NCBI GenBank assembly: GCA_041662205.1
Contig: JBAZSZ010000002.1
Coordinates: 103,266-167,265 of the forward strand
Source: Minisyncoccota bacterium
GTDB taxonomy: Bacteria > Patescibacteriota > Minisyncoccia > Phycocordibacterales > UBA9973
Length of the DNA: 64,000 bases
Direction: 5' to 3'
Part shown: positions 1-64,000 of the stretch, piece by piece
Layout: the number at the start of each line of letters is the position of its first letter
Numbering within the stretch: the first letter of the stretch is position 1
The notes under the pieces: generated by a model
Database searches by the model: none
Seen by the model: only the letters and a program-made list of their open reading frames with translations
Told to the model about the DNA's origin: nothing
Translations under genes and position numbers: made by a program

Positions 1-2060
1 CAAATTTTTGGCTTCAGATTGTTAGTGTTAAATGTTACTGTTTCTCCTATCCCAGCATTTTCCATATTTGCGAATGCGACAGGGGCGTTTGTTGGCCATG
101 CAGCATTCCCCCCCCATACATTGAGTCTTTCATACTCATTTTTTAATTCCGCATACCACTGATCGATATTATTGGGGTCTGTGGTCACTATCATATTACT
201 GTTAGCAATTTGGTTGATTTGAGCCATACCCATAGATATAAATGATTTTGCTGCCGAAGTGTCAGCCACAAAATATACCGCTTGTCCTGGGTATAATCTT
301 ATATTGAACTCAGTTTGGCCTAGCGCAAGGGGGACGTACTGGTGATTAGTGGGATTCTCAGACTGAGATATTGGAGTAGTAGTACCCACGGTAATATTTA
401 CGACGACATTTTTAACGGGATTAGAAGAATCTTTTATTTTCACAAAGGTGGCGCCATCGGCTATCCCCGATACGATCAAGTTTGCACCAGAGAGGAGAGC
501 TATAGCAACAGCTTCATTAGAATTTGTTTGGATAGAATAAGGTTCTGCCCCTCCGGATATTGCGGTGATAATTTGGCTACCTGTACCAGCAGTAGTTGAA
601 ATATTTGCCGGAGTAGATATTAGGTCTCCAATGTTGTTTACAGTAATATTTACAGTTTTAGTTTTAACTGGGATAGATGTGTCTTGTACTATTATTGAAG
701 TTGTGCCCTTGGTGACACCAACAATTGTGAGTTTTTGAAGAGAGCCAGAAACATCAATAGAGGCAATAGCTATGGCTGTCGATGCTTCTGGTTGAGGTTG
801 GATACTATAAATTCCTGAACCTCCTGATATTACCGTGCTAGCCGTAGCCCCGACAGTTACCGAAGCATTGTCTGGGACGATTAAATCATCAGCGGTGGGA
901 GTACTGCCATCTAAAGTAACACCATCATAACTAAAATTATCTACTGTTGATGGAGTGCCACTTATTGCACCAGAGAGAGCGTTCAAGCCTTTATTTAAAA
1001 AGTGAGTTAAAAGGGCGTCAAAAATACTAGACAAGCTATTCCCTATTGCTCCATCAAGTGCAGTTGTTAGAAATGGAGAGTTGAGTGCAGACATTACTTG
1101 GTTGGCTGCTACCGAACCGGGAGTAGTATTTTTTAAACCACCTGGGCAATCGTTTGTTAATGCCCATGTAGCTTTAGCTGCTGCTTCGTTTGCGTAATAG
1201 TCATGAATATAGTCGTCGTATGCTTGTTGTTGTGCTGGATCTGTTGGAATATTATTGCCTTCAGAATCTAATCCTCCCCCTGTTACTGTGGGAGGATTAA
1301 AGGCAACAGGATTTTGGAAACTTGGTCTGTTAAATTCGTTGGTACCATTGTTGTAACTAGGATTAGATGGACAAGTTTGTGGAGAAAGAAAACCCATGCC
1401 TTGTTGAAGTAGAGATTGATATTTTTGCGCTGGCGCTTGGACTGTGTCTCGAAGTTGTAGGGCAAGGTAATCAGTCATTTGCATTTGGGATCCTATATAA
1501 TTGTTTTGAGGGTACTGGGTGTTTATTAAAAATCCATTCCATCCACCGACGTTAAAATTATTTCTATAACTCTCAGCTTGTGCCCCATTCATTACCTTGC
1601 TCAAGGTGTACCCCATATTATTGGAAAGCTGGCTTTTGTAACTATTTATGGCATTTAGGGCAAATTGTTTTCCGAAAGGATAAAGCAAACTATCATAGCC
1701 AAAAGTATTTACTACATTTTTTAGTTCAGATTTTGCTATATCATTAAAGAAAGAGGTTGGATTTTCTAAAAAAAGTGGTGATCCATGAAAATCAGAATTT
1801 ATCCAATTTATAGTAGATTGGGTCATTTTTGCTAAAAGTTGCTTTGCGATTGTTTTAAGTAATTGTTCACCGATACGTTTAGCCCAATCTTTAAAGGTCC
1901 AAGCCTCAGTTAAATAATCATTAACTGGTACGCCTACTGGTACTACAGCAGCTCTTACTTGTCTTGGTATAGAAAATAAAATAGTGGGAGTAATGATAGA
2001 AATAATTAAAAGAGCAGAGATAAATTTTACTGTTTTATTTTTGGTTGAAATTTTTTCCAT
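1..2060 (-). CDS. Secreted protein with bacterial Ig-like (Big-2-type) domains, truncated by the window edge (start codon near 2058-2060, 3' end outside the window)
   Basis: Open reading frame with no stops on the minus strand from ATG at about 2060 to position 1, found by manual translation and absent from the ORF track because it lacks an in-window stop. It has an N-terminal signal peptide-like segment (MEKISTKNKTVKFISALLIISIITP...) and repeated segments such as GTTSIIVQDTSIPVKTKTVNITV that are typical of Ig-like folds. Confidence 0.6.
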   Translation of the reverse strand, partial: MEKISTKNKTVKFISALLIISIITPTILFSIPRQVRAAVVPVGVPVNDYLTEAWTFKDWAKRIGEQLLKTIAKQLLAKMTQSTINWINSDFHGSPLFLENPTSFFNDIAKSELKNVVNTFGYDSLLYPFGKQFALNAINSYKSQLSNNMGYTLSKVMNGAQAESYRNNFNVGGWNGFLINTQYPQNNYIGSQMQMTDYLALQLRDTVQAPAQKYQSLLQQGMGFLSPQTCPSNPSYNNGTNEFNRPSFQNPVAFNPPTVTGGGLDSEGNNIPTDPAQQQAYDDYIHDYYANEAAAKATWALTNDCPGGLKNTTPGSVAANQVMSALNSPFLTTALDGAIGNSLSSIFDALLTHFLNKGLNALSGAISGTPSTVDNFSYDGVTLDGSTPTADDLIVPDNASVTVGATASTVISGGSGIYSIQPQPEASTAIAIASIDVSGSLQKLTIVGVTKGTTSIIVQDTSIPVKTKTVNITVNNIGDLISTPANISTTAGTGSQIITAISGGAEPYSIQTNSNEAVAIALLSGANLIVSGIADGATFVKIKDSSNPVKNVVVNITVGTTTPISQSENPTNHQYVPLALGQTEFNIRLYPGQAVYFVADTSAAKSFISMGMAQINQIANSNMIVTTDPNNIDQWYAELKNEYERLNVWGGNAAWPTNAPVAFANMENAGIGETVTFNTNNLKPKI

Positions 2061-2098
2061 TTTCTTTTATTTACTTTCTTTATTGTATAATTTTTTAC

Positions 2099-3025
2099 TT
2101 AGTTATTCAATTTTTGTTTAATAGTGTCTGTTAGATTTTTAGCGGAAGATGTTAAGGCAAAGGCATTTTTTTCATATTGGACTATGGCGCCTATTGCTAC
2201 TATCGGATCATTCTCAAAAAGTTTTAGATCGCTTACGGTTTCTTTAATTTTTTGAGAATTATTTATTAAATTTAAATGCAACAAAGAGAGAGATTGTGGT
2301 ACTGGTAGTTTTAATGATTCATTAATAATCTGATTTGTTTGATTAATGACTGAATCAAGTTCTGCTAATTTTGCAGTGTTTGTTTCATCTGCTATAAATT
2401 CTTCCAAGATGGCTGGTACTCCTTTTTTAATGCGGTGTTTTATATAAATATTATTTAAAGAGTCGCTGTATTTTTGGATAACAAGTTTTGTTTCAGTATT
2501 AATGATTTTAATATCAGAAATTCTATAGATTTTTCTTTGGGTAGAATTTTCTATTTTATCGGATAGAGAATTACTTAAGGCATCTATTGTTTCTTGGTCT
2601 ACTTGACCATTTTGACTTAGGGCTGTAACTGTCGCAAAAAGCTCTCTGGAGAATTTGTCCGTTTGAGTTAGGTTTTCTGCACCTGTGGGACCTCCAATAG
2701 TAGCACTAGCACCGGCTTTTTTTTCTTGTTCAGCTCTTAATTTACTTAAGGTAATGCTGTCAGGTGTCCCCAAGGTAGTTTCTTTTTTGTTCGGGTCAAG
2801 ACCATATAAGCTTTCTTGCCAATCCGGTATTCCATCACTGTCGGTATCTTTGTCTACTAGATCTAGTATGGTGGCATTCTCATCATAAGTCAGACCATTT
2901 TTTGTATTATTTTCTTGATTAGATATTTTAGTATTTTTGAATAGAGATGTCTTTTGAAAAATTAAAAGTACCACTAAAAAAAGCACCGCTAAGATGATTA
3001 GAATTATCTTTTTGTGTTTTACCAA
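2099..3025 (-). CDS. Membrane-anchored hypothetical protein with a DxDxDG calcium-binding (thrombospondin type 3-like) motif
   Basis: ORF track, 308 aa, with an N-terminal hydrophobic helix and the motif DKDTDSDGIPDWQE. Confidence 0.55.
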   Translation of the reverse strand: MVKHKKIILIILAVLFLVVLLIFQKTSLFKNTKISNQENNTKNGLTYDENATILDLVDKDTDSDGIPDWQESLYGLDPNKKETTLGTPDSITLSKLRAEQEKKAGASATIGGPTGAENLTQTDKFSRELFATVTALSQNGQVDQETIDALSNSLSDKIENSTQRKIYRISDIKIINTETKLVIQKYSDSLNNIYIKHRIKKGVPAILEEFIADETNTAKLAELDSVINQTNQIINESLKLPVPQSLSLLHLNLINNSQKIKETVSDLKLFENDPIVAIGAIVQYEKNAFALTSSAKNLTDTIKQKLNN

Positions 3026-3127
3026 AAATATTTTAATAACAATCTAATTGTAACATCTCTTTTAAAAGGAAACTAGGTTTTTGGGGATATCTATGTCTTA
3101 TTTTATAATTATAGTATAATTTATTCC

Positions 3128-4126
3128 ATGAGACTGTTTTTTATTTTTTTATTTCTTATTTTCTCTTTACTTTTTTCTTCACAGACAGCTTTTGCAGTTT
3201 CTACAACCTCAGCTTCCTCTGATTGCAGTATTACTCTTAAATTAAAAGTAGGTTCAAAGGGTATCGAAGTAGAATGTCTTCAAAGAAAAATAGGGATTGT
3301 GGCTGATGGAAGCTTTGGACCTTTGACTAAAGCTAAAATTGTAGTTTTTCAATCAAATAATGGTTTAAAGATTGACGGAATAGTCGGTCCGCTCACACGG
3401 ACGGCTCTAAATGGTATAAAAGTAGGTAATATTTACCCAGAAGGTTGTATCTCAAATGTAGGATATAGTCCAACGACTGGCAAAAAATGTGATGGTACTG
3501 TAAAAAGTGTTGTAAATAAAGGCTTTAATCCTACTTCTATTCTTACCCCTACTCTTACTCCAAAACTTACTTCCAATAATGTAAATATGGATCAATTTAT
3601 TAAAACAGTGGTAGAAGTAAGTAGAAAATCTGGTTCCAGTGAAGCAAATCTTAAAATCATAGCGGATACTCTCAGGGAAACAATTCTAAATAGTGATGTT
3701 GATTATAATAAAAAATTTGAAGAATTGTTGACCAATGAAAGTAAATTGAGCACTAATTTAAAAACTAATATTTTTGCTTCTGTGTTTGATAAAGTTCTTA
3801 CAAAGACTTTTTCCTTTTTAGGGATTAAGCCTTCTATGGCTTTTGCTGCAACTGGTATACCGTTTGGTGGAGCTTTACTCTTTCCTTTTTTTTGTGAATA
3901 TAATGCAAGCTGGATGATAACTGTTTCACCTCTTCCCCCAACTTTTGTAACCCTTCTCTCTTATTATCCGGGAACTCAAGGATTTGCGAGTTATAATATA
4001 CCTTTTACTCGTTGGTTGCTCGGTGAATATGTAACACCTGGCGTTTGTTTAATACCAGGTGACCCTGTTATTGTTATTCCCACTACAGGTACTATTACTC
4101 CAAAGGTAGGTTCTTCTCCTATTTAG
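3128..4126 (+). CDS. Secreted protein with two putative peptidoglycan-binding (PG_binding_1-like) repeats
   Basis: Signal peptide MRLFFIFLFLIFSLLFSSQTAFA, followed by two repeats of the form GSKGIEVECLQRKIGIVADGSFGPLTKAKIVVFQSNNGLKIDGIVGPLTRTAL. Confidence 0.6.
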   Translation: MRLFFIFLFLIFSLLFSSQTAFAVSTTSASSDCSITLKLKVGSKGIEVECLQRKIGIVADGSFGPLTKAKIVVFQSNNGLKIDGIVGPLTRTALNGIKVGNIYPEGCISNVGYSPTTGKKCDGTVKSVVNKGFNPTSILTPTLTPKLTSNNVNMDQFIKTVVEVSRKSGSSEANLKIIADTLRETILNSDVDYNKKFEELLTNESKLSTNLKTNIFASVFDKVLTKTFSFLGIKPSMAFAATGIPFGGALLFPFFCEYNASWMITVSPLPPTFVTLLSYYPGTQGFASYNIPFTRWLLGEYVTPGVCLIPGDPVIVIPTTGTITPKVGSSPI

Positions 4127-4961
4127 AAGCAAGAGAAATTAGTATTATCCAATCATTGAGCGATAAATCTTCTGCTCTTTTGTTTTCCAGAGATGCCAAA
4201 TCCTTGTTTTGGCAGACATTCTTTAAATTACCAGAGAGTTTTTTTCTTTTATGGGCGAAGCCTGCTTTTACTATTTCCCAAAATTTTTCTTCGTTTATTT
4301 TGTTTTTTATAAAAGTTTTCCTAGAAATATTTTTTATAGAGATAATAGCTGAATCAACTTTTGGTGCGGGAGAAAAATATCTAGCGGGTACCTTCATTAT
4401 TAATTTTGGATCTCCGTAAGCTTTGACTGAAATGGAAAGGATGCTCTCTTTTTGGTCACGAGCGATGATTCTTTTGGCTACTTCATGCTGGACCATCAGA
4501 ACCATAAGTTCTGGTTGATGCAAACCACCTAAAAATTTTTTTAGAATTGCGCCAGTGATATTGTAAGGAATGTTGGCGATTATCTTATAGCGAAGAGATC
4601 TTAAATTTTTAGAATGGTCTGGCCGGGATAGGGACCCGGAGAACCGAGGACTTGATAAAAATTTGAAAATCTCTTCGCTGATATTAAATTCTAAAATATC
4701 CTCATTTATTAAAATTAATTCCCCCCCAGCAATTTCTTTTTCAAACCTTTCTTTTAAAAATTCAAAAAGTTCTCGGTCTTTTTCTACTGCTATTACAGTT
4801 TCAGATTTTTCTAAAAGTTTTTTTGTGAGAGCTCCTTTCCCCGGCCCTATTTCTAAAATTACATCTCCCTTTTTTATTTCACCCGCTTCAATAATTTTTT
4901 TTAAAGCCAGTTCAGACTTTAAAAAATTTTGCCCTAGTGATTTTTTTGCTTTGTGTTGCAT
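4119..4961 (-). CDS. ksgA: 16S rRNA (adenine1518/1519-N6)-dimethyltransferase KsgA/RsmA, carrying an in-frame palindromic element insertion
   Basis: Motifs LGQNFL and EIGPGKGALT (SAM-binding) plus NIPYNIT. The inserted segment SSPRFSGSLSRPDHS is encoded by repeat copy A. Confidence 0.85.
   Translation of the reverse strand: MQHKAKKSLGQNFLKSELALKKIIEAGEIKKGDVILEIGPGKGALTKKLLEKSETVIAVEKDRELFEFLKERFEKEIAGGELILINEDILEFNISEEIFKFLSSPRFSGSLSRPDHSKNLRSLRYKIIANIPYNITGAILKKFLGGLHQPELMVLMVQHEVAKRIIARDQKESILSISVKAYGDPKLIMKVPARYFSPAPKVDSAIISIKNISRKTFIKNKINEEKFWEIVKAGFAHKRKKLSGNLKNVCQNKDLASLENKRAEDLSLNDWIILISLASK
4606..4660 (+). repeat. GC-rich palindromic element, copy A (core ~4614-4652) inside ksgA
   Basis: agaATGGTCTGGCCGGGATAGGGACCCGGAGAACCGAGGACttgataaaa. 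The central CCGGG-ata-ggga-CCCGG hairpin is flanked by the inverted repeats GGTCTGG/CCGAGGACC and by outer ttttnGA/TnAnAAAA arms. Confidence 0.8.
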
Positions 4962-4965
4962 ATAT

Positions 4966-7047
4966 TTATAAGTAAATTGTTTTTATTCCACTAGCCTCCC
5001 CTTCTTTTTCTAATAAATCTGCTGGAATATCAGAAATAAATTCTGATGGAGCATTGATGTTGCGTGATCCAAAAATAGTGCGGAAATTTGCAAAGGATAA
5101 AAATAATTTTCTTCGGGCGCGGGTGAGCGCTACATAGAAAAGCCTTCTTTCTTCTTCACTATCTTCTCCAGACTGTCTCTCTCCTTGTCTTTGGTGCGGG
5201 AAAAGTCCGTCTTCAAGTCCAGTAATAAAAACGTATTCAAATTCAAGGCCTTTTGAGGCATGTACTGTCATTAATTTTATGGCATTTATTGTTTCTTTTT
5301 TCTCCTGATTTATCATTAAAGAATCCTGATCTGAGGCAAGGGAGGCATCTTCTAGAAGTTTTTCTACCCCTGCTCCATTTGTTAAATTGTCATATTTAAG
5401 AGCAAGGGTGGCGAGTTCTTTAATGTTTTCTAGTCTTTCCATATCTTCTTCAGTACCATTTTGTAATTCTTGTTCTATTCCAGATTTTTTGATTACAAAT
5501 TTTATTAATTCACTTGCTTTCAAGTTCGCTATTTTTTCTTTTATTTCTTCTAGTGTTTCGTAAAATTTGCTGATTTTTAACTGCATTTTTATTGGTAAGG
5601 TTTCTTTTTGGTTGGCAAAAATTTTCATCAAAGTTACTTTGCCGATGCCTCGTGCCGGGAAATTTATTATTCTTTTTATGTCAGATAGGCTGTCAGGATT
5701 TAAAGCTGCGCGCAAATATGCGAGAGTGTCTTTAATTTCTTTTCTTTCAAAAAATTTAACCCCTAAAACTTGGTAAGGGATATTATATCGAAGCATCGCT
5801 TCTTCGAGTGCTCGTGATTGGAAATTTGCGCGATATAAAACTGCGACTTCGCTGGCGATGCTTTTGCTCAGGTTCTCGGTCCCCCGGGTCCCTATCCCGG
5901 CCAGACCATTCTCAAAAGCATCACCAGCCCCGTCTATAATTTCTAAAATTTTTGTCGCGACAAATTCGGCTTCATCAGTTTCATCCAGAGCTTCATAGAG
6001 ACTTATCTTTTCACCTTCCACATTTTTTGTAAATAAATTTTTATCTGGCCGGTATTTATTTTTTTTGATTACTTCATTTGCCGCTTCTAAAATATTTTGA
6101 GTAGATCTATAATTTTGTTCTAATAAAATTATTTTGGCATTTGGGTAATCTTTTTCAAAACTTAAAATGTTTTTCAAATTTGCTCCGCGCCAAGAGTAAA
6201 TATTTTGATCGGCATCACCAACTACACAAATATTTTTATTATTTTCAGAAAGTAGCTTAGACATCAAGTATTGCACTTCATTGGTGTCTTGATATTCATC
6301 CACATGGATATATTCCCATTTTTCTTGATAAATTTTTCTGATTTCTGCATTTTCTTTTAATAATTTTGTCGCTTTAAGGAGCAGATCATCAAAGTCTAAA
6401 GAATTCTCTTTCATTTTTTGCTTCTCATATAAATTCCAAACCTGCGCTACTATTTTTCCGAGAGGACTTGAGCCCCCCTCTTCCCTCTCCGCATAATCTG
6501 CTAAATGTACAAACTTTCCTTTTTCTCGCGAGATTATATTTTTTATTTTTTTTGGATCGTATTGTTTTGGATCTATGCCGAGTTCTTTTAAGATATTTTT
6601 AATAAGGGTAGTCGCATCTCCTTCATCTAAAATAGTGAAATATCTTGTAAGTCCTAATAATCTAGCATTTTCTTTTATTATATAAACTCCTAGAGAGTGA
6701 AAAGTGGATACGAAAGGCGCTTCACTGGGAATACTTTTTTGGATGGTCTGGCCGGGATAGGGACCCGGAGAACCGAGGACCTCCGAAAAAGCATTCCCAG
6801 TGAAGCTGTTTTTTATTGCAACATCAATTCTTTCACGCATTTCCTTGGCAGCTTTATTGGTGAATGTCACTGCCAGAATTTTATCAGGAGACACTCCATT
6901 TTTTATTAAATTTACAATTCGGTGCGTAATGGTTTTTGTTTTTCCAGCTCCAGCTCCAGCAATAATCAAAAGTGGTCCCTTCATATGAAGCGCCGCCTCT
7001 TTTTGTTCAGGATTTAGGCCTTTAAGATGTTTTTCGTCTGTATCCAC
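4966..7047 (-). CDS. uvrD: UvrD/PcrA-family ATP-dependent DNA helicase carrying two in-frame palindromic element insertions
   Basis: Walker A GAGAGKTKT, DEYQDTN, and the VLYRANFQSRALEEA helicase motifs. Two extra loop segments, SEVLGSPGPYPGQTIQ and LAGIGTRGTENLS, are encoded by repeat copies C and B. Confidence 0.85.
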   Translation of the reverse strand: MDTDEKHLKGLNPEQKEAALHMKGPLLIIAGAGAGKTKTITHRIVNLIKNGVSPDKILAVTFTNKAAKEMRERIDVAIKNSFTGNAFSEVLGSPGPYPGQTIQKSIPSEAPFVSTFHSLGVYIIKENARLLGLTRYFTILDEGDATTLIKNILKELGIDPKQYDPKKIKNIISREKGKFVHLADYAEREEGGSSPLGKIVAQVWNLYEKQKMKENSLDFDDLLLKATKLLKENAEIRKIYQEKWEYIHVDEYQDTNEVQYLMSKLLSENNKNICVVGDADQNIYSWRGANLKNILSFEKDYPNAKIILLEQNYRSTQNILEAANEVIKKNKYRPDKNLFTKNVEGEKISLYEALDETDEAEFVATKILEIIDGAGDAFENGLAGIGTRGTENLSKSIASEVAVLYRANFQSRALEEAMLRYNIPYQVLGVKFFERKEIKDTLAYLRAALNPDSLSDIKRIINFPARGIGKVTLMKIFANQKETLPIKMQLKISKFYETLEEIKEKIANLKASELIKFVIKKSGIEQELQNGTEEDMERLENIKELATLALKYDNLTNGAGVEKLLEDASLASDQDSLMINQEKKETINAIKLMTVHASKGLEFEYVFITGLEDGLFPHQRQGERQSGEDSEEERRLFYVALTRARRKLFLSFANFRTIFGSRNINAPSEFISDIPADLLEKEGEASGIKTIYL
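5862..5919 (-). repeat. Palindromic element copy B (reverse orientation) inside uvrD
   Basis: ggttctcggtcccccgggtccctatcccggccagaccat, the reverse complement of the family core with variant termini. Confidence 0.8.
6737..6792 (+). repeat. Palindromic element copy C inside uvrD
   Basis: ggATGGTCTGGCCGGGATAGGGACCCGGAGAACCGAGGACCtccgaaaaag. The 39-nt core is identical to copy A. Confidence 0.8.
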
Positions 7048-7081
7048 GCATTTAATATAGCATGAATTTATTTTCTTAGAC

Positions 7082-9838
7082 TTATTTTCTTAAATTTTCT
7101 TCAAAAATTTCTAGTTTTCCAGTTGCTGTTAATTTTTGTAAGCAACGAGCGATAAAATGCTCACTACTTTCAGCTCCTATTCCAAGGAAACCTGATTTTG
7201 GTTTAAGTTCTGCGTGGTTTTTAAGTATATTTAAATAACCTGATAAGTGGTTTGCTGTCGGATCAGCACTTGGATTTTCTTGATATTCTAGAACTTCATC
7301 CGCTCTTAGTTTAAAACTATTTGATAAGTTATGCCACGTTATTGTTTTTTCCTCTAATAAGAAATCTACGCCATCGTCTTTGGCTTCATAAGCTTGCATT
7401 AATTTTTCCCCAGATAGACCATAAGGATTTTCTGCAAATTCAGGATGTTCTAATAAAATATTATTTTCCTCATGTGAAATATCTAAAAATGGATCATTGA
7501 GATATACATTTCCACCCCCTGTTTGTATTTCATTGCCTGTATGTCTTACTTCGCCGGTTGTTACTTTCATTCCAGTTGTGTATTTCGTGCCTGTGGAATA
7601 TGTTTTATTTCCTAAGGTAGGTTTTTTTATTTCAGTAGTGTCTGTAATGTTTGTTTTGGCTGTTTCAGTATCTATATCATATTGCATTTTTAATCTTGCT
7701 TTTGCTACTTCTATATTTGAATTTAATTCTTTTATTTTAGCATTTGATGCTTCTAATTCTTCAGCCGGGGTAAGTTTTGGAGGTGTTTCAGGTTCAGGCG
7801 TTGTCATGGGTGTAGGTTCAAGTTGTTCCGAGGTTGAAGTTTCGGGAACTTCAGTATCATTTTCATTTTCAAGCATTTCGTTCGCACTTTTTGTTGAAAT
7901 TTTCGCACTTCCATCTGAATCAAACATTTTTTCCGCATAGTATTCGACGTCTTCTCCTGTTTTTGCATCATGAAAAATTAAATTTCCCTGCGCATCAAAT
8001 TTTAAAGTCGAACCTTCTCGAATCAACGCACTTTCTTCAGGACTATTTGGATCATAAAGTCCGAGATTTTTTGCTCCCTCTATCGCATCGGTTTTCATAA
8101 AATCTTGAACACTTTTTGGTGCATTGGAATAATCCTCATTATATTGTTCTGCAATTTGCTTTTTCAAATCTAAAATCCCTTGTATTCCACCTTTTCCATT
8201 TTCAAACTTAATTCCCTCGTTAGTAAATCCTTTAACCGTTTGTGCAAACTTTGGAGTTTCTGGTGTTGGTGTTGCGTCTTGAGGTGCGGGTGCCTTAAAG
8301 GATTCTGTGGGCGCAGGTTTTGTTGCCTGTTCTTCTATCGCTGGAGCTGTACTAGGTGCAGGCTTTGGCGCAGGTGCTGATTTTTCTACCCCTCCCTTTT
8401 TTTCTCCACTAAAGATATTTTTTATAAATTTTCCAGCTCCATCAATTGGGTGAATGCCGTGAGATGTTAAAACCCGTGATATATTCTCAAATATTTTTTC
8501 TGCAGATAGGGCTAGTGTTTCTACCGTTACCACTGCGACGACAGTCTTTCCAGCTGTCTGCGCATAGCGACCAGCCATAGCCAGTCCGTCCACCGTACCG
8601 TATTGTGTAATAATACGATCACAATCTTCCAAATTTTTTCTTTCTTTTGTTAAAAGTTTTTCTATTGCCGTTTCTTTTTGTTCATGTGTAAGTCCCATAT
8701 CTCCTTGTATCTTTGTGATTTTTATATCAAGAAGAGCTAATCCACCCTCGATATCTGTTTTTAATATTTTTTGTATAAAAGAATTTGCAACATCAGGTAT
8801 TTTTAATCTTTCTTGTAAATCTTTAGGCATTTCCATCAAATAAGCTTTTTTTAATGCTTCTGCGGAAACGGAAATATTTCCATCCCACGCTCTATAATAT
8901 ATATTCCAAGCTTCTTCTTCTGCACGTTCCATATCCTCAATTCTGGTTTTTTCTATTACCTTTTCATTTTTTAAACGAGCTTCTTTACCTGCTTCAGCTA
9001 TACGAGTGGTCGCCATGCCTCCCATCATCACATAACGCAAAGGTGAAGCTAGAGATGCACCAGTTAAATCAGTAACCATTCTGCCGTATCTCACAACATT
9101 TCCAAAAAGAAGGCTTGCATTTGAAAGTCTGTGTTTTTCTTTGCCACTAGTAGTATCTTCAGCTTTTTTTACAGCAACTTTTGCGTCCCGTTCAAAACCG
9201 TTTCGCATTTCTGCAAAAAATCTTCCAGCCGTTCCTTTCTTGTCAATTTTCTTTAGTGCTTGATTAAAAGCCCCAGCAAAAAGATCATTTTTCGCCTTTT
9301 CAACTTTAAAACCAATAGTACTCAACCCCCAACCGATTTTTTCTTTATCTTTCGGTGAAAGATTTTTTAATTCTTCTTCTACCTCAACTTCTTCGGGAGT
9401 TTTTGGGGCACTTTCTTTTTTAGGTTCAACTTTGAGTCTGATGGTTTTCAATGCATCTATTATCCTTTTATATTCTTTTATTTCTTCAGTACAAGCATTT
9501 ATATTTTTTTGTTTCGTTGTTTCATTGTATTCTTTATCTTCTAACCAAGAATTTAATAATTCCTCAGCATCGCTTCTTTTTTCACTAAAATATGTTATTG
9601 GATCAGATTCTAATAATTTTACAGATTTTTCACAGTGTTTGATCATATTTTCATCTTGTTGTTCTGTAAAATCTTTCAAGATACTTTTTTCTTTTTTTAA
9701 TTCTTCATCAATAATGTTTTTAACATCTTCAGGTAATTCTGTATTTTCTTTTTTCCCTTCTCTTTTTTTATCTTCCTTAATACCTTTTTCAATTTTTTTA
9801 TTAAGAGCCGTGTTCGGCATTAGATTTATTCTTTTCAT
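7082..9838 (-). CDS. Large hypothetical protein (918 aa) with a Pro/Ala/Thr-rich linker
   Basis: ORF track. I recognise no catalytic motifs. It contains a PAPKPAPSTAP...TPTPETPK low-complexity linker. Confidence 0.5.
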   Translation of the reverse strand: MKRINLMPNTALNKKIEKGIKEDKKREGKKENTELPEDVKNIIDEELKKEKSILKDFTEQQDENMIKHCEKSVKLLESDPITYFSEKRSDAEELLNSWLEDKEYNETTKQKNINACTEEIKEYKRIIDALKTIRLKVEPKKESAPKTPEEVEVEEELKNLSPKDKEKIGWGLSTIGFKVEKAKNDLFAGAFNQALKKIDKKGTAGRFFAEMRNGFERDAKVAVKKAEDTTSGKEKHRLSNASLLFGNVVRYGRMVTDLTGASLASPLRYVMMGGMATTRIAEAGKEARLKNEKVIEKTRIEDMERAEEEAWNIYYRAWDGNISVSAEALKKAYLMEMPKDLQERLKIPDVANSFIQKILKTDIEGGLALLDIKITKIQGDMGLTHEQKETAIEKLLTKERKNLEDCDRIITQYGTVDGLAMAGRYAQTAGKTVVAVVTVETLALSAEKIFENISRVLTSHGIHPIDGAGKFIKNIFSGEKKGGVEKSAPAPKPAPSTAPAIEEQATKPAPTESFKAPAPQDATPTPETPKFAQTVKGFTNEGIKFENGKGGIQGILDLKKQIAEQYNEDYSNAPKSVQDFMKTDAIEGAKNLGLYDPNSPEESALIREGSTLKFDAQGNLIFHDAKTGEDVEYYAEKMFDSDGSAKISTKSANEMLENENDTEVPETSTSEQLEPTPMTTPEPETPPKLTPAEELEASNAKIKELNSNIEVAKARLKMQYDIDTETAKTNITDTTEIKKPTLGNKTYSTGTKYTTGMKVTTGEVRHTGNEIQTGGGNVYLNDPFLDISHEENNILLEHPEFAENPYGLSGEKLMQAYEAKDDGVDFLLEEKTITWHNLSNSFKLRADEVLEYQENPSADPTANHLSGYLNILKNHAELKPKSGFLGIGAESSEHFIARCLQKLTATGKLEIFEENLRK

Positions 9839-9890
9839 AAGTATTTATATTATATATTTTTTAATTTTTAATACCAAATTTAGGTTAAAA

Positions 9891-9903
9891 TAGTTATCCA
9901 CAT
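9891..9903 (+). promoter_or_regulatory. Perfect DnaA-box-like motif TAGTTATCCACA upstream of a -35/-10 pair (LysM-M23 gene leader)
   Basis: TTATCCACA is the canonical DnaA box. The same extended 11-12-mer recurs at 12069-12078, 26966-26976, 42156-42167 and, in reverse orientation, at 37783-37794, each 25-40 nt upstream of a plausible -10 hexamer. Confidence 0.5.
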
Positions 9904-10170
9904 TAATTTACGATTAAATTGACTTTTGACCCTTTTTGAGCTATTTTAGGAGTATAGTTCTGAAGAGAGGTATGGGGCAAATTGACCGAATTCCAGAGAA
10001 GATAGTAACATCGTGAGAATCTTTTTCCACCGGTTGGTGGACACAGTACTGTGGTCGTCCTGTAATTCTAGCCTTATATTTAAAGGCTAGAAAAGGAAAT
10101 CTCGCGACATTTTGTTTGTTTTATAAAACCTAAATTCAAAATTCTAAAATCACTCGTATCCTTTTTCCTG

Positions 10171-11184
10171 TTGTTTGGGGTTCTTTTTGTGCCCTCACTA
10201 CCAGCTCAGGCAGACCTATTCTCTTCCCTCTCTTCTATCTTTGTCGGTGATCAAGCCTATGCGCTTCAGGCCAATGTTTCTTCTATTTCAATTTTAGAGG
10301 ATAAAAATAACAAAGATGGTGCAAAAGACAATATTATCGGTGGCATAAATACAAACACAGACAATATTTCTGACGATGATAAGGCACTTACCCCTAACGT
10401 TGGTTTAATGGGGGTATCAGATGGAAAAGACACTCAAGATTATTCTGAAGAAGATATTAGTGTTTACGTGGTAAGAAATGGTGATTCTATTTCCCAAATA
10501 GCTGATATGTTTGAAGTTTCGACTAATACAATTCTTTGGGCTAATGATATGAAAAAAGGTGATAAATTAGTAGAAGGAGATACTTTGATTATTTTACCAG
10601 TTTCTGGTGTAAAGCATACAGTTCTCAAGGGGCAAACTTTAAAAGGAATTGCTAATAAATACAAAGTAGATATTTCAGACATCGCTAGTTTTAACGGGAT
10701 AGCTATGGATTCAGATCTAGCTCTTGGAGATGAGCTTATTATCCCTGATGCTGAAATGGTTAACGTTGAAGCCCCTAAAAAACCAAAGACTAATTCAGTA
10801 AATAGTATAAAAACAACACTCAAAACTTTAGTAGGATACTTCATCAATCCTGTCCCAGGCTATAAGAGGGTAAGTCAGAAGTTACATGGTAATAATGGTG
10901 TTGATTTAGCTGCTCCAATTGGTACAAAAATTATTGCCGCTGCTTCTGGAACAGTGCTCTTGGCGCGTAATGGATATAATGGAGGTTATGGAAATATGGT
11001 TATTATTAAACACTCAAATGGAACTAAGACTTTATATGCTCACCAATCAAAAATAGCTACCAGTACAGGAGCTAAAGTGTCTCAAGGAGAAATCATTGGC
11101 TATGTAGGGTCCACTGGACGCTCAACCGGCCCTCACCTTCACTATGAAATTCATGGTGCTAGGAATAATACTTTAGATTTGTAA
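10171..11184 (+). CDS. LysM-domain M23-family peptidoglycan endopeptidase
   Basis: LysM segment YVVRNGDSISQIADMFEVSTNTILWAN...GDTLIILP. M23 signature HGNNGVDLAAP...GNMVIIKHSNGTKTLYAHQS...GSTGRSTGPHLHYEIH. The start is a TTG; no in-frame ATG lies upstream. Confidence 0.8.
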   Translation: MFGVLFVPSLPAQADLFSSLSSIFVGDQAYALQANVSSISILEDKNNKDGAKDNIIGGINTNTDNISDDDKALTPNVGLMGVSDGKDTQDYSEEDISVYVVRNGDSISQIADMFEVSTNTILWANDMKKGDKLVEGDTLIILPVSGVKHTVLKGQTLKGIANKYKVDISDIASFNGIAMDSDLALGDELIIPDAEMVNVEAPKKPKTNSVNSIKTTLKTLVGYFINPVPGYKRVSQKLHGNNGVDLAAPIGTKIIAAASGTVLLARNGYNGGYGNMVIIKHSNGTKTLYAHQSKIATSTGAKVSQGEIIGYVGSTGRSTGPHLHYEIHGARNNTLDL

Positions 11185-11218
11185 ATTTGCTCTAAAAAGC
11201 AAAACTACTTATTTGTTG

Positions 11219-11289
11219 TGCGGGATAGGCGAATCGAACGCCTGCCCAGAGTTTGGAAAACTCTTATTCTACCACTAAACTAATCCCGC
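11219..11289 (-). tRNA. tRNA-Gly (anticodon UCC)
   Basis: Manual fold of the reverse complement. Acceptor GCGGGAT/ATCCCGC, anticodon stem AGAGU/ACUCU with loop UUUCCAA, T-arm AGGCG-UUCGAUU-CGCCU. Confidence 0.75.
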
Positions 11290-11334
11290 TTTCGTTAAAG
11301 CTTCGGCGGGCGAGCCCGCTTAGGCTATAACTTG

Positions 11335-11405
11335 TCGGGCTGCTGGGAATCGAACCCAGTCTAAACGCTCCCAAAGCGCTTGTACTACCGGTATACTACA
11401 GCCCG
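11335..11405 (-). tRNA. tRNA-Pro (anticodon UGG)
   Basis: Manual fold. C1:G72 acceptor CGGGCUG/CAGCCCG typical of bacterial tRNA-Pro, anticodon loop UUUGGGA, T-arm CUGGG-UUCGAUU-CCCAG. Confidence 0.75.
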
Positions 11406-11452
11406 TTAAATTATCAAGCTACAAAAACACATAACTACGCTCATATAATATA

Positions 11453-11863
11453 TCACAAGATAATATCACTTACCACTTTTATTTTCGCTTTTTTGTTTTG
11501 TATATCAAGGAATACAATCAATAGATCCACTTGCCATCCTTTTTCATCAGGTATTTTTTCTGATAAAAGATAAGTTTGTATTGTTCGTGATAAACGTTTA
11601 AGTTTCCATGGGTGCATATTGTCTTCAGGCTTATAGTTATCTTTTGTTCCATGTGAAACATTTTTTAAGGTTTTATGTGCGACTGATTTTACTTCAATAA
11701 AGTGTAATTTATTGGTCTTTTCAGCTACAATATCTATTTCACCCCATTTTTTCGTATAATTTCTATTTAATATTAGAAAATTATGTTTCATGAGAAACCT
11801 TACAGCTATATTTTCTCCAATTTCTCCAGTTTTTTGGGTTTTTGAGGTAAATACTTTTGGCAT
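11453..11863 (-). CDS. yraN: YraN-family (UPF0102) predicted endonuclease
   Basis: 136 aa with the GEIDIVA core typical of UPF0102/YraN. Confidence 0.65.
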   Translation of the reverse strand: MPKVFTSKTQKTGEIGENIAVRFLMKHNFLILNRNYTKKWGEIDIVAEKTNKLHFIEVKSVAHKTLKNVSHGTKDNYKPEDNMHPWKLKRLSRTIQTYLLSEKIPDEKGWQVDLLIVFLDIQNKKAKIKVVSDIIL

Positions 11864-12132
11864 TTTATTTATTGTTTTAAAATAAAATCCTTATTTTAAA
11901 AACAAAAAAGCTGTTTCACGTTTAACATGTTTCACATGAAACATAGTAACAAATTTTTAGTAAATTTTATGTCTTTTACTATAATATCCTTATTTTATAA
12001 GATATATACAGAAAAAATGCTAATAAAAGACAGTTTCATATTGTGTCCTTTATGAACAGTACTAACATAGTTATCCACAATTTTATTAAATCTTTAATTT
12101 ATAAGGTATTATTAAGGGACATCATTTTTTTG

Positions 12133-12203
12133 TGCGGCCAGAGAGAATCGGACTCTCGTCTCATCCTTGGCAAGGACGTGTTCTACCACTGAACCATGAC
12201 CGC
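12133..12203 (-). tRNA. tRNA-Gly (anticodon GCC); the T-loop reads UCCGAUU rather than UUCGAUU
   Basis: Manual fold. Acceptor GCGGUCA/UGGCCGC with one U-G pair, D-stem GUUC/GAAC, anticodon loop UUGCCAA, T-stem GAGAG/CUCUC. Confidence 0.65.
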
Positions 12204-12275
12204 AAATTTATCTATGTATAAAGACCACCGAATATGACCGCAAACTACTTATGTATAAAAACCACCGAATATGAC
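12204..12275. repeat. Two tandem ~34-bp direct repeats, each carrying a pseudo-copy of the first ~17 nt of the adjacent tRNA-Gly(GCC)
   Basis: tatgtataaagaccaccgaatatgaccgcaaa occurs twice. On the minus strand it reads gcggtcatattcggtgg, against the tRNA 5' end gcggtcatggttcagtgg. Confidence 0.7.
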
Positions 12276-12418
12276 CGCAAATTATATTTTAAAAAACTAT
12301 AAACAATTATAATATTTAATTAGAACTAATGCAATTATTAAATTAACCAATTAAATAAAGCTTATTTGTGAGTATTTTAAAAATAATGTATAATATGTAG
12401 TATTATTATATTAATTAC

Positions 12419-12490
12419 GCACTCGTAGTGAAATGGATATCACAATAGTCTTCGGAACTATTATTGAGGGTTCGAATCCCCCCGAGTGCA
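12419..12490 (+). tRNA. tRNA-Arg (anticodon UCG)
   Basis: Acceptor GCACUCG/CGAGUGC, D-stem GUGA/UCAC, anticodon stem AUAGU/ACUAU with loop CUUCGGA, T-loop UUCGAAU. A TATAAT-like -10 lies about 30 nt upstream. Confidence 0.7.
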
Positions 12491-14105
12491 CAAAACAAAA
12501 GTGGAACAGGATGTTAAAAATTTAATATCAAAAACACCCAAAGAAGTTTCACATGTAACTAATACGCTCGAAAAAGATGGTTTTGAGGCATATCTAGTTG
12601 GCGGGTGCGTTAGAGATCTTTTGATGTCTAAGGAGCCAAATGACTGGGATATCACAACTAATGCTAAACCAGAGCAAATTATAAGTCTTTTTGAAAAGAC
12701 TGTTTATGAGAATGGCTTTGGTACAGTAGCTGTGGTTGTTCCGCGTGAAACACATCAAGAGGATGTTTCACATGGAACAAACCCTATTCCCTTGTCAGAA
12801 GAGAAAAATATGATTATAGAAGTTACTCCTTATAGAATTGAAGCAAAATATAGCGATTTTAGACATCCAGATGAGGTGAAATTTAGTGATAAGCTGGAGG
12901 ACGATCTTAAAAGACGTGACTTTACGGTTAATGCCATGGCCTTAAACAGTAAAGGACATCTGGTTGATTTTTTTGATGGTATAAAGGACATTAACGAAAA
13001 GACAATAAAGGCAGTAGGGAATCCAGATGATCGTTTTGCTGAAGATGCTCTCAGGATGTTGCGCGCTGTACGTCTTTCCTGCCAGCTTAATTTTTCTGTG
13101 GCTTATGAAACGATGCAAAGTATTTTGAAAAATTCAGAGTTGATAAAAAAAATTTCTGAAGAAAGAATTCGTGATGAGTTTGTAAAAATAATTATGTCGG
13201 AAAATTCCGCGAATGGAATCGTGATGTTACAAAAATTTAATTTGTTAAAAAATATAATTCCTGAACTAGAAGAGGGAATAGGCTGTGAACAATCCGGTGA
13301 GCATATTTACGACGTTTGGAATCATTTACTTCATGCATTAGAACATGCGACAAACAAGAATTGGTCTTTGGAAATAAGGCTCGCAGCGCTTTTCCATGAT
13401 ATTGGGAAGCCCCGAAGTAGGCGTATTGCGGAGCGAATTGATAATTTATCAGGTCCTCGGTCTTTCGGGTCCCTACCCCGGCCAGACCATGACAAATCAT
13501 CAATTCGCTCCGCAAAGAAAAAATTTACTTTTTACGGTCATGAAGTTGTCAGCACGCGGATGGCAAAAAAAATAATGGAGAGATTAAAATTTCCTAAAAA
13601 AGAAATTGAGTTAGTAGAAAAACTTGTTCGCAATCATATGTTTTTTTCTGACACAGAATTAATCACGCTGTCAGCCGTGCGAAGAATTATTGCAAAAGTT
13701 GGAAAAGAAAATATTTGGTTATTGATGAATGTCCGTGAGTGCGACAGGGTAGGGATGAAGAAAAAAGAAACCCCATATCGCCTTCGGAAGTATTTTGCCA
13801 TGATTGAGGAAGCCCTGAGAGATCCTATTTCTGTCGGACAGTTGAAAATCAACGGTGAATTTATGATAAAAGAGCTTGGAATCACTCCCGGACCACGCAT
13901 GGGGTGGATTTTACATGCATTACTCGAAGAAGTGCTAGATGCTCCGGAGAAAAACACGGTAGAACATCTGTCGGAGTTGGTAAAATCTTTAAATATGTTG
14001 GGGGATACAGAACTAAAAACTCTTGGTCTACGTGGAAAAGAAAAAAAAGAAGAATTAGAAGAAGAAGAGGTTGTGAAGCTTCACAAAAAGCATGGAGTGA
14101 AATAA
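12486..14105 (+). CDS. cca: CCA-adding tRNA nucleotidyltransferase with an HD domain, carrying an in-frame palindromic element insertion
   Basis: GGCVRDLL, RRDFTVNA, and the HD motif LFHDIGKP...FYGHE with about 26 extra residues (..NLSGPRSFGSLPRPDHD..) between GKP and FYGHE, encoded by repeat copy D. The start is a GTG at 12486 (overlaps the tRNA-Arg 3' end by 5 nt) or at 12501; there is no early in-frame ATG. Confidence 0.8.
   Translation: MHKTKVEQDVKNLISKTPKEVSHVTNTLEKDGFEAYLVGGCVRDLLMSKEPNDWDITTNAKPEQIISLFEKTVYENGFGTVAVVVPRETHQEDVSHGTNPIPLSEEKNMIIEVTPYRIEAKYSDFRHPDEVKFSDKLEDDLKRRDFTVNAMALNSKGHLVDFFDGIKDINEKTIKAVGNPDDRFAEDALRMLRAVRLSCQLNFSVAYETMQSILKNSELIKKISEERIRDEFVKIIMSENSANGIVMLQKFNLLKNIIPELEEGIGCEQSGEHIYDVWNHLLHALEHATNKNWSLEIRLAALFHDIGKPRSRRIAERIDNLSGPRSFGSLPRPDHDKSSIRSAKKKFTFYGHEVVSTRMAKKIMERLKFPKKEIELVEKLVRNHMFFSDTELITLSAVRRIIAKVGKENIWLLMNVRECDRVGMKKKETPYRLRKYFAMIEEALRDPISVGQLKINGEFMIKELGITPGPRMGWILHALLEEVLDAPEKNTVEHLSELVKSLNMLGDTELKTLGLRGKEKKEELEEEEVVKLHKKHGVK
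13443..13499 (-). repeat. Palindromic element copy D (reverse orientation) inside cca
   Basis: aggtcctcggtctttcgggtccctaccccggccagaccatgac. The variant central hairpin ttcggg/ccccgg contains one G-U-type mismatch. Confidence 0.75.
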
Positions 14106-14153
14106 AAAATAGTGCTTGTGAGTTTGAAAGATTAAAATTATAATAAAACATAT

Positions 14154-15467
14154 ATGAAAGAAGGTATTCCAGTTAGAGAAATATACGAAAATCCAGAAAA
14201 AAAATTTGCTTTGATGGAAGCCGTAATGAATGGATCTTTGAATTCTATTATTGATAAAGAAAAAATACCAACAGCCATTGATTTTCCAGGAATTCCTCCT
14301 AGTTTAACAAAAGAAGGCATGCTTGAATGGATAAAGAAAGAAACAGAAATCGATCCCAAAATTATTTTAGAAAATGGAAAATCTCTAGAATCTCGCGATA
14401 AGTATTTTCTTTTAAACTATGCTTTTCAACAAGCAAAGAATTTTTTGAGAGATACGTTAAAATATTCTGAAAAGGAACTGTTTCTAGGGGTAGATTCTAT
14501 AAAATCCAAAGAAGACATTTTTAATATTTTAGAAAAAACAAAATTGACCGGTGACAAAGAAGGCTTGAGTCAGTCAATAAAATATTGTCGCATAGTAAAA
14601 ACTACGATAGCTACCTATGAAGCATTAAGAAATGATAGTCAGTTATTGAAAAAAATTACTGAAGATTTTGAAGGAGCGCTTGTTTCTACTCCGTCAGAAG
14701 GTGGAATTGTAAAAGATACCCCTTTAGTTTTTTCTGGTGAATATACTCCAGAAGGAAGAGGATTCCGTGCTGTAAGTGATAATAAATTAAAAGGGATTAT
14801 TAATTCTAGGGCAAAGGATTTTGAAAAAATAATACTTCGTTTTCTTACCAGGCCAGAGTCAGACGCAAAAACTGCGTTGAAAGATGGGATAGCTTCTAGA
14901 ATAACTATGGAAAAAGAGCAAGCAGTAAAACTGTTGCCTGAATTGTATGAGTGGCTTGCTAAAACAATGAAGGCAACCGACATAAAAATTGAAAATAAAT
15001 CTTTTTTTTCAACATCACAAATTAAAAAGCTAGTTGGAAAAATAAAAATATCAAATACTAAAGATGAAAAATTTCAAGCATTAGTAATTACTGGTAAATT
15101 GCACAAGGACTCTCATGGTGGACAGTTTGAAATGCAACTTGTAGATCCAAATAATAAAAATGAAGAAGGGGGAATGCATCATGCCATATATGATGTTAAG
15201 AAATTTGTTAATGCTCGCACACGATTAGATGGCGGATGTCCTGAAGATGTATTTGAAGAATTTGTTAAAGATGCTCACATTAAATCAGGGATAAGTGTAA
15301 AAGATATTAAGCATGAATTAATAGAAGAATCTGATGCGCCCATTATTAAGAAAAGAAAAAAGAACGGAAAGTGTATATATGTTACTGATAAGGTATACAA
15401 GCGTTGGTATAATTTTAAATGGGTAGAGGAATCTCTTTTTAAAGATATTCAAGAAGTATGTAAATAA
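14154..15467 (+). CDS. Hypothetical protein (437 aa)
   Basis: ORF track only. No recognisable motif. Confidence 0.5.
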   Translation: MKEGIPVREIYENPEKKFALMEAVMNGSLNSIIDKEKIPTAIDFPGIPPSLTKEGMLEWIKKETEIDPKIILENGKSLESRDKYFLLNYAFQQAKNFLRDTLKYSEKELFLGVDSIKSKEDIFNILEKTKLTGDKEGLSQSIKYCRIVKTTIATYEALRNDSQLLKKITEDFEGALVSTPSEGGIVKDTPLVFSGEYTPEGRGFRAVSDNKLKGIINSRAKDFEKIILRFLTRPESDAKTALKDGIASRITMEKEQAVKLLPELYEWLAKTMKATDIKIENKSFFSTSQIKKLVGKIKISNTKDEKFQALVITGKLHKDSHGGQFEMQLVDPNNKNEEGGMHHAIYDVKKFVNARTRLDGGCPEDVFEEFVKDAHIKSGISVKDIKHELIEESDAPIIKKRKKNGKCIYVTDKVYKRWYNFKWVEESLFKDIQEVCK

Positions 15468-15493
15468 AATTAAAAATATCTCAAATAAAATTT

Positions 15494-17173
15494 TTAATAA
15501 ACTTCTTGTTGGTAACATTTCTCACAATAAACAATCTCTGGTCTGTCTGAAGAATACGTAGTTTCAAATTCTACCTCACATTTTTTTGTGCCATGAGTAT
15601 GATTTTTTAAATCACACATACAAGCACGATGCCAAAGCTGGCGAGGATTTCTTTTTTTCATACGGTCTTTGTGTCGGCACTCAAAATCTTTGTGGGGTAG
15701 TGGAAGGTTCATTCTTTTGTAAAAATCTAATTCACCTTTGGTGATGCGGAAATTCTTTTTACAATCTTTGCAAACTAAAATTTCTTTCAAAATATCTTCT
15801 GTAACTTCAGAAATAGTTTCTGGCACATTTTCTTCTTTTATAGTTTCTTTGTCATAGGTGCCCGTAGTTTGATCTTGCCATTTGAAATCTTTTTCTTTAG
15901 CTTCTTTTTCTGTGATTGGGTAATAATCATACCCGAGAGTTTCATTAAATCCAAAAGGAGCAATTTCTGGCGGGAAAAATTGACCATAAGTGCCTTCGTT
16001 CTTCATTTGCTCATCGATTTGTTCTTTTATTTTATAGTAATCGTCTTTACTGTATTCTTTATTTAGTATCATATATTGACCTTTACGGATACCATTGCAT
16101 CCGATAGCGCTTGAGAGATTATGGCAACTTTCAGAATATTCTACTTCGTTGCAATAAAAAACAAAGGCGCAATTTTTTGATTTACTACTTTGCAATATAC
16201 CCATCATGTTGTAGCAGAGTTCTGATTTGTAATAAAAATTATTGCAGTCCATAGAGTCGATCGGGTCTTCGGCATCTGCCATATAGGAACAGTTTTTTAT
16301 ATTGGAACTATCAAATGCTTTTACTCCATCATGACAATTATATAAATAATCGCCGGTGATATTGTGACATTTTGTTTGGGTAGCGTATTTGACGATCGTT
16401 TTATTTTTTAAATCTAAAAATTCTTTTTTGGCTTGCTCAATGCTTTCATAGCTGGATAAAATTTCTTGTTTCTTTCTTTCGTATTCTTCTTTACTGTATT
16501 TTACATTCAGGATTGAATTAGAAATGTTTCTGCCATTTAGGCAAAAGATACAATTATTTGAATTGCGCACATTGTAGCAAAAGAGAAGATCACTCGAAGC
16601 TTCGCATTGCTCACAATACAGACATTTAAAACATTTATGTGTATCGATACATTCATAACATAGTTCAGAATCATAAATAAAAGCAGAATCAACACAGTTT
16701 TTGGATCTTTGAACTAATCTACCATATAAACAATCCTCATTTCCATCTGCGGCAAAAATTAAATAACAGTCTTTATTATCCGCAGCGCCATTGGTGTACT
16801 CACTCCTGACAGAATTTACTGTCATCAAAGCTATTCTTGGAACTTTTATTTGCAATTCTTTATATTGTTCAAAAAAATTTTTATTTGGATTGTAATCTTG
16901 AGCAAAACTTTTCGGATCCCACTTATCGCTCCACCAACATTCGTGACAGTAGACCGTAAAAGGAGAATTGTTCGCATAGATAGAGATCATGTCTTTTTTG
17001 CAAAGATCACAGGGTCTTTTGTAGAAAGTTCGTTCATTGCGAAAAGCTAAGCGTCTCATCGCACGGCAATCAGGACAGTAGAGCGGGGGAACAGTTTTTA
17101 TTTGTTCGTAAAAAATTAGATCTTCTGGTCTTATTTCAAAATTTTTTTTACAGGTTTGGCAAACTTTCTGCAT
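15494..17173 (-). CDS. Large cysteine-rich protein bracketed by homologous N- and C-terminal zinc-ribbon modules
   Basis: The N-terminus (CQTCKKNFEIRPEDLIFYEQIKTVPPLYCPDCR..RR) and C-terminus (CKDCKKNFRITKGELDFYKRMNLPLPHKDFECRHKDR) are similar. About 50 Cys lie in CxxC pairs throughout. There is no signal peptide. Confidence 0.55.
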   Translation of the reverse strand: MQKVCQTCKKNFEIRPEDLIFYEQIKTVPPLYCPDCRAMRRLAFRNERTFYKRPCDLCKKDMISIYANNSPFTVYCHECWWSDKWDPKSFAQDYNPNKNFFEQYKELQIKVPRIALMTVNSVRSEYTNGAADNKDCYLIFAADGNEDCLYGRLVQRSKNCVDSAFIYDSELCYECIDTHKCFKCLYCEQCEASSDLLFCYNVRNSNNCIFCLNGRNISNSILNVKYSKEEYERKKQEILSSYESIEQAKKEFLDLKNKTIVKYATQTKCHNITGDYLYNCHDGVKAFDSSNIKNCSYMADAEDPIDSMDCNNFYYKSELCYNMMGILQSSKSKNCAFVFYCNEVEYSESCHNLSSAIGCNGIRKGQYMILNKEYSKDDYYKIKEQIDEQMKNEGTYGQFFPPEIAPFGFNETLGYDYYPITEKEAKEKDFKWQDQTTGTYDKETIKEENVPETISEVTEDILKEILVCKDCKKNFRITKGELDFYKRMNLPLPHKDFECRHKDRMKKRNPRQLWHRACMCDLKNHTHGTKKCEVEFETTYSSDRPEIVYCEKCYQQEVY

Positions 17174-17180
17174 ATTAGTT

Positions 17181-17813
17181 TCAGCCCAACATATTTTTTA
17201 AACCCCCGATAAATTTACTAATGAGGTTAGTGCTGATTTGAGAAAAATTAAAAATTACCGCGAGGGTAAATAGAACTAAGGATAAATTATTATTTACAAA
17301 AGAAAGAATAATCGCTAACACGCCAAAAATTACAGGCATAAATATTCTAATAGTGCCACGATGTATTTCTTGTTTGCTGACTTCAATATTTTTAATATGA
17401 TCTGAATTGAATACATAACTTCGGATCATGAAAAGACAAAAACCGATAATAATAGTATGAACCCCGAAAATTATTATTGAAAATTGATTGTTGCTATACT
17501 CCCCGAGTAGGGAAGTGGAAAAAGGAATAAGAGCAAGGAAAAGGAAGAAAATAGCATTGAGATTCGTCAGATTAATATCGATATTTTTCGCATAAACTGA
17601 AACAAAAAAATGATGCGCGCGCCAATAAGTGAAAAGCAAAGAGAAACTCAGAAGATAGCTAAGGAAAATCGGGAGAGTGTGTTTCATTGCTAGGGCAAGT
17701 TCTAATGAATCGTTTGGGTTTACTAAAATGGGTGGTTTGATCTGAAAAACGAGTATCGTCATCACGATGGCAAATATTCCGTCTGCAAGGGTTTCTAATC
17801 TAGCTGCTTTCAT
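17181..17813 (-). CDS. TMEM175/DUF1211-family putative K+ channel (start probably the internal Met; the ORF-track start at 17858 overlaps xth)
   Basis: Signature RLETLADGIFAIVMTILVF (RLExxSDGvfAI) followed by multiple TM helices. Confidence 0.65.
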   Translation of the reverse strand: MKAARLETLADGIFAIVMTILVFQIKPPILVNPNDSLELALAMKHTLPIFLSYLLSFSLLFTYWRAHHFFVSVYAKNIDINLTNLNAIFFLFLALIPFSTSLLGEYSNNQFSIIIFGVHTIIIGFCLFMIRSYVFNSDHIKNIEVSKQEIHRGTIRIFMPVIFGVLAIILSFVNNNLSLVLFTLAVIFNFSQISTNLISKFIGGLKNMLG

Positions 17814-17833
17814 GTTTAGATAATAACATAGAA

Positions 17834-18601
17834 TTAAATTTCTAGCCAAATCGGACAATGATCTGAACCCATATAATCATTTAGCATTCCAGTAGATTTT
17901 ATTTTGGGTATGATTTTTTCATCGGCAAAAAAATAATCCAAGCGCCAGCCGACATTGCGGTCTCGGGCGCGAGTTTTGATATCCCAATAGGTATAGGCCC
18001 CTATTTTTTCTGGATAAAATTTTCTAAATACATCAATAAATTTATTTTTTATCACTTTATCTATCCAAGCGCGCTCTATCGGCAAGAAGCCAGTATTTTC
18101 TTCATTTGCTTTTGGTCGGGCTAGGTCTATCGGAGTGTGAGCGGTGTTTATATCTCCGCAGAAAATTACATTTTCGCCATTTTTACGAAGCTTCAGTATA
18201 AATTTTAAAAAAGCATCATAAAATTCCAATTTGTATTTTAATCTGTGCGGACCTTGGCCACCATTTGGAAAATATCCAGTTATAATTGTGAAATCTTTGA
18301 ACTTAGCGCCAATTAATCTACCTTCATCATCCAATTTTTTTATTCCCATACCATAAAAAACCTCCAGCGGTTCAACCGCTGAATAAATCGCTACGCCACT
18401 ATATCCTTTTTTAATTTTTGGATGCGAAAAATATGAATAATAATTTTTTATATTACGCACCTCTTCTGGAAGTTGGTCTGGTTCGGCTTTGGTTTCTTGC
18501 AAGCACAAAACATCAGGTTTGTATTTCTGAAATAGGGGAGTAAGGAATCCTTGTTTTGCTGTCGCCCGCAGTCCATTTGTGTTCCAGGAAATGATTTTCA
18601 T
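17834..18601 (-). CDS. xth: Exodeoxyribonuclease III (Xth/APE family AP endonuclease)
   Basis: MKIISWNTNGLRA, LCLQETKA, and C-terminal SDHCPI. Confidence 0.85.
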   Translation of the reverse strand: MKIISWNTNGLRATAKQGFLTPLFQKYKPDVLCLQETKAEPDQLPEEVRNIKNYYSYFSHPKIKKGYSGVAIYSAVEPLEVFYGMGIKKLDDEGRLIGAKFKDFTIITGYFPNGGQGPHRLKYKLEFYDAFLKFILKLRKNGENVIFCGDINTAHTPIDLARPKANEENTGFLPIERAWIDKVIKNKFIDVFRKFYPEKIGAYTYWDIKTRARDRNVGWRLDYFFADEKIIPKIKSTGMLNDYMGSDHCPIWLEI

Positions 18602-18603
18602 TT

Positions 18604-19530
18604 TTATTTTTGATTGTGAAACTTTTTGTGGATATCTCGTAAGTGTTTATCAGTGACATGGGTATAAATTTGTGTGGTGTTGATGTTGGCATGGCCGAGC
18701 ATCGCTTGTACAGAACGTAAATCTGCTCCGTTGCTAAGTAAGTCGGTCGCAAACATGTGCCTCATCACGTGCGGAGTAACCTTTTTGGAAATTCCCGCTT
18801 TGGTGGCGTGCTGTTTCACGATTCTTTCAATAGATCTTCTGGTTAATGGTTTTACATCTTTTAATTTTTCATTTTTTTTATTGGTTGTTCCAATTTGGAT
18901 AAATAAAGCATCACTCATATCTTTCCTTGCTGATAGATAATTTTTGACTGCTTTTTTTGCATCATCAGAAATAAAAACCACTCTTACTTTTCCACCTTTA
19001 CCACGAATAGAAAGTTCTTCTGAATGCAAATCAATATCAGCAGTTAGGGAACACAGCTCTGAGACGCGGAGTCCAGTGGAAAATAAAAGTTCTAAAATAG
19101 CCTTATCACGCAAATCTTTCAATTCTGTGCCTTTTGGAGAATCTAAAAGTCTCGAGAGTTCTAGGGGAGTAATCAAATCTAAGGATCTTTCATTTACTTT
19201 GGCTAATTCAATTCGTTCAGATGAAAGTGTTTTCACATCTTGTCGTGCTAAATATTTTAAAAATGCTCTCACTGCAATCAAATAATAATTTTGAGTTTTT
19301 TTCGACAAAGTTTCTCCGGTAGCTCTATTGTTGCCAGTTGATTGGCGGTTCAGCCAAAGACGAAATTCTCTTACCATAGCATCATCTATCTTTTCAGGAT
19401 TGTCATTTTTTATATATTCTAAAAAACGACTTAGGTAATGGTCATAATTTTCTACCGTTTTTAAGGATCGCCCTTTTTCTATCTCTATATATTCCAAAAA
19501 TTGAGTTTTGAGCTGTTTTAAGGAGGACAT
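18604..19530 (-). CDS. xerD: Tyrosine site-specific recombinase XerC/XerD
   Basis: C-terminal HVMRHMFATDLLSNGADLRSVQAMLGHANINTTQIYTHV. The likely start is MSSLKQLK (ATG near 19530) with a GGAGG Shine-Dalgarno sequence upstream. Confidence 0.8.
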   Translation of the reverse strand: MSSLKQLKTQFLEYIEIEKGRSLKTVENYDHYLSRFLEYIKNDNPEKIDDAMVREFRLWLNRQSTGNNRATGETLSKKTQNYYLIAVRAFLKYLARQDVKTLSSERIELAKVNERSLDLITPLELSRLLDSPKGTELKDLRDKAILELLFSTGLRVSELCSLTADIDLHSEELSIRGKGGKVRVVFISDDAKKAVKNYLSARKDMSDALFIQIGTTNKKNEKLKDVKPLTRRSIERIVKQHATKAGISKKVTPHVMRHMFATDLLSNGADLRSVQAMLGHANINTTQIYTHVTDKHLRDIHKKFHNQK

Positions 19531-19567
19531 ATTGCAATTATAACAGTTTTGTGTTAATATTGTGAAT

Positions 19568-19831
19568 ATGTTAAACACCAAGAAAAAGCAAGCAGTAATA
19601 AAGAAAAATCAAATACACGAGAAAGACACAGGCTCTTCAGAGGTGCAGGTGGCTGTTTTGTCTACTCAGATTTCCGAATTGGCAAAACATTTAAAGAAAC
19701 ATAAAAAAGATAATCATTCTCGTCGAGGGTTGATCAAGATGGTCGCTGACAGACGTACTCATTTGAAATATTTGGAACGAAAAAGCAAGCCTCGTTACGC
19801 TGCATTGATGAAGAAAATGGATCTCGCGTAA
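19568..19831 (+). CDS. rpsO: 30S ribosomal protein S15
   Basis: [42 protein letters not shown]. The ATG at 19568 is preceded closely by a TAATAT -10-like hexamer. Confidence 0.9.
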
Positions 19832-19838
19832 AGGAAGG

Positions 19839-19970
19839 TTTTTAAAATTCTTTCTTGGCATACTTTTTATAAAGCAATCTATCTGGCGAAGCTTCGCCAG
19901 CGAACTGCTCGGCTCGTCAGCCTGCGCAAGGCTTTCTAAAAAATACGCCTGCAACAAATTTTAAAAATCT
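19839..19970. repeat. Structured GC-rich intergenic element, family T1, copy 1 (downstream of rpsO)
   Basis: tttttataaagcAATCTATCTGGCGAAGCTTCGCCAGCGAACTGCTCGGCTCGTCAGCCTGCGCAAGgctttctaaaaaa, with outer AT-rich inverted arms. It ends at the TATAAT of the NYN gene. Confidence 0.7.
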
Positions 19971-19984
19971 GCTATAATACACAC

Positions 19985-20494
19985 ATGACAGTTATAAAAC
20001 ATAAAGAACAAAGAGTTGGGGTTTTTATTGATACTCAAAATTTATATCATAGTGCTCGCAATCTATATCAGGCGCGGGTTAATTTCGGTGCAGTTTTGAA
20101 AGATGCAGTAGCGGGGAGGAAGCTCGTGCGGGCAGTGGCTTATGTTATCACCACTGAAGCAGGAGATGAAAAGAATTTTTTTGAAGCGCTTTCGAAGCTT
20201 GGTATAGAAACCAAAACTAAAGACTTACAAATATTTGCTGGGGGTGCAAAAAAAGCGGATTGGGATGTAGGGCTCGCTGTGGATGCGATAAAAATGTCAC
20301 CCCGCCTCGATTCCGTGGTAATAATTTCTGGTGATGGAGACTTCATTCCATTAGTGGAATATTTACAGACGAATGGTGTACAAGTAGAAGTCGTTTCATT
20401 TGGTAAATCAACATCTAGTAAACTCCGTGAAGTGGTAGATGATTTTGTGGACCTATCTGAAAATCCTAGAAAATATTTAATGGGGGTGAAATAA
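19985..20494 (+). CDS. NYN/LabA-like domain protein (PIN-like predicted RNase) sitting between rpsO and pnp
   Basis: VGVFIDTQNLYHSARN and VIISGDGDFIPLVEYLQ, matching the NYN-domain pattern. Confidence 0.7.
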   Translation: MTVIKHKEQRVGVFIDTQNLYHSARNLYQARVNFGAVLKDAVAGRKLVRAVAYVITTEAGDEKNFFEALSKLGIETKTKDLQIFAGGAKKADWDVGLAVDAIKMSPRLDSVVIISGDGDFIPLVEYLQTNGVQVEVVSFGKSTSSKLREVVDDFVDLSENPRKYLMGVK

Positions 20495-20676
20495 TTTCTA
20501 TCTTTTTGCTTTTTGGTTATAAAATGCTAGGATAAATAATAGTTCATTAAAATTATTTATTAGTTAATCAGGTTCGCGTTTAGACACAAAGTAGTGTTTC
20601 CACTTATTATTTAAGTTGTGAAACAACACTGTAGTCTGGATACGAACCCTGCCCGCCTCTGGTGGGTGAAAAAAAG

Positions 20677-22791
20677 ATGCAAAAAAAAGAATATAGTGTA
20701 GAGATCGGAGGGAAAACATTGACTGCTATTTTTACTGATTTAGCAGAACAGGCACAAGGCTCTGTAATATTAAAATATGGAGAGACTATAGTCCTCGCCA
20801 CCGCCTGTATGTCGAAAGATAAACAACAAGGCTTGGGATTTTTTAATTTGACTGTTGACTATGTGGAGAAATTTTATGCAGCTGGAAAAATTTTAGGTTC
20901 TCGTTTTGTTCGCCGAGAAGGCAAGCCATCTGAAGAAGCGATCTTGGCTTGCCGAGTGATAGACCGCACTCTTCGTCCTCTCTTTGATCAAACGATGCGA
21001 CATGCGGTACAGATAATAGTGACAGTACTTTCAGTTGATGATAACGACCCGACTATTTTAGCTGTAAATGCAGCTTCTCTCGCTCTCGCTGTTTCTAATA
21101 TTCCATGGAATGGGCCTATTGGTTGTGTGCGCATTGGCAAGTATGACAACGATGACTTGAGGATTAATCCACCACAAAATTTACGAATAGACGAGGATAC
21201 TCAATATAAATTTGATCTGACTGTTTGCGGAAAAGACGGTAATATAAATATGATAGAAGCTTCTGCGCGCCAAAGTGAAGAGGAGGAATTAGAGTCTGCC
21301 TTGCAAAAAGCAAGTGAGGAAATAAAAAAGTTGGAAGATTTTCAAAAAAATATTATTAAAGAAATTGGCAAAGAAAAAAGAATCATAGAAAAAGAAAAAA
21401 TATCAGAAGAGTCAGTAGCTTTATTCAATGAAAATATTTTACCCAAGATGGAAGATGCTATTTTTGCGGGACCTGGTAAAACTAAAATTGAAGCATTGCA
21501 TAATGTTTGGAATAAAATGGTGAGGGATGGTTTTAAGGATCGTGAAGATTTTAGTTTGGAAGATAATTTATTTGATGATACAGAAAATGAAATTTTGCAT
21601 AAAAAAGCGATAGAAGAAAATAAGCGGGCAGATGGTAGGGGGATGGATGAACTTCGAGATCTATATGCGCAAGCAGGAGGTTTGTCATCACAGCTTCATG
21701 GTTCTGGAATTTTTTATCGTGGAGGCACCCATGTACTTTCGGTTTTAACTTTAGGAGGACCAGAAGATAGAAATTTGGTGGACGGTTTACAATTGAAAGT
21801 AGAAAAAAGATTTATGCATCATTACAATTTTCCGCCATACTCTGCGGGAGAAGTGGGAAGGGCAGGTTTTACTAATCGTCGAGAAGTCGGGCATGGAGCG
21901 CTCGCTCAAAAAGCTCTTGCCATGGTGTTGCCAGCTGTTTCCGAATTTCCATATACGATGCGTTTGGTTTCTGAATCAATGGCTTCAAATGGTTCAACCT
22001 CTCAAGCATCTATTTGTGCTTCCGTTCTTGCCTTGATGGATGGGGGAGTACCGATCTTAGCTCCTGTTGCTGGTATCGCTATGGGACTAATGTATGAGTC
22101 TGATGCAAAATATAAAATCTTAACGGATATTCAAGGCCCTGAAGATCATCATGGAGATATGGATTTTAAAATTGCAGGAACTAGAGAGGGAGTGACGGCT
22201 ATCCAGCTCGATGTAAAAGTGGAAGGTGTACCAATAAAAATATTAGGTGAAGCGATGAGACAATCTAAAGGTGCACGAGTGGCTATCATCGACAGAATTG
22301 AAAAAGAAATTTCAAAACCACGCTCAGATATTTCTCCAAATGCGCCAAAAATTTTGATTATCAAAATTGACCCGAATAAAATTGGTTTAGTAATAGGTGG
22401 TGGAGGAAAAACAATTAAAGAAATTAAAGAAAAATCTGGCGCTGAAATAACTATTGAAGATGATGGAACGGTATATTTGACAGGAAAAGATGGAGCAGCC
22501 GAAAAAGCAAAAGAGATAGTGGAAGAAATGACCCATGAATTTAAAGTTGGCGAAATGTTGAAAGGCGAGGTTGTAAAGATTGCTGACTTTGGAGCTTTTG
22601 TGGCCCTGAATCCTTTTACTGATGGCATGGTGCATATTTCTGAAATAGCACCATTTCGTGTTGAGAGAGTATCGGATATAATAAAAGAAGGTATGATAGT
22701 GCCAGTAAAGGTGATAAAGATAGATAGTGAGAGAGGTAAGATCAGCTTATCTATTAAAGAAGCAGATAAGGATTTCTTCAAAAAGCTTTAA
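20677..22791 (+). CDS. pnp: Polynucleotide phosphorylase
   Basis: Two RNase PH-like domains plus C-terminal KH (IGLVIGGGGKTIKEI) and S1 (GEVVKIADFGAFVAL) domains. An ATG at 20677 follows the GTG at 20662. Confidence 0.9.
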   Translation: MQKKEYSVEIGGKTLTAIFTDLAEQAQGSVILKYGETIVLATACMSKDKQQGLGFFNLTVDYVEKFYAAGKILGSRFVRREGKPSEEAILACRVIDRTLRPLFDQTMRHAVQIIVTVLSVDDNDPTILAVNAASLALAVSNIPWNGPIGCVRIGKYDNDDLRINPPQNLRIDEDTQYKFDLTVCGKDGNINMIEASARQSEEEELESALQKASEEIKKLEDFQKNIIKEIGKEKRIIEKEKISEESVALFNENILPKMEDAIFAGPGKTKIEALHNVWNKMVRDGFKDREDFSLEDNLFDDTENEILHKKAIEENKRADGRGMDELRDLYAQAGGLSSQLHGSGIFYRGGTHVLSVLTLGGPEDRNLVDGLQLKVEKRFMHHYNFPPYSAGEVGRAGFTNRREVGHGALAQKALAMVLPAVSEFPYTMRLVSESMASNGSTSQASICASVLALMDGGVPILAPVAGIAMGLMYESDAKYKILTDIQGPEDHHGDMDFKIAGTREGVTAIQLDVKVEGVPIKILGEAMRQSKGARVAIIDRIEKEISKPRSDISPNAPKILIIKIDPNKIGLVIGGGGKTIKEIKEKSGAEITIEDDGTVYLTGKDGAAEKAKEIVEEMTHEFKVGEMLKGEVVKIADFGAFVALNPFTDGMVHISEIAPFRVERVSDIIKEGMIVPVKVIKIDSERGKISLSIKEADKDFFKKL

Positions 22792-22818
22792 AATTCTTTA
22801 TTTTATAAACTTTTCTTT

Positions 22819-22888
22819 GGTACGGATTTTTTGAAGCTTAAAAAATCCTGAAGTTCTCGGCTCGTCAGCCTCGAAACCCCGCGAAAAG
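22819..22888 (+). repeat. Structured intergenic element, family T2, copy 1 (downstream of pnp)
   Basis: GGTACGGATTTTTTgaagcttAAAAAATCCTGAAGTTCTCGGCTCGTCAGCCTCGAAACCCC. It shares the CTCGGCTCGTCAGCC core with T1. Confidence 0.7.
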
Positions 22889-22913
22889 TTATATAATAAA
22901 GAATTAACGCTAT

Positions 22914-23804
22914 ATGGAAAAAGATAATGAAATATTTCCCCACCCAACGGGTGTAGGCGGGGAACATAAAATAGTGGAGACTTTTGCCGGAGATATGGCA
23001 GAGATACTTGAAAATGACAGAGAGGGTTTGGTAAAAAAAATAATCCATAAGGAGAAAGAATATGAAGAGAAAAAGAAAAACTTTTCTCCAGAATCAAAGG
23101 AAAATAAACTTTTTATGTTTGTTAGTTTTTTATTTTTATTTTTTGCTTTATTAATTTTATTTTTTTTCTTTGTTAAAAAAGAAAATAATGTAGTGCAAGT
23201 TGAAAAAAGATTTACCCCTATTATTTTTAACGACCGGAATACCTTTTTAGAAGTTTCAGAACTTAAAAAAGAAGAAATAGCGCAGACTGTTTTAGGAGAA
23301 ATCAATACTACTAAAGTAAAAGTAGGAGGAGTCGAAGGAATTTATCTAACAGAAAACAAACAAATCATCGGATTCAGAAGATTTCTCACTTTAATTAAGA
23401 GTAATTTTGTTAGCAATATTTCTTTGAGCGACAACACACTTTTTTTTAATGACAATTTCTTATTGGGTGGGGTGATTCTTGAATCTAAGAACTTTTTTAT
23501 CTTACTCAAAGTACGTTCTTTTGCTGATGTTTTTGATGCCCTACATTCATGGGAGGAGAAAATGTTTTTTGATCTGAATGGATTTTTTGGATTGAATCTT
23601 TCAGCTGATACTAATTATCTTTTAACGAAAGAATTTCAAGATGGGATCGTTGAAAATAAAAATGCTCGTATTCTTTATGATAAAGACAATAAAGCAGTTT
23701 TAATGTATGTTTTTGGAGATGATAATTCTGTTGTTATCTCTAACTCACAAAACGCAGTACATGAGATTATGTTGCGTCTCGCTTCTGCTCAAAAAAAGCA
23801 ATAA
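22914..23804 (+). CDS. Hypothetical single-pass membrane protein
   Basis: ORF track. One TM segment, LFMFVSFLFLFFALLILFFFFV. Confidence 0.5.
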   Translation: MEKDNEIFPHPTGVGGEHKIVETFAGDMAEILENDREGLVKKIIHKEKEYEEKKKNFSPESKENKLFMFVSFLFLFFALLILFFFFVKKENNVVQVEKRFTPIIFNDRNTFLEVSELKKEEIAQTVLGEINTTKVKVGGVEGIYLTENKQIIGFRRFLTLIKSNFVSNISLSDNTLFFNDNFLLGGVILESKNFFILLKVRSFADVFDALHSWEEKMFFDLNGFFGLNLSADTNYLLTKEFQDGIVENKNARILYDKDNKAVLMYVFGDDNSVVISNSQNAVHEIMLRLASAQKKQ

Positions 23805-23807
23805 GAT

Positions 23808-24887
23808 TTAATGTTTTATTTTTTTGATTTTTTCCCAAGGAAAATTTTTCTTGCCAAAATGGCCATATATAGCAGTCTGCTCATATATGGGTTTTTGGAG
23901 ACTCAGAGTTTTGATTATAGCGAGTGGTTTAAAGTCAAAATTTTGGCGGACAATTTTTGATAAATCTTCCCCTTTTTCATTTATTGCTTCTATCATCAGA
24001 GGTTCAGCCATACCTATAGCGTAAGCGACAGATACCAATATTTCTTTGCCGTATCCTGATGCTACTAAACTTTTGGCAACAAAACGCGCCATATAAGCAC
24101 CGGAGCGATCCACCTTTGTAGCGTCTTTTCCAGAAAAACATCCGCCTCCGTGGGGAATGAGCGCGCCATAAGTGTCTACTATTATTTTTCTTCCAGTTAA
24201 CCCTGTATCTGCTGCAAAACCACCGGAAGTAAATTTGTCTGTCGGATTTACTAAAATTTTTACTGTTTTTCGCTCTTCGGGAGATAGAAGGGGATTGATT
24301 ATTTTTTTTGTAATTTCTTTTTTTATTTCTTCCAAGGTAACATCTGGTGAATGTTGAGTACTCACTAATACAGTATGCAGTTTTCCATTAGTATAAGTTA
24401 CTTGTGTTTTGCCATCTGGTTGGAGCCATTTTATTTTTTTATTTTTATCAGTACTTTTTCTTGTCTCTTCTAAGCGTCTGGCAAGTTTGTGTGCTAACAC
24501 TACTCCTTTTGGTAAGAATTCCGGTGTTTCATTTGTGGCATATCCATACATAATGCCTTGATCTCCTGCTCCACCAATATCTACTCCTTTCGCTATATCA
24601 GGAGATTGAGTGACTATATGCGCAGAGATATTAAGTTTGTCTGTATAGCCAATTTTTTGATATACATTTTTTGCGATTTTGACATAATCTACCTTTCCTT
24701 TGGAAGTTACTTCTCCGCCGATGACAAGCTTGCCATGGCCACCAAAAATTTCTACGGCTACACGGCTTTTTGGATCTATTTTTAAATACGCATCTAAAAT
24801 AGCGTCTGATATTTGATCACAGATTTTATCTGGATGACCGGAAGTTACACTCTCGACGGTGTAATTGTTGCTGTGTTTGTAAAACAT
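23808..24887 (-). CDS. metK: S-adenosylmethionine synthetase
   Basis: ESVTSGHPDKICDQISDAILD and the GGGAFSGKD-type motif GGGCFSGKDATKVDRSGAY. Confidence 0.9.
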   Translation of the reverse strand: MFYKHSNNYTVESVTSGHPDKICDQISDAILDAYLKIDPKSRVAVEIFGGHGKLVIGGEVTSKGKVDYVKIAKNVYQKIGYTDKLNISAHIVTQSPDIAKGVDIGGAGDQGIMYGYATNETPEFLPKGVVLAHKLARRLEETRKSTDKNKKIKWLQPDGKTQVTYTNGKLHTVLVSTQHSPDVTLEEIKKEITKKIINPLLSPEERKTVKILVNPTDKFTSGGFAADTGLTGRKIIVDTYGALIPHGGGCFSGKDATKVDRSGAYMARFVAKSLVASGYGKEILVSVAYAIGMAEPLMIEAINEKGEDLSKIVRQNFDFKPLAIIKTLSLQKPIYEQTAIYGHFGKKNFPWEKIKKIKH

Positions 24888-24902
24888 GATAGGAGTATAA
24901 CA

Positions 24903-24955
24903 TTTCCCCCACCCCAGGGATAGGGGAAATCCCCTATCCCTGGGGTGGGGGAAAC
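24903..24955. repeat. Perfect 53-bp palindrome (25-bp arms, 3-nt spacer) between divergent metK and the dksA-like gene
   Basis: TTTCCCCCACCCCAGGGATAGGGGA-aat-TCCCCTATCCCTGGGGTGGGGGAAA. GC-rich in an AT-rich genome. Its GGGATAGGG centre resembles the core of the in-frame element family. Confidence 0.85.
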
Positions 24956-24968
24956 TTGCTATGAAAAT

Positions 24969-25346
24969 ATGAAATGTTATGATTGTGGCATGTTAGACAA
25001 GAAAAAAATTAAAGAGAAATTAGAAAAAGAAAGAGATGTTTTGCTTGAGCAGATGAAGGACTGGGGCAAATTAAATGGAGAGACAGGAGAGTGGGAAGCG
25101 ATTCCGGAAGTATTGGAATTTCCGGAAACTGATGAAAATGATAAAGCCGACCGGTTCGAGAATTTTGAAGCTAGAAGTTCTATGATCAGAACCCTAGAGC
25201 CAAGATTAAATATTATTTTAAAATCATTGAAAGGAATAAATAGAGAGTCTTTTGGAAAGTGTGTAGTTTGTGGAAAATTTATTGAAATGGCGCGCTTGGA
25301 AGCAAATCCTGCTGCTCAGACATGTAAGAAACATTTAGAAAGTTAA
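24969..25346 (+). CDS. DksA/TraR-family C4 zinc-finger protein
   Basis: C-terminal CVVCGKFIEMARLEANPAAQTCKKH preceded by a coiled-coil region. The ORF-track start (GTG at 24945) lies inside the palindrome; an ATG at 24969 is more plausible. Confidence 0.65.
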   Translation: MKCYDCGMLDKKKIKEKLEKERDVLLEQMKDWGKLNGETGEWEAIPEVLEFPETDENDKADRFENFEARSSMIRTLEPRLNIILKSLKGINRESFGKCVVCGKFIEMARLEANPAAQTCKKHLES

Positions 25347-25349
25347 TTT

Positions 25350-26966
25350 ATGAGTTTTGCCAAAGTTTATTCAGCGCAAGTTAATTTACTCAAGGGTTCT
25401 ATCGTGACTATTGAAGTAGATCTCTCAAAAGGGCTCCACTCTTTTAGCTTGGTTGGTTTGCCGGACAAAGCGGTGGATGAATCCAAAGATAGAGTAAGCG
25501 GAGCCATAAAAAATTCTGGCTTTAAATCTCCCAAAGCAAAAAATCAAAAGATAATAGTTTCGCTTTCACCGGCTGATTTGAAAAAGGAGGGCCCTTTTTT
25601 TGATTTAGGAATTGCTTTGTCTTATATGCTAGCGGCGGGTGACGTGAAATTTGATTCAGAGAAAAAGATTTTTTTAGGAGAGCTGGGGCTCGATGGAACT
25701 TTGCGGAAAATCCGTGGGGCCTTACCACTTGCGCAAGAAGCTAAAAGACTTGGTTTTGAAGAAATATATTTACCAAAAGAAAATGCAGTCGAGGCGGCGT
25801 TAGTGGAAGGCATAAAAATTTTTGGAGCAAATAGTTTGCAGGAAGTGGTGAGGCATCTAAGCCCCAATGAGGCCAGCAAAATTTTTTCGGGTCCTCGGTC
25901 TGAAGCCAGACCAGCTCAAAAATCTTCTAGCCTCATTGAGGCTGGAGGATTAATTAATATTCAGCCGCAAACAAAAATAAATTATAAAAAAGAAATATCA
26001 CGGATTGATTTTTCAGATATTCGTGGGCAAGAGGGAGCCAAGCGAGGTTTGGAAATTGCGGCAGCTGGCGGACACAATATCGCCATGTATGGCCCACCGG
26101 GCACAGGTAAGACGATGCTTGCTCGGGCATTTTCTCAACTACTACCAGATTTAGATCTTGATGAGGTTTTAGAAATTACAGGCATTCACTCAGTAGCAGG
26201 AAATACAAATGGAGAGTTAGTTTGTTTTCCTCCATTTCGTTCCCCGCATCATACTTCGTCCTATGTTTCTATTATCGGTGGAGGGACATATCCAAAGCCC
26301 GGAGAAGTGACGCTCGCACATCGCGGAGTTTTATTTTTAGATGAATTTCCAGAATTTGAAAAAAGAGTGATCGAATCTCTGCGCCAGCCACTCGAAGACA
26401 ACATTGTTTCAATTTCGCGCGCCAAAGGAAATGCTTGTTTTCCTTCAAATTTTATTTTAGTCGCGGCGATGAATCCTTGTCCTTGTGGGAACGCGACTTC
26501 GAAACAAAAAGCATGCATTTGCAAACCGTCCGACTTAGATAGATATAAAAGAAAATTGTCTGGACCGATTGTGGATCGTATCGATCTCTGGGTTTCTGTC
26601 GGTAACGTTGATTATAAAAAATTAGGAGGCGATGGGGATGGCGAGAAAAGTGAAAAGATAAAAGAAAGAATAATCAAAGCGCGAGAAAACCAAAAAAATA
26701 GATTTAAAAAATTTGAGAAAGATATTAAGAAAAAAATCACAACTAATAGTGAGATGAATGTAAAAGATCTAGGTATGATGGTGCCACTCGGTGGCAAAGT
26801 GAGAGACTTGCTCGATGATAGTGCAGAACGTTTGAGCTTGTCTGCTCGCGCCTATCATCGGATAATTAAAATAGCATGCACGATAGCAGACTTGGAAAAT
26901 TCTCCTGAGGTAGAAGAGCATCATATTTTAGAAGCGATACAATATCGACCGAAAGTTAATAACTAG
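25350..26966 (+). CDS. comM: YifB/ComM-family Mg-chelatase-like AAA+ ATPase, carrying an internally deleted copy of the palindromic element in its linker
   Basis: N-terminal Lon-like domain, Walker A GPPGTGKT, Walker B VLFLDEF, and a C-terminal Mg-chelatase region. The linker SGPRSEARPAQ is encoded by repeat copy E. Confidence 0.8.
   Translation: MSFAKVYSAQVNLLKGSIVTIEVDLSKGLHSFSLVGLPDKAVDESKDRVSGAIKNSGFKSPKAKNQKIIVSLSPADLKKEGPFFDLGIALSYMLAAGDVKFDSEKKIFLGELGLDGTLRKIRGALPLAQEAKRLGFEEIYLPKENAVEAALVEGIKIFGANSLQEVVRHLSPNEASKIFSGPRSEARPAQKSSSLIEAGGLINIQPQTKINYKKEISRIDFSDIRGQEGAKRGLEIAAAGGHNIAMYGPPGTGKTMLARAFSQLLPDLDLDEVLEITGIHSVAGNTNGELVCFPPFRSPHHTSSYVSIIGGGTYPKPGEVTLAHRGVLFLDEFPEFEKRVIESLRQPLEDNIVSISRAKGNACFPSNFILVAAMNPCPCGNATSKQKACICKPSDLDRYKRKLSGPIVDRIDLWVSVGNVDYKKLGGDGDGEKSEKIKERIIKARENQKNRFKKFEKDIKKKITTNSEMNVKDLGMMVPLGGKVRDLLDDSAERLSLSARAYHRIIKIACTIADLENSPEVEEHHILEAIQYRPKVNN
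25884..25913 (-). repeat. Internally deleted palindromic element copy E inside comM
   Basis: ttttcgGGTCCTCGGTCTgaagCCAGACCAgct. Both termini are retained and the central palindrome is replaced by gaag. Confidence 0.6.
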
Positions 26967-26992
26967 TTATCCACAGTACCTTTGTTGACAAG

Positions 26993-27008
26993 TGAACGCT
27001 TGTTCACT
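26993..27008 (+). promoter_or_regulatory. Cheo-type LexA (SOS) box GAAC-N4-GTTC inside a sigma70-like promoter (TTGACA, 18 nt, TATACT)
   Basis: ttgacaAGTGAACGCTTGTTCACttatact. The operator fills the -35/-10 spacer. lexA lies about 260 bp downstream on the same strand. Confidence 0.7.
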
Positions 27009-27065
27009 TATACTATATTTACGACCAAGTCGCGGGTCAAATTAGTAAAAATAATAAATAAACAT

Positions 27066-27272
27066 ATGAGTCAATCACAATATTTAAAAATGCTAGAGAA
27101 GGAAATACAAAAAATCAATAAAAAAATTGATTTGAAAATTCTCCAGGGGCAAGATTATCGAAAGGAAGCAAGAGATCATAAATTGCTTTTAAAAAAAGTT
27201 CGTTATAACTCTAGAGTTAGTTTGACGAACAGATTTGTTACTCTATTCTTCAGAACAAACATCTATGCATAA
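27066..27272 (+). CDS. Small basic protein (68 aa), translationally coupled to lexA
   Basis: MSQSQYLKMLEKEIQKINKK... The stop TAA overlaps the lexA ATG (ATGCATAA). It lies downstream of the SOS-box promoter. The ORF-track TTG-extended version (26982) overlaps the promoter and is probably spurious. Confidence 0.45.
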   Translation: MSQSQYLKMLEKEIQKINKKIDLKILQGQDYRKEARDHKLLLKKVRYNSRVSLTNRFVTLFFRTNIYA

Positions 27273-27843
27273 TTCCTATCAGGAAAAGATTGAATCTTTT
27301 TATAAAGAGAATAAAAGAATGCCAGCATACTCTGAAATGATGAAGTTATTCGGTTTCAAATCAAAGAATGCTGTGTTTCGAGTGGTGGAGAAGTTGATTA
27401 ACATGAATATGGTTGAGAAGGATCATTTGGGTAGATTAATCCCATCTGAAACATTTACAGAAAATATTTCTAGTATTCCCATGCTTGGTTTTGTCACGGC
27501 TGGATTTCCGGCAACGGTGGAAGAAGAGTTGGCAGATAAAGTAAATTTGGATGATCTTTTAATAAAAAATAAGCCGCTAACATATATGCTTGAGGTAGAT
27601 GGAGATTCAATGATCGATGCCCACATAAAACCTGGGGACATGGTACTCGTAGAAAAAACAAATACCGCTCGCGACGGGCAGATAGTTATTGCTGAAGTAG
27701 ATGGAGAATTTACGATGAAATATTTTCGCAAAACTGTTACAAAAGTCTGGCTCGAACCAGCGAATAAAAATTATAAACCGATTTATCCAAAACATTCGCT
27801 AAACATTAATGCAGTAGTTAAGGCGGTTATAAGGAAATATTAA
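27265..27843 (+). CDS. lexA: LexA repressor (S24 peptidase)
   Basis: Winged-helix N-terminus (MPAYSEMMKLFGFKSKNAVFRVVEKL), cleavage region, VDGDSM (Ser nucleophile), GDMVLVE, and the catalytic Lys region MKYFRK. Confidence 0.85.
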   Translation: MHNSYQEKIESFYKENKRMPAYSEMMKLFGFKSKNAVFRVVEKLINMNMVEKDHLGRLIPSETFTENISSIPMLGFVTAGFPATVEEELADKVNLDDLLIKNKPLTYMLEVDGDSMIDAHIKPGDMVLVEKTNTARDGQIVIAEVDGEFTMKYFRKTVTKVWLEPANKNYKPIYPKHSLNINAVVKAVIRKY

Positions 27844-27855
27844 TTTATAGAAAAT

Positions 27856-27882
27856 AAAAAATCCCCATTAAGGGGATTTTTT
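27856..27882. terminator. Bidirectional intrinsic terminator between lexA and hup
   Basis: AAAAAATCCCC-attaa-GGGGATTTTTT, an 11-bp stem flanked by A and T runs. A second perfect palindrome, attttatCTCGAGataaaat, follows. Confidence 0.7.
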
Positions 27883-27902
27883 ATTTTATCTCGAGATAAA
27901 AT

Positions 27903-28178
27903 TTAGGCAACCATGTCTTTCAAACCTTTTGCAGGTCGGAATTTTGGAACTTTCTTTGCAGCTACTTTTACTTGCTCTCCAGTCTTTGGATTGCGAGCCA
28001 TTCTTGCAGCTCTTGCCTTTACGGAAAAGATTCCGAATCCAGCGATTGAAACTTCACCACCCTTTTTCAAGGTCTGGATGATAGCGTCAAACATTGAATC
28101 AACGATTTCCTCAGCTTGTACTTTTGTACCACCGAGCTTTCCATGTACTAATTCGGCTAATGCTTGTTTATTCATATA
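27903..28178 (-). CDS. hup: DNA-binding protein HU
   Basis: MNKQALAELVHGKLGGTKVQAEEIVDSMFDAIIQTLKKGGEVSIAGFGIFSVKARAARMARNPKTGEQVKVAAKKVPKFRPAKGLKD. The ORF-track extension upstream to 28442 is unsupported. Confidence 0.85.
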   Translation of the reverse strand, partial: YMNKQALAELVHGKLGGTKVQAEEIVDSMFDAIIQTLKKGGEVSIAGFGIFSVKARAARMARNPKTGEQVKVAAKKVPKFRPAKGLKDMVA

Positions 28179-28313
28179 TATTTTAAGTTGATATTTATAA
28201 TATTTCGACCAATTAACCCTTATTTTTGATACCTCTACATTATATATCAAGGGTTTTTTAAGGCAAGTCTTTTGAAAAATTAAAAAATCTTTATAAATAC
28301 CAATCTTTTTAGG

Positions 28314-28385
28314 GTACAGATTTTTCAATAAAAGATTAGACTTAAAAAATCCTGAAGTTTGCTCGCCGTCGCTCGCAAAACCCCC
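28314..28385 (+). repeat. Family T2, degenerate copy 3 (downstream of rny, upstream of hup)
   Basis: GGTACAGATTTTTcaataaaagattagacttAAAAAATCCTGAAGTTTGCTCGCCGTCGCTCGCAAAACCCCC. Confidence 0.55.
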
Positions 28386-28410
28386 TAAAAAAATTGTATT
28401 TAAAAGATTT

Positions 28411-29940
28411 TTACCGCGCGTATTCAATAATTCGGGTTTCACGAATCATAGTAACTTTTATTTCTCCTGGATATTTGAGTTCTTGTTCTATTTTTATAGC
28501 TATATCGCGAGCCATAATTTTGGCTTCAGCATCTGATATTTTTTCTGGAGTAACAAAGATACGGATTTCACGCCCAGCTTGGAGAGCATATGATTTTTCA
28601 ACAGCGGGGAAAGCGTTTACTAGTGCTTCGAGTTCTTGAAGTCTTTTTAGGTAATTTTCTACTGAGTCTCGGCGTGCGCCAGGGCGTCCACCCGAAATCG
28701 AGTCTGCTGTTTGCACAATGATGGACTCAATAGTTTCATAAGGGTAATCCTCATGGTGGCTTTTCATGGCAGTGATGATGCGTTCATCTGCTCCGAATTT
28801 TTGTAAAATACGGATACCTATTTCAACATGCGTGCCTTGCACTTCATGATCTAGCGCTTTACCAATATCGTGCACCAAGGCCCCAGCTTTAGCTATCGCT
28901 ACGTCTGCACCTAACTCTTCTGCGAGCATGCCAGCGATATGGGCCATCTCAATAGAATGTTGCAAAACGTTTTGTCCGTAACTTGTGCGGAAATACAATC
29001 GTCCGATGATGGCGATGATACGTGGATCAAAATTAAATATTCCACATTCATAGACTGCTTGTTCTCCTTTTTCTTTTATTATTTTATTTATTTCTTCTTT
29101 GGCTTTTTCCACTAGCTCTTCGATCTTGGCTGGTTGAATACGGCCGTCTAAGATCAGATTTTCTAAAGCTAGTCTGGCGACTTGTCTCCTAATAGGGTCA
29201 AATGAAGAAATCACTATGGAGCCAGGGGTATCATCCACAATGAGTTCCACTCCAGAAGCTCTTTCAAAAGCGCGTATATTTCTGCCTTCTTTCCCGATTA
29301 TTTTACCTTTGATTTCATTGTTTGGAATAGCGACTACGGTGGTCATCAATTCAGAAGCCGTGCTAGAAGATAGGCGCTGAATAGAAGTTGCCAAAATATC
29401 TTTGGCTCTGCGGTCTAGTTTTTCTTCGTTACTGTTTTCTAGTTTTTGGATTCTAACTAAAATATCTTCTTCATATTTTTTTTCAACATCTTTTAAAAGC
29501 TCATCTTTGGCTTCTACTTCAGTTAATTTTGCTACTCTTTCTAATTCTATTATTTTTTCTGCTTCTATTTTAGATACTTTTTCTTGGATTTTTTTTATTT
29601 CTTCTACTTTTACTTTAATATTTTCTACTTCTTTGTTTACTTCGACTTGTCGCGCATCTAAAAACTCGTCTTTTTTAATGAGTCTTTTTTCTGTTTCTTT
29701 AAATTCAATTTCTTTCTTTTTTTCTTCTTCTTTTAGATAAGTGAGTTGTTCTTCAGATTTCTTTTTTGCTTCGTCGGTGATTTTTTGTGCTTCTTCTTTT
29801 GCGCCGACCATCATTTGTTTGATGTCTATTTCAATGGATCTTCTTTTTCCAAGGGCAATAATCAGACGAAGATAATACCCGATGCCAACACCAAAAAAGA
29901 GCGCTATGGCACTTATTAGAATTATTATTGTTATACTCAT
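28411..29940 (-). CDS. rny: Ribonuclease Y
   Basis: N-terminal TM helix, coiled coil, KH domain (GKIIGKEGRNIRAFE), and HD domain (HSIEMAHIAG...LVHDIGKA). Confidence 0.9.
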   Translation of the reverse strand: MSITIIILISAIALFFGVGIGYYLRLIIALGKRRSIEIDIKQMMVGAKEEAQKITDEAKKKSEEQLTYLKEEEKKKEIEFKETEKRLIKKDEFLDARQVEVNKEVENIKVKVEEIKKIQEKVSKIEAEKIIELERVAKLTEVEAKDELLKDVEKKYEEDILVRIQKLENSNEEKLDRRAKDILATSIQRLSSSTASELMTTVVAIPNNEIKGKIIGKEGRNIRAFERASGVELIVDDTPGSIVISSFDPIRRQVARLALENLILDGRIQPAKIEELVEKAKEEINKIIKEKGEQAVYECGIFNFDPRIIAIIGRLYFRTSYGQNVLQHSIEMAHIAGMLAEELGADVAIAKAGALVHDIGKALDHEVQGTHVEIGIRILQKFGADERIITAMKSHHEDYPYETIESIIVQTADSISGGRPGARRDSVENYLKRLQELEALVNAFPAVEKSYALQAGREIRIFVTPEKISDAEAKIMARDIAIKIEQELKYPGEIKVTMIRETRIIEYAR

Positions 29941-30151
29941 AAGCTTTGAGCGAGCTTACAAGAACAAACCACTATATTTTTGGTTTTATTTCCTTGCTGG
30001 AAAAAACTTTAGTAAAGATAGACAAATTTTTCTTTAAAAACTTCATAATATATGGATATTCCTGTGAACCAGCTATAATTAAACAATTAAAAGATTGCGT
30101 TAAATTTTTAAATTTCAACGCTCTAAGTATAACAAACAAATAGAGTTGTGT

Positions 30152-30763
30152 CTAGTTGTCTCTGTTTGGTTTAGAAACAGGGATTTTTGATTTGGTGATT
30201 ATATCGTCTATAATGCCATATTTTTTGGCTTCATTTGCGTCCATAAAGAAATCACGCTCTACATCTTTTTCTATTTCAGGAAGAGATTTACCAGTATTTT
30301 TTGCTAAAAGTTTATTTAAATTATCCCTAGTTTTCAAAATATGTTTGGCTGTAATAGCGATATCTGTTGCTTGGCCTTCTACTCCGCCCATTGGCTGATG
30401 GATCATGACTTCAGCATTTGGCAAAATAAAACGTTTGCCCTTTTTACCAGCTGATAGTACGATGGCTGCGCCTGAAGCGGCGAGTCCGACACAAAAAGTG
30501 GAAATATCTGGACGTACATGATTCATGGTGTCTACGATAGCCATAGTAGAAGTGACGGATCCGCCAGGGGAATTTATATATAGGAAAATATCTTTTTTGG
30601 CATCTTCGGATTCTAGAAAGAGAAGCTGGGCAATGACAATATTTGCCACATTGTCATCAATCGGACCTGCTAAAAAGACAATCCTTTCGCGCAAAAGACG
30701 AGAATAGATATCATAAGCTCTTTCTCCAAATTGTGATTTTTCTATAACTGTAGGTATTAACAT
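30152..30763 (-). CDS. clpP: ATP-dependent Clp protease proteolytic subunit
   Basis: [37 protein letters not shown]...[14 protein letters not shown]...MIHQP. The likely start is the internal Met (the ORF track extends to 30817). Confidence 0.88.
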
Positions 30764-30801
30764 GTTTTGATAATACACCCGTTTTATACTAGAATCAAGA
30801 T

Positions 30802-31884
30802 ATGCTTCTTGAACCATTTTACGATCCTCTAAAATCTTATGAGGAAAATTACGAAAAAGGACCTTTTGGTGCTTTTGCTGATGGAAAAATAGAAAATCCA
30901 GAAAAGGGAGTCTTTGCTGAAAAGTATGATTTTTTGGGTTTCAAAGTAAATTCTCCTTTTGGTATTCCGGCTGGACCGCTTATAAATGGAAAATTTATGA
31001 AAGCAGCGTTCGATAAAGGTTTTGATATTTGTGTGTATAAGACCGTGCGTAGTGAAAAATATCCTTGCCACCCTTGGCCAAATGTTTTGTCGGTAAAGAT
31101 AGACGGTGATTTAACTTTAGAAAAAATGAAAGATGGCGTGGTTGTAGATAAGAATAATAAAGGAATACCAGAACTTATTACTAATTCTTTTGGTGTACCA
31201 TCATCTGAGCCAGAATCCTGGCAAAAAGATTTAACTAATTTATTAAAGAATACCAAATCAGGTCAAATTGTTGTAGGAAGTTTTCAAGGAACAAAAAAAG
31301 AAGGACAAAGTGTAGAAGAATATATAAATGATTATCGCAATGTAGCTAAATTACTTAAAGATACTGGGGTAAAAGTAATGGAAGTTAATTTGAGTTGTCC
31401 AAATGAAGGTTCAAACAATTTACTTTGTTTTGATACAGAACGGAGCGTAAAAGTGGTTGAAGAGATAAAAGAAGTTATTGGAGAAATTCCATTAATTATT
31501 AAAATCGCTTATTTTGAAGATGAAGAAGCGTTAAGAAATTTAGTACAAGAGATTGGTAACATAGTGGAAGGTATTTCTGCGATAAATACTATGCCCACTA
31601 AGGTGTTAGATGAAAATGGAGAACAAGCACTTTCTGGTGAAGGCAGGTTGGTAAGTGGTCTTTGTGGTCATGCCATAAAATGGGCAGGTCTGGATATGGT
31701 AAAAAGATTAAAAAAATTGCGTGACAAAATGAGATATAAATTTACCATTATTGGTGTCGGCGGGGTGACTACACCAGATGATTTTTTTGAATATCAAAAA
31801 GCTGGCGCGGATATTGTGATGTCAGCGACAGGGGCAATGTGGAATCCATATCTTGCAAAAGAGATAAAAGAAAGGTTAAGATAA
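30802..31884 (+). CDS. pyrD: Dihydroorotate dehydrogenase family (class 1 PyrD/DHPD-like)
   Basis: [18 protein letters not shown], and [20 protein letters not shown]. It lies upstream of pyrE and pyrF. Confidence 0.75.
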
Positions 31885-31888
31885 AAAT

Positions 31889-32512
31889 ATGCAAGAGACA
31901 ATTGATATTCTAAAAAGTGTAGGGGCTGTCATTACTGACAGCCATTTTGTTGGTACTTCTAGTAGACATATGAATATATATGTGAATAAAGATAATTTAT
32001 TACCTCACCCAAAAGAAACATTTGAGATAACAAAAAGGTTGGCAGAGTTGTGTAAAGATTTAGATGTGGATGTGGTGGCTGCCCCTGTCGTGGGCGGAGT
32101 AATTTTGGGCCACTTAGTGGCTTATCATTTATCTATATTAAAAGGGAAAGAAATTTTAAGCGCCTATGCAGAAAAAACTGATGAAGGACCAATGGTATTT
32201 AAAAGAGGCTATGACACTTTAATTAAAGATAAAAAAGTTTTGATTATTGATGATACTGTCGCCACTGGTTTTTCTGTACATAAAATGTTGGAAGTTGTTC
32301 GAAACTTTGGAGGAAATATTGTTGCGATGGGAGTTATCGCAAATAGAATTCCAGAAGAAATAAATAGTAAAACTTTAGGTGTACCATTTTTGTGGTTGTG
32401 TGAAATTCCAGCAAAAACTTATGATGAGAAAGATTGTCCATTTTGTAAAGCTGGAATTCCAGTAAATACGAAAGTTGGTCATGGTAAGAAATTTTTAGAA
32501 TCCAAAAAATAA
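31889..32512 (+). CDS. pyrE: Orotate phosphoribosyltransferase-like PRTase
   Basis: PRPP-binding motif VLIIDDTVATGFSV. Confidence 0.7.
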   Translation: MQETIDILKSVGAVITDSHFVGTSSRHMNIYVNKDNLLPHPKETFEITKRLAELCKDLDVDVVAAPVVGGVILGHLVAYHLSILKGKEILSAYAEKTDEGPMVFKRGYDTLIKDKKVLIIDDTVATGFSVHKMLEVVRNFGGNIVAMGVIANRIPEEINSKTLGVPFLWLCEIPAKTYDEKDCPFCKAGIPVNTKVGHGKKFLESKK

Positions 32513-32515
32513 ATA

Positions 32516-33322
32516 ATGATTATCGACAAATACAACAAAAGAGCCAAGAAAATAAATTCACTTTTATGCGTTGGTCTGGATACGGATTTTGCAAAAATTC
32601 CAAAAAGATTTTTGAAAAAGAAATTTCCGCAATTTGAATTTAATAAATGGATTATCGAAGAGACCCACGAATATGCCGCTGCTTATAAACCCAATAGCGC
32701 TTTTTATGAAGCTAGGGGTGATAAAGGAATACGAGAATTAAAAATGACGATGGATTATCTGATAAAAAATCATCCAGATATTTTTACGATTCTTGACGCC
32801 AAGAGGGGGGACATAGGAAATACGAATAATGGTTACGTTGCTTCTATTTTCGATTGGTTTGGCTTTGACGCTTTCACTGTGTATCCATATTTAGGACAGG
32901 AAGCAGTGCAACCGATTTTAGATAGAAAAGATAAAGGAGTGATTTTGCTTTGCCGTACTTCAAATCCTGGAGCAAAAGATTTTCAAGATTTAAAGATTAA
33001 TGGAAAACCACTTTGGCAGATTGTGGCAGAGAAAGTTTCTAAAGAGTGGAATAAGAATAAAAATTGTATGCTCGTCGTCGGGGCGACTTATCCTAAAGAG
33101 ATGAAAAAAATTCGCTCTATTGTGGGGGATATGACTTTTCTAGCTCCAGGCGTGGGTGCTCAAGGTGGGGAATTAAAAGAAATGCTAAAAGCTGGATTAA
33201 ACAGTAAAGGTTTAGGCTTAATAATAAATTCTTCTAGGGGTATAATTTTTTCCAATAATCCAAAAATTGAAGCCAAAAAACTACAAGACGAGATTAGGAA
33301 ACACAAGCAGGAAATTAATTAA
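32516..33322 (+). CDS. pyrF: Orotidine-5'-phosphate decarboxylase (type 2)
   Basis: LCVGLDTD and ILDAKRGDIGNT. Confidence 0.8.
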   Translation: MIIDKYNKRAKKINSLLCVGLDTDFAKIPKRFLKKKFPQFEFNKWIIEETHEYAAAYKPNSAFYEARGDKGIRELKMTMDYLIKNHPDIFTILDAKRGDIGNTNNGYVASIFDWFGFDAFTVYPYLGQEAVQPILDRKDKGVILLCRTSNPGAKDFQDLKINGKPLWQIVAEKVSKEWNKNKNCMLVVGATYPKEMKKIRSIVGDMTFLAPGVGAQGGELKEMLKAGLNSKGLGLIINSSRGIIFSNNPKIEAKKLQDEIRKHKQEIN

Positions 33323-33333
33323 AAAAGAAAATA

Positions 33334-33445
33334 ACTAAAATAGGAAAATATCAAAATTTATAAAGCAATCTATCTGGTGTTGCTACACCAGCGAACTGCT
33401 CGGCCCGTCGGCCTGCGCAAGGCTTTCTAAATTTTTTATTTTCCT
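33334..33445. repeat. Family T1, copy 2 (downstream of pyrF), flanked by a perfect 18-bp inverted repeat
   Basis: aactaaaataggaaaata...ataaagcAATCTATCTGGTGTTGCTACACCAGCGAACTGCTCGGCCCGTCGGCCTGCGCAAGgctttctaaa...tattttcctattttagtt. Compensatory substitutions relative to copy 1 in both internal hairpins. Confidence 0.75.
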
Positions 33446-33631
33446 ATTTTAGTTTTCCACTTTTTCCACTTTTATCTAGGCTTGCTTCTGTGTGTAGAAA
33501 TGTTACTATCATTTTTAATGTATCAACAGAGATTAAAAGAGAAAAAGTCTGGGGAAAAGTTTGCCACTTCTATCTTTTTAAGCTCCATTATCAATATTTT
33601 ATTTTAAAACCCCTTTTGGGGTTATTTTTTT

Positions 33632-34900
33632 ATGAATCAAAAAACATCTTATATAAAGACAGCTTCTTATGAAGCAAAAAATGGAGAAATCGATAAAGTT
33701 TTGCTTTTATATTCTGGTGGGTTAGATACTTCGGTAATGCTGAAATGGATCCAAGATAACTACAATGCAAAAGTAGTGACTTTGACTATGAACCTCGGGC
33801 AACAGCATGATGATCTAAAAGCTATTGAAAAAAAGGCTAAGAAACTCGGGGCATTAAAAACTTATACTTTAGATGTCAGGGAAGAGTTTGCGACTGAATA
33901 TATTGCGAAAGGAATAAAGGCGAATGCTCATTATCAAGGAGAGTATCGTCTTTCGACTCCCATTGGTCGTGCCATTGTGGCTCAAAAAGCGATAGAAATT
34001 GCTCACAAGGAAGGTATCAAGTGTATTGCTCATGGTTGTACTGGTAAAGGAAATGATCAGGTGCGACTCGATGGGTATGTTTTAGCTCTTGATAAAAATA
34101 TGAAAATTATCGCTCCAGTTAGAGAGTGGGGAATGGATCGAGAAGCAGAAATCAGATATGCAGAGGAGAATAAAATTCCTGTTCCAGCGACGATTGATTT
34201 TCCTTATAGTGATGATGACAATATGTGGGGAATCACTTGGGAAGGTGGAGAAATTACAGATCCGAAACTTATAGTGCCAGTAGAAAAATTCTTAACCACC
34301 TATACTCTTCCTAAAAATGCGCCTGATAAAGCTGAATTGGTCAAATTGTCTTTTAATAAAGGAATTCCTACAGCAATCAATGGCAAGAAATTAAAACTTT
34401 CCGAACTCATAATTAATTTAAATAAAATTGCTGGAAAGCATGGAGTGGGAACAGTGCAACTTCTCGAAGACCGTTTGGTAGGTTTAAAAAATAGAGGCAT
34501 CTACGAACATCCTGGAGCGCACACTATTATCGAGGCGCATAGAAATTTGGAGAAATATGTTTCTACTAGACATCTCAATGAATTAAAAGAAATGATGGAT
34601 ATAAAGTGGGGCTATATGTGTTACGGTGCTTTGTGGTTTGATCAAACCATGGATGCTATTAACGCATTTAATGATTCCGTAAATGAGAGGGTTACTGGAG
34701 AGGTGACGGTGAGACTTTACAAAGGAAATCTAGAAGTAGTAGCTCTTACTTCTCCTTATGCGCTTTCTTACACTTCTTTTAACAACAGCGAAGGATATGA
34801 TTTTAATGTAAATAATAGCGCAGGATTTACAGAAGTATATACTTTACAGATGAGACTCGCTAAAGAAATTGATGATAAGAAAAATAAAAAAAATAAATAA
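33632..34900 (+). CDS. argG: Argininosuccinate synthase
   Basis: PP-loop LLYSGGLDTSV and a conserved C-terminal domain. Confidence 0.9.
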   Translation: MNQKTSYIKTASYEAKNGEIDKVLLLYSGGLDTSVMLKWIQDNYNAKVVTLTMNLGQQHDDLKAIEKKAKKLGALKTYTLDVREEFATEYIAKGIKANAHYQGEYRLSTPIGRAIVAQKAIEIAHKEGIKCIAHGCTGKGNDQVRLDGYVLALDKNMKIIAPVREWGMDREAEIRYAEENKIPVPATIDFPYSDDDNMWGITWEGGEITDPKLIVPVEKFLTTYTLPKNAPDKAELVKLSFNKGIPTAINGKKLKLSELIINLNKIAGKHGVGTVQLLEDRLVGLKNRGIYEHPGAHTIIEAHRNLEKYVSTRHLNELKEMMDIKWGYMCYGALWFDQTMDAINAFNDSVNERVTGEVTVRLYKGNLEVVALTSPYALSYTSFNNSEGYDFNVNNSAGFTEVYTLQMRLAKEIDDKKNKKNK

Positions 34901-34906
34901 AAAATC

Positions 34907-36109
34907 ATGACAAAATTGTGGGATAAAAAAGGAGTAAAGAATACTAACAGTAAGATAAGTCAAACCATAGAGGACTATACTGTTGGAGTTGACTATTTGC
35001 TTGACTTAGAACTTTTACCCTATGACATAGAGGGTACTCTCGCTCATGCCAAAATGCTTCATAAAATAAAAATATTAAACAAAAAAGAACTCGATACTTT
35101 ACTTGCTGGCCTCAATAAAATTTTAACGCTTTGGAAAAAAGGAGAGTTTAAAATAGATAAGTCTCAAGAAGATGGGCATACAGCCATAGAAGCATATCTG
35201 ACAGAGCATTATGGAGAAGTCGGCAAGAAAGTGCATACGGGGCGTTCTAGAAATGATCAATCTTTAGTGATGACTCGTCTTTTTAGCAAGGAAAAACTTC
35301 TAGAAATTAAAAAGAATGTTGAGATTTTAATTAAAGAATTAGAACAACAAATTAAAAAACAGGGAAAAATAAAAATGCCTGGCTATACTCACACGCAAAG
35401 AGCGATGCCTAGCTCGGTCGGCATGTGGCTCGGTTCTTTCTGTGATAGTTTGAAAGATGATCTGATTTTGATAGAAGCAGCGATGAAAGTCATCGATCAA
35501 AACCCACTCGGATCGGCAGCTGGTTATGGAGAAAATATTTTAGGATTGGATAAAAAATTTACCACAAAAGAATTAAATTTTAAAAAGGTGCAAGAGAATC
35601 CGATGTATTGCGCTATGTCTCGCGGGAAATTTGAAAATATGGTCTTGCAAGCTATTGGAGAAGTAATGTTTGATCTCGGTAAGATTTCAAATGACCTCAT
35701 TCTTTTCACCACTAAAGAATTTAATTTCTTTACTCTGCCAGATGCATTTAAAACAGGTTCTAGTATTATGCCTCAAAAGAAAAATTATGATGTGTTGGAA
35801 TTAATCAGAGGCAATGTCGCTATTTTTAATGGTTATCAATATCAAATAGAAAATATTATTAAGAATTTATTTTCTGGATACAATAGAGATTTTCAATTAA
35901 CAAAAGAACCGTATCTAAAAGGGATGAAACTCGCCATGAATACCATAGAAATGATGATCCTTGTTATAGAAAATCTTGAAGCAAAAAAAGTAAATTTAGA
36001 AAATGCTTGCAGTACTGAACTTTATGCTACTGATGAAGCCTTGAAATTAGTGAAAGCAGGGAAAAGTTTTAGAGAGGCTTATCAAGAAGTAAAAGAAAAA
36101 TATCAATAA
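34907..36109 (+). CDS. argH: Argininosuccinate lyase (fumarate-lyase family)
   Basis: HTGRSRNDQ and the signature GSSIMPQKKN. Confidence 0.88.
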   Translation: MTKLWDKKGVKNTNSKISQTIEDYTVGVDYLLDLELLPYDIEGTLAHAKMLHKIKILNKKELDTLLAGLNKILTLWKKGEFKIDKSQEDGHTAIEAYLTEHYGEVGKKVHTGRSRNDQSLVMTRLFSKEKLLEIKKNVEILIKELEQQIKKQGKIKMPGYTHTQRAMPSSVGMWLGSFCDSLKDDLILIEAAMKVIDQNPLGSAAGYGENILGLDKKFTTKELNFKKVQENPMYCAMSRGKFENMVLQAIGEVMFDLGKISNDLILFTTKEFNFFTLPDAFKTGSSIMPQKKNYDVLELIRGNVAIFNGYQYQIENIIKNLFSGYNRDFQLTKEPYLKGMKLAMNTIEMMILVIENLEAKKVNLENACSTELYATDEALKLVKAGKSFREAYQEVKEKYQ

Positions 36110-36112
36110 AGT

Positions 36113-37093
36113 ATGGAAAACATAAATCCTTGGAATTTAAAAAAACAAATGCTGAGAGATATCAAAACTAATGGTGGTTTTTCAAATTGCCATGCGCATT
36201 TTGATAAAGCATATTTTATAACTCGAGAAGGATTAGACAAAGCCATGATTGATATGGAGGTAAAGTGGTTTATGAGTGATGGTATGAAACGAAATAGTAC
36301 AGTGGAAGATATAAAGGAAAGAATCAGACGAGCCCTGGATTTTTTAATTGAGCAAGGGTGCGAAATAACTTGTACTTTCGTAGATGCTTATGATGCTGTT
36401 GGGCATAAGGCTATTGATGCGGCTGTAGCCGTGAAAGAAGAATACAAAAACAAAATAACTTTATTGATAGCGACTCAGCCACTCGGTGGACTCATTGACG
36501 ATAAGGCTCGCGCTCTTTATGAAGAAATTACTGCCAAGGCAGATATCGCCGGCGGATTGCCTTCGAAAGATCGCCCAGATGATGAAAAAAGTTTAGATTA
36601 TCTTTTTGAAATTGCGAAGAGATTAAACAAGCCGGTGCATGTGCACATCGATCAGGAAAATAATCCAAACGAACGTGATATGGAGAAATTGATTGCTGCA
36701 GTCAAGCGACATAATTACGAGGGGAGGACTGTGGCTATTCATGCTATCTCTGTTTCGGCGCAACCAAAAGAATATCGGATGAAAATCTATAAAGAAATGG
36801 CGGAGCTCGGTATCGCTGTGGTGGTATGTCCTTCGGCGGCGCTTTCTATGCGACAGCTAGATCAATACAATGCTCCAGTGCATAACTCTATTGCCAATGT
36901 ACCTGAAATGCTCGAAGCTGGAGTGCTGGTAGGCCTCGGTGTAGATAACATCGCAGACTTCTATGAACCTTTTGTGGATGGAGATATGTGGGTAGAGCTT
37001 CGCTTGATGCAAGAAGCTTGCAGGTATTACAATCTCGACGAATTAGTCAAAGTCGCTACTACTAACGGAACTAAAATTCTTTGGTATAAATAA
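36113..37093 (+). CDS. Metal-dependent amidohydrolase (cytosine deaminase-like fold)
   Basis: HxH metal-ligand motif NCHAHFD, later HVHIDQ, and a C-terminal D in GVDNIADF. The substrate is not assignable. Confidence 0.6.
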   Translation: MENINPWNLKKQMLRDIKTNGGFSNCHAHFDKAYFITREGLDKAMIDMEVKWFMSDGMKRNSTVEDIKERIRRALDFLIEQGCEITCTFVDAYDAVGHKAIDAAVAVKEEYKNKITLLIATQPLGGLIDDKARALYEEITAKADIAGGLPSKDRPDDEKSLDYLFEIAKRLNKPVHVHIDQENNPNERDMEKLIAAVKRHNYEGRTVAIHAISVSAQPKEYRMKIYKEMAELGIAVVVCPSAALSMRQLDQYNAPVHNSIANVPEMLEAGVLVGLGVDNIADFYEPFVDGDMWVELRLMQEACRYYNLDELVKVATTNGTKILWYK

Positions 37094-37121
37094 AAAAATA
37101 CCTTATTCAGGTAAAAGTGAG

Positions 37122-37158
37122 ACAGGCAGAGCTGGGTATAAGACCCTGCTCTGCCTGT
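37122..37158. terminator. Long GC-rich hairpin (11-bp stem) between convergent genes; with T-runs on the minus-strand side it probably terminates the 37249-37602 gene
   Basis: ACAGGCAGAGC-tgggtataagaccct-GCTCTGCCTGT. A second hairpin, ccggctgttttatgccgg, lies near 37205-37225. Confidence 0.55.
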
Positions 37159-37248
37159 TGTGATACTAAACGATAAAAAAAACAAAAAACTTTTTGCTTA
37201 AGCCGGCTGTTTTATGCCGGATCTCTTCCTTTTGTTTCCCTTAAGATC

Positions 37249-37602
37249 TTAAGCGGATGTTACCTGTCGGAGTCCTGTTCCATCGTCGCTTGTTTTCCTT
37301 ATTGCCGCTACAGGCTGTAATCCCTTGCCGTCATCCTGGCCCATTGCCTTTGTAGTTGCGATAGTCCAGCCGTCTTCTTTTGCGAGGTCCTGCTGCCCTG
37401 TTGCCTTCATAAGAATACCCTGATCCACGGTAACGGCGTCGGTGATAGTTGCGCCTTCTTCTTTTGCGAGGTCCTGCTGCCCTGTTGCCTTCATAAGAAT
37501 ACCCTGATCCACGGTAACGGCGTCGGTGGCTGCGAACGCGATAGCGGCGCACAGTACTGTAAAACAACAGCATAGCACTACCAATAAAAGTTTCTTCTTC
37601 AT
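37249..37602 (-). CDS. Small secreted protein with two 28-aa tandem repeats and atypically high GC
   Basis: Signal peptide MKKKLLLVVLCCCFTVLCAAIAFA, a strong AGGAGGG Shine-Dalgarno sequence, repeats (A)TDAVTVDQGILMKATGQQDLAKE(E/D)G, and local GC of about 55-59% against about 35% nearby. Confidence 0.6.
   Translation of the reverse strand: MKKKLLLVVLCCCFTVLCAAIAFAATDAVTVDQGILMKATGQQDLAKEEGATITDAVTVDQGILMKATGQQDLAKEDGWTIATTKAMGQDDGKGLQPVAAIRKTSDDGTGLRQVTSA
37374..37541. repeat. 84-bp tandem direct repeat x2 inside the 37249-37602 gene
   Basis: cttcttttgcgaggtcctgctgccctgttgccttcataagaataccctgatccacggtaacggcgtcggtg occurs twice with a period of 84 bp. Confidence 0.8.
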
Positions 37603-37816
37603 ATTTTCCCTCCTAACAGAAAATTTATGAAAAAAATCTTACTCTAAATTTTATCAACAAGCTTCCTAACTTGTCGATACGGGTCTCGAGCGTCCCCGTT
37701 GTTTTTTTATTGTTTCAACGTACCTCCTTCAATTAGATACTATCAAATAACGATTTTTCGTCAATTTAGAAAAAGCGTGATTGTGGATAACTCGCCAGAG
37801 GCGAGCAAGTTCTTTT

Positions 37817-38869
37817 TTATTGGTTTTCTAAAAACTGAAAAATTTTTTCGTTGGTGAGGACATTTTCGGCGTGCATGCGGGCGCGTTCAGGGTCGGCGTC
37901 TTTGTAGTGTTCTAGGATTGCGGCGACTTCGTTGGCTACTTGTTCGTCGTCGGCGACTATTTTTTCCGCTTTAGCTATCTCATTTAAGATCAGAGCGAGT
38001 TTGGCTTTTTTTTCAGCATCAATTCTAAATTCTTTTCGCAAATCTTCTTTTGTTTTGTTTAAATGTTTTAAATAATCTTCAAATTTTAATCCCATTTGGG
38101 TGATGTCGGACTCCATGCGGTATAAGATTTTGTCTAATTCAACTTCCACTAAAATTTCAGGCAGATCCATAATACTACCTTCTACTATTTCTTCTATGAT
38201 TTTTAGACGAGTTTTTTCTTTTTGCCCGTTTTCTTTTTCTAATTTTATATTTTCTCTTAGTTTGGTTTTAAAATCTTCAACATCTTTGAAGGGGCCAAGC
38301 GCTTGCACAAAAGCATCATCGAATGTGGGGAGTTCTGGTTCTGGGTGTACATGTTCCTCACCTTCTTTGTGTTCATGCTCTGCCATATGCACCTTGGGTG
38401 CGCGAGATTTACGGATATCCATGATGGTATTTTCTAAATCTTCATCAGAGACAACGATATTTTTCTCAGCATCGGTAACACCTCCTATTTTTTTTGCAGC
38501 GTCTTTGTAGTCAGGAAGTTTTATTTCCGGTAAGATAGCAGTTTTTATTTTAAATCCTAGAGGATTATTACGCGCTAATTTTATGATAGAAATTTCTGGT
38601 CTACTTATGACGTCTAGTTTTTCATCGGTAATTATTTTGGGGTAATGTTCACCCAAAGCCATCTCTGCCATTTCTTCTAGGATGCTAATCTCTGGGATAT
38701 TAGAAAGCAAAACATTTTCAGGAACTTTGCCCTTTCTAAAACCATCTAATTTAACATTTTCACCAAGCTTTTTTAATGCTTTCGAATAATAAGACTCAAA
38801 AATTTCGGCTTCTAGTTCACCTTCAATTTCTACTTCACTTTTTGGAAGTTTGTTTACTGTTATTTTCAT
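37817..38869 (-). CDS. tig: Trigger factor (compact form)
   Basis: N-terminal ribosome-binding signature GFRKGKVP. Total length about 350 aa. The likely start is MKITVNKLPK. Confidence 0.75.
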   Translation of the reverse strand: MKITVNKLPKSEVEIEGELEAEIFESYYSKALKKLGENVKLDGFRKGKVPENVLLSNIPEISILEEMAEMALGEHYPKIITDEKLDVISRPEISIIKLARNNPLGFKIKTAILPEIKLPDYKDAAKKIGGVTDAEKNIVVSDEDLENTIMDIRKSRAPKVHMAEHEHKEGEEHVHPEPELPTFDDAFVQALGPFKDVEDFKTKLRENIKLEKENGQKEKTRLKIIEEIVEGSIMDLPEILVEVELDKILYRMESDITQMGLKFEDYLKHLNKTKEDLRKEFRIDAEKKAKLALILNEIAKAEKIVADDEQVANEVAAILEHYKDADPERARMHAENVLTNEKIFQFLENQ

Positions 38870-38903
38870 AATTTTTAGTCTATATTTATTTATGTTTTTT
38901 GTC

Positions 38904-38944
38904 AAAAAAATAACCCCGTCGCTCGTGAGCGACGGGGTTATTTT
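38904..38944. terminator. Intrinsic terminator (for the minus-strand gene 38957-39184) just upstream of the tig promoter
   Basis: aaaaaaaTAACCCCGTCGCTC-gtga-GCGACGGGGTTAtttt. Confidence 0.7.
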
Positions 38945-38956
38945 AATTCTTAATTC

Positions 38957-39184
38957 CTAATTTACACTATTCACATCCACGCCAGTGTTAACATCTGTCG
39001 TTTGTATATCTGCTTCTAGGGTATTTAGATCAGCAGAATCTTGAGTAGTGACAGTCTCGGGTGTGACAGAACTTTTATTTGATTTCCACATAAATATTCC
39101 AGCGATAATAATAAGAATAATTATTACTATCCCAATTATCATTCCGTTTGATTTTTTTTCTGTTTCCATAGTTTTCCCCGACAT
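38957..39184 (-). CDS. Small single-pass membrane protein
   Basis: IIGIVIIILIIIAGIFMW TM segment followed by an acidic/Thr-rich tail. Confidence 0.5.
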   Translation of the reverse strand: MSGKTMETEKKSNGMIIGIVIIILIIIAGIFMWKSNKSSVTPETVTTQDSADLNTLEADIQTTDVNTGVDVNSVN

Positions 39185-39212
39185 AGCGAGGTAAGTTAAA
39201 TTTAATAATAAT

Positions 39213-40079
39213 TTATTGACTGTCGCTTCCTGAATTATTAGAATTATCTAATTTCAATTTATCTAATTCTATTTTTACTTCGTCTTTTAAAGATTTAACT
39301 GCATCTCTAAGTGCTTGATGAGCATCTTTAATAAGATTTTGAGTATCTTGTGCAAGAGTTACTAATTTAGCTTTTTCTGTTGCAGAAAGTTTATTAACTG
39401 AGGTTGCTAGAATTGTGTTTATTTCTGTAATTTTTACATTAGCAGTATTTAGTTTTGTTTCAGCTGTTGTTACAAAAGCTTTAGCGTTCGTAACATTTAC
39501 TCCCTTCAATGCTAGTTTGGCTATTTGATTGTTAATTCTATCTTTTAAATTATTCATTCTTGCAACTGCCGCATCAAATCTCTGTAATGCATTTTCTCTT
39601 CCAGAAATTCTTGTCTCGCCATCTAATTTTTTGGCTAAATTTTTTTCTCCTTTAAGGATAGATTTTAAATCCTCTAGTTTATTTTTTGCTACTTCACGTA
39701 GTGCCCTGTTTGCATCATCACCACTATCAGATGAATTGTCGATACGCACTCCAGCTGCATTAAAATCTCCTCTACCTTGGTCTGGGGTCCCATCATCATC
39801 ACCAGGAGTATTGTCTATGCGTACTCCAGCTGCATTAAAATCTCCTCTACCTTGGTCTGGGGTCCCATCATCACCAGGAGTATTATCTACACGTACTCCG
39901 GCAGCGTTGAAATCACCAGAACCTTGGTCAGGAGTTCCATCATCACTACCACCTCCACTACTACTAACGCCACTGGAAGAATTACCAGAACTTCCATCTT
40001 TTGCTTGAGAGTTATTTGCATTCATCATAAACACTAGCATTAAAACAATCACAAACAAACCTATATTTTTTTTCATCAT
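39213..40079 (-). CDS. Secreted protein with three tandem 22-23-aa RGD-containing repeats and a C-terminal coiled coil
   Basis: Signal peptide MMKKNIGLFVIVLMLVFMMNANNSQA. Repeats GDDGTPDQG(R/S)GDFNAAGVR(I/V)DNTP x3. The DNA repeat period is 66-69 bp over about 39740-39950. Confidence 0.6.
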   Translation of the reverse strand: MMKKNIGLFVIVLMLVFMMNANNSQAKDGSSGNSSSGVSSSGGGSDDGTPDQGSGDFNAAGVRVDNTPGDDGTPDQGRGDFNAAGVRIDNTPGDDDGTPDQGRGDFNAAGVRIDNSSDSGDDANRALREVAKNKLEDLKSILKGEKNLAKKLDGETRISGRENALQRFDAAVARMNNLKDRINNQIAKLALKGVNVTNAKAFVTTAETKLNTANVKITEINTILATSVNKLSATEKAKLVTLAQDTQNLIKDAHQALRDAVKSLKDEVKIELDKLKLDNSNNSGSDSQ

Positions 40080-40220
40080 AAATTTTTTAGATATTAATTA
40101 ATAATAATATTATTCTATTCTCAAACATCATCATTAATTTAACATTAATTTGATAATTGTTGATAAATAGAACCTCCTTTTTATATTTTATCAATAAAAC
40201 AACTAAAAACAATAGCAACT

Positions 40221-40805
40221 TTATTCGAAGTTTTTCGAGTAAATATCCGTATATCTTTGTTCACACTCCTTTAATACTTTCAAGGCTTCATTTTTATCAA
40301 AAAACCCTTTTATTATGGTAGTTCCAGGGTTTTTTAGGTGTTTATAGTATTCCCAAAAATGCGTAGTTTCTTTTTTAAATTGCTCTCCTAGATCATCGAT
40401 TGATTTGATGTGGTCGCTTCTTCGGTCATCAGATAAAACTGCGATGATCTTATCATCAATTTCTCCTCCATCTTCAAATTTCATTACACCGATAACACGA
40501 GCTTCAACCAAACATCCAGGGATGAGTGGTTCGGTAACATTGGCGATACAAATATCCAAAGGATCATTGTCATAGTCCCAAGTTTGCGGTATCGCTCCAT
40601 AGGAAAAAGGATAAGCAAGAGATGAGTAGCCGACTCGATCTAGCTTGAGTTGCCCAGATTCGGTAATTATTTCATATTTACTAATAGCGCCAGAATTTAT
40701 TTCAACAATAGTATTAACAACATCACTTTTTTCTTCTACAAATGTAGGAAGAACATGCAACAAATTGAGCATAAATTTTGAAGGTTTGTGATTTATGTTT
40801 GCCAT
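40221..40805 (-). CDS. ppa: Inorganic pyrophosphatase (family I)
   Basis: DNDPLDICI and EARVIGVMKFEDGGEIDDKIIAV. Confidence 0.8.
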   Translation of the reverse strand: MANINHKPSKFMLNLLHVLPTFVEEKSDVVNTIVEINSGAISKYEIITESGQLKLDRVGYSSLAYPFSYGAIPQTWDYDNDPLDICIANVTEPLIPGCLVEARVIGVMKFEDGGEIDDKIIAVLSDDRRSDHIKSIDDLGEQFKKETTHFWEYYKHLKNPGTTIIKGFFDKNEALKVLKECEQRYTDIYSKNFE

Positions 40806-40893
40806 AATTTTTATTATATCAACAAGAGAGGATCAAAGCAAAGCTTGCTTTTGTTTTGTCCGAGCGCCGTTGATATATGGTAATCCATATATT

Positions 40894-42057
40894 TTATTCC
40901 TCAATTTTTTCAACTGTAGAAGAAGTTTGAGCTTCGATGGGGGTAGTTGCTTCATCACCCTTGATATCTATCCTCCAGCCGGTGAGCTTGGCAGCGAGAC
41001 GTACGTTTTGTCCACCTTTACCGATAGCGAGGGACAGCTGATCATTGGCTACTTCTACAATGGCTTTGTGCTCCTTTTCATCTATCACAATTGAAATAAC
41101 TTTTGCTGGGGAAAGGGAATTAGAAACAAATTGGATGGGATTTTCGGACCAAGGAATGATATCAATTTTTTCTCCAGAAAGCTCTGTGGTAATAGTATTT
41201 ACTCGAGTTCCTTTTTGTCCGACACAAGAACCGACTGGGTCAATATGTTCATCGTTTGAAAAAACTGCAATTTTTGTACGGGCGCCTGCTTCACGGGCAA
41301 CAGATTTTATTTCCACTATACCGTTTTCTATTTCTGGTGCTTCGATGGAAAAAAGTTTTTCTACAAATTTAGGATGAGTGCGTGAAAGACGCAAGTTGAT
41401 ACCTCGATGAGTGTCTTCTACGCTATAAAGGTAAGCTCTTATTCTTTGTCCTCGAGTCCAATATTCTCCAGGAATTTGTTCTTCGGCTGGCAAGATTCCT
41501 GTCGCTCTATTGAAATCTACATAGACATTTCCTCTTTCTACTTTTTGAACTATACCAGAGATGACTTCTCCTTCTTTGGTGCCGTATTCGTCAATAATAG
41601 AAGTACGTTCCGCTTCGCGGATTTTCTGGATGATGACTTGCTTGGCAGTTTGTGCGGCGATACGTCCATAATCATCTTTTTGTTCTAGTGGGAAAATGAT
41701 TTCATCATTGAGTTCTGCCCCTTTTTTTATTTTTTTTGCGTCTTCGAGAAGAATGTGATGTTCGGAATTAAAATGTACTCGTTCATCCATGTCATCTTTT
41801 ATGGAATATTCCCCACTTTCTTTTTCGTCATCCATGATAGCGATACTTTCATCAACCACGATTTTTACTTGGAAGAAATCTGTTTTACCAGTTTCCATAT
41901 CAAATTTGGCTCGGATGATTTGTCCTTTTTTACCGTAATCTTTTTTATAAGCAGCAGCCATGGCCTGTTCTATTGCTTCTAATATTTTTGCTTTTGGAAT
42001 TTTCCTTTCTTCTTCCAATTGTTCTAACGCTGATTTGAATGTTTTTATGTCTAACAT
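40894..42057 (-). CDS. nusA: Transcription termination/antitermination factor NusA
   Basis: N-terminal domain, S1 domain, and two KH domains (GSCVGQKGTRV and IGKGGQNVRLA). Confidence 0.9.
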   Translation of the reverse strand: MLDIKTFKSALEQLEEERKIPKAKILEAIEQAMAAAYKKDYGKKGQIIRAKFDMETGKTDFFQVKIVVDESIAIMDDEKESGEYSIKDDMDERVHFNSEHHILLEDAKKIKKGAELNDEIIFPLEQKDDYGRIAAQTAKQVIIQKIREAERTSIIDEYGTKEGEVISGIVQKVERGNVYVDFNRATGILPAEEQIPGEYWTRGQRIRAYLYSVEDTHRGINLRLSRTHPKFVEKLFSIEAPEIENGIVEIKSVAREAGARTKIAVFSNDEHIDPVGSCVGQKGTRVNTITTELSGEKIDIIPWSENPIQFVSNSLSPAKVISIVIDEKEHKAIVEVANDQLSLAIGKGGQNVRLAAKLTGWRIDIKGDEATTPIEAQTSSTVEKIEE

Positions 42058-42086
42058 ATTATTATTTTATTAAGTTTTATTAAAAA

Positions 42087-42110
42087 AAGCCCTGTGGCTA
42101 CAGGACTCAT
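42087..42110 (-). terminator. Candidate leader terminator/attenuator in the nusA 5' region (minus strand)
   Basis: On the minus strand: GUCCUGU-agcc-ACAGGGC followed by UUUUUUU, about 30 nt upstream of the nusA ATG. No co-directional upstream gene exists for it to terminate. Confidence 0.45.
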
Positions 42111-42214
42111 ACCAGAAAATAGTACCATAAGAGTGATTTTTATGCAAACACAATAGAGTTATCCACACCTCTGATTCACCCTTTTTCTTTTTTGTTCTAT
42201 ACTTATCTTAACTT

Positions 42215-42505
42215 ATGAATAAAAATCAAAAGGTCGCAATAATTATTTTGATTGTCATCTTTTTAGGTTTGTTTATCTTTTATTTTATCTTCCGTTCAAA
42301 ATCTCCTCCACCACCACTTACCGAAGCAGAAGTAAGACAAGCTCTCATTGATTCCACAACTGCTCCCATCACCTCAATTCCAATGAACCCAAAAGAAATA
42401 AAGCAACTCATAGATTCCACTACTGCCCCAACACAAAAACAAACACCAGCATTAAAAACAAAACAACCATTAACAGCAAATAAATATAAATATAATGAAA
42501 ACTAA
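42215..42505 (+). CDS. Small membrane protein with a Pro/Thr-rich tail
   Basis: TM segment VAIIILIVIFLGLFIFYFIF. First gene of the pilus-associated cluster. Confidence 0.5.
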   Translation: MNKNQKVAIIILIVIFLGLFIFYFIFRSKSPPPPLTEAEVRQALIDSTTAPITSIPMNPKEIKQLIDSTTAPTQKQTPALKTKQPLTANKYKYNEN

Positions 42506-43370
42506 AATAATCCAAAATATAAAATCAATCATCTTAGCCTTAATTTTAGTACTTGGTGTAAGTTATGTTTCTGCTTTTAGTACTTGGGTTAATCCAACTT
42601 CAACTCCACCTAATAATAATGCTGATACACCACTTAATGTAGGTAATACTGGTCAAATAAAGGTTGGAGGTTTGACGCTGAACACAGGTGGGGCTCCTAA
42701 TGGTCTTATTGTACAAAGTGGTAAGGTGGGTATCGGGGTAGCGAGTCCAGCTCAAAAATTGGATGTAGCTGGAACAATTCAAGCTACTGGATTAAAGATT
42801 ACAACTGGTGCAACTGCGGGAAAAGTTCTGACTTCTGACGCATTAGGTGTAGCGACTTGGCAGGCAGCAGCAGCGGGAAGCGGAGATAATCTAGGTAATC
42901 ATGTAGCGACCCAAGCATTAAATATGAATAATAATGTTATCACTAGGCAGGCCTCGGGTGATTTCAATACTGTTGAACTTCAAAGTGGTTCCGATCGAAT
43001 TAGCTTTGATAATGGTTCTTATAATGGAGAAACAGTTTTTGCAGCGCTTATTAACGAAGGACCTTACCCAATACAGAGAAGAGGGAGTTTGAATTGTCCA
43101 GCTGGGCAGGCTATTCGTACAATTGGTGTAAATGGAAGTGCGACGTGTGTTGATGTGGGAGCAACTACAACAAGTGTTACTTTGACAAATTGTGAGTGGA
43201 CTGCATGGGAATACAATGCTACTGGCGCCAATGTTAAAGGTGCTGGCTTGGGCCCAACATATTGTCCAGCTGGAAAAATTGCAAGTGGGTTTGATCTGGA
43301 TGGTTCTTCAAACAATGATAACGAATCTGTTTTTCAAAGAATGTATTGTTGTTCAATGAGTTTCCAATAA
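42495..43370 (+). CDS. Secreted protein with a phage-tail-fibre-like repeat domain and a Cys-rich C-terminus
   Basis: Signal peptide, then VGIGVASPAQKLDVAGTIQATGLKITTGATAGKVLTSDALGVATWQ (a motif widespread in tail-fibre-like proteins), and a C-terminus with 8 Cys. Confidence 0.55.
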   Translation: MKTKIIQNIKSIILALILVLGVSYVSAFSTWVNPTSTPPNNNADTPLNVGNTGQIKVGGLTLNTGGAPNGLIVQSGKVGIGVASPAQKLDVAGTIQATGLKITTGATAGKVLTSDALGVATWQAAAAGSGDNLGNHVATQALNMNNNVITRQASGDFNTVELQSGSDRISFDNGSYNGETVFAALINEGPYPIQRRGSLNCPAGQAIRTIGVNGSATCVDVGATTTSVTLTNCEWTAWEYNATGANVKGAGLGPTYCPAGKIASGFDLDGSSNNDNESVFQRMYCCSMSFQ

Positions 43371-43389
43371 TCTTTGGTTTAATAAAATA

Positions 43390-44763
43390 ATGAAAATTTC
43401 TTTTTTAAAAATTATTTTTGTTTTAGCATTTATTTTTTGTTTTTCTCCTTTTCTGGCTTCGGCAAGTGTTACAGACAATATGTCAGGTTATGCTTGGTCC
43501 TCAAATATCGGTTGGATTAGTTTTAATTGTACGAACAATAATAGCTGTGCGACTTCAAATTATGGTGTTAATAAAGATGCAAGTGGTAATCTTGTAGGAT
43601 ATGCTTGGTCACCAAATATCGGTTGGATCCAATTTGGTGGGCTTTCTAGTTTTCCAATTGGATCTGGAACGCAATCAATAAATGCAAAGATAAATGGTAA
43701 CAATTTACAAGGTTGGGCAAAAGCACCTTCTGCTAGTGACGGTAGTAGTGGCTGGGATGGCTGGATTTCTTTATCTGGCGCAGGTCCAAATTATGGGGTA
43801 ATTTTGACTGGTAATGATTTTTCTGGTTATGCATGGGGGAGTGAGGTAATAGGTTGGATCAACTTTGTTAGCGTTGCGGTTGATGCTGGACCTATTATGT
43901 CAGGTACTCTAACCCCAGCCACTTCTTCCTGCGTCATTGCTTCGGGGGCAAGTACTTGTACGGTAAACCTAAGTTGGTCTATCGTAAATCCAGTAGGAAC
44001 TCCCACCGCTATTACCGCTAATGGTATGACTAATGTGAATGTGACCAATACCCTAGTAACCCCTCAGTCAGGAGGCCCTCTAGCCTTAACTGTTCCTTGG
44101 GGAGGTAGGATATTTTATCTTTACAACAACAATGTTCTTTTAGCTCAAAGTACAGTTAATTCAACTTCTGTAACTTGCGTAGCAGGAACTAGTTGGGATG
44201 AAACGAAGTGTGCTCCATCTATTTGCACCCCAACTCCTCCAGGCTTTACTGGAAGCGTAAGTCCATCTTCGGTTGCTGTTGGAGGGGCATACACATTATC
44301 TTGTGACTATGGAGTTAATTCTTGGTACATTTTCCCTACTGTTGGTTCTGGTTCGTGTGAATGGGTTAATACTGAAGGAACAAAAGGGAATTTCAATTGT
44401 ACTGCCGGTTCGAGTACTGGAACTTTTAGTAATAATTGTGTCATTTATAATACCCCAACAGACACAGACCCATCCCATGGTGGTCAGTATTGTACAAGCA
44501 CTAATGCTATAAATAGTCTTACGGTTACCGCTGATGGTAGTGGTAATTGTACTGATGGTATTCAAAATGGAAATGAAACTGGTATTGACACTGGTGGTCG
44601 TTGTACTGGTAGCAGTAATACCTGTTCTGATCCTAGTGAGCACTATTTATGTGGTGATGGCAACCCTGGCACAAATCAAACAAGTAGTCCTACTAAATGG
44701 TCTTGGAGGTGTGGTTCAACCCTTTGTTCAGAAAAGAAAATTCCAGGGTTTATAGAGAATTAA
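43390..44763 (+). CDS. Secreted protein with four GYAWSxNIGWIxF repeats and a Cys-rich C-terminal half
   Basis: Signal peptide MKISFLKIIFVLAFIFCFSPFLASA. Repeats SGYAWSSNIGWISF, VGYAWSPNIGWIQF, DGWISLSG, SGYAWGSEVIGWINF. Confidence 0.55.
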   Translation: MKISFLKIIFVLAFIFCFSPFLASASVTDNMSGYAWSSNIGWISFNCTNNNSCATSNYGVNKDASGNLVGYAWSPNIGWIQFGGLSSFPIGSGTQSINAKINGNNLQGWAKAPSASDGSSGWDGWISLSGAGPNYGVILTGNDFSGYAWGSEVIGWINFVSVAVDAGPIMSGTLTPATSSCVIASGASTCTVNLSWSIVNPVGTPTAITANGMTNVNVTNTLVTPQSGGPLALTVPWGGRIFYLYNNNVLLAQSTVNSTSVTCVAGTSWDETKCAPSICTPTPPGFTGSVSPSSVAVGGAYTLSCDYGVNSWYIFPTVGSGSCEWVNTEGTKGNFNCTAGSSTGTFSNNCVIYNTPTDTDPSHGGQYCTSTNAINSLTVTADGSGNCTDGIQNGNETGIDTGGRCTGSSNTCSDPSEHYLCGDGNPGTNQTSSPTKWSWRCGSTLCSEKKIPGFIEN

Positions 44764-44782
44764 GAAAGATTTACTTATAGCA

Positions 44783-44809
44783 AAAAATTCCCCTAGCAGG
44801 GAATTTTTT
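44783..44809 (+). terminator. Intrinsic terminator after the 43390-44763 gene, followed by the pilB promoter (TATACT)
   Basis: aaaaAATTCCC-ctagca-GGGAATTtttttg. Confidence 0.65.
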
Positions 44810-44824
44810 GCTATACTAGTAACA

Positions 44825-46597
44825 ATGCAAATTAACGAAGAACAATTAAAGAAATTTATTTTAGATGAAGGGTTGGTATCTGAAACAGATCTCAAGGATG
44901 CATTTAAAAAAGCTGAAATTAAAAAACAAAAAATTGGGGACGTTTTATTTTCAGATGGGAAAATATCTGAAACTGATTTAAAGCGAATAGAGGCTTATGT
45001 TTTAGGAATACCATTCGTTAGTTTGAATGATAAAAAAATAGATTTTTCTGTTCTTTCTTTTGTGCCTGAACCAATTGCGCGCAATTATAATATTGTCGCT
45101 TATAAAAAAAGTGAAAACAGCTTAGAGGTGGCGATGCTTGATGTTGATGACCTGCCGGTGATTGATTTTATTAAAAAACGTTCCGGCTTAAAAATTTTAC
45201 CTAGGTTAACAGATACAGCTTCTATCAGATCTGTCTTGGTTCAGTATCGACAAAGTTTAGAATCTGAATTTCGAGATATTATTCAAAAAGAAAATGCTAC
45301 TTTAAATAATTCTTTAGGAGAAGACAGTGAAGGTTCTGCAGAAAAAACTGGTGAAAAGTCTGAATTGGAATTAAAACAAATGGCAGAGGATCTGCCAGTG
45401 GTAAAAATAGTAGATTCTTTAATTTTTCATGCAATTTTACAAAATGCGTCCGACATTCATATTGAGCCTGGAGAACATGAGCTCACTGTGCGTTACCGAA
45501 TAGATGGAATCTTGCATGACGCCATGGTCCTTGAGAAAAATGCTGGTTCAGGGATAACTGCGCGTATCAAAGTATTAGCCAATTTAAAATTGGATGAAAA
45601 AAGATTGCCCCAAGACGGCAGATTTAAAATAGAACAAAATGGAGAAAAAATTTCTTTTCGTGTTTCTACTCTACCTACTTTTTTTGGAGAGAAGACAGTG
45701 ATCAGAATTTTAAAAGAAAACACCCATGGTTTTTCTTTAGAAGCGCTTGGTTTTCATGGTGAAGGATTAGAGCGAATACATAACTCATTGAAACAAAAAA
45801 CTGGGATGGTGCTCGCTACTGGTCCGACCGGAAGTGGAAAGACGACTACGCTTTATACTTTGCTTGATATTTTAAATAGACCAGAAGTTAATATTTCAAC
45901 AGTAGAAGATCCTGTCGAATATCAAATGCCTAGAGTCAATCAAACACAGGTTAAACCAGAGATTGGTTTAACTTTTGCCAACGGGCTTCGTTCATTATTG
46001 CGTCAAGATCCGGACATTGTAATGGTGGGAGAAATTCGTGATGGAGAAACAGCTGGATTGGCTATCAATGCTTCGCTTACAGGTCACTTAGTTCTTTCTA
46101 CTATTCATACCAACTCAGCTTCTGGTGCAATTCCAAGACTTATAGATATGGGAGTGGAGCCTTTTTTGATAACCGCCACTGTGAAAACAATTCTAGCTCA
46201 AAGACTAGTGCGTCGACTTACAGCTAATAAAGAAAAATATTTCCTGTCTGATGTAGAGATAAAAAATCTTGCAAAGGTTGTCGATTTAGATAGAGTGTTA
46301 GATTTTTTAAAAATTGAAAAAATTGTGAGTGAAAAAGATGATTGGGAAAAAATTCCTTTTTATAAAGCGATAAAAAATGCTGAATTTGAAGATGGATATT
46401 CGGGTCGGGTTGGGATGCATGAAGTATTAAAAGTTACACCCACTATCAAAGAAATGATTATTAAGGGAAGTTCTCAGGATGATATAGAGGCGCAAGCAAA
46501 AAAAGAAGGAATGATGACTATGATTGAGGATGGAGTTTTCCAAGCAGTATTGGGTTTAACTACCCTTGAAGAAGTGTTCCGAGTTGTTTCAGAATAG
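44825..46597 (+). CDS. pilB: Type IV pilus assembly ATPase PilB (GspE family)
   Basis: N-terminal GSPII-type domain, Walker A GPTGSGKTTTLY, Asp box, Walker B IVMVGEIRD, His box. Confidence 0.9.
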   Translation: MQINEEQLKKFILDEGLVSETDLKDAFKKAEIKKQKIGDVLFSDGKISETDLKRIEAYVLGIPFVSLNDKKIDFSVLSFVPEPIARNYNIVAYKKSENSLEVAMLDVDDLPVIDFIKKRSGLKILPRLTDTASIRSVLVQYRQSLESEFRDIIQKENATLNNSLGEDSEGSAEKTGEKSELELKQMAEDLPVVKIVDSLIFHAILQNASDIHIEPGEHELTVRYRIDGILHDAMVLEKNAGSGITARIKVLANLKLDEKRLPQDGRFKIEQNGEKISFRVSTLPTFFGEKTVIRILKENTHGFSLEALGFHGEGLERIHNSLKQKTGMVLATGPTGSGKTTTLYTLLDILNRPEVNISTVEDPVEYQMPRVNQTQVKPEIGLTFANGLRSLLRQDPDIVMVGEIRDGETAGLAINASLTGHLVLSTIHTNSASGAIPRLIDMGVEPFLITATVKTILAQRLVRRLTANKEKYFLSDVEIKNLAKVVDLDRVLDFLKIEKIVSEKDDWEKIPFYKAIKNAEFEDGYSGRVGMHEVLKVTPTIKEMIIKGSSQDDIEAQAKKEGMMTMIEDGVFQAVLGLTTLEEVFRVVSE

Positions 46598-46605
46598 TTA
46601 GTTGC

Positions 46606-46683
46606 GCTTCTTCCAATTTTTCTTCGGCTCATCCTTCTCGGAGTACCGAGCGGGACCCTACCGAAAGAAAAATTGGAAGAAGC
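46606..46683. repeat. Compound GC-containing palindrome between pilB and pilC
   Basis: cttcttccaatttttcttCGG...CTCGGagtaCCGAG...CCGaagaaaaattggaagaag. An 18-bp outer inverted repeat encloses an inner palindrome. The right arm overlaps the possible TTG start of pilC. Confidence 0.6.
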
Positions 46684-47911
46684 TTTACAAAAAATGTTAT
46701 TTTTATACAGCGCAAAATCAAAAACAGGGGAAATTTTGGAAAGTGTCTTGGACGCCACTGATCGTTATACTCTTGCTCGAGAGTTGCGTTCTCGGGGTTA
46801 TGCTCCATTGTCGATTACAAAAAAAAATAAATATTTTAGTGATAAATTTTTAGCCCTGTCTGATATTTTTTCAAAAATAAAAGTTGCAGAGCAGATCATA
46901 TTGACTAAAAATTTAAGTGGAATGATCAAAGCAGGACTCTCCCTTTCCAGAGCATTATCGGTTTTAAAAAAGCAAACAAAAAATCCTAAACTAATTAAAA
47001 TTTTAACTTCTTTAATAAATGATATAAATTCTGGAGAAACTTTTTCTTTTGCTCTTTCAAAATTTCCAAATGTTTTTTCTAAACTTTTTACCTCGATGGC
47101 TCGTGCTGGGGAAGAATCAGGAAATCTGTCTGGAGCTCTTTCTGATATTGGATTAAATCTGGAAAAGTCTTATTCTTTGAATAAGAAAATTAAAGGCGCG
47201 CTTATTTACCCAGGAGTGATCATGTCAGCGATGGTCGTTATTGGTGTTTTGATGTTTGCTTTTGTGGTGCCAACTTTGGCAGGTACATTCAAAGAACTTG
47301 GAGTGGTATTACCTTTTTCTACTCAGGTCCTTATATTTTTTGGTAATTTTTTCTCGCATAATTTAATCCTAACTTTTCTAATAATTTTCAGTACAGCTCT
47401 CGGTATCATTTCTCTTTTTCAAGCTAAATTCATGGCGCCGTATATTGATTTTATTATTTTAAAAATTCCAGTTGTGAATAATTTAACTAAAGAATTAAAT
47501 ACTGCCCGCACGGCTCGCACTATTTCTTCGCTTTTAATTTCTGGTGTTTCTTTAACTCGAACTATTGAAATAACTGAAGATGTAGTGCAAAATATTTATT
47601 ATAAAAAAGTTTTAAATGAAGCAAAATTAGCGATAGAAAAAGGAGAGCCATTTTCAAAGGCATTCGAAGCTCATCTTGATTTATATCCTGTAATGATGTC
47701 CGAAATGATTGAGGTCGGAGAGGAAACAGGAAAACTATCTGATATGTTGCTTGAAATTGCTTTATTTTATGAAGGAGAGGTAGAAAATAAAACTAAAAAT
47801 CTTTCCACTATTATCGAGCCTTTACTCATGATTGTTATCGGATCGGGGGTTGGGTTTTTTGCTATTTCAATGATTTCCCCATTGTATTCAATTTTAGGAA
47901 GTATAAATTAA
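46673..47911 (+). CDS. pilC: Type IV pilus platform protein PilC (T2SS F-domain x2)
   Basis: Two GspF-like repeats with TM helices. The ORF-track start is a TTG at 46673; an ATG at 46694 is an alternative. Confidence 0.85.
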   Translation: MEEALQKMLFLYSAKSKTGEILESVLDATDRYTLARELRSRGYAPLSITKKNKYFSDKFLALSDIFSKIKVAEQIILTKNLSGMIKAGLSLSRALSVLKKQTKNPKLIKILTSLINDINSGETFSFALSKFPNVFSKLFTSMARAGEESGNLSGALSDIGLNLEKSYSLNKKIKGALIYPGVIMSAMVVIGVLMFAFVVPTLAGTFKELGVVLPFSTQVLIFFGNFFSHNLILTFLIIFSTALGIISLFQAKFMAPYIDFIILKIPVVNNLTKELNTARTARTISSLLISGVSLTRTIEITEDVVQNIYYKKVLNEAKLAIEKGEPFSKAFEAHLDLYPVMMSEMIEVGEETGKLSDMLLEIALFYEGEVENKTKNLSTIIEPLLMIVIGSGVGFFAISMISPLYSILGSIN

Positions 47912-47915
47912 CAAC

Positions 47916-48401
47916 ATGATTAATTTATTAAAAATTAAGAAAGATTTTTTACTAAAGACGCGGGGGATATCTGTAATAGAGATATTGATTATAATTGCAG
48001 TCCTTGGTATTATTTTTTTGATTTTTATTCCTCAATTTTCTAAATTAAGAGAAATGCAAGTACTCAAAAGCGGAGTTGGAGATATCTTGTCTTCCATAGA
48101 CAAAGCACGTAGTGAAACGCTAGCATCTGTTGACTCTTCTTCTTATGGGGTGCATTTTCAATCTGATAAAATTATAATTTTTAAAGGTACAGTTTTTTCT
48201 GATTCTGATGTAAATAATAAAACAATAAACATTACAACACCCGCAACTATTTCTGATATTACTCTCGGGGGTGGGGGGAGTGATCTTTATTTTAATCGTC
48301 TTTCAGGTGCACCAAACACTACCGGAACTGTAATAGTTTCCACCACTTCTTATTCAAAGACGATCACAATTTCTGCTACTGGAGTTGCTAGCGTTAATTA
48401 A
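47916..48401 (+). CDS. Type IV pilin/pseudopilin (class III prepilin signal)
   Basis: KTRG/ISVIEILIIIAVLGIIF: Gly at -1, Glu at +5, then a hydrophobic helix. Confidence 0.75.
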   Translation: MINLLKIKKDFLLKTRGISVIEILIIIAVLGIIFLIFIPQFSKLREMQVLKSGVGDILSSIDKARSETLASVDSSSYGVHFQSDKIIIFKGTVFSDSDVNNKTINITTPATISDITLGGGGSDLYFNRLSGAPNTTGTVIVSTTSYSKTITISATGVASVN

Positions 48402-48402
48402 G

Positions 48403-48828
48403 ATGAAAAATATTTTTTTTAAAAAAGGTTTCATGGTTGTGGAAGTATTAATAGCTGCTTCTATTATTACTGTTTCTGTTTTAGCTGCGATGACGGTTGC
48501 TCAAAAATCTATTTTTGTTTCTCGCCAAGCTTTGCATGTGACACAAGCGTCATTTTTATTAGAAGAAGGAGCCGAGAACGCGCGAATTGCTAGAGATAAT
48601 GCTTGGAGTAATGTAGCGAGTATTAATTCTTCGGAACAAATAGGAATTTTTACTAGAACGGTTGTTGCTTCAAATACGAATCGTGACAATACTACTAAAG
48701 ATATTGTTAGTGTCGGAGGCGTTCTTGATCCTGGAACAAAATTAATAACTGTTACTGTTTTTTGGCAAGAAGGCGGGCAAACAATAACCAAATCATTACA
48801 ATTTTTCATATCTGATATTTTTTTATGA
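48403..48828 (+). CDS. Pseudopilin
   Basis: KKG/FMVVEVLIAASIITVSVLA prepilin signal with Glu at +5. Confidence 0.7.
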   Translation: MKNIFFKKGFMVVEVLIAASIITVSVLAAMTVAQKSIFVSRQALHVTQASFLLEEGAENARIARDNAWSNVASINSSEQIGIFTRTVVASNTNRDNTTKDIVSVGGVLDPGTKLITVTVFWQEGGQTITKSLQFFISDIFL

Positions 48829-49310
48829 TAAAAATTAATCGACAAAAAAATGGTTACGCTATCTTAGAACTTCTTTTTTATGTCGCTTTTTTTTCTATTC
48901 TTTCTTTGGTGGTGATCAATGCGATGATTACAATGGCTAGAGCATTAAAGGAAACTACCATACACGCGGAATTAATTCAGAGTGGAAATATCATGGAAAG
49001 AATGTCGAGAGAAATTAGACAAGCTAGTGATATTATATCAATCAGCGCAAATGATTTAGTGCTTGATGCTGGGTCAGGCAAAACAATAGAATTTAAGTTA
49101 GTTGGTTCAGATGTTCAACTTTGGGATACTAGCACTAATATTGGAAATTTAAATTCACCCAATATTATAGTTACCGCTCTTACTTTTACTCAAATAATTA
49201 CAACAAAAGGAAAAGCGGTTAAAATAGTTTTAACTATAAGGCCTATTAATGATGCATCAGGTAATATCCAAGATTTTTACAATACGATTGTGTTAAGAGG
49301 GAGTTATTAA
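48825..49310 (+). CDS. Pseudopilin
   Basis: KNG/YAILELLFYVAFFSILSLVV prepilin-like N-terminus. Confidence 0.7.
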   Translation: MIKINRQKNGYAILELLFYVAFFSILSLVVINAMITMARALKETTIHAELIQSGNIMERMSREIRQASDIISISANDLVLDAGSGKTIEFKLVGSDVQLWDTSTNIGNLNSPNIIVTALTFTQIITTKGKAVKIVLTIRPINDASGNIQDFYNTIVLRGSY

Positions 49311-49314
49311 TAAA

Positions 49315-50610
49315 ATGAAAAAAACAAGAAGAAAAGTTAATAATCAATCAGGTGCAGCGATGCTTATATCTGTTTTATTTTTCCTTTTCATTTCTTTGGC
49401 AATAATTGCTGGGCTTGTAGGGCCGACTGTGCGGGAATTTAGGAATGCCAGAGTGAATTTGAATTCTAAGCTAGTATATTTTTTAGCGGAATCTGGAACA
49501 GAAGATGCGGCGTATAGGATATTAAACAATATGACGATAGGAAATAGTGAAACAATAACTCTGAATTCTAATTCAGTGACCACTACAATTTCTACTCTTT
49601 TGGGAAATATTAAGGAAGTTGATTCTCTGGGTGACGTTGAAAGTTCACAGCGGAAAACTAGTCTGACTCTTAAAACTGGAGAGGGTACTGTGTTCAAATA
49701 TGGATCACAAGCAGGAGAAGGCGGTTTCGTTTTTCAAAACAATTCTTATGTAAGTGGCAGTTTGTATTCAAATGGTGATATTCTTGGTTCAAATGGTGCT
49801 TATGTCACAGGCGATGCATTTGTGGCTGGGAATACTGGATTAATTTCAAATATGCGTATTGGTTACGGTGGTACTGGGAATGCGCATTCCCATAATGTAA
49901 CTGGTTCAACAGTAACTGGTACAATTTATTGCCAAGTTGGTTCTGGAAACAATAAAAATTGTGATACTTCACAGGCTGATCCTGAGATTAAGGAAATGCC
50001 AATATCTGATGAAAAAATTACTCAATGGAAAACTGATGCAACTAATGGTGGAGTGACGGAAAACAATGTAATAATTTCTACACCAACTTTTCTTGGTCCC
50101 CAAAAGATAATAGGTAATTTGACAATAAATGATATTTTGACCATTACAGATACTATTTATGTAACAGGTAATATTATAATTAATGCTATTCCAGGACAAC
50201 CAACACCACCATCTTTAAAGCTGACTTCTTCTTATGGAGCAACCTCAGGTATTATAATTGCTGATGGTTATATTATAATAAATAATGGTGTTGCTTTTGA
50301 AGACTCCGGAACTACTGGAAGTTATATATTACTTTTATCAAATAGTACTTGTGATGCAAGTATGTCTGGAAGTCCTTGTAATGGACATAATGCGATTGAT
50401 GTCAGCAATAACTCAGCTATTTCAATATTAAATGCTCAAAAGGGCACAATTTATTTTAGTAATAATGCAAGTGTAAAAGAGGCAGCAGGAAAAAAAATAG
50501 AATTAAAAAACAACACGCATTTTGATTATGGAAGTGGGTTGATAAATGTTGATTTCACAAGTGGCCCTTCGGGTTCTTGGGTTATTGATAGTTGGGAGGA
50601 AAGTATTTAA
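49315..50610 (+). CDS. Large minor pilin-like protein (431 aa, PilX/tip-adhesin-like)
   Basis: N-terminus QSGAAMLISVLFFLFISLAIIAGL (prepilin-like but lacking Glu at +5), followed by a Gly/Asn/Thr-rich beta-rich region. Confidence 0.55.
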   Translation: MKKTRRKVNNQSGAAMLISVLFFLFISLAIIAGLVGPTVREFRNARVNLNSKLVYFLAESGTEDAAYRILNNMTIGNSETITLNSNSVTTTISTLLGNIKEVDSLGDVESSQRKTSLTLKTGEGTVFKYGSQAGEGGFVFQNNSYVSGSLYSNGDILGSNGAYVTGDAFVAGNTGLISNMRIGYGGTGNAHSHNVTGSTVTGTIYCQVGSGNNKNCDTSQADPEIKEMPISDEKITQWKTDATNGGVTENNVIISTPTFLGPQKIIGNLTINDILTITDTIYVTGNIIINAIPGQPTPPSLKLTSSYGATSGIIIADGYIIINNGVAFEDSGTTGSYILLLSNSTCDASMSGSPCNGHNAIDVSNNSAISILNAQKGTIYFSNNASVKEAAGKKIELKNNTHFDYGSGLINVDFTSGPSGSWVIDSWEESI

Positions 50611-50629
50611 AATATGTTAGAATAATTCT

Positions 50630-51421
50630 ATGTCTAAAAAAATTATTATTGGTAATTGGAAAATGAACCCGCTTACTTCAAAGGAGGCGGAAAAGCTTTT
50701 TTTTGACGTGGTAAAAGGAATTTCTGAAATTAAAAAAACTGTAAAAAAGACTGAAGTCGTAATTTGTCCGCCCAGTATTTATTTAGAAAAATTAAAAAAA
50801 ATTAGAACTAGTAAAATACTGCTAGGCGCGCAGAATGCTTTTTCTGGAGATGTCGGTGCTTTTACCGGAGAAGTTTCAGGAGAAATGCTTTATGAAATAG
50901 GAGTTAGATATGTGATTTTAGGACATTCAGAAAGACGTAATCCATCAGCCATAGGAGGGGAAACAAATGAAATGATAAATAAAAAAATAAAATCTTCACT
51001 TGTTGCAGGACTTTATCCTATATTATGTGTTGGAGAAAACACTCGTGATCTTAGCCATGGTTATTTTAATTTAGTTAAAACACAAATAGAAGAATGTCTG
51101 GCTGGAATTTCTAAAAACTCAATTTCAAAAATTATCATTGCTTATGAGCCAGTCTGGGCGCTTTCTAGTACAATTGATCGCAAGGATGCCACGGCTCTTG
51201 ATTCTAGAGAAATGGCTATTTTTATTCGTAAAATTCTTTCTGATAAATTTGGCCGAGAAGCAGGGAGCACTAGGATTATTTATGGTGGTTCCGCTAATGA
51301 AAAAGATGCGGAAGATTTTCTAAAAAATGGAGGAGTAGATGGTTTGCTCGCTGGTCGTGCTAGTTTAAATGCAAAAAAGTTTGTAGAAATTGTAAAAATA
51401 TGCGAAGCATTAAATCAATAA
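50630..51421 (+). CDS. tpiA: Triosephosphate isomerase
   Basis: IIGNWKMN, ILGHSERR, and AYEPVWA. Confidence 0.9.
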   Translation: MSKKIIIGNWKMNPLTSKEAEKLFFDVVKGISEIKKTVKKTEVVICPPSIYLEKLKKIRTSKILLGAQNAFSGDVGAFTGEVSGEMLYEIGVRYVILGHSERRNPSAIGGETNEMINKKIKSSLVAGLYPILCVGENTRDLSHGYFNLVKTQIEECLAGISKNSISKIIIAYEPVWALSSTIDRKDATALDSREMAIFIRKILSDKFGREAGSTRIIYGGSANEKDAEDFLKNGGVDGLLAGRASLNAKKFVEIVKICEALNQ

Positions 51422-52419
51422 AAAATATACAAGGGAAAACGGTGCTGGTGCGGGTGGATTTTAATGTGCCTATTAAAAATGGGAAAGTGGAAGATGATTT
51501 TCGCATAAAAAGAGCTTTGCCAACAATTAATTTTTTACTTAAAAAAGGTGCGAAATTAATTTTAATTACTCATCTTGGTAAAGACGGAACAGCAAGTCTG
51601 AAACCAGTGATAAAACATTTTTTTGCAATTTCAAAAATACCTGAAAACAAAATAACTTTTTTTGACAATATCAGAAAATTTCCTGGTGAAATGAAAAATG
51701 ATAAAAATTTTGCCAAAAAACTCTCAACCATGGGGGATATTTATGTGAATGACGCTTTTTCGGTTTCACATAGAAAACATGCTTCATTAGTAACGTTACC
51801 AAAATACTTGCAAAGTTTTGCCGGATTGGAATTTGAAAAAGAAATAGAAAATTTGTCTCACGCTATTTTAAAACCTAAACATCCATTTTTATTTATTTTA
51901 GGCGGGGCTAAATTTTCCACTAAAATGCCTCTCATAAAAAAATACTTAAAATTAGCAGACTACGTTTTTGTCGGTGGAGCTTTAGCCCATGATTTTTTAA
52001 AAGTGAAAGGATGTGAAATCGGTGAGTCTTTGGTCAGTAATGATAATTATGGGATTGAAGAATTATTGAAAAATAAAAAATTGATTATACCTACTGATTT
52101 TATAATGAAAGACGGGGCTATTATAGATATAGGAGAAGAGGCAGTGAAAGATTTAGCTTCTCTAATAAAGAAGTCGAAACTTATACTCTGGAATGGTCCG
52201 CTTGGCAAATATGAAGACGGCGGAGCGAAAGCCACAAAAAAAGCATTGAGGCTGGTTGCAGCTTCTAGAGCTGAAAGTATTATTGGCGGAGGAGATACTG
52301 CGGATTTAATAGATAAAATGAATATAGAAAATAAATTTTCTTTTGTGTCGACCGGAGGTGGCGCCATGCTAGATTTCTTGGCAAATGGAACCCTACCAGG
52401 AATCAAAGCGCTTCGATAA
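51400..52419 (+). CDS. pgk: Phosphoglycerate kinase (compact, 339 aa)
   Basis: VLVRVDFNVP and C-terminal STGGGAMLDFL. Overlaps tpiA by 22 nt. Confidence 0.8.
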   Translation: MRSIKSIKNIQGKTVLVRVDFNVPIKNGKVEDDFRIKRALPTINFLLKKGAKLILITHLGKDGTASLKPVIKHFFAISKIPENKITFFDNIRKFPGEMKNDKNFAKKLSTMGDIYVNDAFSVSHRKHASLVTLPKYLQSFAGLEFEKEIENLSHAILKPKHPFLFILGGAKFSTKMPLIKKYLKLADYVFVGGALAHDFLKVKGCEIGESLVSNDNYGIEELLKNKKLIIPTDFIMKDGAIIDIGEEAVKDLASLIKKSKLILWNGPLGKYEDGGAKATKKALRLVAASRAESIIGGGDTADLIDKMNIENKFSFVSTGGGAMLDFLANGTLPGIKALR

Positions 52420-52795
52420 TTTTTTTGGCAGCTTCTACTGATTCATTATCTTTATATGTTTTTATTGGAAACATAGGTAGAGCATCTTTTAAATATCTTG
52501 GAATTAGGTGAACGTGGAAATGCGGGACGTCTTTGCCTACGACTGATAACTGTACATAATCGCACCCAATTCCTTTTTTAACGGCTAGTATTAATTTTTT
52601 TGCTAATGTAAAAATTTCTGAAATGATTCCATCATCTGCGTCTTGTATCCAGACAATATGCTTTTTAGGAATTATTAAAAGGTGTCCATCGGAAACTGGC
52701 TGGATGTCTAAAAACACCAAAAAATCTTGGTTTTCATGGATTTTTGTGCAAGGGATTTCTCCTTTGACTATTTTACAAAAAATGCAGTTTTCCAT
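52403..52795 (-). CDS. HIT-family (histidine triad) hydrolase
   Basis: CIFCKI zinc-binding region and HFHVHLIP histidine triad. Confidence 0.75.
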   Translation of the reverse strand: MENCIFCKIVKGEIPCTKIHENQDFLVFLDIQPVSDGHLLIIPKKHIVWIQDADDGIISEIFTLAKKLILAVKKGIGCDYVQLSVVGKDVPHFHVHLIPRYLKDALPMFPIKTYKDNESVEAAKKIIEAL

Positions 52796-52812
52796 AGAAA
52801 GTTTTATAAAAT

Positions 52813-52875
52813 AAAGTTTTGGAATGGTCTGGCTGGGATAGGGACCCAGAGAACCGAGGACCTGAGAAAACTTTG
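52813..52875 (+). repeat. Palindromic element copy F, intergenic (HIT gene / recJ), with compensatory stem changes
   Basis: aaagttttggaATGGTCTGGCTGGGATAGGGACCCAGAGAACCGAGGACCtgagaaaacttt. The stem CTGGG/CCCAG replaces CCGGG/CCCGG, a double compensatory change. The outer arms aaagtttt/aaaacttt extend the palindrome to about 63 bp. Confidence 0.8.
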
Positions 52876-52895
52876 ATTTTATAAAACTTTCTATA

Positions 52896-54578
52896 TTGTA
52901 TGCTAAAATTCAATTTATGCAAAGATACGGAGAATTATTGCGAACACTTTTGGAAAAAAGGGGAATTGTTGATGAAAAACAAGCGGAAATTTTTCTAAAT
53001 CCAAATTATGAACGTGATTTTCATGACCCATTTTTAATGCGAGATATGGAAAAAGCTTGTGTGCGTTTATATGAAGCAATAGAAAATAAAGAAAAAATAA
53101 TTATTTACGCAGATTATGATTGCGATGGGATACCTGGGGCAGTTATCTTGACTGATTTGTTTCTATTATTGGGATATAAAAATTTTGAAATTTATATTCC
53201 TCAAAGAAATTCGGAGGGCTACGGACTAAATCTTGAAGCGATAAAACAATTTTCAAAATCTAATGTGAAACTTTTAATTACGGTGGATCTTGGCATTACT
53301 GCAATAAAGGAAGTAGCGCAAGCAGAAGTCGATGGTATAGACGTAATAATAATGGATCACCATTTGCCAAAAGAAACTCTACCTCGTGCTTATGCAATTT
53401 TAAATCCAAAGGTGGATGAATATCCGGAAAAAATGCTTTGTGGGGCGGGAGTTGTTTTTAAATTTGTGCAGGGGTTTATTCAAAAATATAGTAAATATTT
53501 TGACATTAAAGATGGTAGTGAGAAATGGATGCTAGATATGGCGGGATTAGCGACGCTTTCTGATATGGTTCAGCTTACGGGTGAGAATAGAGCTATGGCA
53601 TATTTTGGAATGAAAGTGCTAAAGAAGACTCCTCGTCCAGGATTACAAAAACTTTTAGCAAAAATGAAGATTGAACAGAAATATTTATCTTCTGACGATG
53701 TTGGTTTTATGGTAACACCTAGATTAAATGCCGCCTCAAGGATGGACGATCCGATGCGAGCTTATGAACTTCTTGCCACGAGAGATGAGTCGGAAGCGGA
53801 TGTACTTTCAAATCACTTATCAAAAATAAATGATGAAAGAAAAAATATCGTGAAGGGTATTATGCGTGATGTAAATAAACATATAGATAAAAAATTAGAA
53901 AGTGGAAAAGGGTCTGACGTGATAGTGATAGGTAATCCAGAATGGAAGGTAGGAGTACTGGGACTTATCGCGGGGAAAATATCAGATAAATATAAAAAAT
54001 CTGTTTTTGTATGGGCGAAAGATGAAAATGATTGTATTAAGGGTTCTTGTCGGAGCGATGGATCTGTTTCTGTGGTGGAGCTGATGAGTGAAAACAGTGA
54101 ATCATTTGTGGATTTTGGCGGGCACGAGCTGGCAGGAGGGTTTACTGTTTACGATGATAAAATTCATTTTTTAGAAGAAGCGCTTTCTCTTTCTTTTCAC
54201 AAAGTAAAAAGAGAAAAAAAAGAATATATTGTAGATTATGATATTAAATCTGATTTAGGCATCGTGAATATTAAAAATTGGAAGGAAATAGAAAAAATGA
54301 CACCTTTTGGAATAGGAAATCCTAAACCAGTTTTTTTCTTTTCTGACGTTAAGATAGAAAAAATAAAAAAATTTGGCAAAAATGGATCCGGAGAACATCT
54401 AGAAATTATTTTTTCTGATTCTTCTGGTAAAGTTACAGCAATTTCTTTTTTTTCTGATTGTGATTCTTTTGACGTACCTCTTGTAGAAGATAAAACAGTC
54501 AATCTATTGGCTACATTTGATCTATCTAGATTTAGAGGGAGAGTTGAGTTAAGATTGAGAATAGAGAATATATTATAA
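52896..54578 (+). CDS. recJ: Single-stranded-DNA-specific exonuclease RecJ
   Basis: DHH motifs IIYADYDCDGIPGA and IIMDHH, and the DHHA1 region GGHELAGG. Confidence 0.85.
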   Translation: MYAKIQFMQRYGELLRTLLEKRGIVDEKQAEIFLNPNYERDFHDPFLMRDMEKACVRLYEAIENKEKIIIYADYDCDGIPGAVILTDLFLLLGYKNFEIYIPQRNSEGYGLNLEAIKQFSKSNVKLLITVDLGITAIKEVAQAEVDGIDVIIMDHHLPKETLPRAYAILNPKVDEYPEKMLCGAGVVFKFVQGFIQKYSKYFDIKDGSEKWMLDMAGLATLSDMVQLTGENRAMAYFGMKVLKKTPRPGLQKLLAKMKIEQKYLSSDDVGFMVTPRLNAASRMDDPMRAYELLATRDESEADVLSNHLSKINDERKNIVKGIMRDVNKHIDKKLESGKGSDVIVIGNPEWKVGVLGLIAGKISDKYKKSVFVWAKDENDCIKGSCRSDGSVSVVELMSENSESFVDFGGHELAGGFTVYDDKIHFLEEALSLSFHKVKREKKEYIVDYDIKSDLGIVNIKNWKEIEKMTPFGIGNPKPVFFFSDVKIEKIKKFGKNGSGEHLEIIFSDSSGKVTAISFFSDCDSFDVPLVEDKTVNLLATFDLSRFRGRVELRLRIENIL

Positions 54579-54599
54579 GAGATGCAAAAAGAATATAGC

Positions 54600-55073
54600 A
54601 TGAAAATTTATACAGATGGAGCAGCCAAGGGGAACCCAGGCAGGTCCGGATGGGGGGCGGTTTTTATCGTAATGGATAAGGTTTTTGAAATTGGTGGAGG
54701 GGTAGACCATGCCACAAATAATCAAATGGAGTTAACAGCGCCCATTGAAGCTTTGAAGTTTCTAGCTAGGCAAGGTCTAGTCGGAGATGATGTGGAAATT
54801 GTTTCTGATTCTAAGTATGTGATCTTGGGAATTACAGAATGGATTTTTAATTGGCAAAAAAATAATTGGCGCAATGCTAAAAAGGAGCCTGTTTTAAATC
54901 AGGTTCTTTGGGAAGAATTATATTCTCTTACACAAGAATTTGCTTGTTTACCAAATAGGGAAAAAATTAAATGGACTTATGTAAAAGGACATAATGGAGA
55001 TAAATATAATGAAAGGGCGGACGAAATAGCTACCAGTTTTGCGGAAGGCAAGCCGGTAAAATTGAAAAAATAG
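54600..55073 (+). CDS. rnhA: Ribonuclease HI
   Basis: MKIYTDGAAKGNPGRSGWGAV, SDSKYV, HNGDKYNERADEIA. Confidence 0.85.
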   Translation: MKIYTDGAAKGNPGRSGWGAVFIVMDKVFEIGGGVDHATNNQMELTAPIEALKFLARQGLVGDDVEIVSDSKYVILGITEWIFNWQKNNWRNAKKEPVLNQVLWEELYSLTQEFACLPNREKIKWTYVKGHNGDKYNERADEIATSFAEGKPVKLKK

Positions 55074-55082
55074 TTATCCTAA

Positions 55083-56591
55083 ATGCGAGATAGAATTTTT
55101 TATACAATTTGTTTTGGTTTTTTATTTGGAGTGCTGACGCGCTCTTTTATTTTGGTAGATTTATATTTGGTTATTTTGTTTAGTGTGATTGCTGGTGCAT
55201 TGTTTATATTTTTTACATTAGTCTCAAAAAGTGATTGGACCTGTCTGCGCAGGCAGGGAATTATAGTTTCTATTTTTATTTTGGCTTTTAGTTTAGGTGT
55301 TTACAGATTTAATATGGTGGATGTGCCGAATTCTCTTGTTTTTGAAAATCAAGTGGGACAAGAAGTAACTTTTTCTGGAGAAATTACAGACGAGCCTAGT
55401 ATAAAAGAGAATAACCAGCAATTGATAGTAAAAATAAAAAAAGAAAAAGATAAAACACATATTTTATTAACCACTAATTTAGATATAGATTATAAATATG
55501 GAGATGAGATAAATTTTTTTGGCGAATTAGAAAAGCCGGGAAATTTTATTACTGATCAGGGAAAAGAATTTGACTATATAAATTATTTACGGAAAGATGG
55601 GATTTTGTATGTGATGAGTTATCCAACAATTTCCATTGTTTCGCGCGGGAATGGTAACTCAATTCAAAGCATCTTATTTTCTATTAAAGATAAGTTTTTG
55701 GAGAAAATAAATTTTGCTATTAATGCCCCTGAGAATCTTCTTATGGGCGGGCTTATTTTGGGCGAAAAATCTTCTTTTAGCCAGGAGCTGAGACAGAATT
55801 TTGTGGATACTGGTACGATACACATCGTTGCTCTTTCTGGATACAATGTGACAATTGTGGCTGAATGGATTATGAAATTATTCTCTTATGTAAATTTTGG
55901 CTTGCCTGCACAGGCAGGTATTGGAATGGGAATATTAACAATAATTTTATTCATTATAATGACTGGTGGAATTTCGACCGCTATTCGGGCGGGGATAATG
56001 GCGACTTTGGCATTAGTGGCCCGCGCGACTGGGCGCAACTATGATGTCGCGCGAGCTTTATTATTGGCTGGGTTGTTTATGATAATTCTTAATCCTTTTC
56101 TTCTTGTTTTTGATGCTTCTTTTCAACTTTCTTTTTTGGCGACAGCCGCTGTGATATTTATTGCTCCTAGAATTGAAAAATATTTTCTATGGGTACCGAA
56201 AACTTTTGAGTTACGAGATATAGTATCAGTCACTTGCGCTGCTTATATTTTTGTTTTTCCTTTTATTCTTTATAAAATGGGTAATTTTTCACTCGTAGCC
56301 TTACCAGCTAATATTTTAATTTTGCCCTTTATTCCTCTTACGATGATGTTTGGGTTTGTTACTGGTTTTCTTGGACTTGTTTATTATGTATTGGCAGTGC
56401 CTGTGGGTTATCTTTCTTATTTATTTTTACATTATGAGCTCGGAGTAATAAGTTTTTTTGCTGATCTACCTTTTGCGTCTTTTACTTTTCCAGATTTTCC
56501 ACTTTTGCTAACAGTTTTAATATACATCTATTTTATTTATAAACTTTTTGGCAGAAATATAATAAGTTTTTTTAGAGAAAATCAAGAATAA
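55083..56591 (+). CDS. comEC: ComEC/Rec2-family competence channel protein (DUF4131 + Competence domain only; no MBL domain)
   Basis: Polytopic membrane protein with the Competence-domain motif GTIHIVALSGYNVTIVA. Confidence 0.7.
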   Translation: MRDRIFYTICFGFLFGVLTRSFILVDLYLVILFSVIAGALFIFFTLVSKSDWTCLRRQGIIVSIFILAFSLGVYRFNMVDVPNSLVFENQVGQEVTFSGEITDEPSIKENNQQLIVKIKKEKDKTHILLTTNLDIDYKYGDEINFFGELEKPGNFITDQGKEFDYINYLRKDGILYVMSYPTISIVSRGNGNSIQSILFSIKDKFLEKINFAINAPENLLMGGLILGEKSSFSQELRQNFVDTGTIHIVALSGYNVTIVAEWIMKLFSYVNFGLPAQAGIGMGILTIILFIIMTGGISTAIRAGIMATLALVARATGRNYDVARALLLAGLFMIILNPFLLVFDASFQLSFLATAAVIFIAPRIEKYFLWVPKTFELRDIVSVTCAAYIFVFPFILYKMGNFSLVALPANILILPFIPLTMMFGFVTGFLGLVYYVLAVPVGYLSYLFLHYELGVISFFADLPFASFTFPDFPLLLTVLIYIYFIYKLFGRNIISFFRENQE

Positions 56592-56600
56592 TGTTTTTAA

Positions 56601-56662
56601 GGGGTTTCGAGGCTGTCGAGCCGAGAATTTCAGGATTTTTCAAGCTTCGAAAAATTTGTACC
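56601..56662 (-). repeat. Family T2, copy 2 (reverse orientation) between the convergent comEC and sodA genes
   Basis: The reverse complement reads GGTACAAATTTTTCGAAGCTTGAAAAATCCTGAAATTCTCGGCTCGACAGCCTCGAAACCCC. Confidence 0.7.
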
Positions 56663-56688
56663 GGCAAAAATATTACTCTTGATTTTCT

Positions 56689-57300
56689 CTACTGAGAATT
56701 TTTGAAATTTTCCTCTACCATTTCCCAATTTAGATTTGCGAAAAAGTCTTCAACATATTGTTTTTTACCACTAGGTTGATAGTCTGTCACAAAAGCGTGT
56801 TCCCACATATCAATACCCAAAATCCAATTAAGACCATTTAATTGTCCTAAATGATGCTCATCTATCCAAGCATCTATAAATTGATTTGTTTCTTTGTCCC
56901 AATATAATACGGCCCAGCCGATCCCGCGAGTCATGGCTAGAGATTTAAACTTAGTAAGCCAAGCATCAAAAAATAATCCTTGTTTTTCTATAGCATTTTT
57001 AAATGTAGAATTTGTTGGTAGTGGCCTTGCTCCTCCTTCAAGAGATTTGAAATAATATTCATGATTACGCATGCCGTTGAATTCAAAACCAAATCTTCTA
57101 TGTAATTCTCCTATCAAATAAATAACACCCGGTGTTAATTCTCTTATTTCAGACATTTTGTCATATTCTTCAAGCTTTTCCAAAATTAGGTTTGTGTTTT
57201 TTACATAGCCAGCATAAAGCTTCAAATGTTCTTCAATATTTTTTGAAGAGATACCTTTTAAAGTTCCAATATTAAATTTTTTTTCTTCAAACTTCTTCAT
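56689..57300 (-). CDS. sodA: Fe/Mn superoxide dismutase
   Basis: LHRRFGFEFNGMRNHEYYF and GIDMWEHAFVTDYQ (D-x-W-E-H). Confidence 0.85.
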   Translation of the reverse strand: MKKFEEKKFNIGTLKGISSKNIEEHLKLYAGYVKNTNLILEKLEEYDKMSEIRELTPGVIYLIGELHRRFGFEFNGMRNHEYYFKSLEGGARPLPTNSTFKNAIEKQGLFFDAWLTKFKSLAMTRGIGWAVLYWDKETNQFIDAWIDEHHLGQLNGLNWILGIDMWEHAFVTDYQPSGKKQYVEDFFANLNWEMVEENFKNSQ

Positions 57301-57314
57301 GCTAATATTGTAGC

Positions 57315-58184
57315 ATGTCTAAAGATATCAAACAGTACAGGCTGTTTATTCTTACATTTTTTCTTTTATTTACAACGGTTTTTCTGGCTCATTTAGATTG
57401 GCAAAATTCTCACCGTAGCTTTACTTTTGCTATGCTGGACGTCGGTCAGGGTGATGCGCTTTTTGTAGAATCTCCGACAGGTACGCAAGTAATGTTTGAT
57501 GGTGGACCGGCGCGCAAAGTTTTAGGTCCACTTACAAGAGTGATGTCTCCATTTGATAAAACTATTGATGCATTAGTTATCACTAATCCAGACGCTGATC
57601 ACATTGGCGGGTTTTTAGATATTTTAAAAAATTATAAAGTGGGTGTTGTGTTGGAGTCGGGTACTTTGACTGATTCCAAAACTTATCAAAATCTTAGGGA
57701 AGAAATGAAAAAGCAAAACATTCCGGATATTTTAGCTAAAAGAGGAATGAGATTGGATTTAGGTGGTGGAGTTGTGATTGATATTTTATTTCCTGATAGA
57801 GATGTCTCCGAGTGGGCTACTAATGATGGAGGAGTAGTGGCGCGAATGACTTATGGAGAGACGTCAATCATGCTTACTGGTGATATAGGAGCAAAAACAG
57901 AACAAATAATTCTTGAGGAAAATTCTCAGATACAACTAAAGAGCACTATTTTAAAAGTCGGACATCATGGTTCGCATACTTCTTCGTCTTCGGGTTTTGT
58001 AAAAGCTGTTTCTCCGATGTATGCGCTCATTTCAGATGGTAAAGATAATAACTATGGCCACCCACATAAAGAAACACTCGATACTTTAGCTAAATTTGGA
58101 GCAAATATTTTCCGAACTGACTTATTGGGCACAATGGTTATGAAATCCGACGGTCAGAATGTCAATTTTTTATTCCACAAGTAG
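57315..58184 (+). CDS. Metallo-beta-lactamase-fold protein resembling the ComEC C-terminal domain, encoded separately
   Basis: N-terminal TM helix, then MLDVGQGDALFVESPTGTQVMFDGGP and HxHxDH (DADHIGG). Confidence 0.65.
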   Translation: MSKDIKQYRLFILTFFLLFTTVFLAHLDWQNSHRSFTFAMLDVGQGDALFVESPTGTQVMFDGGPARKVLGPLTRVMSPFDKTIDALVITNPDADHIGGFLDILKNYKVGVVLESGTLTDSKTYQNLREEMKKQNIPDILAKRGMRLDLGGGVVIDILFPDRDVSEWATNDGGVVARMTYGETSIMLTGDIGAKTEQIILEENSQIQLKSTILKVGHHGSHTSSSSGFVKAVSPMYALISDGKDNNYGHPHKETLDTLAKFGANIFRTDLLGTMVMKSDGQNVNFLFHK

Positions 58185-58215
58185 ACAGGAAAATAAATAT
58201 GATATACTTCATTTC

Positions 58216-59406
58216 ATGAAAGATAAAAAAATTGAGAGTCTTATTAAAAATGAGACAAAGAGGCAAAAAAGTATTATTAATCTTATTCCTTCCGAGAATT
58301 ATGTTTCTAAAGATGTTTTAACAGCGCTCGGTTCTATTTTTGACAATAAATATGCTGAAGGATATCCCTATGCTCGATATTATGGAGGGCAAAGATACAC
58401 AGATGAGCTAGAGACTCTTTGCCAAGATAGAGCTCGAAAACTTTTCAAATTAAAAAAAGATTTATGGCATGTAAATGTTCAGCCACTTTCAGGGTCACCA
58501 GCAAATTTAGCTGTATATTTAGCACTTGTGCCACAAGGGGGCAAGATCATGGGGCTACCTCTTTCTTCTGGTGGACATTTGACTCATGGTCAAAAAGTTT
58601 CAATCACTGGTAAAGTTTGGGAACAAGTACCTATCGGGATAGATTTGAAAACTGAACTTATTGATTATAAAAAAATGAAAGAGGATGCTGTTAGAGAAAA
58701 ACCAAAACTAATTGTTGTAGGATTTACTGCCTATCCAAGAATAGTTGATTTCAAAAAATGTCGTGAAGTGGCTGATGCTTGCGGAGCATACTTAATGGTA
58801 GATATGTCTCATTTTGCTGGATTAGTAGCGGGTGAAGCTTATCCATCACCCTTTCAATATGCAGATGTCGTTACAACCACTACCCATAAAACTCTTCGTG
58901 GCCCTCGAGGTGCCATGATTTTTTCTAGAAAAGATAAAAAAATTGGAGATAAAAATATTTCAGTTTTGATTGATAAAGCTATTTTCCCAGGCATACAAGG
59001 AGGTCCGCATATGGGGCAGATAGCAGCTATCGCTGTCGCTCTCAAAGAAGATGATTCACCTGCGTTTAAAAAATATGCAAAACAAATTCTCAAGAATGCA
59101 AAAGCATTAGCAGACGAACTTAGTCGCTTGGGTTGGAGAATCGTTTCTGGGGGGACAGAGTCGCATCTTATTTTGGTGGATACTTGGATGGATGGAAAAG
59201 GTATTTCAGGAAAAGAAGCCGAGGCCAAGCTTGAAAAAGCTGGAATCATTTGCAACAAAAACACGATTCCAGGTGAAACTCGTTCACCATTTGATCCTTC
59301 TGGTATTCGGATAGGTACACCAGCAGAAACTACTTTAGGTAAAAAAGAGAAAGATATGATCTTGATCGCTAGAAAAATAGATAAGACTTTAAAGGGGAAG
59401 AAATAA
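58216..59406 (+). CDS. glyA: Serine hydroxymethyltransferase
   Basis: LIPSENYVS, AEGYP, and the PLP site TTTTHKTLRGPRG. Confidence 0.9.
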   Translation: MKDKKIESLIKNETKRQKSIINLIPSENYVSKDVLTALGSIFDNKYAEGYPYARYYGGQRYTDELETLCQDRARKLFKLKKDLWHVNVQPLSGSPANLAVYLALVPQGGKIMGLPLSSGGHLTHGQKVSITGKVWEQVPIGIDLKTELIDYKKMKEDAVREKPKLIVVGFTAYPRIVDFKKCREVADACGAYLMVDMSHFAGLVAGEAYPSPFQYADVVTTTTHKTLRGPRGAMIFSRKDKKIGDKNISVLIDKAIFPGIQGGPHMGQIAAIAVALKEDDSPAFKKYAKQILKNAKALADELSRLGWRIVSGGTESHLILVDTWMDGKGISGKEAEAKLEKAGIICNKNTIPGETRSPFDPSGIRIGTPAETTLGKKEKDMILIARKIDKTLKGKK

Positions 59407-59455
59407 AAGTTTAAAATAGTTTTTAATTTAGCTCTTTTTCTGCTATATTTTCTAT

Positions 59456-60160
59456 ATGGCCAAGAAGAAACAAAGAGGGAAACTCATCGTTATAGATGGC
59501 ACTGATGGCAGCGGGAAGGCGACGCAGGTTAAATTTTTGTCGGAGAGGCTAAAAAAAGAAGGGAAGATAGTAAAGATTGTTGATTTTCCTGAGTATTATA
59601 AGAATTTTTTTGGAGCATTTCTTGGTCACTGCCTTTCTGAGCAATATTATAATTTTTTAAATGTTCATCCAAAGATTGCTTCGGTGCTGTATGCGGCGGA
59701 TCGTTTTGAATCGAGCGAGGAAATGAGAAGTTGGCTCCAAAAAGGATATATCGTTATTGCGAACCGCTATGTTTCTGCTAATCAAATTCACCAAGGCGGG
59801 AAAATCAAGGACACAAAAAAACGTAATAATTTTATAAAATGGCTGGATGAAATGGAATACGGAGTTTTTAAAATTCCTCGTCCCGACGTTACTCTGTATT
59901 TGAGTTTGCCGATCGATATTGTTTCACAACTTTTAAAACATCGTGATAGTAGTAAAATGAAGAGAGCTTATTTAAAAAAGAAAAAAGATGTGCATGAGGA
60001 AGATGTAAATTTTCTTAAAAATTCTATAAAAAGTGCTTTAAAATTAGAAAAAGAAGTTCCTCATTTTATTAAAATTGACTGTGCTCCTAAGGGAGAAATT
60101 TTATCTCGTGAAATAATCCACGAAAAAATTTATGAAAAGATTAAAAAAGTTTTGAAATAA
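59456..60160 (+). CDS. tmk: Thymidylate kinase-like P-loop kinase
   Basis: P-loop IVIDGTDGSGKAT and the DRY-like motif ADRFESS. Confidence 0.7.
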   Translation: MAKKKQRGKLIVIDGTDGSGKATQVKFLSERLKKEGKIVKIVDFPEYYKNFFGAFLGHCLSEQYYNFLNVHPKIASVLYAADRFESSEEMRSWLQKGYIVIANRYVSANQIHQGGKIKDTKKRNNFIKWLDEMEYGVFKIPRPDVTLYLSLPIDIVSQLLKHRDSSKMKRAYLKKKKDVHEEDVNFLKNSIKSALKLEKEVPHFIKIDCAPKGEILSREIIHEKIYEKIKKVLK

Positions 60161-60167
60161 TAAATAA

Positions 60168-60593
60168 ATGCAAATTAAAGTTAAAAAACTCATAGAAGAT
60201 GCAAAATTGCCAACCCATGGGCACCCCGGGGATGCGGGGATGGATTTTTATTGTGTGGAAGATGTTCTTTTTCCACCTGGTAAACAGGAGAGAGTCCGCA
60301 CTGGCATAGCCATTGAAATTCCAGAAGGACATGTAGGTCTTATCTGGGACAAATCAAGCATATCTTTTAATCTTGGATTGAAGATCATGGGCGGGGTTAT
60401 TGATTCTGGTTTTCGGGGTGAGATCACTATGAATCTTTTGAATGTTTCTAATAAAGAAGTATTGATGACCAAAGATCATAAGATTGCTCAAATGGTAATT
60501 CAAAAATTTGAACATTGTGATATTGTAGAGGTTGATGAGCTTTCAGAGACTGTGCGTGGAGAAGGCCGAGAAGGGAGTACTGGTAAAAAATGA
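60168..60593 (+). CDS. dut: dUTP diphosphatase
   Basis: GDAGMDF, GVIDSGFRGEI, and C-terminal GEGREGSTG. Confidence 0.85.
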   Translation: MQIKVKKLIEDAKLPTHGHPGDAGMDFYCVEDVLFPPGKQERVRTGIAIEIPEGHVGLIWDKSSISFNLGLKIMGGVIDSGFRGEITMNLLNVSNKEVLMTKDHKIAQMVIQKFEHCDIVEVDELSETVRGEGREGSTGKK

Positions 60594-60623
60594 TATAAAA
60601 TTTTTACAAAAACATTCTAAATT

Positions 60624-62363
60624 ATGGAACAAGAAATAAAAAATTTAATAAAAGATGCACTAAATAATCTAAGCATAGAAGTTAGCAATATTGTTCTAGA
60701 ACATCCAGAAAATTCATCCAACGGAGATTATTCTACGAATGTGGCTTTAGCTATATCAAAAAGTGTTGAAAGAAACCCTAAAGAATTAGCAGAAAAAATA
60801 ATTACTGAAATAATTAGGTTAAATATTGATAAAAATATTGAAAAAATAGAAGTTGCTGGTAATGGTTTTATTAATTTCTATTTATCGAGAGAGTTTTTTA
60901 GAAAAAGTATCGAAGAAATTTTAAATAATCCAGAAAACTTTGGGAAAAATAATTCGTTAGAAGGGAAAAAAATAATGGTGGAATATACGGACCCAAACCC
61001 TTTTAAGCCTTTTCATATTGGACATTTGATGAGTAATGCTATAGGAGAATCAATCTCGCGTCTTGTAGAATTTTCTGGAGCAAAAACTACGCGTGCAAAT
61101 TATCAGGGAGATGTCGGGTTGCATGTAGCGAAAGCCATTTACGGACTTTTAGAAAATGAAAAATTACAAAATAAAATAGGATCAAATGCGCTACAAGCAT
61201 CAAATATAGGGCGAGCTTATGCGCGGGGCGCAGAGCTTTATGAAATTGATGAGAAAATAAAAAAAGAAATAGATGAAATAAATAAAAAACTTTATATTAA
61301 AGATAATGATAAAAAAGACAAAAAAATAAATGAAATATATGAGTGGGGTTTCAAGGTGACGATGGAAGCTTTTGAAGATTTGTATAAAATACTCGGTACA
61401 AAATTTGATTTTTATTTTTTGGAAAGCATGATGGCGGATATCGGGCGAGAAATTGTAAATGATAATATGGGAAAAATTTTTGAAGAATCTGAAGGAGCTA
61501 TTGTGTTTAAAGCAGAGAAGTACAATATAGAAGGTCAGCCTAAATTTCACACTCGAGTTTTTATTACTTCCCAAAGTTTACCTACATATGAAACTAAAGA
61601 ACTTGGCTTAACAGCTGAAAAATTTAAAACTTATCCGGAGATGGATTTATCTATTGTGGTTACTGCTAATGAACAAATGGATTATATGCGGGTTGTGGCA
61701 AAAGCTATTTCTCTTATTCATCCTGAATATGAGAAAAAAATGTTTCATATTACTCACGGGATGATGCGTTTGACTACTGGCAAGATGGGGTCCAGAAAGG
61801 GAAATGTCATTACCGGGGAATTTCTCTTAAATGATGCTCGAGATGCTATTTTAGAGAAAATGACTGATAGAGATTTTTCTCCTGAAGAAGAAGAAAAAGT
61901 GGCAAACGAAGTTAGCGTTTCTGCCTTAAAATATTCTATATTAAAACAATCAATTGGTGGAGATATTGTTTTTGATTTTGAAAAATCTATTTCTTTTGAG
62001 GGAGATTCAGGGCCATATTTGCAATATTCTTATGCTAGAGCGAATTCAATTTTAGAAAAAGCACAAAAAGAAAATATCTTGCCAGATCCACATGCTTTCC
62101 TGCCAGAAATTTTTGAAGTAGAAAAATTATTATATAAATTTCCGGAAGTTGTATTACGTTCAGCAAAGGAATATGAACCGCATTATATTGTAAATTATTT
62201 AATAGAAGTTGCTCGTTCTTTTAATAGCTTTTATGGCAACAATATTATTGTAAATAAAGAAGACAAAACTTCTTCTTATAAAATAGCTCTGACTTACGCT
62301 TTTTCTTTTGTAATGAAAAATGGTTTGCGCCTTCTCGGCATCGTGGCTCCGAAGAAAATGTAG
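60624..62363 (+). CDS. argS: Arginyl-tRNA synthetase
   Basis: N-terminal Arg-tRNA-synthetase add-on domain, class I HIGH (PFHIGHL), and a C-terminal DALR anticodon-binding domain (VARSFNSFYGNNIIV). Confidence 0.8.
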   Translation: MEQEIKNLIKDALNNLSIEVSNIVLEHPENSSNGDYSTNVALAISKSVERNPKELAEKIITEIIRLNIDKNIEKIEVAGNGFINFYLSREFFRKSIEEILNNPENFGKNNSLEGKKIMVEYTDPNPFKPFHIGHLMSNAIGESISRLVEFSGAKTTRANYQGDVGLHVAKAIYGLLENEKLQNKIGSNALQASNIGRAYARGAELYEIDEKIKKEIDEINKKLYIKDNDKKDKKINEIYEWGFKVTMEAFEDLYKILGTKFDFYFLESMMADIGREIVNDNMGKIFEESEGAIVFKAEKYNIEGQPKFHTRVFITSQSLPTYETKELGLTAEKFKTYPEMDLSIVVTANEQMDYMRVVAKAISLIHPEYEKKMFHITHGMMRLTTGKMGSRKGNVITGEFLLNDARDAILEKMTDRDFSPEEEEKVANEVSVSALKYSILKQSIGGDIVFDFEKSISFEGDSGPYLQYSYARANSILEKAQKENILPDPHAFLPEIFEVEKLLYKFPEVVLRSAKEYEPHYIVNYLIEVARSFNSFYGNNIIVNKEDKTSSYKIALTYAFSFVMKNGLRLLGIVAPKKM

Positions 62364-62374
62364 TAGAATAGGAC

Positions 62375-63979
62375 GTGACTCAAAGTGAAGCTTTAAATAT
62401 TTTAAAAACTGGCGCCAATGTTTTTTTAACGGGGGAGCCAGGGGCGGGGAAAACGCACACTATAAATAATTTTGTGAATTATTTGCGTGCCTGTGAAGTA
62501 GAACCTGCGATTACTGCTTCTACAGGTATTGCTGCGACGCATATCGGCGGGATGACTATCCATTCTTGGAGCGGAATCGGTATCAGAACTAAATTAGATA
62601 AATATGATTTAGATAAAATTGCGAGCAGTGAATATGTTTGCAAGCGTGTTCGTCGGACCCATGTTTTGATAATTGATGAGATTTCTATGCTCTCTACAAA
62701 GATGCTTGATATGGTGGATCTGGTTTGTCGGGAAATAAAACAAAATGATGAACCATTTGGCGGCATTCAAGTTATTTTGGTAGGTGATTTTTTTCAATTA
62801 CCGCCGATTGTAGGAATGCACGATAATAATAAAAATAAACAAAGTTCACTTATCTCAGAGGTCGGACCTATGGGGATTTTTGCTTATAATAGTGGAGCGT
62901 GGGAGAGAGCTGGGTTAGTTGTTTGTTATCTGACTGAACAGCATCGACAGGATGATAAAGATTTTCTTTCCGTTCTTTCCGGCATACGTGAGAATAATTT
63001 TTCCCAAACACATAAAAAATTTATAACTGCTCGACAGATTGATCTTGATGATATAGGAGAAGAGACCATGAATATTACCAAACTTTTTTCGCATAATATA
63101 GACGTAGATCGGGTAAACAATATTGAACTTGGAAAATTAGAGGAAGAAGTAAAATTATTCAAAATGTCTGGAAATGGAAATGATAAGATGATAGAGACAC
63201 TTAAGAAAGGATGTTTGTCGCCAGAAAATTTAGAGCTTAAAATCGGAGCGGTGGTGATGTGCACCAAGAATAATCAAAAAGAAAGATTTGTAAATGGCAC
63301 ACTCGGCGTGGTGACAGGGTTTGAAGAATTTAGCGGACATCCAATTATCAAAACTAGAAACGGACGAAGTATTATTGTTCCACCCTCGGATTGGATGGTA
63401 GAAGAAAATGGAAAAATCCGCGCACAAATAACCCAGATACCGCTCCGACTGGCTTGGGCTATTACGGTGCACAAGAGCCAGGGGATGAGCATGGATGCAG
63501 CGGTAATGGATTTGTCGCAAGTGTTTGAATTCGGGCAGGGTTATGTGGCGCTTTCTCGTGTGCGCAGGCTCTCGGGTCTTTATCTCCTTGGAATCAACGA
63601 GCACGCTTTTAAGGTGCATCCAGAAGTTTTAGAAAAAGATATTTCTTTTAAGAAAAAGTCTAGAGAAGCAGTAAAAGTCTTTGGAGAACTTTCAGAAAAT
63701 GATCTAAAAAAAATGCACAATGATTTTGTAATTGCTTGCGGTGGAAAGATAGGGAAAGAGAAGATGAAAGGCGCATCGAGTACCGCGCGCCTTGACGCAT
63801 TTTCCGAAATCAGAGAAAAACATCCCAATGCGTATCGTCCATGGAGTAAAGAACAAGATGAAGAATTGAAAAAGTTATTTACTTCAGGCGCTAAAATAAT
63901 TGATCTAATGAAAAGTTTTGGTAGGAAAAGGGGTGGGATTACAGCTAGGCTCGAAAAGCTCGGGTTGGTAGAGAAATAA
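62375..63979 (+). CDS. PIF1/RecD-like (AAA_30 + UvrD_C_2) DNA helicase with a C-terminal extension
   Basis: Walker A GEPGAGKTHT, Walker B LIIDEISM, and motifs VGDFFQLPP and TVHKSQGMS. Confidence 0.75.
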   Translation: MTQSEALNILKTGANVFLTGEPGAGKTHTINNFVNYLRACEVEPAITASTGIAATHIGGMTIHSWSGIGIRTKLDKYDLDKIASSEYVCKRVRRTHVLIIDEISMLSTKMLDMVDLVCREIKQNDEPFGGIQVILVGDFFQLPPIVGMHDNNKNKQSSLISEVGPMGIFAYNSGAWERAGLVVCYLTEQHRQDDKDFLSVLSGIRENNFSQTHKKFITARQIDLDDIGEETMNITKLFSHNIDVDRVNNIELGKLEEEVKLFKMSGNGNDKMIETLKKGCLSPENLELKIGAVVMCTKNNQKERFVNGTLGVVTGFEEFSGHPIIKTRNGRSIIVPPSDWMVEENGKIRAQITQIPLRLAWAITVHKSQGMSMDAAVMDLSQVFEFGQGYVALSRVRRLSGLYLLGINEHAFKVHPEVLEKDISFKKKSREAVKVFGELSENDLKKMHNDFVIACGGKIGKEKMKGASSTARLDAFSEIREKHPNAYRPWSKEQDEELKKLFTSGAKIIDLMKSFGRKRGGITARLEKLGLVEK

Positions 63980-64000
63980 AGCATCTTATGTTAAAATCAG

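Follow-up and report, generated by a model that had tools for sequence, protein, structure and literature searches.

The Rickettsia palindromic elements (RPEs) are short palindromic repeats that are present in many copies per genome, are inserted in-frame in genes for functional proteins, are translated there as an extra loop peptide and have no transposase of their own (Ogata et al., 2000, in PMC3733652). REPs are small stem-loops with G·T pairs in their stems, some of them nested in larger palindromes (PMC3733652), and the intragenic REPs of the GTAG/CGTC superfamilies occur at times within ORFs, notably those of DNA-repair genes like uvrA, B and D (Di Nocera et al., 2013, PMC3733652). Long near-perfect inverted repeats are also found inside translated genes of Nematomorpha mitochondria, where they are not dispersed, have no common core and code with both arms for conserved protein regions (PMC6649704). 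MITEs and REPINs are non-autonomous, hairpin-forming, dispersed and structured into subfamilies. Integron attC sites are defined by the structure of the folded single strand rather than by sequence, with conserved paired boxes and extrahelical bases; the variable terminal structure at their apex ranges from very short to long, and the site remains an attC site all the same. The hairpin elements described here have RPEs and intragenic REPs, including REPs nested in palindromes, as their closest known kinds, and full-text literature searches turned up no description of comparable elements from CPR bacteria/Patescibacteria.

In the window, i.e., the whole 64-kb stretch of DNA that was analyzed, which comes from a MAG of the Paceibacteria/Nomurabacteria, a 538-aa ORF (25350–26966, plus strand) is comM/yifB, homologues of its product being annotated as "YifB family Mg chelatase-like AAA ATPase"; an exact look-up of the window ComM protein matched no record. 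Pfam places ChlI at residues 21–145, Mg_chelatase (AAA+) at 220–424 and Mg_chelatase_C at 431–533. The plus strand of this ORF reads GGTCCTCGGTCT-GAAG-CCAGACC at 25890–25912, and the reading frame across it gives SGPRSEARPAQ. This sequence and its translation had been reported in the first-pass annotation, as had the position of the peptide in the linker ahead of the AAA+ domain, and both are confirmed: the element codes for residues ~172–199, between the ChlI and Mg_chelatase domains, and therefore lies in the ComM linker. The flanking motifs, which the same annotation took for terminal inverted repeats, form an internal conserved helix, and the element continues beyond it for ~27 nt on each side. 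The whole element, as delimited by the match of a covariance model (CM) and by its fold, is 78 nt long (25863–25940) and has its top strand on the minus strand, antisense to comM. Its arm on the 5' side of the gene (25863–25889, coding for PNEASKIFS) pairs with that on the 3' side (25914–25940, coding for AQKSSSLIEA), and between them lies a 24-nt core on the minus strand (25890–25913), TGGTCTGG-CTTC-AGACCGAGGACC, in which both conserved half-sites are present.

The comM site belongs to one repeat family with the full hairpins of the window, as the first-pass annotation had proposed. A covariance model built solely from 22 full copies at unrelated loci matches it over model positions 1–90 with a score of 39.7 bits (E 1.3e-7). 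The half-sites agree exactly with those of the family in order and spacing, with one A of the unpaired AGAA absent, and the copy has both the T-rich/A-rich inner arms and the long complementary outer arms of the family. The apical stem-loop between the half-sites is absent, 4 nt (CTTC) standing in its place, which makes this copy a short variant. The top strand folds into a hairpin with near-perfect pairing (MFE −40.6 kcal/mol, z = −6.4), and the core has GGTCTG-GCTT-CAGACC as an alternative fold.

Six copies of the family are found in the window, five full copies with CM scores of 73–97 bits and the short copy at comM, and a CM search of the window returned no member beyond these. Five of the six lie within ORFs. 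The full copies are in-frame in ksgA/rsmA (4589–4679, plus strand, 79.7 bits, peptide SSPRFSGSLSRPDH; gene at 4119–4961, PF00398 being present in an orthologue), at two sites of uvrD/pcrA (gene at 4966–7047), namely site 2 (5845–5934, minus strand, 73.3 bits, peptide ENGLAGIGTRGTENLSK) and site 1 (6718–6807, plus strand, 96.5 bits, peptide EVLGSPGPYPGQTIQKS), and in the gene for the CCA-adding enzyme (13426–13515, minus strand, 90.6 bits, peptide SGPRSFGSLPRPDH; gene at 12486–14105). The fifth (52799–52889, plus strand, 82.8 bits) is intergenic, between divergent genes whose names, HIT-family and recJ, come from a reading of the ORF translations only. Every window copy is flanked by an inverted repeat of 20–27 nt, the sequence of which differs between copies while each pair of arms is complementary, and the fold z-scores of the top strands range from −5.8 to −7.5. 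The central palindrome CCGGGATAGGGACCCGG, correctly described at the outset as missing from the comM copy, occurs five times elsewhere in the window (with up to 2 mismatches; 0.01 expected), and the pattern GGTCTGG-N(0–30)-CCGAGGACC has four matches in the window (0.00 expected from shuffles), one of which is the comM site. Among the window genes, the core DNA is read as SSPRFSGSLSRPDH, SGPRSFGSLPRPDH, GLAGIGTRGTEN and LGSPGPYPGQT, in three different reading frames when both strands are counted, and direct translation of the core leaves five of the six frames open. A gathering search of the whole window against Rfam 15 returned four tRNAs only, and an E-value search (E up to 5) with three copies returned nothing on the elements.

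A wider sample, drawn from one metagenome scan and from genome loci of ~20 kb each, gave 144 copies with complementary arms, many of which are mutual orthologues, so that the counts below are not counts of independent events. The element is a structure-defined palindromic repeat family of Paceibacteria/Nomurabacteria, which forms a long hairpin in four layers. The outer arms are specific to each copy or subfamily and are followed by T-rich/A-rich inner arms; then comes an invariant bulged helix of 21 nt, TGGTCTGG with CC-GA-GGACC, which includes a fixed T·G wobble and the unpaired AGAA; and at the top is an apical stem-loop that is free in sequence and length so long as pairing holds. Among the 22 unrelated copies, the middle helix (GGTCTGG with CC..GGACC) has seven invariant pairs, U·G included, 23 of 26 arm pairs are changed on both sides, and the apical stem pair 36/50 alternates between C-G and U-A. 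Apical stems are diverse across the family (CCGGG/CCCGG, CTGGG/CCCAG, CCTCG/CGAGG and others). For 131 well-armed copies, cores of 35–40 nt were counted in 123, of 46 nt in 4, of 26 nt in 3 and of 24 nt in 4; all four 24-nt cores are at comM, and the short type is found only there among the 144 arm-bearing copies. A loose pattern of the termini on viral contigs gave 120 matches, all of them high in GC and without arms, and these were set aside as chance; the pattern used for the metagenome scan was a more specific one.

Inside ORFs of at least 120 aa lie 102 of the 144 copies, with four of the six frames in use, and the coding strand is the bottom strand of the element in 80 of these genic copies and the top strand in 22. 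The copies are thus mostly intragenic and in-frame, occupy surface loops and linkers and, judging from the intact frames, are probably translated as filler peptide. One junction peptide across an element, read from intact frames, is IFSGPRSEARPAQK. The two strands are not equivalent: arm mismatches counted on the top strand are G·T in 91 cases vs. A·C in 31, an excess that is absent from the small sense-oriented subset (6 vs. 8), and the top strand is the more stable one in 131 of 144 copies.

The likeness to RPEs, which extends to the features listed at the start, is one of description, and the phyla differ (Alphaproteobacteria vs. Patescibacteria). While RPE families are defined by sequence conserved along the element, here the invariant part is the 21-nt bulged helix only, and the arms and apex vary with compensation. 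We know of no description for RPEs of orientation flips or of unit replacement within resident arms, both of which are documented below. The attC sites are alike in the way in which our elements seem to be recognized, with structure-defined boxes and a variable apex, a resemblance for which we claim no membership: the attC boxes R''/R' (RYYYAAC / GTTRRRY) and the L box consensus are absent from our consensus, and the window copies are located inside housekeeping coding sequence rather than beside cassettes or an integrase. In contrast to MITEs and REPINs, the conserved part is central and not terminal; the outermost arms differ among copies and no target-site duplication of fixed length was found, and no cognate IS or RAYT was seen in the 64-kb window and the ~20-kb loci, although arms can travel here too. 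REPs are mainly extragenic (PMC3733652), whereas the majority of the copies here are intragenic; moreover, the flanking palindromes of our elements differ from copy to copy, and the REP tag GTAG/CGTC is absent from the stem end of the core consensus, with ATAG or GTAG only inside the apical loop. The Nematomorpha palindromes likewise combine complementary arms with coding, but their arms code for conserved protein regions (PMC6649704), whereas the arms of our elements are in variable loops.

Comparison of close relatives reveals how the layers are exchanged. The outer arms at uvrD site 2 are shared by the window and its closest relative, L081 (94% identity in ComM), but a 59-nt unit is inverted between the two; the inverted unit is 100% identical to the unit at uvrD site 1 of the window. 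Comparison of close relatives thus demonstrates that a central unit can be replaced and inverted while the resident arms stay. In ksgA of close relatives, the cores are identical, ~37% of left-arm positions differ (our own count) and the right arm co-changes, which preserves the pairing, while in the CCA enzyme the arms are kept and the core is altered with compensation. L002 and L257 represent one and the same intergenic locus, yet the centre is short in one and full in the other, and the two are oppositely oriented. A hairpin-less subfamily with a 26-nt core and the centre GGRTTTTTW is dispersed at L002:21121, L024 and L256 and also at uvrD sites 1 and 2, where it codes for EVLGKNPQT and NGLGIFSEDL. 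The expectation that hairpin-less copies with the termini alone would recur elsewhere is therefore borne out, and the comM match is not a chance one, but the particular short type of comM is confined to comM. As judged from these comparisons, the apex is the most exchangeable module of the family and its loss is no marker of death, which does not support the proposal of the first-pass annotation that elements decay by loss of the central hairpin.

Of 120 ComM homologues, 27 have the element at this position of the linker (one scored as a remnant), 69 are without any recognized linker insert and 23 have hairpin-like inserts of other kinds. In the element peptide, the ends, SGPR...(T/A)QK, are constant and the centres are variable, being SEARP, SGARP, FGARP or KGVSQT in the short form and SSGAPHPGQT and its relatives in the stem-loop form. 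The short core CGG-TYT-GGR-GCC-AGA-CCA is common to the window, L001, L323 (P0002), L324 (P0009) and L061/L235 (P0104), so that the same short allele is present at the same, orthologous comM site in at least five other assemblies, in which the nucleotide identity of the gene is 75–89%. The short alleles occur in three divergent comM backgrounds. In the metagenome scan, the pattern of which allowed centres of 2–20 nt at any locus, the sole genuine short match was that at comM (L235); three other short matches have no arms and G+C-rich flanks and look like chance. Of the five short-allele sequences, four retain all 17 terminal bases and the fifth retains 16, and in a hand-assembled alignment of nine comM-site copies compensatory change is found at 12 of 34 pairs. 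Given that the termini are conserved and that the arms carry compensatory changes, the comM short copy is most likely an old, stable and recombining allele that is still maintained, and not a decaying copy. The age of the allele, its intact termini and its co-varying arms thus do not support the earlier reading of it as a step in an order of decay.

Recombination at this site is visible. Element-bearing alleles are scattered over the comM tree, in which, for example, the element-free P0003 is the sister of P0001 and P0002. Downstream of the linker, L325 is 98.1% identical to L327 and 93.6% to L326, compared with 87.6 and 88.6%, respectively, upstream of it; therefore the comM linker is a junction of allele exchange.

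The full element adds 66–75 nt relative to element-free orthologues, i.e., 22–23 aa at both uvrD sites, 24 aa in the CCA enzyme and 23–25 aa in comM. In the CCA enzyme, the native sequence of which at the element-free site is RSRR[IL]AExxxKKKYT, and at uvrD site 2, both arms are inside the extra 69–72 nt, which contradicts the notion that one arm is native and the other an inverted copy of the flank. The one-native-arm model fits the comM alleles that have the left arm only, and partly fits uvrD site 1. These left-arm-only alleles number eight by one count; by another, seven are without core and right arm, six of which have left-arm-like residues only, while the seventh, that of P0057, also retains SGPH, the beginning of the core. 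Their junctions are varied, so that they resemble products of deletion rather than empty sites. Two copies in L228, located 455 nt apart, have related arms and unrelated flanks, and one subfamily shares arms of ~22 nt at several loci, both of which indicate that arms are able to travel with the element. In a test for target-site duplication, 25 of 105 copies had abutting direct repeats of at least 2 nt, vs. 8 of 105 in a shifted control, and no fixed length emerged. Small GIY-YIG ORFs near the L082 hairpins were considered as mobilizers and dropped, as they have no counterpart in the window, and no other mobilizing protein was identified in the loci at hand.

Whether the stem-loop was lost or gained at comM is a matter of parsimony. 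A neighbour-joining tree of ComM gave no polarity because the element alleles are scattered by recombination. Deletion is favoured by the near-universal presence of the stem-loop in the family, by the retention in the short allele of the C after TGGTCTGG and of the AGA before CCGAGGACC, which bracket the stem-loop of full copies, and by the comM stem-loop alleles L030, L002 and L325, which have the same arms as the short allele, and in the case of L030 also its frame. The short state is thus most likely, being most parsimonious, a derived internal deletion. The details are less simple than the first-pass annotation, which inferred an internal deletion with the reading frame kept, had implied. 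Compared with L002, the window allele lacks 15 nt (5 codons) and reads CCAGACC in a different frame; by hand alignment, the difference is made up of a loss of about 13 nt between GGCC repeats, a further −3 and a +1, and the frame is changed locally. Downstream of CCAGACC the reading frame of L030 is that of the short allele. No single deletion turns any sampled full allele into the short one, and on these alleles the short form is not a clean one-step deletion. Hence the derived state proposed by the annotation stands by parsimony, and a single clean deletion does not.

Since a conversion of the central unit could in principle turn short into full, the short form might also be ancestral at comM, with the full comM alleles having gained their stem-loop later by conversion from other genomic copies. 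Such replacement inside resident arms was seen directly, the short alleles are found in three divergent backgrounds and the centres of the full comM alleles are heterogeneous (L002/L325, L030, L071, L017), all of which speak for it. We nevertheless regard it as unlikely: more than 95% of family copies carry the stem-loop, the short type is confined to comM, where it keeps the bracketing C and AGA, and the family stem-loop would have to predate the comM copy or be independent of it. That comM was instead hit independently by the dispersed hairpin-less GGRTTTTTW subfamily, with no deletion in situ, is very improbable, even though this 26-nt-core subfamily is present at unrelated loci, the two uvrD sites among them. 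The comM centre, NYCC-AGR, is unrelated to GGRTTTTTW, and the short and full comM alleles have the same arms and, in the case of L030, a common downstream frame.

The remaining alternatives concern the nature of the hairpin. Two covarying helices around invariant bulges, with a wobble of the G·U type, are the signature of a structured nucleic acid, and the excess of G·T over A·C mismatches on one strand is likewise compatible with a functional RNA structure in transcripts, acting in processing, pausing or protein binding, of which comM would have a tetraloop variant. The strand that folds well is, however, antisense to the mRNA in 80 of the 102 genic copies, both orientations occur at one site in close relatives, no Rfam family matches and the open reading frames are kept, for which an excised RNA would have no need; we therefore give a role as RNA little credence, slightly less than an ancestral short form. 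A core of only 24 nt might also be put down to chance, or to a conserved peptide of the ComM linker (SGPR...) that has nothing to do with any repeat, but this is barely credible in view of the zero matches expected in shuffles, the CM E-value of about 1e-7, the long inverted repeat that flanks the comM core, the fact that ksgA, uvrD and the CCA enzyme gene read the same DNA in frames other than that of comM, and the 69 of 120 ComM homologues without a recognized linker insert.

Taken as a whole, the explanation that we consider reasonably probable is that the comM copy is a family member long resident in the linker, that its apex was lost in one allele lineage and that this allele then spread. 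According to this explanation, the element would have been inserted long ago between ChlI and the AAA+ domain, and one allele lineage would have lost the apical stem-loop with 4 nt left (net −15 nt relative to L002), probably because the G/C-rich repeats in the stem allowed slippage or because the hairpin was processed there, after which a second small indel would have restored the frame. The short allele would subsequently have been inherited and moved among related genomes by homologous recombination. The hairpin may matter as single-stranded DNA of the top strand, with the bulged helix as the recognition site of a putative trans-acting protein; arm-to-arm template switching or gene conversion may maintain the complementarity of the arms, and copy-to-copy conversion may homogenize the cores. 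Given that all invariant positions are kept except one A of the AGAA bulge, the short form would remain a competent member of the family.

The comM copy by itself is a minor allelic variant, of value mainly because it opens a way into the family: the bulged helix and the complementarity of the arms are seen to be kept for long, as opposed to the dispensable apex. We propose, tentatively and at less than even odds, that the family belongs to a previously undescribed class of structure-defined mobile DNA hairpins in CPR, in which the bulged helix is the sole fixed module and is read on one strand, the apex and arms are exchangeable and resident hairpins are the homing sites of new units in either orientation. 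If so, these elements and several sister families would make particular loops of comM, uvrD, the CCA enzyme and ksgA hot spots of recombination and allele swapping, and the short allele at comM would be evidence that an element can persist without its apex. The in-frame hairpin repeats constitute a dense and apparently unreported layer in essential genes of Paceibacteria, one in which copies evolve in concert, orientation flips and the element marks a junction of recombination. They bear on the tolerance and turnover of selfish DNA in the ultra-small genomes of CPR bacteria, on the diversification of CPR protein loops and on the reading of MAG gene calls and protein alignments in these lineages.

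The same protein loops are insertion hot spots in the orthologues of UvrD helicase (P0121-P0240) and of the CCA-adding enzyme (P0241-P0360), nearly all of which carry some insert there; in uvrD, the equivalent sites of the window lie at 5845-5934 and 6718-6807. The inserts of these orthologues fall into no fewer than six further families of recurrent peptides, at times with two or three in tandem, and include peptides such as LERTLGRSDGDGQRKFSAENFRGESEN, GVSQADEPRGSA..DSDP, SNGDVAEQDI, GSLS..ALPLGSSACE and KNSSALLHPSGGTFRQQN. In the ksgA orthologue of the relative L082 (12081-12962), the ksgA insertion site is occupied by a different mini-hairpin, TCTCCCCCTTGGCAGGGGGAGA, which is translated as ISPLAGGE, in place of the family element.

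In the close relatives L325, L326 and L327, identity across the comM linker is mosaic, at 98.1% on one side vs. 87.6% on the other, a pattern indicative of homologous recombination with its junction at the comM hairpin. L326 and L325 differ in comM by a 63-nt indel, through which L326 lacks the core and right arm. In the comM linker of the relative L323, the short element, i.e., the allele without the apical stem-loop, is followed directly after its right arm by an 18-nt stretch that contains a repeated GAAACTGGA (GAA ACT GGA CTT GAA ACT GGA; peptide ETGLETG).

The window also contains other hairpin families. A second family with variable arms and a conserved centre (...TATAAAGCAATCTATCTGG-hairpin-CCAGCGAACTGCTCGGC.CGTC.GCCTGCGCAAGGCTTTCTAAA) is found at 19834-19972 and 33331-33456, while a third, with arms specific to each copy and the centre GGTACGGATTTTTTGAAGCTTAAAAAATCCTGAAGTTCTCGGCTCGTCAGCCTCGAAACCCC, is found at 22792-22905 and, as the reverse complement, at 56573-56691. 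Given its 24.6 bits with the family covariance model, the hairpin at 46600-46689, which has 22-nt arms and the centre CTCATCCTTCTCGGAGTACCGAGCGGGACCCTAC, may be a member of a related family. Between metK and a dksA-like ORF that lies upstream of comM, a palindrome with 28-bp arms at 24900-24957 (ccccagggatagggga AA tcccctatccctgggg; complementary in 26 of the 28 arm pairs) scored 31.6 bits with this model, and its arms are similar to the apical loop of the family, GGGATAGGGA.

Within uvrD and apart from the hairpins, a sub-threshold match to Rfam RF03531 ("C. difficile sRNA included into helicase gene") at 5087-5184 (-) was weak (29 bits vs. the gathering score of 65.2; E = 0.068) and is probably due to chance. 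Two stand-alone GIY-YIG ORFs of 84 aa each were identified in L082 (7240-7494 and 21265-21519), the first of which is followed by ccccaca/tgtgggg-type repeats; neither has a homologue in the window. Among the UvrD homologues, P0231 (1073 aa) contains the intein-type domain PF14890 within the UvrD orthologue. Thus, the UvrD helicase of some relatives is also host to a protein-level mobile element.

Follow-up and report, generated by a model that had tools for sequence, protein, structure and literature searches.

The locus studied here consists of a small gene and lexA, which stand one behind the other on the forward strand of a 64,000-nucleotide stretch of DNA (by "the window" we mean the whole of this stretch). 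The small gene (27066 to 27272) is a conserved ORF that encodes a basic protein of 68 amino acids (pI 10.2, net charge +10) from an uncharacterised family, and lexA (27265 to 27843) encodes a protein of 192 amino acids. The two overlap by 8 nt, ATGCATAA (27265 to 27272). Upstream of them, on the same strand, are a -35 hexamer, TTGACA (26985 to 26990), an 18-nt palindrome, AGTGAACGCTTGTTCACT (26991 to 27008), and a -10 hexamer found by a promoter scan, TATACT (27009 to 27014). Further upstream lies a sequence identical to the consensus of the DnaA box, TTATCCACA (26967 to 26975). Behind lexA, an intrinsic terminator, a hairpin flanked by runs of A and T (27851 to 27887), is shared with a convergent gene for HU, identified by a Pfam search (27903 to 28175, reverse strand). 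The hairpin has a minimum free energy of -19.4 kcal/mol (z = -4.66), and none of 200 shuffled sequences folds as well. Sub-threshold Rfam matches at 27817 to 27920 were rejected as a separate RNA element, being this terminator. There is no recA in the 64-kb window. An earlier note on this DNA had described an ORF for a basic protein of 68 residues ahead of lexA, with a TAA overlapping the ATG of lexA. Both are present, and only the position of this ATG had to be corrected, from 27266 to 27265, giving the overlap of 8 nt.

Sequence comparisons confirm that the downstream ORF is LexA. The protein matches TIGR00498 with 125.4 bits, above the curated cut-off of 110.95 and covering residues 9 to 191, and Peptidase_S24 (9.5e-29); the Pfam model of the N-terminal domain of LexA gave no match to it. 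Its Ala79-Gly80, Ser115, and Lys152 align with the motifs VAAGEP, GMSM, and TVKRL of Escherichia coli LexA, in which we take the equivalent residues to be A84-G85, S119, and K156 in the standard numbering. The S24 domain of this protein has, in other words, both the Ser-Lys dyad and the Ala-Gly cleavage site.

Patescibacteria are a huge branch of the bacteria, mostly uncultivated and with minimal genomes, and to our knowledge there is almost no experimental work on the control of their cell cycle. We compared the window with 80 lexA loci, one per species, fetched from Nomurabacteria- and Paceibacterota-type Patescibacteria. Together they make 81 close loci; the related loci examined for linkage, which include distant lineages, come to 90. 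The pattern of substitutions in this set indicates that the small ORF is a genuine protein-coding gene. Its pN/pS is 0.20 in frame (Nei-Gojobori, codons 1 to 55), the same value as that of lexA, and 1.10 and 1.61 in the other two frames of the same DNA; the entropy at the first, second, and third codon positions is 0.52, 0.37, and 1.21. In all 80 loci fetched, the gene immediately before lexA, in the same orientation, is a homologue. The conservation in relatives that had been proposed as a check is thus borne out: the ORF is intact in 79 of the 80 species and under purifying selection, and the exception (L007) is a single CAA-to-TAA change in a frame that is otherwise intact.

The family itself is nameless. 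All of the 606 close homologues are without a name or annotated as "hypothetical," and a profile search over 1.84 billion representatives yielded 296 clusters at 50% identity, nearly all of 60 to 70 amino acids. We found no match of the small protein in Pfam, NCBIfam, or PHROGs, nor in PDB by profile search. Assignment to a Pfam family was rejected, since the window protein has only a sub-threshold match to YxiF and 27 divergent members give scattered single matches.

The association of the small gene with lexA is very tight. The two genes are adjacent and on the same strand in all 90 related loci, with the small gene first in 88 of them and lexA first in two, which belong to distant lineages (L081 and L086). 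Six divergent members of the family (27 to 47% identity to the alignment reference, P0212) all lie beside a gene for an S24/LexA protein, among unrelated neighbours, and in four of these loci the small gene precedes lexA with junctions of +3, -8, +6, and +8 nt. The junction varies among the 81 close loci: 31 have the 8-nt overlap, another 31 a gap of 0 to 11 nt, 8 a gap of 12 to 30 nt, and 11 a gap of more than 30 nt, the longest being 104 nt. The shared promoter upstream of the small gene scores 10 to 12 of 12 in every one of these loci, whereas no site in the last 70 nt ahead of the ATG of lexA exceeds 9, which makes co-transcription a conserved feature. A possible internal promoter of lexA at 27222 to 27249 was rejected, being not conserved. 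There is no terminator between the two genes and a strong one after lexA. The co-transcription proposed in the earlier note is accordingly supported, and the translational coupling proposed with it holds in part: the 8-nt overlap recurs in 31 of the 81 loci, but 19 have gaps of 12 to 104 nt and two lineages have the reverse order. Judged from the arrangement of these loci, the constant features are linkage and co-expression, and translational coupling in itself is not among them; tight coupling is common, not universal.

The promoter (26985 to 27014) scores 11 of 12, with a spacer of 18 nt, and is the top site in the 2-kb region scanned. Both hexamers are kept in relatives, the -35 element as TTGAC(A). 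The spacer is filled entirely by the putative LexA operator AGTGAACGCTTGTTCACT, whose core palindrome extends from 26992 to 27007 and contains the inverted repeat GAAC-N4-GTTC (26994 to 27005), the signature of a Cheo-type, Gram-positive-like LexA box. The bare core is not significant in the window (one match, with 0.58 expected and at least one in 43 of 100 shuffles), but the full 18-mer is: even if three mismatches are tolerated, 0.01 matches are expected. Each of the 81 loci has GTGAACG-NN-CGTTCAC between its -35 and -10 hexamers, and the unit of promoter and operator is also kept in distant lineages. The overlap of a palindromic, predicted operator with the promoter of lexA itself in 81 of 81 loci points to autoregulation. 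The window copy is the only one of the 81 to have T for C at an inner position of the right half-site. When the window was scanned with a matrix built from the sites of the 81 loci, the lexA site scored 29.7 bits and no second operator reached 8 bits; both uvrD (4966 to 7047, reverse strand) and a gene for a PIF1-type helicase lack one. A near-consensus promoter with a GAAC-N4-GTTC palindrome in its spacer, and no second such box in the window or at uvrD, had been noticed before, and both observations stand. On the concern that LexA of this lineage might bind a different motif, the outcome favours the earlier note: the lexA promoters all carry a palindrome of the GAAC-N4-GTTC type. The operator as such is not new, since Sanchez-Osuna, Barbe, and Erill reportedly described in 2017 a Gram-positive-like LexA motif, and autoregulation of LexA, in the Patescibacteria superphylum. 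Besides that work, our literature search returned no paper linking these bacteria, LexA, and such a gene.

Transcription is predicted to start near 27021, which would give a 5' UTR of about 45 nt (27021 to 27065). It contains two semiconserved motifs, AAGTCG (27027 to 27032; AGTCG occurs in 44 of 80 UTRs) and ATTAGTA (27041 to 27047; TTAGTA in 29 of 80), and it had no match in an Rfam search. It has no Shine-Dalgarno sequence, and nothing resembling one precedes the small gene in 77 of the 80 UTRs. In three loci (L036, L041, and L075) 6 nt separate the -10 from the ATG of the small gene, so that the mRNA is leaderless, which independently supports both the assignment of the promoter and the start codon. 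A longer ORF starting at a TTG (26982) had been judged unlikely to be real, and we concur: homologues of the small protein begin at a conserved MSQ-QYLK ATG, and the region upstream of it ranges from 6 to 144 nt, with insertions.

The conserved DnaA-box consensus beside the lexA promoter is the new element of this analysis, absent from the earlier note. In the window, 9 nt separate TTATCCACA from the -35 downstream of it, which puts the element at about -54 to -46 relative to the predicted start of transcription. Of the 78 loci that could be assessed, 74 have the exact sequence and four differ from it at one position; its distance from GTGAAC is always 14 to 16 nt, and in about 95% of loci the exact consensus stands 8 to 9 nt ahead of the -35. 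The same spacing of 8 to 9 nt recurs in distant lineages (L082, L083, L084, L087, L092, and L108), and in one of the loci with reversed gene order (L086) the sequence is 18 nt away, one helical turn further. As the gene preceding it is not the same in all these loci, the element is part of the promoter rather than of the end of comM. In the window and the 80 loci together, the density of TTATCCACA in intergenic DNA is 39 times that in coding DNA, and still about 19 times when the copies at lexA are left out. The window has four further exact copies, all of them intergenic, with 0.83 exact copies expected in total. No dnaA was found in the window or in the loci compared. The identity of TTATCCACA to the DnaA-box consensus follows PMC8203912. 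We find an input of DnaA at the promoter of the small gene and lexA plausible, at about even odds.

The small protein is predicted by AlphaFold2 (46 homologues) to form a two-helix hairpin, with helices at residues 3 to 27 and 32 to 63 and a mean pLDDT of 87. Among 27 divergent members, M1, N18, I21, I25, Y31, and H38 are invariant, D22 and G28 nearly so, and the invariant residues persist at about 30% overall identity. The heptad spacing puts N18 and H38 at core positions; buried there as a polar pair, they may fix the register in which the two helices pack. Members of the family are strongly basic, with a median net charge of +10 and a median pI of 10.3, whereas LexA is roughly neutral (median pI 6.2). 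After residue 46 the character of the sequence shifts: the tail has 20% Phe, against 1% in the hairpin, and 1.1% Asp plus Glu, against 13%, with 18.5% Lys plus Arg. A transmembrane protein was rejected, the highest Kyte-Doolittle value over 19 residues being 0.92, below the threshold of about 1.6. What the tail does have is a hexamer resembling the C-terminal motif of MinD ([FLIMW][FLIM]x[KR][FLIM][FLIV]), found in 54 of 80 tails, whereas shuffling the same tails gives 1.5. The amphipathicity of the tail beyond its composition is modest, the observed moment being reached by a median of 17% of shuffles. Alternatively, the tail could mark the protein for degradation or help it to oligomerise.

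Taking these features together, we consider it very likely that the locus is a bicistronic operon repressed by its own LexA and induced when LexA is cleaved. A single near-consensus promoter of the sigma-70 type, with the LexA operator in its spacer, would transcribe the small gene and then lexA as far as the terminator. Because this LexA has the canonical self-cleavage residues and the two genes share one operator, LexA should repress both, and its cleavage after DNA damage would induce them together. DnaA bound to the candidate box at about -50 may modulate the same promoter, in which case the operon would integrate replication status with DNA damage. As for the product of the small gene, our preferred reading is tentative, with a probability of about 0.4: it may be an SOS effector at the membrane that holds back division or envelope growth and is reset by the LexA made with it. 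In the model, two antiparallel helices form a strongly basic hairpin. The tail, rich in Phe and free of acidic residues, has an amphipathic motif of the MinD type (hydrophobic-hydrophobic-x-[K/R]-hydrophobic-hydrophobic) and would hold the protein at the inner face of the membrane, probably following self-association. Once induced, the protein would accumulate there and delay division or another envelope process during repair, until LexA newly translated from that transcript represses the operon again. Being hydrophobic, the tail may double as a degradation signal that clears the protein. What tips the balance towards a membrane effector is the motif of the tail together with the precedent of synteny.

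The likeness to MinD concerns this short, amphipathic C-terminal motif, in which paired hydrophobic residues flank a basic one. Tails of the family read ...SFLKRLFPSF or ...SFFSRFFPTF, and two of them (L031 and L045) contain FLKRLF, identical to the end of E. coli MinD, ...KKGFLKRLFGG. The resemblance is one of motif alone, the rest of the small protein being unrelated to the MinD ATPase. In MinD, a single membrane-targeting helix binds weakly, and dimerisation is needed to keep the protein on the membrane (PMC8155659). The precedent of synteny comes from Gram-positive bacteria, where small genes beside lexA (YneA, ChiZ, DivS, and SosA) encode SOS division inhibitors, and where synteny with lexA has itself been used to predict such inhibitors (PMC6851548). 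The gene described here resembles them in being small, lineage specific, linked to lexA, and under a LexA box, and in having a product whose C-terminal region is likely to matter for turnover. However, the Gram-positive genes are transcribed divergently from lexA, and most of their products, which have one transmembrane segment and an extracellular C terminus, carry a LysM domain (PMC6851548). Here, the small gene is on the same strand and in the same operon as lexA in 90 of 90 loci, and its product is predicted to be a cytoplasmic basic hairpin with a tail of the peripheral-membrane type and neither transmembrane segment nor LysM. We found no sequence homology to YneA, ChiZ, DivS, or SosA and, in Pfam, no LysM match.

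Other small or SOS-controlled proteins offer partial parallels. SulA of E. coli, a cytoplasmic checkpoint protein of about 160 to 170 amino acids, is repressed by LexA, and in Pseudomonas sulA is said to follow lexA on one transcript. That would make Pseudomonas a precedent for an operon shared by lexA and a division inhibitor, with a larger protein and the opposite gene order; the small protein has no Pfam match to SulA. In Bacillus subtilis, the yneA operon, which lies beside lexA and is controlled by LexA, encodes the helical hairpin YnzC, which like our protein is small and of unknown function. It lacks the Phe-rich basic tail, and homology was rejected (hhalign probability of 0.2%, no match to PF05979, not among the top fold matches). 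A passage of PMC4143570 that cites Aramini 2008 calls YnzC (UPF0291/DUF896; PDB 2HEP) an "SOS response protein." Measured against such parallels, the architecture at this locus, in which a soluble basic hairpin with a MinD-like tail is made from the same operon as LexA, is one not seen among known small proteins linked to lexA. Should the protein turn out to inhibit division, it would bring a new structural class into that group.

Several observations weaken the reading as a membrane effector. Since the gene is co-transcribed with the repressor, its product would be made in uninduced cells, in step with LexA, and a protein that is made in step with LexA and conserved like it fits a partner protein better. 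The features of the known inhibitors next to lexA, namely, the transmembrane segment, the LysM domain, and the extracellular C terminus, are absent, and the analogue of a division inhibitor suggested in the earlier note is a guess. The hairpin is conserved like LexA, while the SOS division inhibitors known so far "generally show little homology" to one another (PMC6851548). A net charge of +10 is, finally, equally suited to binding nucleic acids. The main rival is accordingly an accessory factor of LexA (or RecA), a stoichiometric partner co-made from the same mRNA that tunes the DNA binding, dimerisation, self-cleavage, or location of LexA, e.g., as a corepressor, an anti-cleavage factor, or a membrane tether. 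We give it a real, if minor, chance. The linkage is strict in 90 of 90 loci despite the reversed order and changed neighbours, 62 of the 81 junctions are start/stop overlaps or gaps of at most 11 nt, the small protein is conserved as strongly as LexA, and an autoregulated promoter would ensure its presence whenever LexA is present. The model for such a factor is gp7 of phage GIL01, a small corepressor of 50 amino acids that binds the host LexA. Yet gp7 is acidic and phage encoded, whereas the small protein has a pI of 10.3, and homology was rejected (hhalign probability of 0.15%). LexA, at a median pI of 6.2, offers no obvious charge complementarity, and the MinD-like tail is left unexplained unless LexA is tethered to the membrane. 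Should the protein prove to be a partner of LexA, LexA could no longer be pictured as a repressor acting on its own.

The charge of the protein also suits a small, damage-induced, nucleic acid-binding protein, either a nucleoid-associated, DNA-protecting factor or a minimal tether of DNA to the membrane that blocks division over the nucleoid, which is the logic of Noc; we hold this to be rather unlikely. Very unlikely, in our opinion, is a toxin comparable to TisB and DinQ, SOS-induced proteins that perturb the membrane and are linked to dormancy. The small protein shares with such toxins (TisB is mentioned in PMC11575346) its size, its predicted control by LexA, and a hydrophobic, aromatic, and basic tail. 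It has, however, no membrane-spanning segment, and a conserved soluble hairpin makes up most of it. No antisense-RNA or antitoxin arrangement was seen at the locus, and co-expression with lexA in uninduced cells would make a toxin promoting dormancy costly. One could also imagine that the ORF is a regulatory leader in which translation alone matters, bringing ribosomes to a lexA gene that lacks a Shine-Dalgarno sequence. The 8-nt overlap in 31 of 81 loci, and the lack of a Shine-Dalgarno-like sequence before lexA in 76 of 81, would suit such a role, but it is effectively refuted by the strong purifying selection at the amino acid level, by residues that stay invariant among highly divergent members, and by the reversed gene order in two lineages, besides the gaps of up to 104 nt.

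A bolder proposal, and an unlikely one, is that the operon encodes an obligate two-protein SOS switch peculiar to Patescibacteria, in which the small protein partners LexA, or tethers DNA or LexA to the membrane, and a single promoter is read jointly by LexA and DnaA. If so, bacteria with minimal genomes would have fused the checkpoints of replication initiation and DNA damage at the gene of the master regulator itself. Whatever the role of its product, the family is tied genetically to the SOS master regulator across the clade and is small enough to synthesise, and it therefore offers a way to test the damage checkpoint of Patescibacteria directly.

The composite promoter, with a DnaA-box consensus and a predicted LexA operator at fixed spacing, suggests that replication status and DNA damage may be integrated at a single point. 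In E. coli, uvrB and recN are co-regulated by DnaA and LexA, and there too a DnaA-box consensus lies next to a LexA-controlled promoter (PMC8203912). The case described here differs in that the candidate DnaA box is on the promoter of the master regulator itself, at a fixed 8 to 9 nt from the -35 and throughout the clade. The sda gene of B. subtilis is bound directly by DnaA and encodes a small checkpoint protein, Sda, that is likewise a helical hairpin; it differs from the small protein in having no homology to it. A scan of metagenomes with the operator, from which lexA-type flanks were excluded, mostly gave more operons of the small gene and lexA, four of them (L092, L108, L128, and L164) from other lineages. 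The same scan also returned a few oddities (L088, L161, and L166).

The 9-mer TTATCCACA, which is identical to the DnaA-box consensus and stands upstream of the lexA promoter, recurs elsewhere in the window. We found four further exact copies, all of them intergenic, at 9894-9902, 12071-12079 and 42159-42167 on the plus strand and at 37782-37790 on the minus strand. Each of the four is preceded by AG and followed by promoter-like sequences, and the genes lying 3' of them encode a LysM-M23 peptidase, a CCA-adding/poly(A) polymerase-type enzyme and two proteins without an assigned family (116 aa and 291 aa). These sites suggest that whichever protein binds TTATCCACA has a small regulon. The LexA operator of the window has a peculiarity of its own. 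At 26992-27007 the inner position of its right half-site carries T in place of C (GTGAACGCTTGTTCAC versus GTGAACGNNCGTTCAC), the only such case among the 81 loci (the window and 80 related lexA loci, one per species), and this change may weaken the operator slightly.

The 5' UTR between this promoter and the small gene has semi-conserved elements. In the window (27027-27047 region) and in the related loci these are AAGTCG, whose core AGTCG occurs in 44 of the 80 UTRs, and ATTAGTA, with TTAGTA present in 29 of the 80. The former often makes up the loop of a short hairpin, and the stem differs among leaders with compensating changes (gacc/ggtc, agcc/ggct); a comparison of the leader with Rfam gave no match. 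Several species have GC-rich palindromic insertions, similar in appearance to miniature mobile repeats (e.g., cccctacccagcctccccctatgtagggggagg...), in the stretch that separates the promoter from the small gene (L003, L023, L027, L043, L048, L062 and L071; also L007, L016, L017, L022, L024 and L050); hence the leader tolerates insertions. In three other species (L036, L041 and L075; about 3770-3785 of each locus) the small gene's ATG follows the -10 element after just 6 nt, which makes the operon mRNA leaderless.

Directly 5' of the lexA module, the window (24945-26966) has a gene for a DksA/TraR-type zinc finger followed by a comM-like gene (Mg-chelatase-type ATPase), and the same pair occupies this place in the distant locus L086 (1-1905). 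We saw no evident terminator separating comM from the promoter. In L081, from another distant lineage, in which the gene order is reversed, a single strand carries lexA (210 aa), the small gene, two NUDIX genes, RarA/MgsA, a YgjP-like gene and a Y-family polymerase (2339-6201), which looks like a long damage operon. Since neither GAAC-N4-GTTC nor TTATCCACA is present upstream of this cluster, the LexA of that lineage may use a different motif.

In L007 (1838-2041) a single in-frame TAA stands in place of the conserved Gln15 codon of the small gene and the remaining frame is intact; the stop is either an assembly error or a nonsense mutation of very recent origin. In a metagenomic locus (L164; minus strand, 60-1021 nt past the operator at 1220) the gene is doubled in tandem ahead of lexA (62 and 63 aa). 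The second copy has diverged, and its C-terminal end, RKGFLARVLGN, very closely resembles the MinD membrane-targeting sequence. Two other metagenomic loci have the same operator ahead of different genes: one (L161) encodes a 326-aa fusion protein with a LexA-like N-terminal winged helix and a C-terminal part that is unrelated, and the other a 96-aa protein consisting of the S24-type C-terminal domain alone, with a degenerate Ser motif (L166).

Follow-up and report, generated by a model that had tools for sequence, protein, structure and literature searches.

The stretch of DNA analysed here (the window), 64,000 nt from a Minisyncoccota bacterium, carries two copies of an interspersed structured repeat that we call T1. 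Copy 1 (19836..19970, + strand; covariance-model match of 107 bits) has arms of the subfamily termed class A and lies between rpsO and a gene for an NYN-domain protein, a predicted RNase, that is followed by pnp. Copy 2 (33322..33465, + strand), delineated by its inverted repeat, its fold, and a covariance-model match of 104 bits, is a palindromic element with arms of 45 and 44 nt around a 55-nt core and begins 5 nt past the stop codon of pyrF. Between copy 2 and argG (33474-33631) the window contains a promoter-like CTTGCTT-17-TACTAT, a candidate leaderless small ORF about 8 nt further on (MYQQRLKEKKSGEKFATSIFLSSIINILF), and a canonical terminator (33608-33633) whose end coincides with the argG ATG; four related loci (L177, L179, L180, and L183) keep both the promoter and the MYQ.RLKEKK start, and Rfam gave no match for this interval. 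The sequence TTTTCCACT is tandemly duplicated immediately right of copy 2 (33453-33470) and single in the relatives, and this duplication could be a trace left by an earlier insertion and excision, or else a motif upstream of the promoter; TTTTCCACTTTT is found again at 56495, upstream of a T1b element (see below). The PyrF and S15 proteins of the window have no exact-protein match on record.

Copy 2 is bracketed by the 18-mer AACTAAAATAGGAAAATA, which occurs at exactly two sites in the window, 33333-33350 on the + strand and 33437-33454 on the - strand. No further site with fewer than three mismatches was found in the 64 kb, and the 18-mer is absent from all 256 related loci fetched. When the 64-kb window was simulated 100 times with a first-order Markov model, no simulation gave a perfect inverted repeat of at least 18 nt within 150 nt, and the longest was 16 nt. 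The perfect 18-bp inverted repeat claimed by an earlier note on this DNA is therefore borne out as real and far beyond chance, although its arms need to be moved: the left arm had been placed at 33334-33351, 1 nt off, and the right arm at 33428-33445, 9 nt off, with an end at 33445 that cuts the arm. The last 2 nt of the right arm (33453-33454) belong to the native flank TTTTCCAC. The whole imperfect repeat spans 33322-33358 and 33429-33465 with 81% complementarity, and the inner imperfect pairing aaatttataaagc/gctttctaaattt, also noticed earlier, is present at 33355-33366 and 33422-33434 with one T.C mismatch. The description of the copy 1 arms as imperfect and AT-rich was likewise correct, since 19836-19970 has 40-nt arms with an internal loop. 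As single-stranded RNA, the interval 33325-33465 folds far better than shuffled sequences on both strands (-48.6 kcal/mol, z = -7.4 on the + strand; -53.4 kcal/mol, z = -7.8 on the - strand). The 18-bp repeat forms the distal section of a basal stem of approximately 45 bp, and this stem closes a conserved three-way junction.

The centre of T1 is a GC-rich 55-nt block inside an AT-rich genome. An alignment of 70 distinct copies and the corresponding pair counts define the conserved three-way-junction core, which in copy 2 occupies 33362..33426 on the + strand and consists of the P1 stem AAAGC/GCUUU (33362-33366 / 33422-33426), the joiner AAUCUAUC (33367-33374), the 6-bp P2 hairpin (33375-33390), the joiner GCGAACUGCUC (33391-33401), the 4-bp P3 hairpin (33402-33413), and the joiner UGCGCAAG (33414-33421). 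Copies 1 and 2 differ by three compensatory pair changes, located in P2 and P3. The 70 distinct cores align readily, with 94.9% of cells paired in the three-helix structure and changes on both sides in 15 of the 21 pairs. The covariation score of the core was 0.457, compared to 0.10 for shuffled alignments and at most 0.10 when the partners were slid. The joiners GCGAACUGCUC and UGCGCAAG were set as invariant by the scan pattern; AAUCUAUC was left free and is nearly invariant across genera.

Strong stem covariation combined with a near-invariant joiner is a classic signature of a selected RNA. It argues for a reading of T1 as a host-beneficial structured RNA module, with the junction on its long stem as a protein- or ligand-binding or processing site, for example operon-boundary punctuation or an RNase III processing element, a 3'-UTR stabiliser, or a small RNA gene; such a module would have spread via duplication and been kept at each locus through selection. 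We regard this reading as a real possibility, though not the expected one, and return to it with each line of evidence that bears on it. The Rfam collection speaks against it, as no family matches T1: at the gathering threshold, Rfam 15 recognised only four tRNAs in the whole window, and local searches with an E limit of 10 matched nothing but the plant microRNA model MIR821, a generic long-hairpin match. Self-cleaving ribozymes were considered and rejected, because a CUGANGA/GAAA hammerhead core, sought by eye, did not survive the P3 covariation and the Rfam ribozyme models were without a match.

Every T1 copy has complementary, AT-rich flanking arms of 23-55 nt. The outer arms (positions 13-42 from the core) scored 21-25 within a locus versus approximately 4 for left-right comparisons between loci, and the arms are therefore complementary yet copy-specific. 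The 18-mer of copy 2 exemplifies this property of the arms in general and is not a shared terminal sequence. An origin of the arms by copying of flanking DNA was rejected, since the arms of the inserted block at copy 2 have no similarity to either flank. A simple copy-and-paste model thus fails to explain arms that are neither flank-derived nor shared among copies. The prolific class A subfamily, which includes copy 1, has a conserved unit of approximately 120 nt in which the internal loop is constant (WAAAACTCTTTCTTGGCATACTTTTTATAAAGC...GCTTTCTAAAAAGTACGCCTGCRACGAGTTTTW); past this unit the inverted repeat extends with copy-specific sequence. Dozens of copies preserve the asymmetric internal loops of the class A arms, in favour of an RNA function. 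The arm mismatches point the other way: G.T (110) and A.C (114) are equally frequent, so neither strand is favoured as RNA and no strand can be assigned.

We compared the pyrF site with 80 metagenome loci that encode PyrF relatives of 64-92% amino acid identity. Among these, the covariance model found T1 downstream of pyrF only in L192, where T1 as a whole is inverted, with 91% identity over 113 nt, and joined to a collinear pyrF at the same nucleotide on the left. The contig of L192 (Ga0172379_10005127) terminates inside this inverted copy, as expected if such repeats break metagenome assemblies. Five loci (L178, L179, L180, L184, and L190) have an empty site, in which the pyrF end runs straight into ...AAAG|TTTTCCAC... 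and the promoter-like CTTGCTT-17-TACTAT; relative to them, the window contains an extra block of 125 nt (33328..33452, + strand), the right end of which coincides with the end of the repeat. The syntenic relatives have 78-85% DNA identity, so that loss and gain of the block are indistinguishable in this comparison. The pyrF site of L177 carries an element of the sister family T1b, reversed, together with a GC-stem terminator-like hairpin, and that of L183 carries such a hairpin only. A second polymorphism concerns T1b, which lies between clpP and pyrD in L183 and is missing there from the window and four other relatives. Insertion polymorphism between related genomes is thus seen at both the pyrF and the clpP|pyrD site. 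For the reading as an RNA module, the intact but oppositely oriented T1 at the same site of L192 and the relatives that lack T1 downstream of pyrF are both unfavourable.

The position of copy 2 raises the question of an unusual, possibly bidirectional, intrinsic terminator for pyrF. The element follows the stop codon closely and is itself followed by a T-rich stretch, TTTTCCACTTTTT, and the hairpins of L177 and L183 at the same site are of the canonical kind, with a GC stem and a T-run. However, a terminator scan flagged T1 at neither locus and placed the canonical terminator 150 nt downstream of copy 2, there is no T-run after copy 1, and the conserved junction would be left unexplained. We consider a terminator role unlikely. 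A further type of hairpin, TTTTCC(CCCACACC...GGTGTGGG)GGTTTTCC, was observed between direct TTTTCC repeats downstream of pyrF in L177 (3405-3455) and L183, and resembles a mobile terminator hairpin that has produced a 6-bp duplication. At 24903-24954, between metK and a dksA-like gene, the window has a perfect GC-rich palindrome of 25 nt that starts in a similar way (TTTCCCCCACCCCAGGGATAGGGGAAA...).

The earlier note had interpreted the 18-bp repeat as the architecture of a miniature inverted-repeat transposable element (MITE), classically a deletion derivative of an insertion sequence (IS) whose transposase binds the terminal inverted repeats. Part of this interpretation stands. T1 is a small, non-coding, multi-copy insertion, present or absent among relatives, and inverted repeats bracket the inserted block. 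A profile of the T1 translation compared with 5.8 billion proteins retrieved only four short, spurious hypothetical ORFs and no real protein, and T1 as a coding sequence was rejected on this result. The remainder does not stand, because the 18-mer is unique to copy 2 in the window and the 256 loci, leaving no terminal inverted repeat shared among copies, and because the pattern of conservation is reversed, with a conserved centre and arms that vary between copies. The target-site duplication proposed as a check was not found: the copy 2 flanks (...AAAAG / TTTTCC...) have at most 2 nt in common, and the flanking bases of class A paralogues are complementary (AA/TT, TA/TA, GA/TC) and not direct repeats, therefore giving no target duplication. 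The earlier note had named the lack of any further 18-mer in the genome as what would refute its idea, and the window and the 256 loci contain none, which over this sequence contradicts an IS partner sharing the 18-bp terminal repeat. Transposase Pfam families were represented by none of the 55 ORFs of at least 100 aa in the window, in which a single Xer-type tyrosine recombinase, encoded beside rpsO, is the sole recombinase. Clustering of ORFs over 68 other T1-bearing loci revealed housekeeping synteny only and no partner gene, the recurrent neighbours being the CCA-adding enzyme, MutM, UvrA, Xth, RuvA, DnaK, PNPase, and a Xer-like recombinase. Phage and plasmid collections contained no match to T1, and all 60 of the 60 pattern matches in viral contigs were dismissed as chance matches in GC-rich coding DNA. 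A classical MITE is hence very improbable, and T1 is "MITE-like" only in a loose sense.

A pattern scan with one genome per species returned at least 116 stretches, of which approximately 65 are true; matches in GC-rich organisms had other spacings and were discarded as chance matches in coding DNA. The scan of genomes established at least 73 T1 copies, including the two of the window, with several per genome. The covariance model added approximately 12 further copies in the same loci, among them divergent copies, variants with a 38-nt insertion in P3, and members of T1b, which brings the total to more than 80. The hosts are AT-rich metagenome-assembled genomes (MAGs) labelled Nomurabacteria, Paceibacterota, Minisyncoccia, and Patescibacteria group, and Saccharibacteria in third-party assemblies. 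T1 is a repeat family of Parcubacteria-group Patescibacteria, and a search of the literature, including by the core sequence, yielded no description of it. One 8-kb Nomurabacteria locus contains five T1 copies among ssb-rpsR, efp, recA, and ftsK, and no transposase. Within single genomes, near-identical paralogues extend over 120 nt (L056/L072 and L005/L045), whereas the orthologous rpsO site carries copies that vary from genome to genome; by sequence comparison, this pattern points to within-genome spread or gene conversion.

T1 copies mostly fill the intergenic gap. By called ORFs, the contexts of 70 copies are co-directional sense (25), convergent (20), divergent (13), and co-directional antisense (12). 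These contexts bear on the terminator and RNA readings in both directions. Convergent pairs are over-represented, as would suit a bidirectional terminator, but the copies between divergent genes do not suit one. In favour of an RNA function, sense orientation weakly outnumbers antisense among the co-directional contexts, and the T1 and T1b copies of the window all lie just 3' of a same-strand gene; against it stand the 13 of 70 copies between divergent genes and the 12 that are antisense to both neighbours. In L089, T1 is present at nearly all operon boundaries. The T1 at the orthologous rpsO site shows far higher conservation than the coding DNA around it, and both the rpsO and the class B sites are conserved across genomes with compensatory changes in the arms. 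The hairpin of copy 1 occupies what we take to be the position of the RNase III site in the E. coli rpsO-pnp operon, which also speaks for an RNA function. The order rpsO, T1, NYN-domain gene, pnp, T1b, found in the window at 19562-22791, recurs in L045, L104, L107, and L091. RNA function remains a serious rival on two grounds, the conservation of AAUCUAUC from genus to genus and the stable occupation of some loci whose arms show compensatory changes.

Altogether, the window harbours at least 11 elements of the T1 design (copy-specific AT-rich arms and a GC-rich core), approximately one per 6 kb, comprising two T1, three T1b, five T2, and one T3. T1b consists of GGUACGGAUUUUUUGAAGCUUAAAAAAUCCUGAAGUUCUCGGCUCGUCAGCCUCGAAACCCC on long arms and has the P3 module in common with T1 and a different P2. 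Its three copies lie directly after pnp (22785..22915, + strand; same P3 module and long arms; covariance-model match of 18 bits), in the gap that it fills between convergent comEC-like and sodA-like genes (56560..56705, - strand), and, for a copy that is divergent in sequence, at ~28280-28410 (+ strand); in relatives, T1b was located at L177:3298-3377, L183:611-690, and L090:6458-6538. The ORF 27903-28442 (- strand) has an HU (Bac_DNA_binding) domain only at residues 90-178, and its 89-residue N-terminal extension overlaps the T1b-like element; therefore, the true HU start is probably downstream, and the element is probably intergenic, between the HU and RNase Y genes. T2 has the core GGTCTGGCCGGGATAGGGACCCGGAGAACCGAGGACC on copy-specific arms and occurs at 6705-6820, ~5850-5930, 4614-4651, 13410-13530, and 52780-52910. 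The single T3 element (46590-46700), with the core CGGCTCATCCTTCTCGGAGTACCGAGCGGGACCCTACCG and 19-nt perfect arms, exactly fills the gap between the genes for T2SSE (the type IV pilus ATPase) and T2SSF.

Four of the five T2 copies are inserted in frame within genes, two in UvrD/PcrA (4966-7047, - strand), one in KsgA, and one in the CCA-adding enzyme. Compared to PcrA 1pjr, the helicase copies correspond to approximately 26 and 20 extra residues, placed between motifs Ia/Ib and just before motif IV, respectively. Such sister elements inside ORFs, a setting in which RNA processing or termination would do harm, argue against both the RNA and the terminator reading. T1 itself is almost always intergenic. 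The one case inside an ORF is the M1 aminopeptidase of L036, where T1 is in frame; its description as a clean 40-aa insertion was rejected, as the net gain over solved homologues is approximately 16-19 aa, which makes it a single imperfect example. The same aminopeptidase N ORF (reverse strand of L036) has an extra 21-aa GC-rich segment, NPSSKRRGGFPLPLRRGSAKGEG, at residues ~209-229 relative to solved homologues, which may be another inserted element.

Among known repeats, T1 and its sister families most resemble by design those that combine a palindromic structure with several families and in-frame copies. Rickettsia palindromic elements (RPE), reportedly described by Ogata and colleagues in 2000, form several coexisting families of palindromic repeats of approximately 100-150 bp in a reduced genome, with copies that are similar over their whole length and located in intergenic regions and also in frame within essential genes. 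To our knowledge, they have no transposase and no clear target duplication. The present elements likewise are palindromic, fall into multiple families, and include in-frame copies within protein genes (T2 in uvrD/pcrA, ksgA, and cca; T1 once, in the L036 aminopeptidase). In contrast to RPE, T1 conserves only its GC-rich core and has copy-specific arms, and the likeness is one of design; homology of T1 to RPE-1..RPE-10 is unlikely because the host belongs to a different phylum.

The Correia elements of Neisseria and the ERIC/IRU elements of enterobacteria are intergenic palindromic repeats of approximately 100-150 bp that occur in either orientation, are present or absent among relatives, and are co-transcribed into long hairpins cleavable by RNase III or RNase E. 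T1 is like them in size, intergenic palindromic form, use of either orientation, and presence/absence. However, Correia elements have conserved 26-bp terminal inverted repeats and a TA duplication, and ERIC has a consensus that is conserved throughout, whereas T1 has neither and instead conserves a three-way-junction centre with covarying hairpins. REP/BIME elements with their RAYT proteins and integron attC sites provide another parallel, as they are recognised as folded single strands by structure, their stems vary while the fold is kept, and they leave no classical target duplication. REP sequences, though, are 20-40 nt long with a RAYT gene nearby, while T1 elements measure 100-165 nt, and no Y1 transposase (RAYT, Y1 HUH) was detected in the window or among the recurrent neighbours. 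The attC sites are defined by conserved ends (RYYYAAC / GTTRRRY), a variable centre, and cassette arrays, none of which apply to T1: its ends, read by eye, do not fit RYYYAAC / GTTRRRY, and its centre rather than its ends is conserved.

Considering all these data, T1 is a new and probably mobile palindromic repeat family. The explanation we favour, with some confidence, is that the 18-bp repeat belongs to this palindromic interspersed repeat family and that T1 is a non-autonomous selfish insertion element of the RPE/ERIC/Correia kind. T1 would be, or would recently have been, such an element. The conserved junction with its free yet always-paired stems, the near absence of G.U pairs, the lack of strand bias, and the inversion in place suggest recognition of a folded single strand and upkeep of arm pairing in the DNA itself. 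How T1 would transpose is entirely inferred, given that no transposase, target duplication, or shared terminal sequence was found. T1 may spread as DNA via a route that depends on a folded single strand or a cruciform, with the conserved junction as a putative recognition site for a trans-acting enzyme encoded elsewhere. Hairpin-templated correction (quasipalindrome template switching), selection, or the two together may maintain the complementarity of the arms. After its insertion 5 nt past the pyrF stop codon, copy 2 would be co-transcribed and give the pyrF mRNA a long 3' hairpin, which could be a target for RNase III or could protect the 3' end.

A bolder and rather doubtful proposal is that T1, T1b, T2, and T3 constitute a new class of structure-defined hairpin elements of ultra-small Patescibacteria genomes, in which the folded junction is the mobile or selected unit and the arms are copy-specific. 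Two variants fit this proposal: an enzyme acting on folded single-stranded DNA or RNA that leaves no target duplication, and a genome-wide RNA punctuation or processing signal. Palindromic interspersed repeats are known as a kind; what appears to be new is the architecture of a junction on copy-specific arms, the host group, and the density in a streamlined genome.

Patescibacteria genomes measure approximately 1 Mb and contain very little non-coding DNA. Despite this streamlining, the 64-kb window holds at least 11 structured palindromic elements, four of them inside essential genes. Elements of the T1 type break assemblies, as in L192, create spurious small ORFs, and add peptide insertions to proteins. 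The near-invariance of the junction across Nomurabacteria, Paceibacterota, and Minisyncoccia MAGs, together with its absence from Rfam, points to an unrecognised structure-reading mobile-DNA mechanism or RNA signal in these bacteria.

Follow-up and report, generated by a model that had tools for sequence, protein, structure and literature searches.

A probably secreted repeat protein with GC-rich codon usage, limited to a small lineage of Candidatus Nomurabacteria

We describe here a short open reading frame within a window of 64,000 nucleotides (the window being the whole stretch of DNA that was analysed) which, at a probability that we put at about 0.7, is a genuine single-copy gene limited to a small Candidatus Nomurabacteria/Paceibacterota (CPR) lineage, encoding a secreted, lineage-restricted protein that is constrained in its composition. 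Bacteria of this group, the CPR or Patescibacteria, are thought to depend on other cells, and few of their surface or secreted factors are known. The gene is an orphan of a familiar kind, namely that of the fast-evolving, repeat-containing exported proteins of reduced-genome bacteria, with the twist that a GC-rich codon usage is common to alleles that otherwise have almost no common sequence. It provides a clean example of an orphan with a signal peptide in which the regulatory DNA is more conserved than the coding sequence and the codon usage departs from the rule of the genome in three species. Atypical GC alone does not equate to recent transfer, and as it stands the gene is a modest curiosity; were its expression high, it might act as a species-specific surface marker or host-interface factor, and would offer a test case for the persistence of a GC-rich gene in an AT-rich reduced genome.

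The gene lies between tig and a convergent amidohydrolase gene. Its features and those of the adjoining intergenic DNA are given below, where alleles at the same site in two sister species are referred to by the contigs that carry them, L003 and L083.

37249..37602, minus strand: coding sequence of 117 aa, a 117-codon open reading frame read from the sequence (GC 51.4%, GC3 0.51)
37531..37602, minus strand: signal peptide, aa 1-24, with MKKK, a hydrophobic core and AFA↓A as a signal peptidase I type site, by inspection
37444..37527, minus strand: repeat unit 1, 84 bp, 28 aa, TDAVTVDQGILMKATGQQDLAKEEGATI
37360..37443, minus strand: repeat unit 2, 84 bp, 28 aa, TDAVTVDQGILMKATGQQDLAKEDGWTI, 4 nt different from unit 1
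37252..37359, minus strand: unique C-terminal tail of 36 aa, ATTKAMGQDDGKGLQPVAAIRKTSDDGTGLRQVTSA, a low-confidence beta meander by AF2
37608..37614, minus strand: Shine-Dalgarno sequence AGGAGGG, 5 nt 5' of the ATG
37648..37677, minus strand: P2 promoter-like site, TCGACA, 18 nt, TG-n-TAAAAT, conserved in two of three species
37679..37700, minus strand: leader hairpin AACGGGGACGCTCGAGACCCGT, conserved
37737..37764, minus strand: P1 promoter-like site, TTGACG, 16 nt, TAGTAT, with 28 nt identical in three species
37782..37792, minus strand: AGTTATCCACA box, which includes the DnaA-box consensus and lies 17 nt 5' of the -35 hexamer of P1, conserved in three species
37791..37805, no strand assigned: hairpin CTCGCC-nnn-GGCGAG, just past the tig stop codon and abutting the TTATCCACA box
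37175..37220, minus strand: 3' hairpin CCGGC-ATAAAACA-GCCGG with a T-rich run, the probable terminator of the gene, kept in L003 and absent from L083
37121..37158, no strand assigned: long GC-rich hairpin in the interval that separates the small gene from the convergent amidohydrolase gene, probably a bidirectional terminator, conserved in three species

That the frame genuinely encodes a small repeat protein with a signal peptide had been proposed in an earlier, sequence-only reading of the DNA, and the proposal stands, the open reading frame, Shine-Dalgarno sequence, signal peptide and repeats all having been found. The AGGAGGG described there as strong is present 5 nt from the ATG, and AGGAGG occurs in both other alleles as well. 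The two 28-aa (84-bp) repeats that it placed at 37374-37541 are also real, but these coordinates are about 13 nt out of register, the in-frame units running from 37444 to 37527 and from 37360 to 37443 with four mismatches between them; TRF delimits the tandem repeat as 37369-37528, with 1.9 copies and 98% matches. The consensus of the 28-aa unit is TDAVTVDQGILMKATGQQDLAKE[E/D]G[A/W]TI.

The 117-aa product begins with MKKKLLLVVLCCCFTVLCAAIAFA, followed after the cleavage site by ATDA, and on inspection the sequence passes from MKKK through LLLVVLCCCFTVLCAAI to AFA↓A, which is the layout of a Sec type I signal peptide; the same layout is seen by inspection in the other alleles, with AVA↓S in L003 and VFA↓T in L083. 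A lipobox of the form [LVI][ASTVI][GAS]C was not found at the signal-peptide end in any of the three alleles. Lipobox-like strings do occur, namely VVLC and TVLC in the window allele (both with Leu at -1) and LFLC in L083, and LFGC is present in the L003 allele only, where the Cys is at position 12 and is followed by more hydrophobic sequence. Once cleaved, the mature protein would consist of 93 aa with a pI of 4.4, with abundant Ala, Thr, Asp and Gly and zero cysteine. It is probably mostly disordered, a call that comes from AF2 on one single sequence and is weak evidence as such: the model has a mean pLDDT of 51, falling to 34-39 over the repeats, with an N-terminal helix at residues 3-27 and a weak beta meander at the C-terminus, and Foldseek found nothing in the PDB that matched it better than E = 3.7.

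A protein search with the 117-aa product had been suggested as a check, and when 5.8 billion proteins were searched by word index with the window allele, the L083 allele and a three-allele profile, only the three alleles were returned. A full HMMER search against 1.84 billion representatives gave five extra matches; these were ankyrin, Tudor/KH, OmpA and PKD repeat proteins, which were judged to be repeat-inflated and unrelated. Scans of the three alleles with Pfam, NCBIfam and PHROGs gave nothing above threshold, searches of plasmids, phages and viral contigs gave zero matches, and paralogues were found neither in the 64-kb window nor in the databases.

Short motifs of the window allele resemble trimeric autotransporter adhesins (Hia, Hsf, YadA_stalk), a family of diderm bacteria; CPR cells are not known to have an outer membrane. 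TDAVTVDQ matched Pfam PF05662 YadA_stalk at 13.9 bits (cut-off 28.4; E = 0.072) over 9 residues only, and DQGILMKATGQQDLAKEDGWTIATTKAMGQDD aligned with Hsf and Hia passenger fragments in the PDB (5lnl and 3emi) at sub-threshold E values of 0.09 and 0.6, following the pattern D.G.L..A..D....K.GW.I.TT.A.GQ.D; pairwise shuffles of the window allele against Hsf/Hia gave z = 3.6-4.1. Unlike these adhesins, the protein is only 117 aa long and has no anchor domain, neither YadA_anchor nor any other being found in it by Pfam, and in pairwise shuffle tests the similarity to Hsf/Hia was absent from the L003 and L083 alleles. With every score below threshold, no anchor and dissimilar sister alleles, membership of the family was rejected and the resemblance kept as a lead only.

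The composition of the gene is out of keeping with the rest of the window. Local GC had been given as 55-59% against about 35%, and while the gene is indeed the GC outlier, ranking top among the 6365 windows of 354 nt in the 64 kb, the real values are 51.4% over the whole gene and 55.4% within the repeat stretch, against 35.5% for the window. A codon usage sharply unlike that of every other gene in the window had likewise been claimed, and rightly so, the gene having a GC3 of 0.508 against 0.17-0.36 in the other 61 open reading frames of at least 90 aa (GC 0.29-0.41). Given its own amino acids and the codon usage of the window, the gene would be expected to have a GC3 of 0.287 +/- 0.039 (z = 5.6, with none of 5000 simulations reaching the observed value) and an overall GC of 0.438, so that amino-acid content and codon choice each contribute roughly half of the GC excess. 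The same holds in the sister species, the GC3 of the three alleles being 0.51, 0.61 and 0.50 (window, L003 and L083) against 0.29-0.32 expected (z = 5.6-7.4). Third-position T is halved, at about 0.18-0.19 in the alleles against 0.38 in the background, with both C and G raised; CAG accounts for 92% of Gln codons (21% in the background), GAC for 67% of Asp codons (22%), and AAG is also strongly preferred in the gene.

Repeat-driven bias, one of two causes offered in the sequence-only reading, is contradicted, since the form with one repeat removed has an unchanged third-position composition. The skew is shared by the signal-peptide codons. A similar GC content in all secreted-protein genes would have made the gene unexceptional; signal-peptide-like genes elsewhere in the window have a GC of 0.34-0.41 and a GC3 of 0.17-0.25, the repeat protein at 39213-40079 included, and the anomaly is therefore not general to exported proteins here.

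The other cause offered was recent horizontal acquisition, and it is the sister species that bear on it. Relatives retrieved through tig were all Nomurabacteria, Paceibacterota or other Patescibacteria MAGs, the closest with the same synteny being L003 (JBAZSF010000002.1), whose trigger factor is 88-90% and amidohydrolase 94% identical to those of the window. The two are collinear by blastn over 13 kb at 79-86% identity, and the sole gap, at 37260-37628, is the open reading frame. The interval between tig and the convergent amidohydrolase gene measures 702 bp in L003 against 723 bp in the window, and it contains a different open reading frame of 118 aa with a signal peptide, its own short repeats, a GC of 54.6% and a GC3 of 0.61. 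Scanning JGI metagenomes with the 28-nt promoter sequence returned two contigs: L082, from the same species as L003, and L083, from a third species that is also represented by the ENA contig L084, with an allele of about 135 aa, a GC of 46% and a GC3 of 0.50. Proteins neighbouring the gene are 88-94% identical in the two sister species, and all three alleles occupy the tig/amidohydrolase junction and are preceded by a common promoter, TTATCCACA box and leader. The conserved flank motifs, when sought in 80 related loci, were found in the three sister species only, being absent near tig (in the fetched stretch) from the other 77; beyond the three species, the next relatives have a tig identity of about 83-87%. 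All three alleles retain the frame, the ATG, the Shine-Dalgarno sequence, the signal peptide and the excess GC3, and all three mature proteins are acidic and Ala/Thr-rich, with a pI of 4.4-5.3; as GC-richness is common to all the alleles, it is older than the divergence of these species.

Recent acquisition by this genome, or a chimeric assembly, would account for a gene that is the GC and codon outlier of its window, but we consider it highly improbable. The composition is atypical, as the sequence-only reading had said, yet two sister species have GC-rich alleles at this very site, with conserved flanks and the same promoter and leader, and independent assemblies (ENA, JGI and GenBank MAGs) join the gene to the same flanks, reproduction of the junctions on independent contigs excluding the misjoin that had been flagged as a possibility to be checked. 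The flanks are AT-rich, native-looking and motif-bearing, from which it follows that the compositional shift lies in the coding body. The gene resembles the atypical-composition orphans usually read as acquired islets in being a GC and codon outlier with homologues only in a very narrow clade; unlike such islets, it is set in conserved regulatory DNA with a genome-recurrent motif and occupies one site in three species, with no donor found and no mobility gene (integrase or transposase) adjoining it in the window, of which the open reading frames around the locus were scanned against Pfam.

At this locus the regulatory flanks are more conserved than synonymous sites, and the coding sequence is the part that varies. 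The window and L003 agree at 82% of positions in the 5' flank and at 89% in the 3' flank, against only 50-64% at four-fold degenerate sites of the tig, amidohydrolase and argininosuccinate lyase genes, which indicates that the flanks are under purifying selection. Conserved elements of the 5' flank are the AGTTATCCACA box, a 36-nt block invariant in three species, which carries TTGACG-16-TAGTAT and within which the 28 nt of P1 are contained, and the hairpin AACGGGRACRCTCGARACCCGT. Global alignment puts the mature regions at 53-58% identity, little better than shuffles (z = 1.2-3.1), and the coding body has diverged about as far as neutral sites. Significant similarity does remain between the mature proteins of the window and L083 (Smith-Waterman z = 7.8), and two copies of the motif D[QE]G[IV]LMK in each of these alleles argue for a common two-repeat ancestor. 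The mature part of L003 has no significant similarity to either of the other two (z = 1.1 and -1.1), and on these comparisons the allele at the locus may have been replaced in that species.

Selection seems to act on the bulk properties of the product, namely an open frame, an export signal and an acidic, low-complexity composition, rather than on its sequence, and possibly also on the U-poor, GC-rich codon usage. The protein itself appears, from these alignments, to drift at a roughly neutral rate, a constraint on bulk properties only being usual for disordered extracellular proteins. We infer that it functions outside the cell or on its surface, as a factor turned towards the environment or a host cell; such a role would be plausible for a CPR organism, and is put forward as speculation.

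A conserved 5' region and signal peptide followed by a hypervariable, repeat-containing body of variable copy number is also what a targeted hypervariation cassette would look like, whether as the target of a diversity-generating retroelement (DGR), these being common in CPR bacteria, or as a switching locus of the kind known from the Vlp, Vsa and Vsp variable surface lipoproteins of Mycoplasma. We give this reading very little credence. The body has no second copy that could act as a template repeat in the 64-kb window, where blastn finds the internal 84-bp repeat only; the open reading frame is identical between independent assemblies of the same species (L003 and L082, L083 and L084); the gene has neither a lipobox nor paralogues in the window or databases; and divergence between species does not exceed that of neutral sites. 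Like the Mycoplasma proteins, the product comes from a reduced-genome, host-dependent bacterium and joins a conserved 5' region and signal peptide to a divergent mature region of in-frame tandem repeats with variable copy number. In contrast to them, its gene is single and not one of a multigene family, it lacks a correctly placed lipobox Cys, neither a phase-variable promoter tract nor an invertible element was seen here, and within-species variation is in repeat number only. DGR variable proteins of CPR bacteria come from the same phylum-level group and are likewise hypervariable proteins with a signal peptide, but in the present case there is no template repeat in the window and no within-species diversity, and variation extends across the whole mature protein instead of being confined to a C-terminal variable region.

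The variation in repeat number is seen in P0001 (89 aa), a one-repeat allele on the 579-bp ENA contig L001 from sample ERZ27249449, which is 100% identical to the window over 579 bp apart from exactly one missing 84-bp unit. The in-frame repeats therefore differ in copy number, with two units in the window and one in L001. The differences between the two units fall near their 3' ends, and the name of the contig (k141_...) points to 141-mers, which makes a simple collapse of two-copy reads unlikely; the difference is thus probably a real length polymorphism, an assembler artefact being unlikely. The in-frame 84-bp duplication is probably very recent, and its copy number probably ranges from one to two.

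In AT-rich genomes a GC-rich island often turns out to be an RNA gene, and a structured non-coding RNA in which the open reading frame is incidental was weighed on that account; of the readings considered it strikes us as the least credible. Rfam gave zero families at the gathering threshold, and the matches that appeared in the flanks when E was relaxed to 10 fell far short of it; ARAGORN found four distant tRNA genes and zero tmRNA in the window. Folding energy was no better than that of shuffles (z = -1.4 and +0.46), the GC-rich core is the least conserved part of the locus, which is the opposite of the pattern of an RNA gene, and the frame, ATG, Shine-Dalgarno sequence and signal peptide are conserved.

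A secreted, composition-constrained protein remains our preferred reading, and it does not in itself account for the GC excess, GC3 being high despite evolution at about the neutral rate in an AT-biased genome. Its persistence needs either an old GC-rich origin or some selective or mutational bias. An old origin could take the form of an import, in which a GC-richer donor would have supplied the coding body to the ancestor shared by the three species, where it came to lie behind a native promoter and has since been partly ameliorated. Such an import concerns the origin of the gene and is compatible with the function proposed here, and we rate it as a serious candidate that falls somewhat short of even odds. 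It would account for the atypical codon usage, and GC-rich genes are found at the variable post-tig junction of related Nomurabacteria: an SDR with GC3 0.73 in L033, a lipoprotein-like open reading frame with GC3 0.735 in L017, and open reading frames of 118-125 aa in L032 and L052, the junction in L032 also having a transposase-like open reading frame (HTH_38 and rve, both below the Pfam cut-off). By a rough F81-type estimate, four-fold distances of about 0.25-0.45 substitutions per site per lineage would leave 53-69% of an initial GC3 excess, for which an ancestral GC3 of about 0.65-0.8 before the split would suffice. The weak motif resemblance to trimeric autotransporter adhesins is of a piece with import, but none of those matches reaches a threshold, and the other two alleles lack them. 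Against it, too, are the zero donor homologues among 5.8 billion proteins and 1.84 billion cluster representatives, and the confinement of the GC-rich zone to the coding sequence between AT-rich, conserved flanks with a genome-recurrent motif, an import of a coding sequence only being awkward.

The bias could instead be current, with GC-rich, U-poor codons actively maintained, either to favour the stability or translation of an mRNA produced at very high levels or through GC-biased gene conversion at the recombining repeats. The same skew in three alleles with almost no common nucleotide sequence favours such maintenance, as does its extension to the signal-peptide codons, and near-identical repeats of variable copy number show ongoing recombination at the locus. 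We nonetheless hold it to be doubtful, as the mRNA is not more structured than the shuffled controls described above and the genes expected to be highly expressed (tig, nusA and pilin-like genes) have a GC3 of only 0.21-0.30.

The preferred reading, of an exported protein under constraint on its bulk properties, implies a course of expression that can be laid out from the anatomy of the locus. Transcription would start from P1 (37764-37737), possibly modulated via the upstream AGTTATCCACA box, and would run through a leader of about 125 nt that contains the second promoter-like site, P2 (37677-37648), which overlaps a leader hairpin at 37653-37678. The strong Shine-Dalgarno sequence would allow efficient initiation of translation, the product would be exported by Sec and cleaved after AFA, and the acidic, low-complexity mature protein (about 93 aa, pI about 4.4) would then be released outside the cell or kept on its surface. 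Termination would be expected at the hairpin and T-run at 37203-37220, backed by the long hairpin at 37121-37158. Two flanking terminator hairpins had been described before, and hairpins are indeed found on both sides of the gene, with a terminator consensus in some of them only. A consensus fold of the leader from three sequences has one compensatory pair only, and no regulatory structure is claimed for it.

A bolder version, which we think improbable, sees in these elements a conserved expression platform, consisting of the AGTTATCCACA-box promoter, a conserved leader that may include a mini-ORF, and a poly-U tract as a possible pairing partner of the Shine-Dalgarno sequence. In a small clade of Nomurabacteria, this platform would drive the production of a secreted coat or effector protein, abundant and evolving freely, with selection on its bulk properties and codon usage only. 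If true, it would place a composition-selected, sequence-unconstrained protein at the interface of a CPR cell with its host or environment.

The TTATCCACA box attributed to the promoter in the sequence-only reading is there as an exact copy, at 37782-37790 on the minus strand, 17 nt upstream of the TTGACG -35 hexamer. The 11-mer AGTTATCCACA occurs five times in the window against 0.53 expected, all five occurrences being intergenic and four of them lying outside this promoter, and the 9-mer TTATCCACA inside it is about five-fold enriched across related loci.

The 11-mer AGTTATCCACA, which includes the DnaA-box consensus, occurs five times in the window against an expectation of 0.53, with all five copies lying in intergenic DNA and three of the five having a TTGAC −35-like box 8-20 nt downstream. 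The copies are:

9894-9902, plus strand, AGTTATCCACA
12071-12079, plus strand, AGTTATCCACA
26967-26975, plus strand, AGTTATCCACA
42159-42167, plus strand, AGTTATCCACA
37782-37790, minus strand, AGTTATCCACA

Across 926 kb of related Nomurabacteria loci, the 9-mer TTATCCACA occurs 54 times where about 11 are expected, and the motif looks like a clade-wide operator associated with promoters.

The conserved leader between promoter and start codon of the small repeat-protein gene possibly encodes a mini-ORF, with equivalents in the two sister-species contigs L003 and L083:

37700-37725, minus strand, candidate mini-ORF

Here, AGGAGG is followed after 4-9 nt by TTG, two to four codons and TAA, giving the putative products MKQ*, MNH* and MKQNK* in the three species. 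The candidate ends just 5' of the conserved leader hairpin, and a consensus fold of three sequences, which has no real covariation support, includes a downstream poly-U tract to which the main Shine-Dalgarno sequence can base-pair.

In the third species, L083, two pieces sit between tig, the trigger factor gene, and the small-gene promoter, an arrangement that looks like an insertion with duplication of its target:

L083:3914-3964, 51 bp repeating the 3' end of tig
L083:3965-4201, AT-rich 78-aa ORF

Gene content 3' of tig varies across Nomurabacteria, as seen in the ORFs at this junction in six related loci:

L017:7901-8299
L033:7203-7919
L028:7163-8581
L032:7232-7588 and 7809-8756
L052:4088-4465
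L074:6337-6864

Many genomes carry clpP here, while others have GC-rich ORFs, among them an SDR (GC3 0.73), a lipoprotein-like ORF (GC3 0.735) and two ORFs, 118-125 aa long, that are homologous to each other. A transposase-like ORF (HTH_38 and rve, both below Pfam cut-offs) occurs in one genome and a pilin-like gene in a further one.

Residues 25-91 of the small protein (37360-37540, minus strand) show a below-threshold likeness to trimeric autotransporter adhesin motifs, limited to the window allele; the sub-threshold matches are YadA_stalk (E = 0.072) and PDB fragments of Hsf (5lnl, E = 0.09) and Hia (3emi, E = 0.6).

A second repeat protein lies upstream of tig:

39213-40079, minus strand, 288-aa repeat protein with a signal-peptide-like N-terminus

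The protein's 72-75-bp repeats encode GTPDQGRGDFNAAGVRIDNTPGDD, and its gene shows the codon usage typical of this genome (GC3 0.17). Together with a 75-aa membrane protein, it is kept upstream of tig in most relatives.

Intergenic DNA also holds a conserved repeat, roughly 75 nt long and with two hairpins, whose sequence is GGTACGGATTTTTTGAAGCTTAAAAAATCCTGAAGTTCTCGGCTCGACAGCCTCGAAACCCC:

22805-22892, plus strand, repeat copy
56584-56671, minus strand, repeat copy
L083:3812-3898, repeat copy in another species

No match to GGTACGGATTTTTTGAAGCTTAAAAAATCCTGAAGTTCTCGGCTCGACAGCCTCGAAACCCC was found in Rfam; its copies share 86-93% identity, between species too, and it may be a REP-like element, a terminator element or a small RNA.
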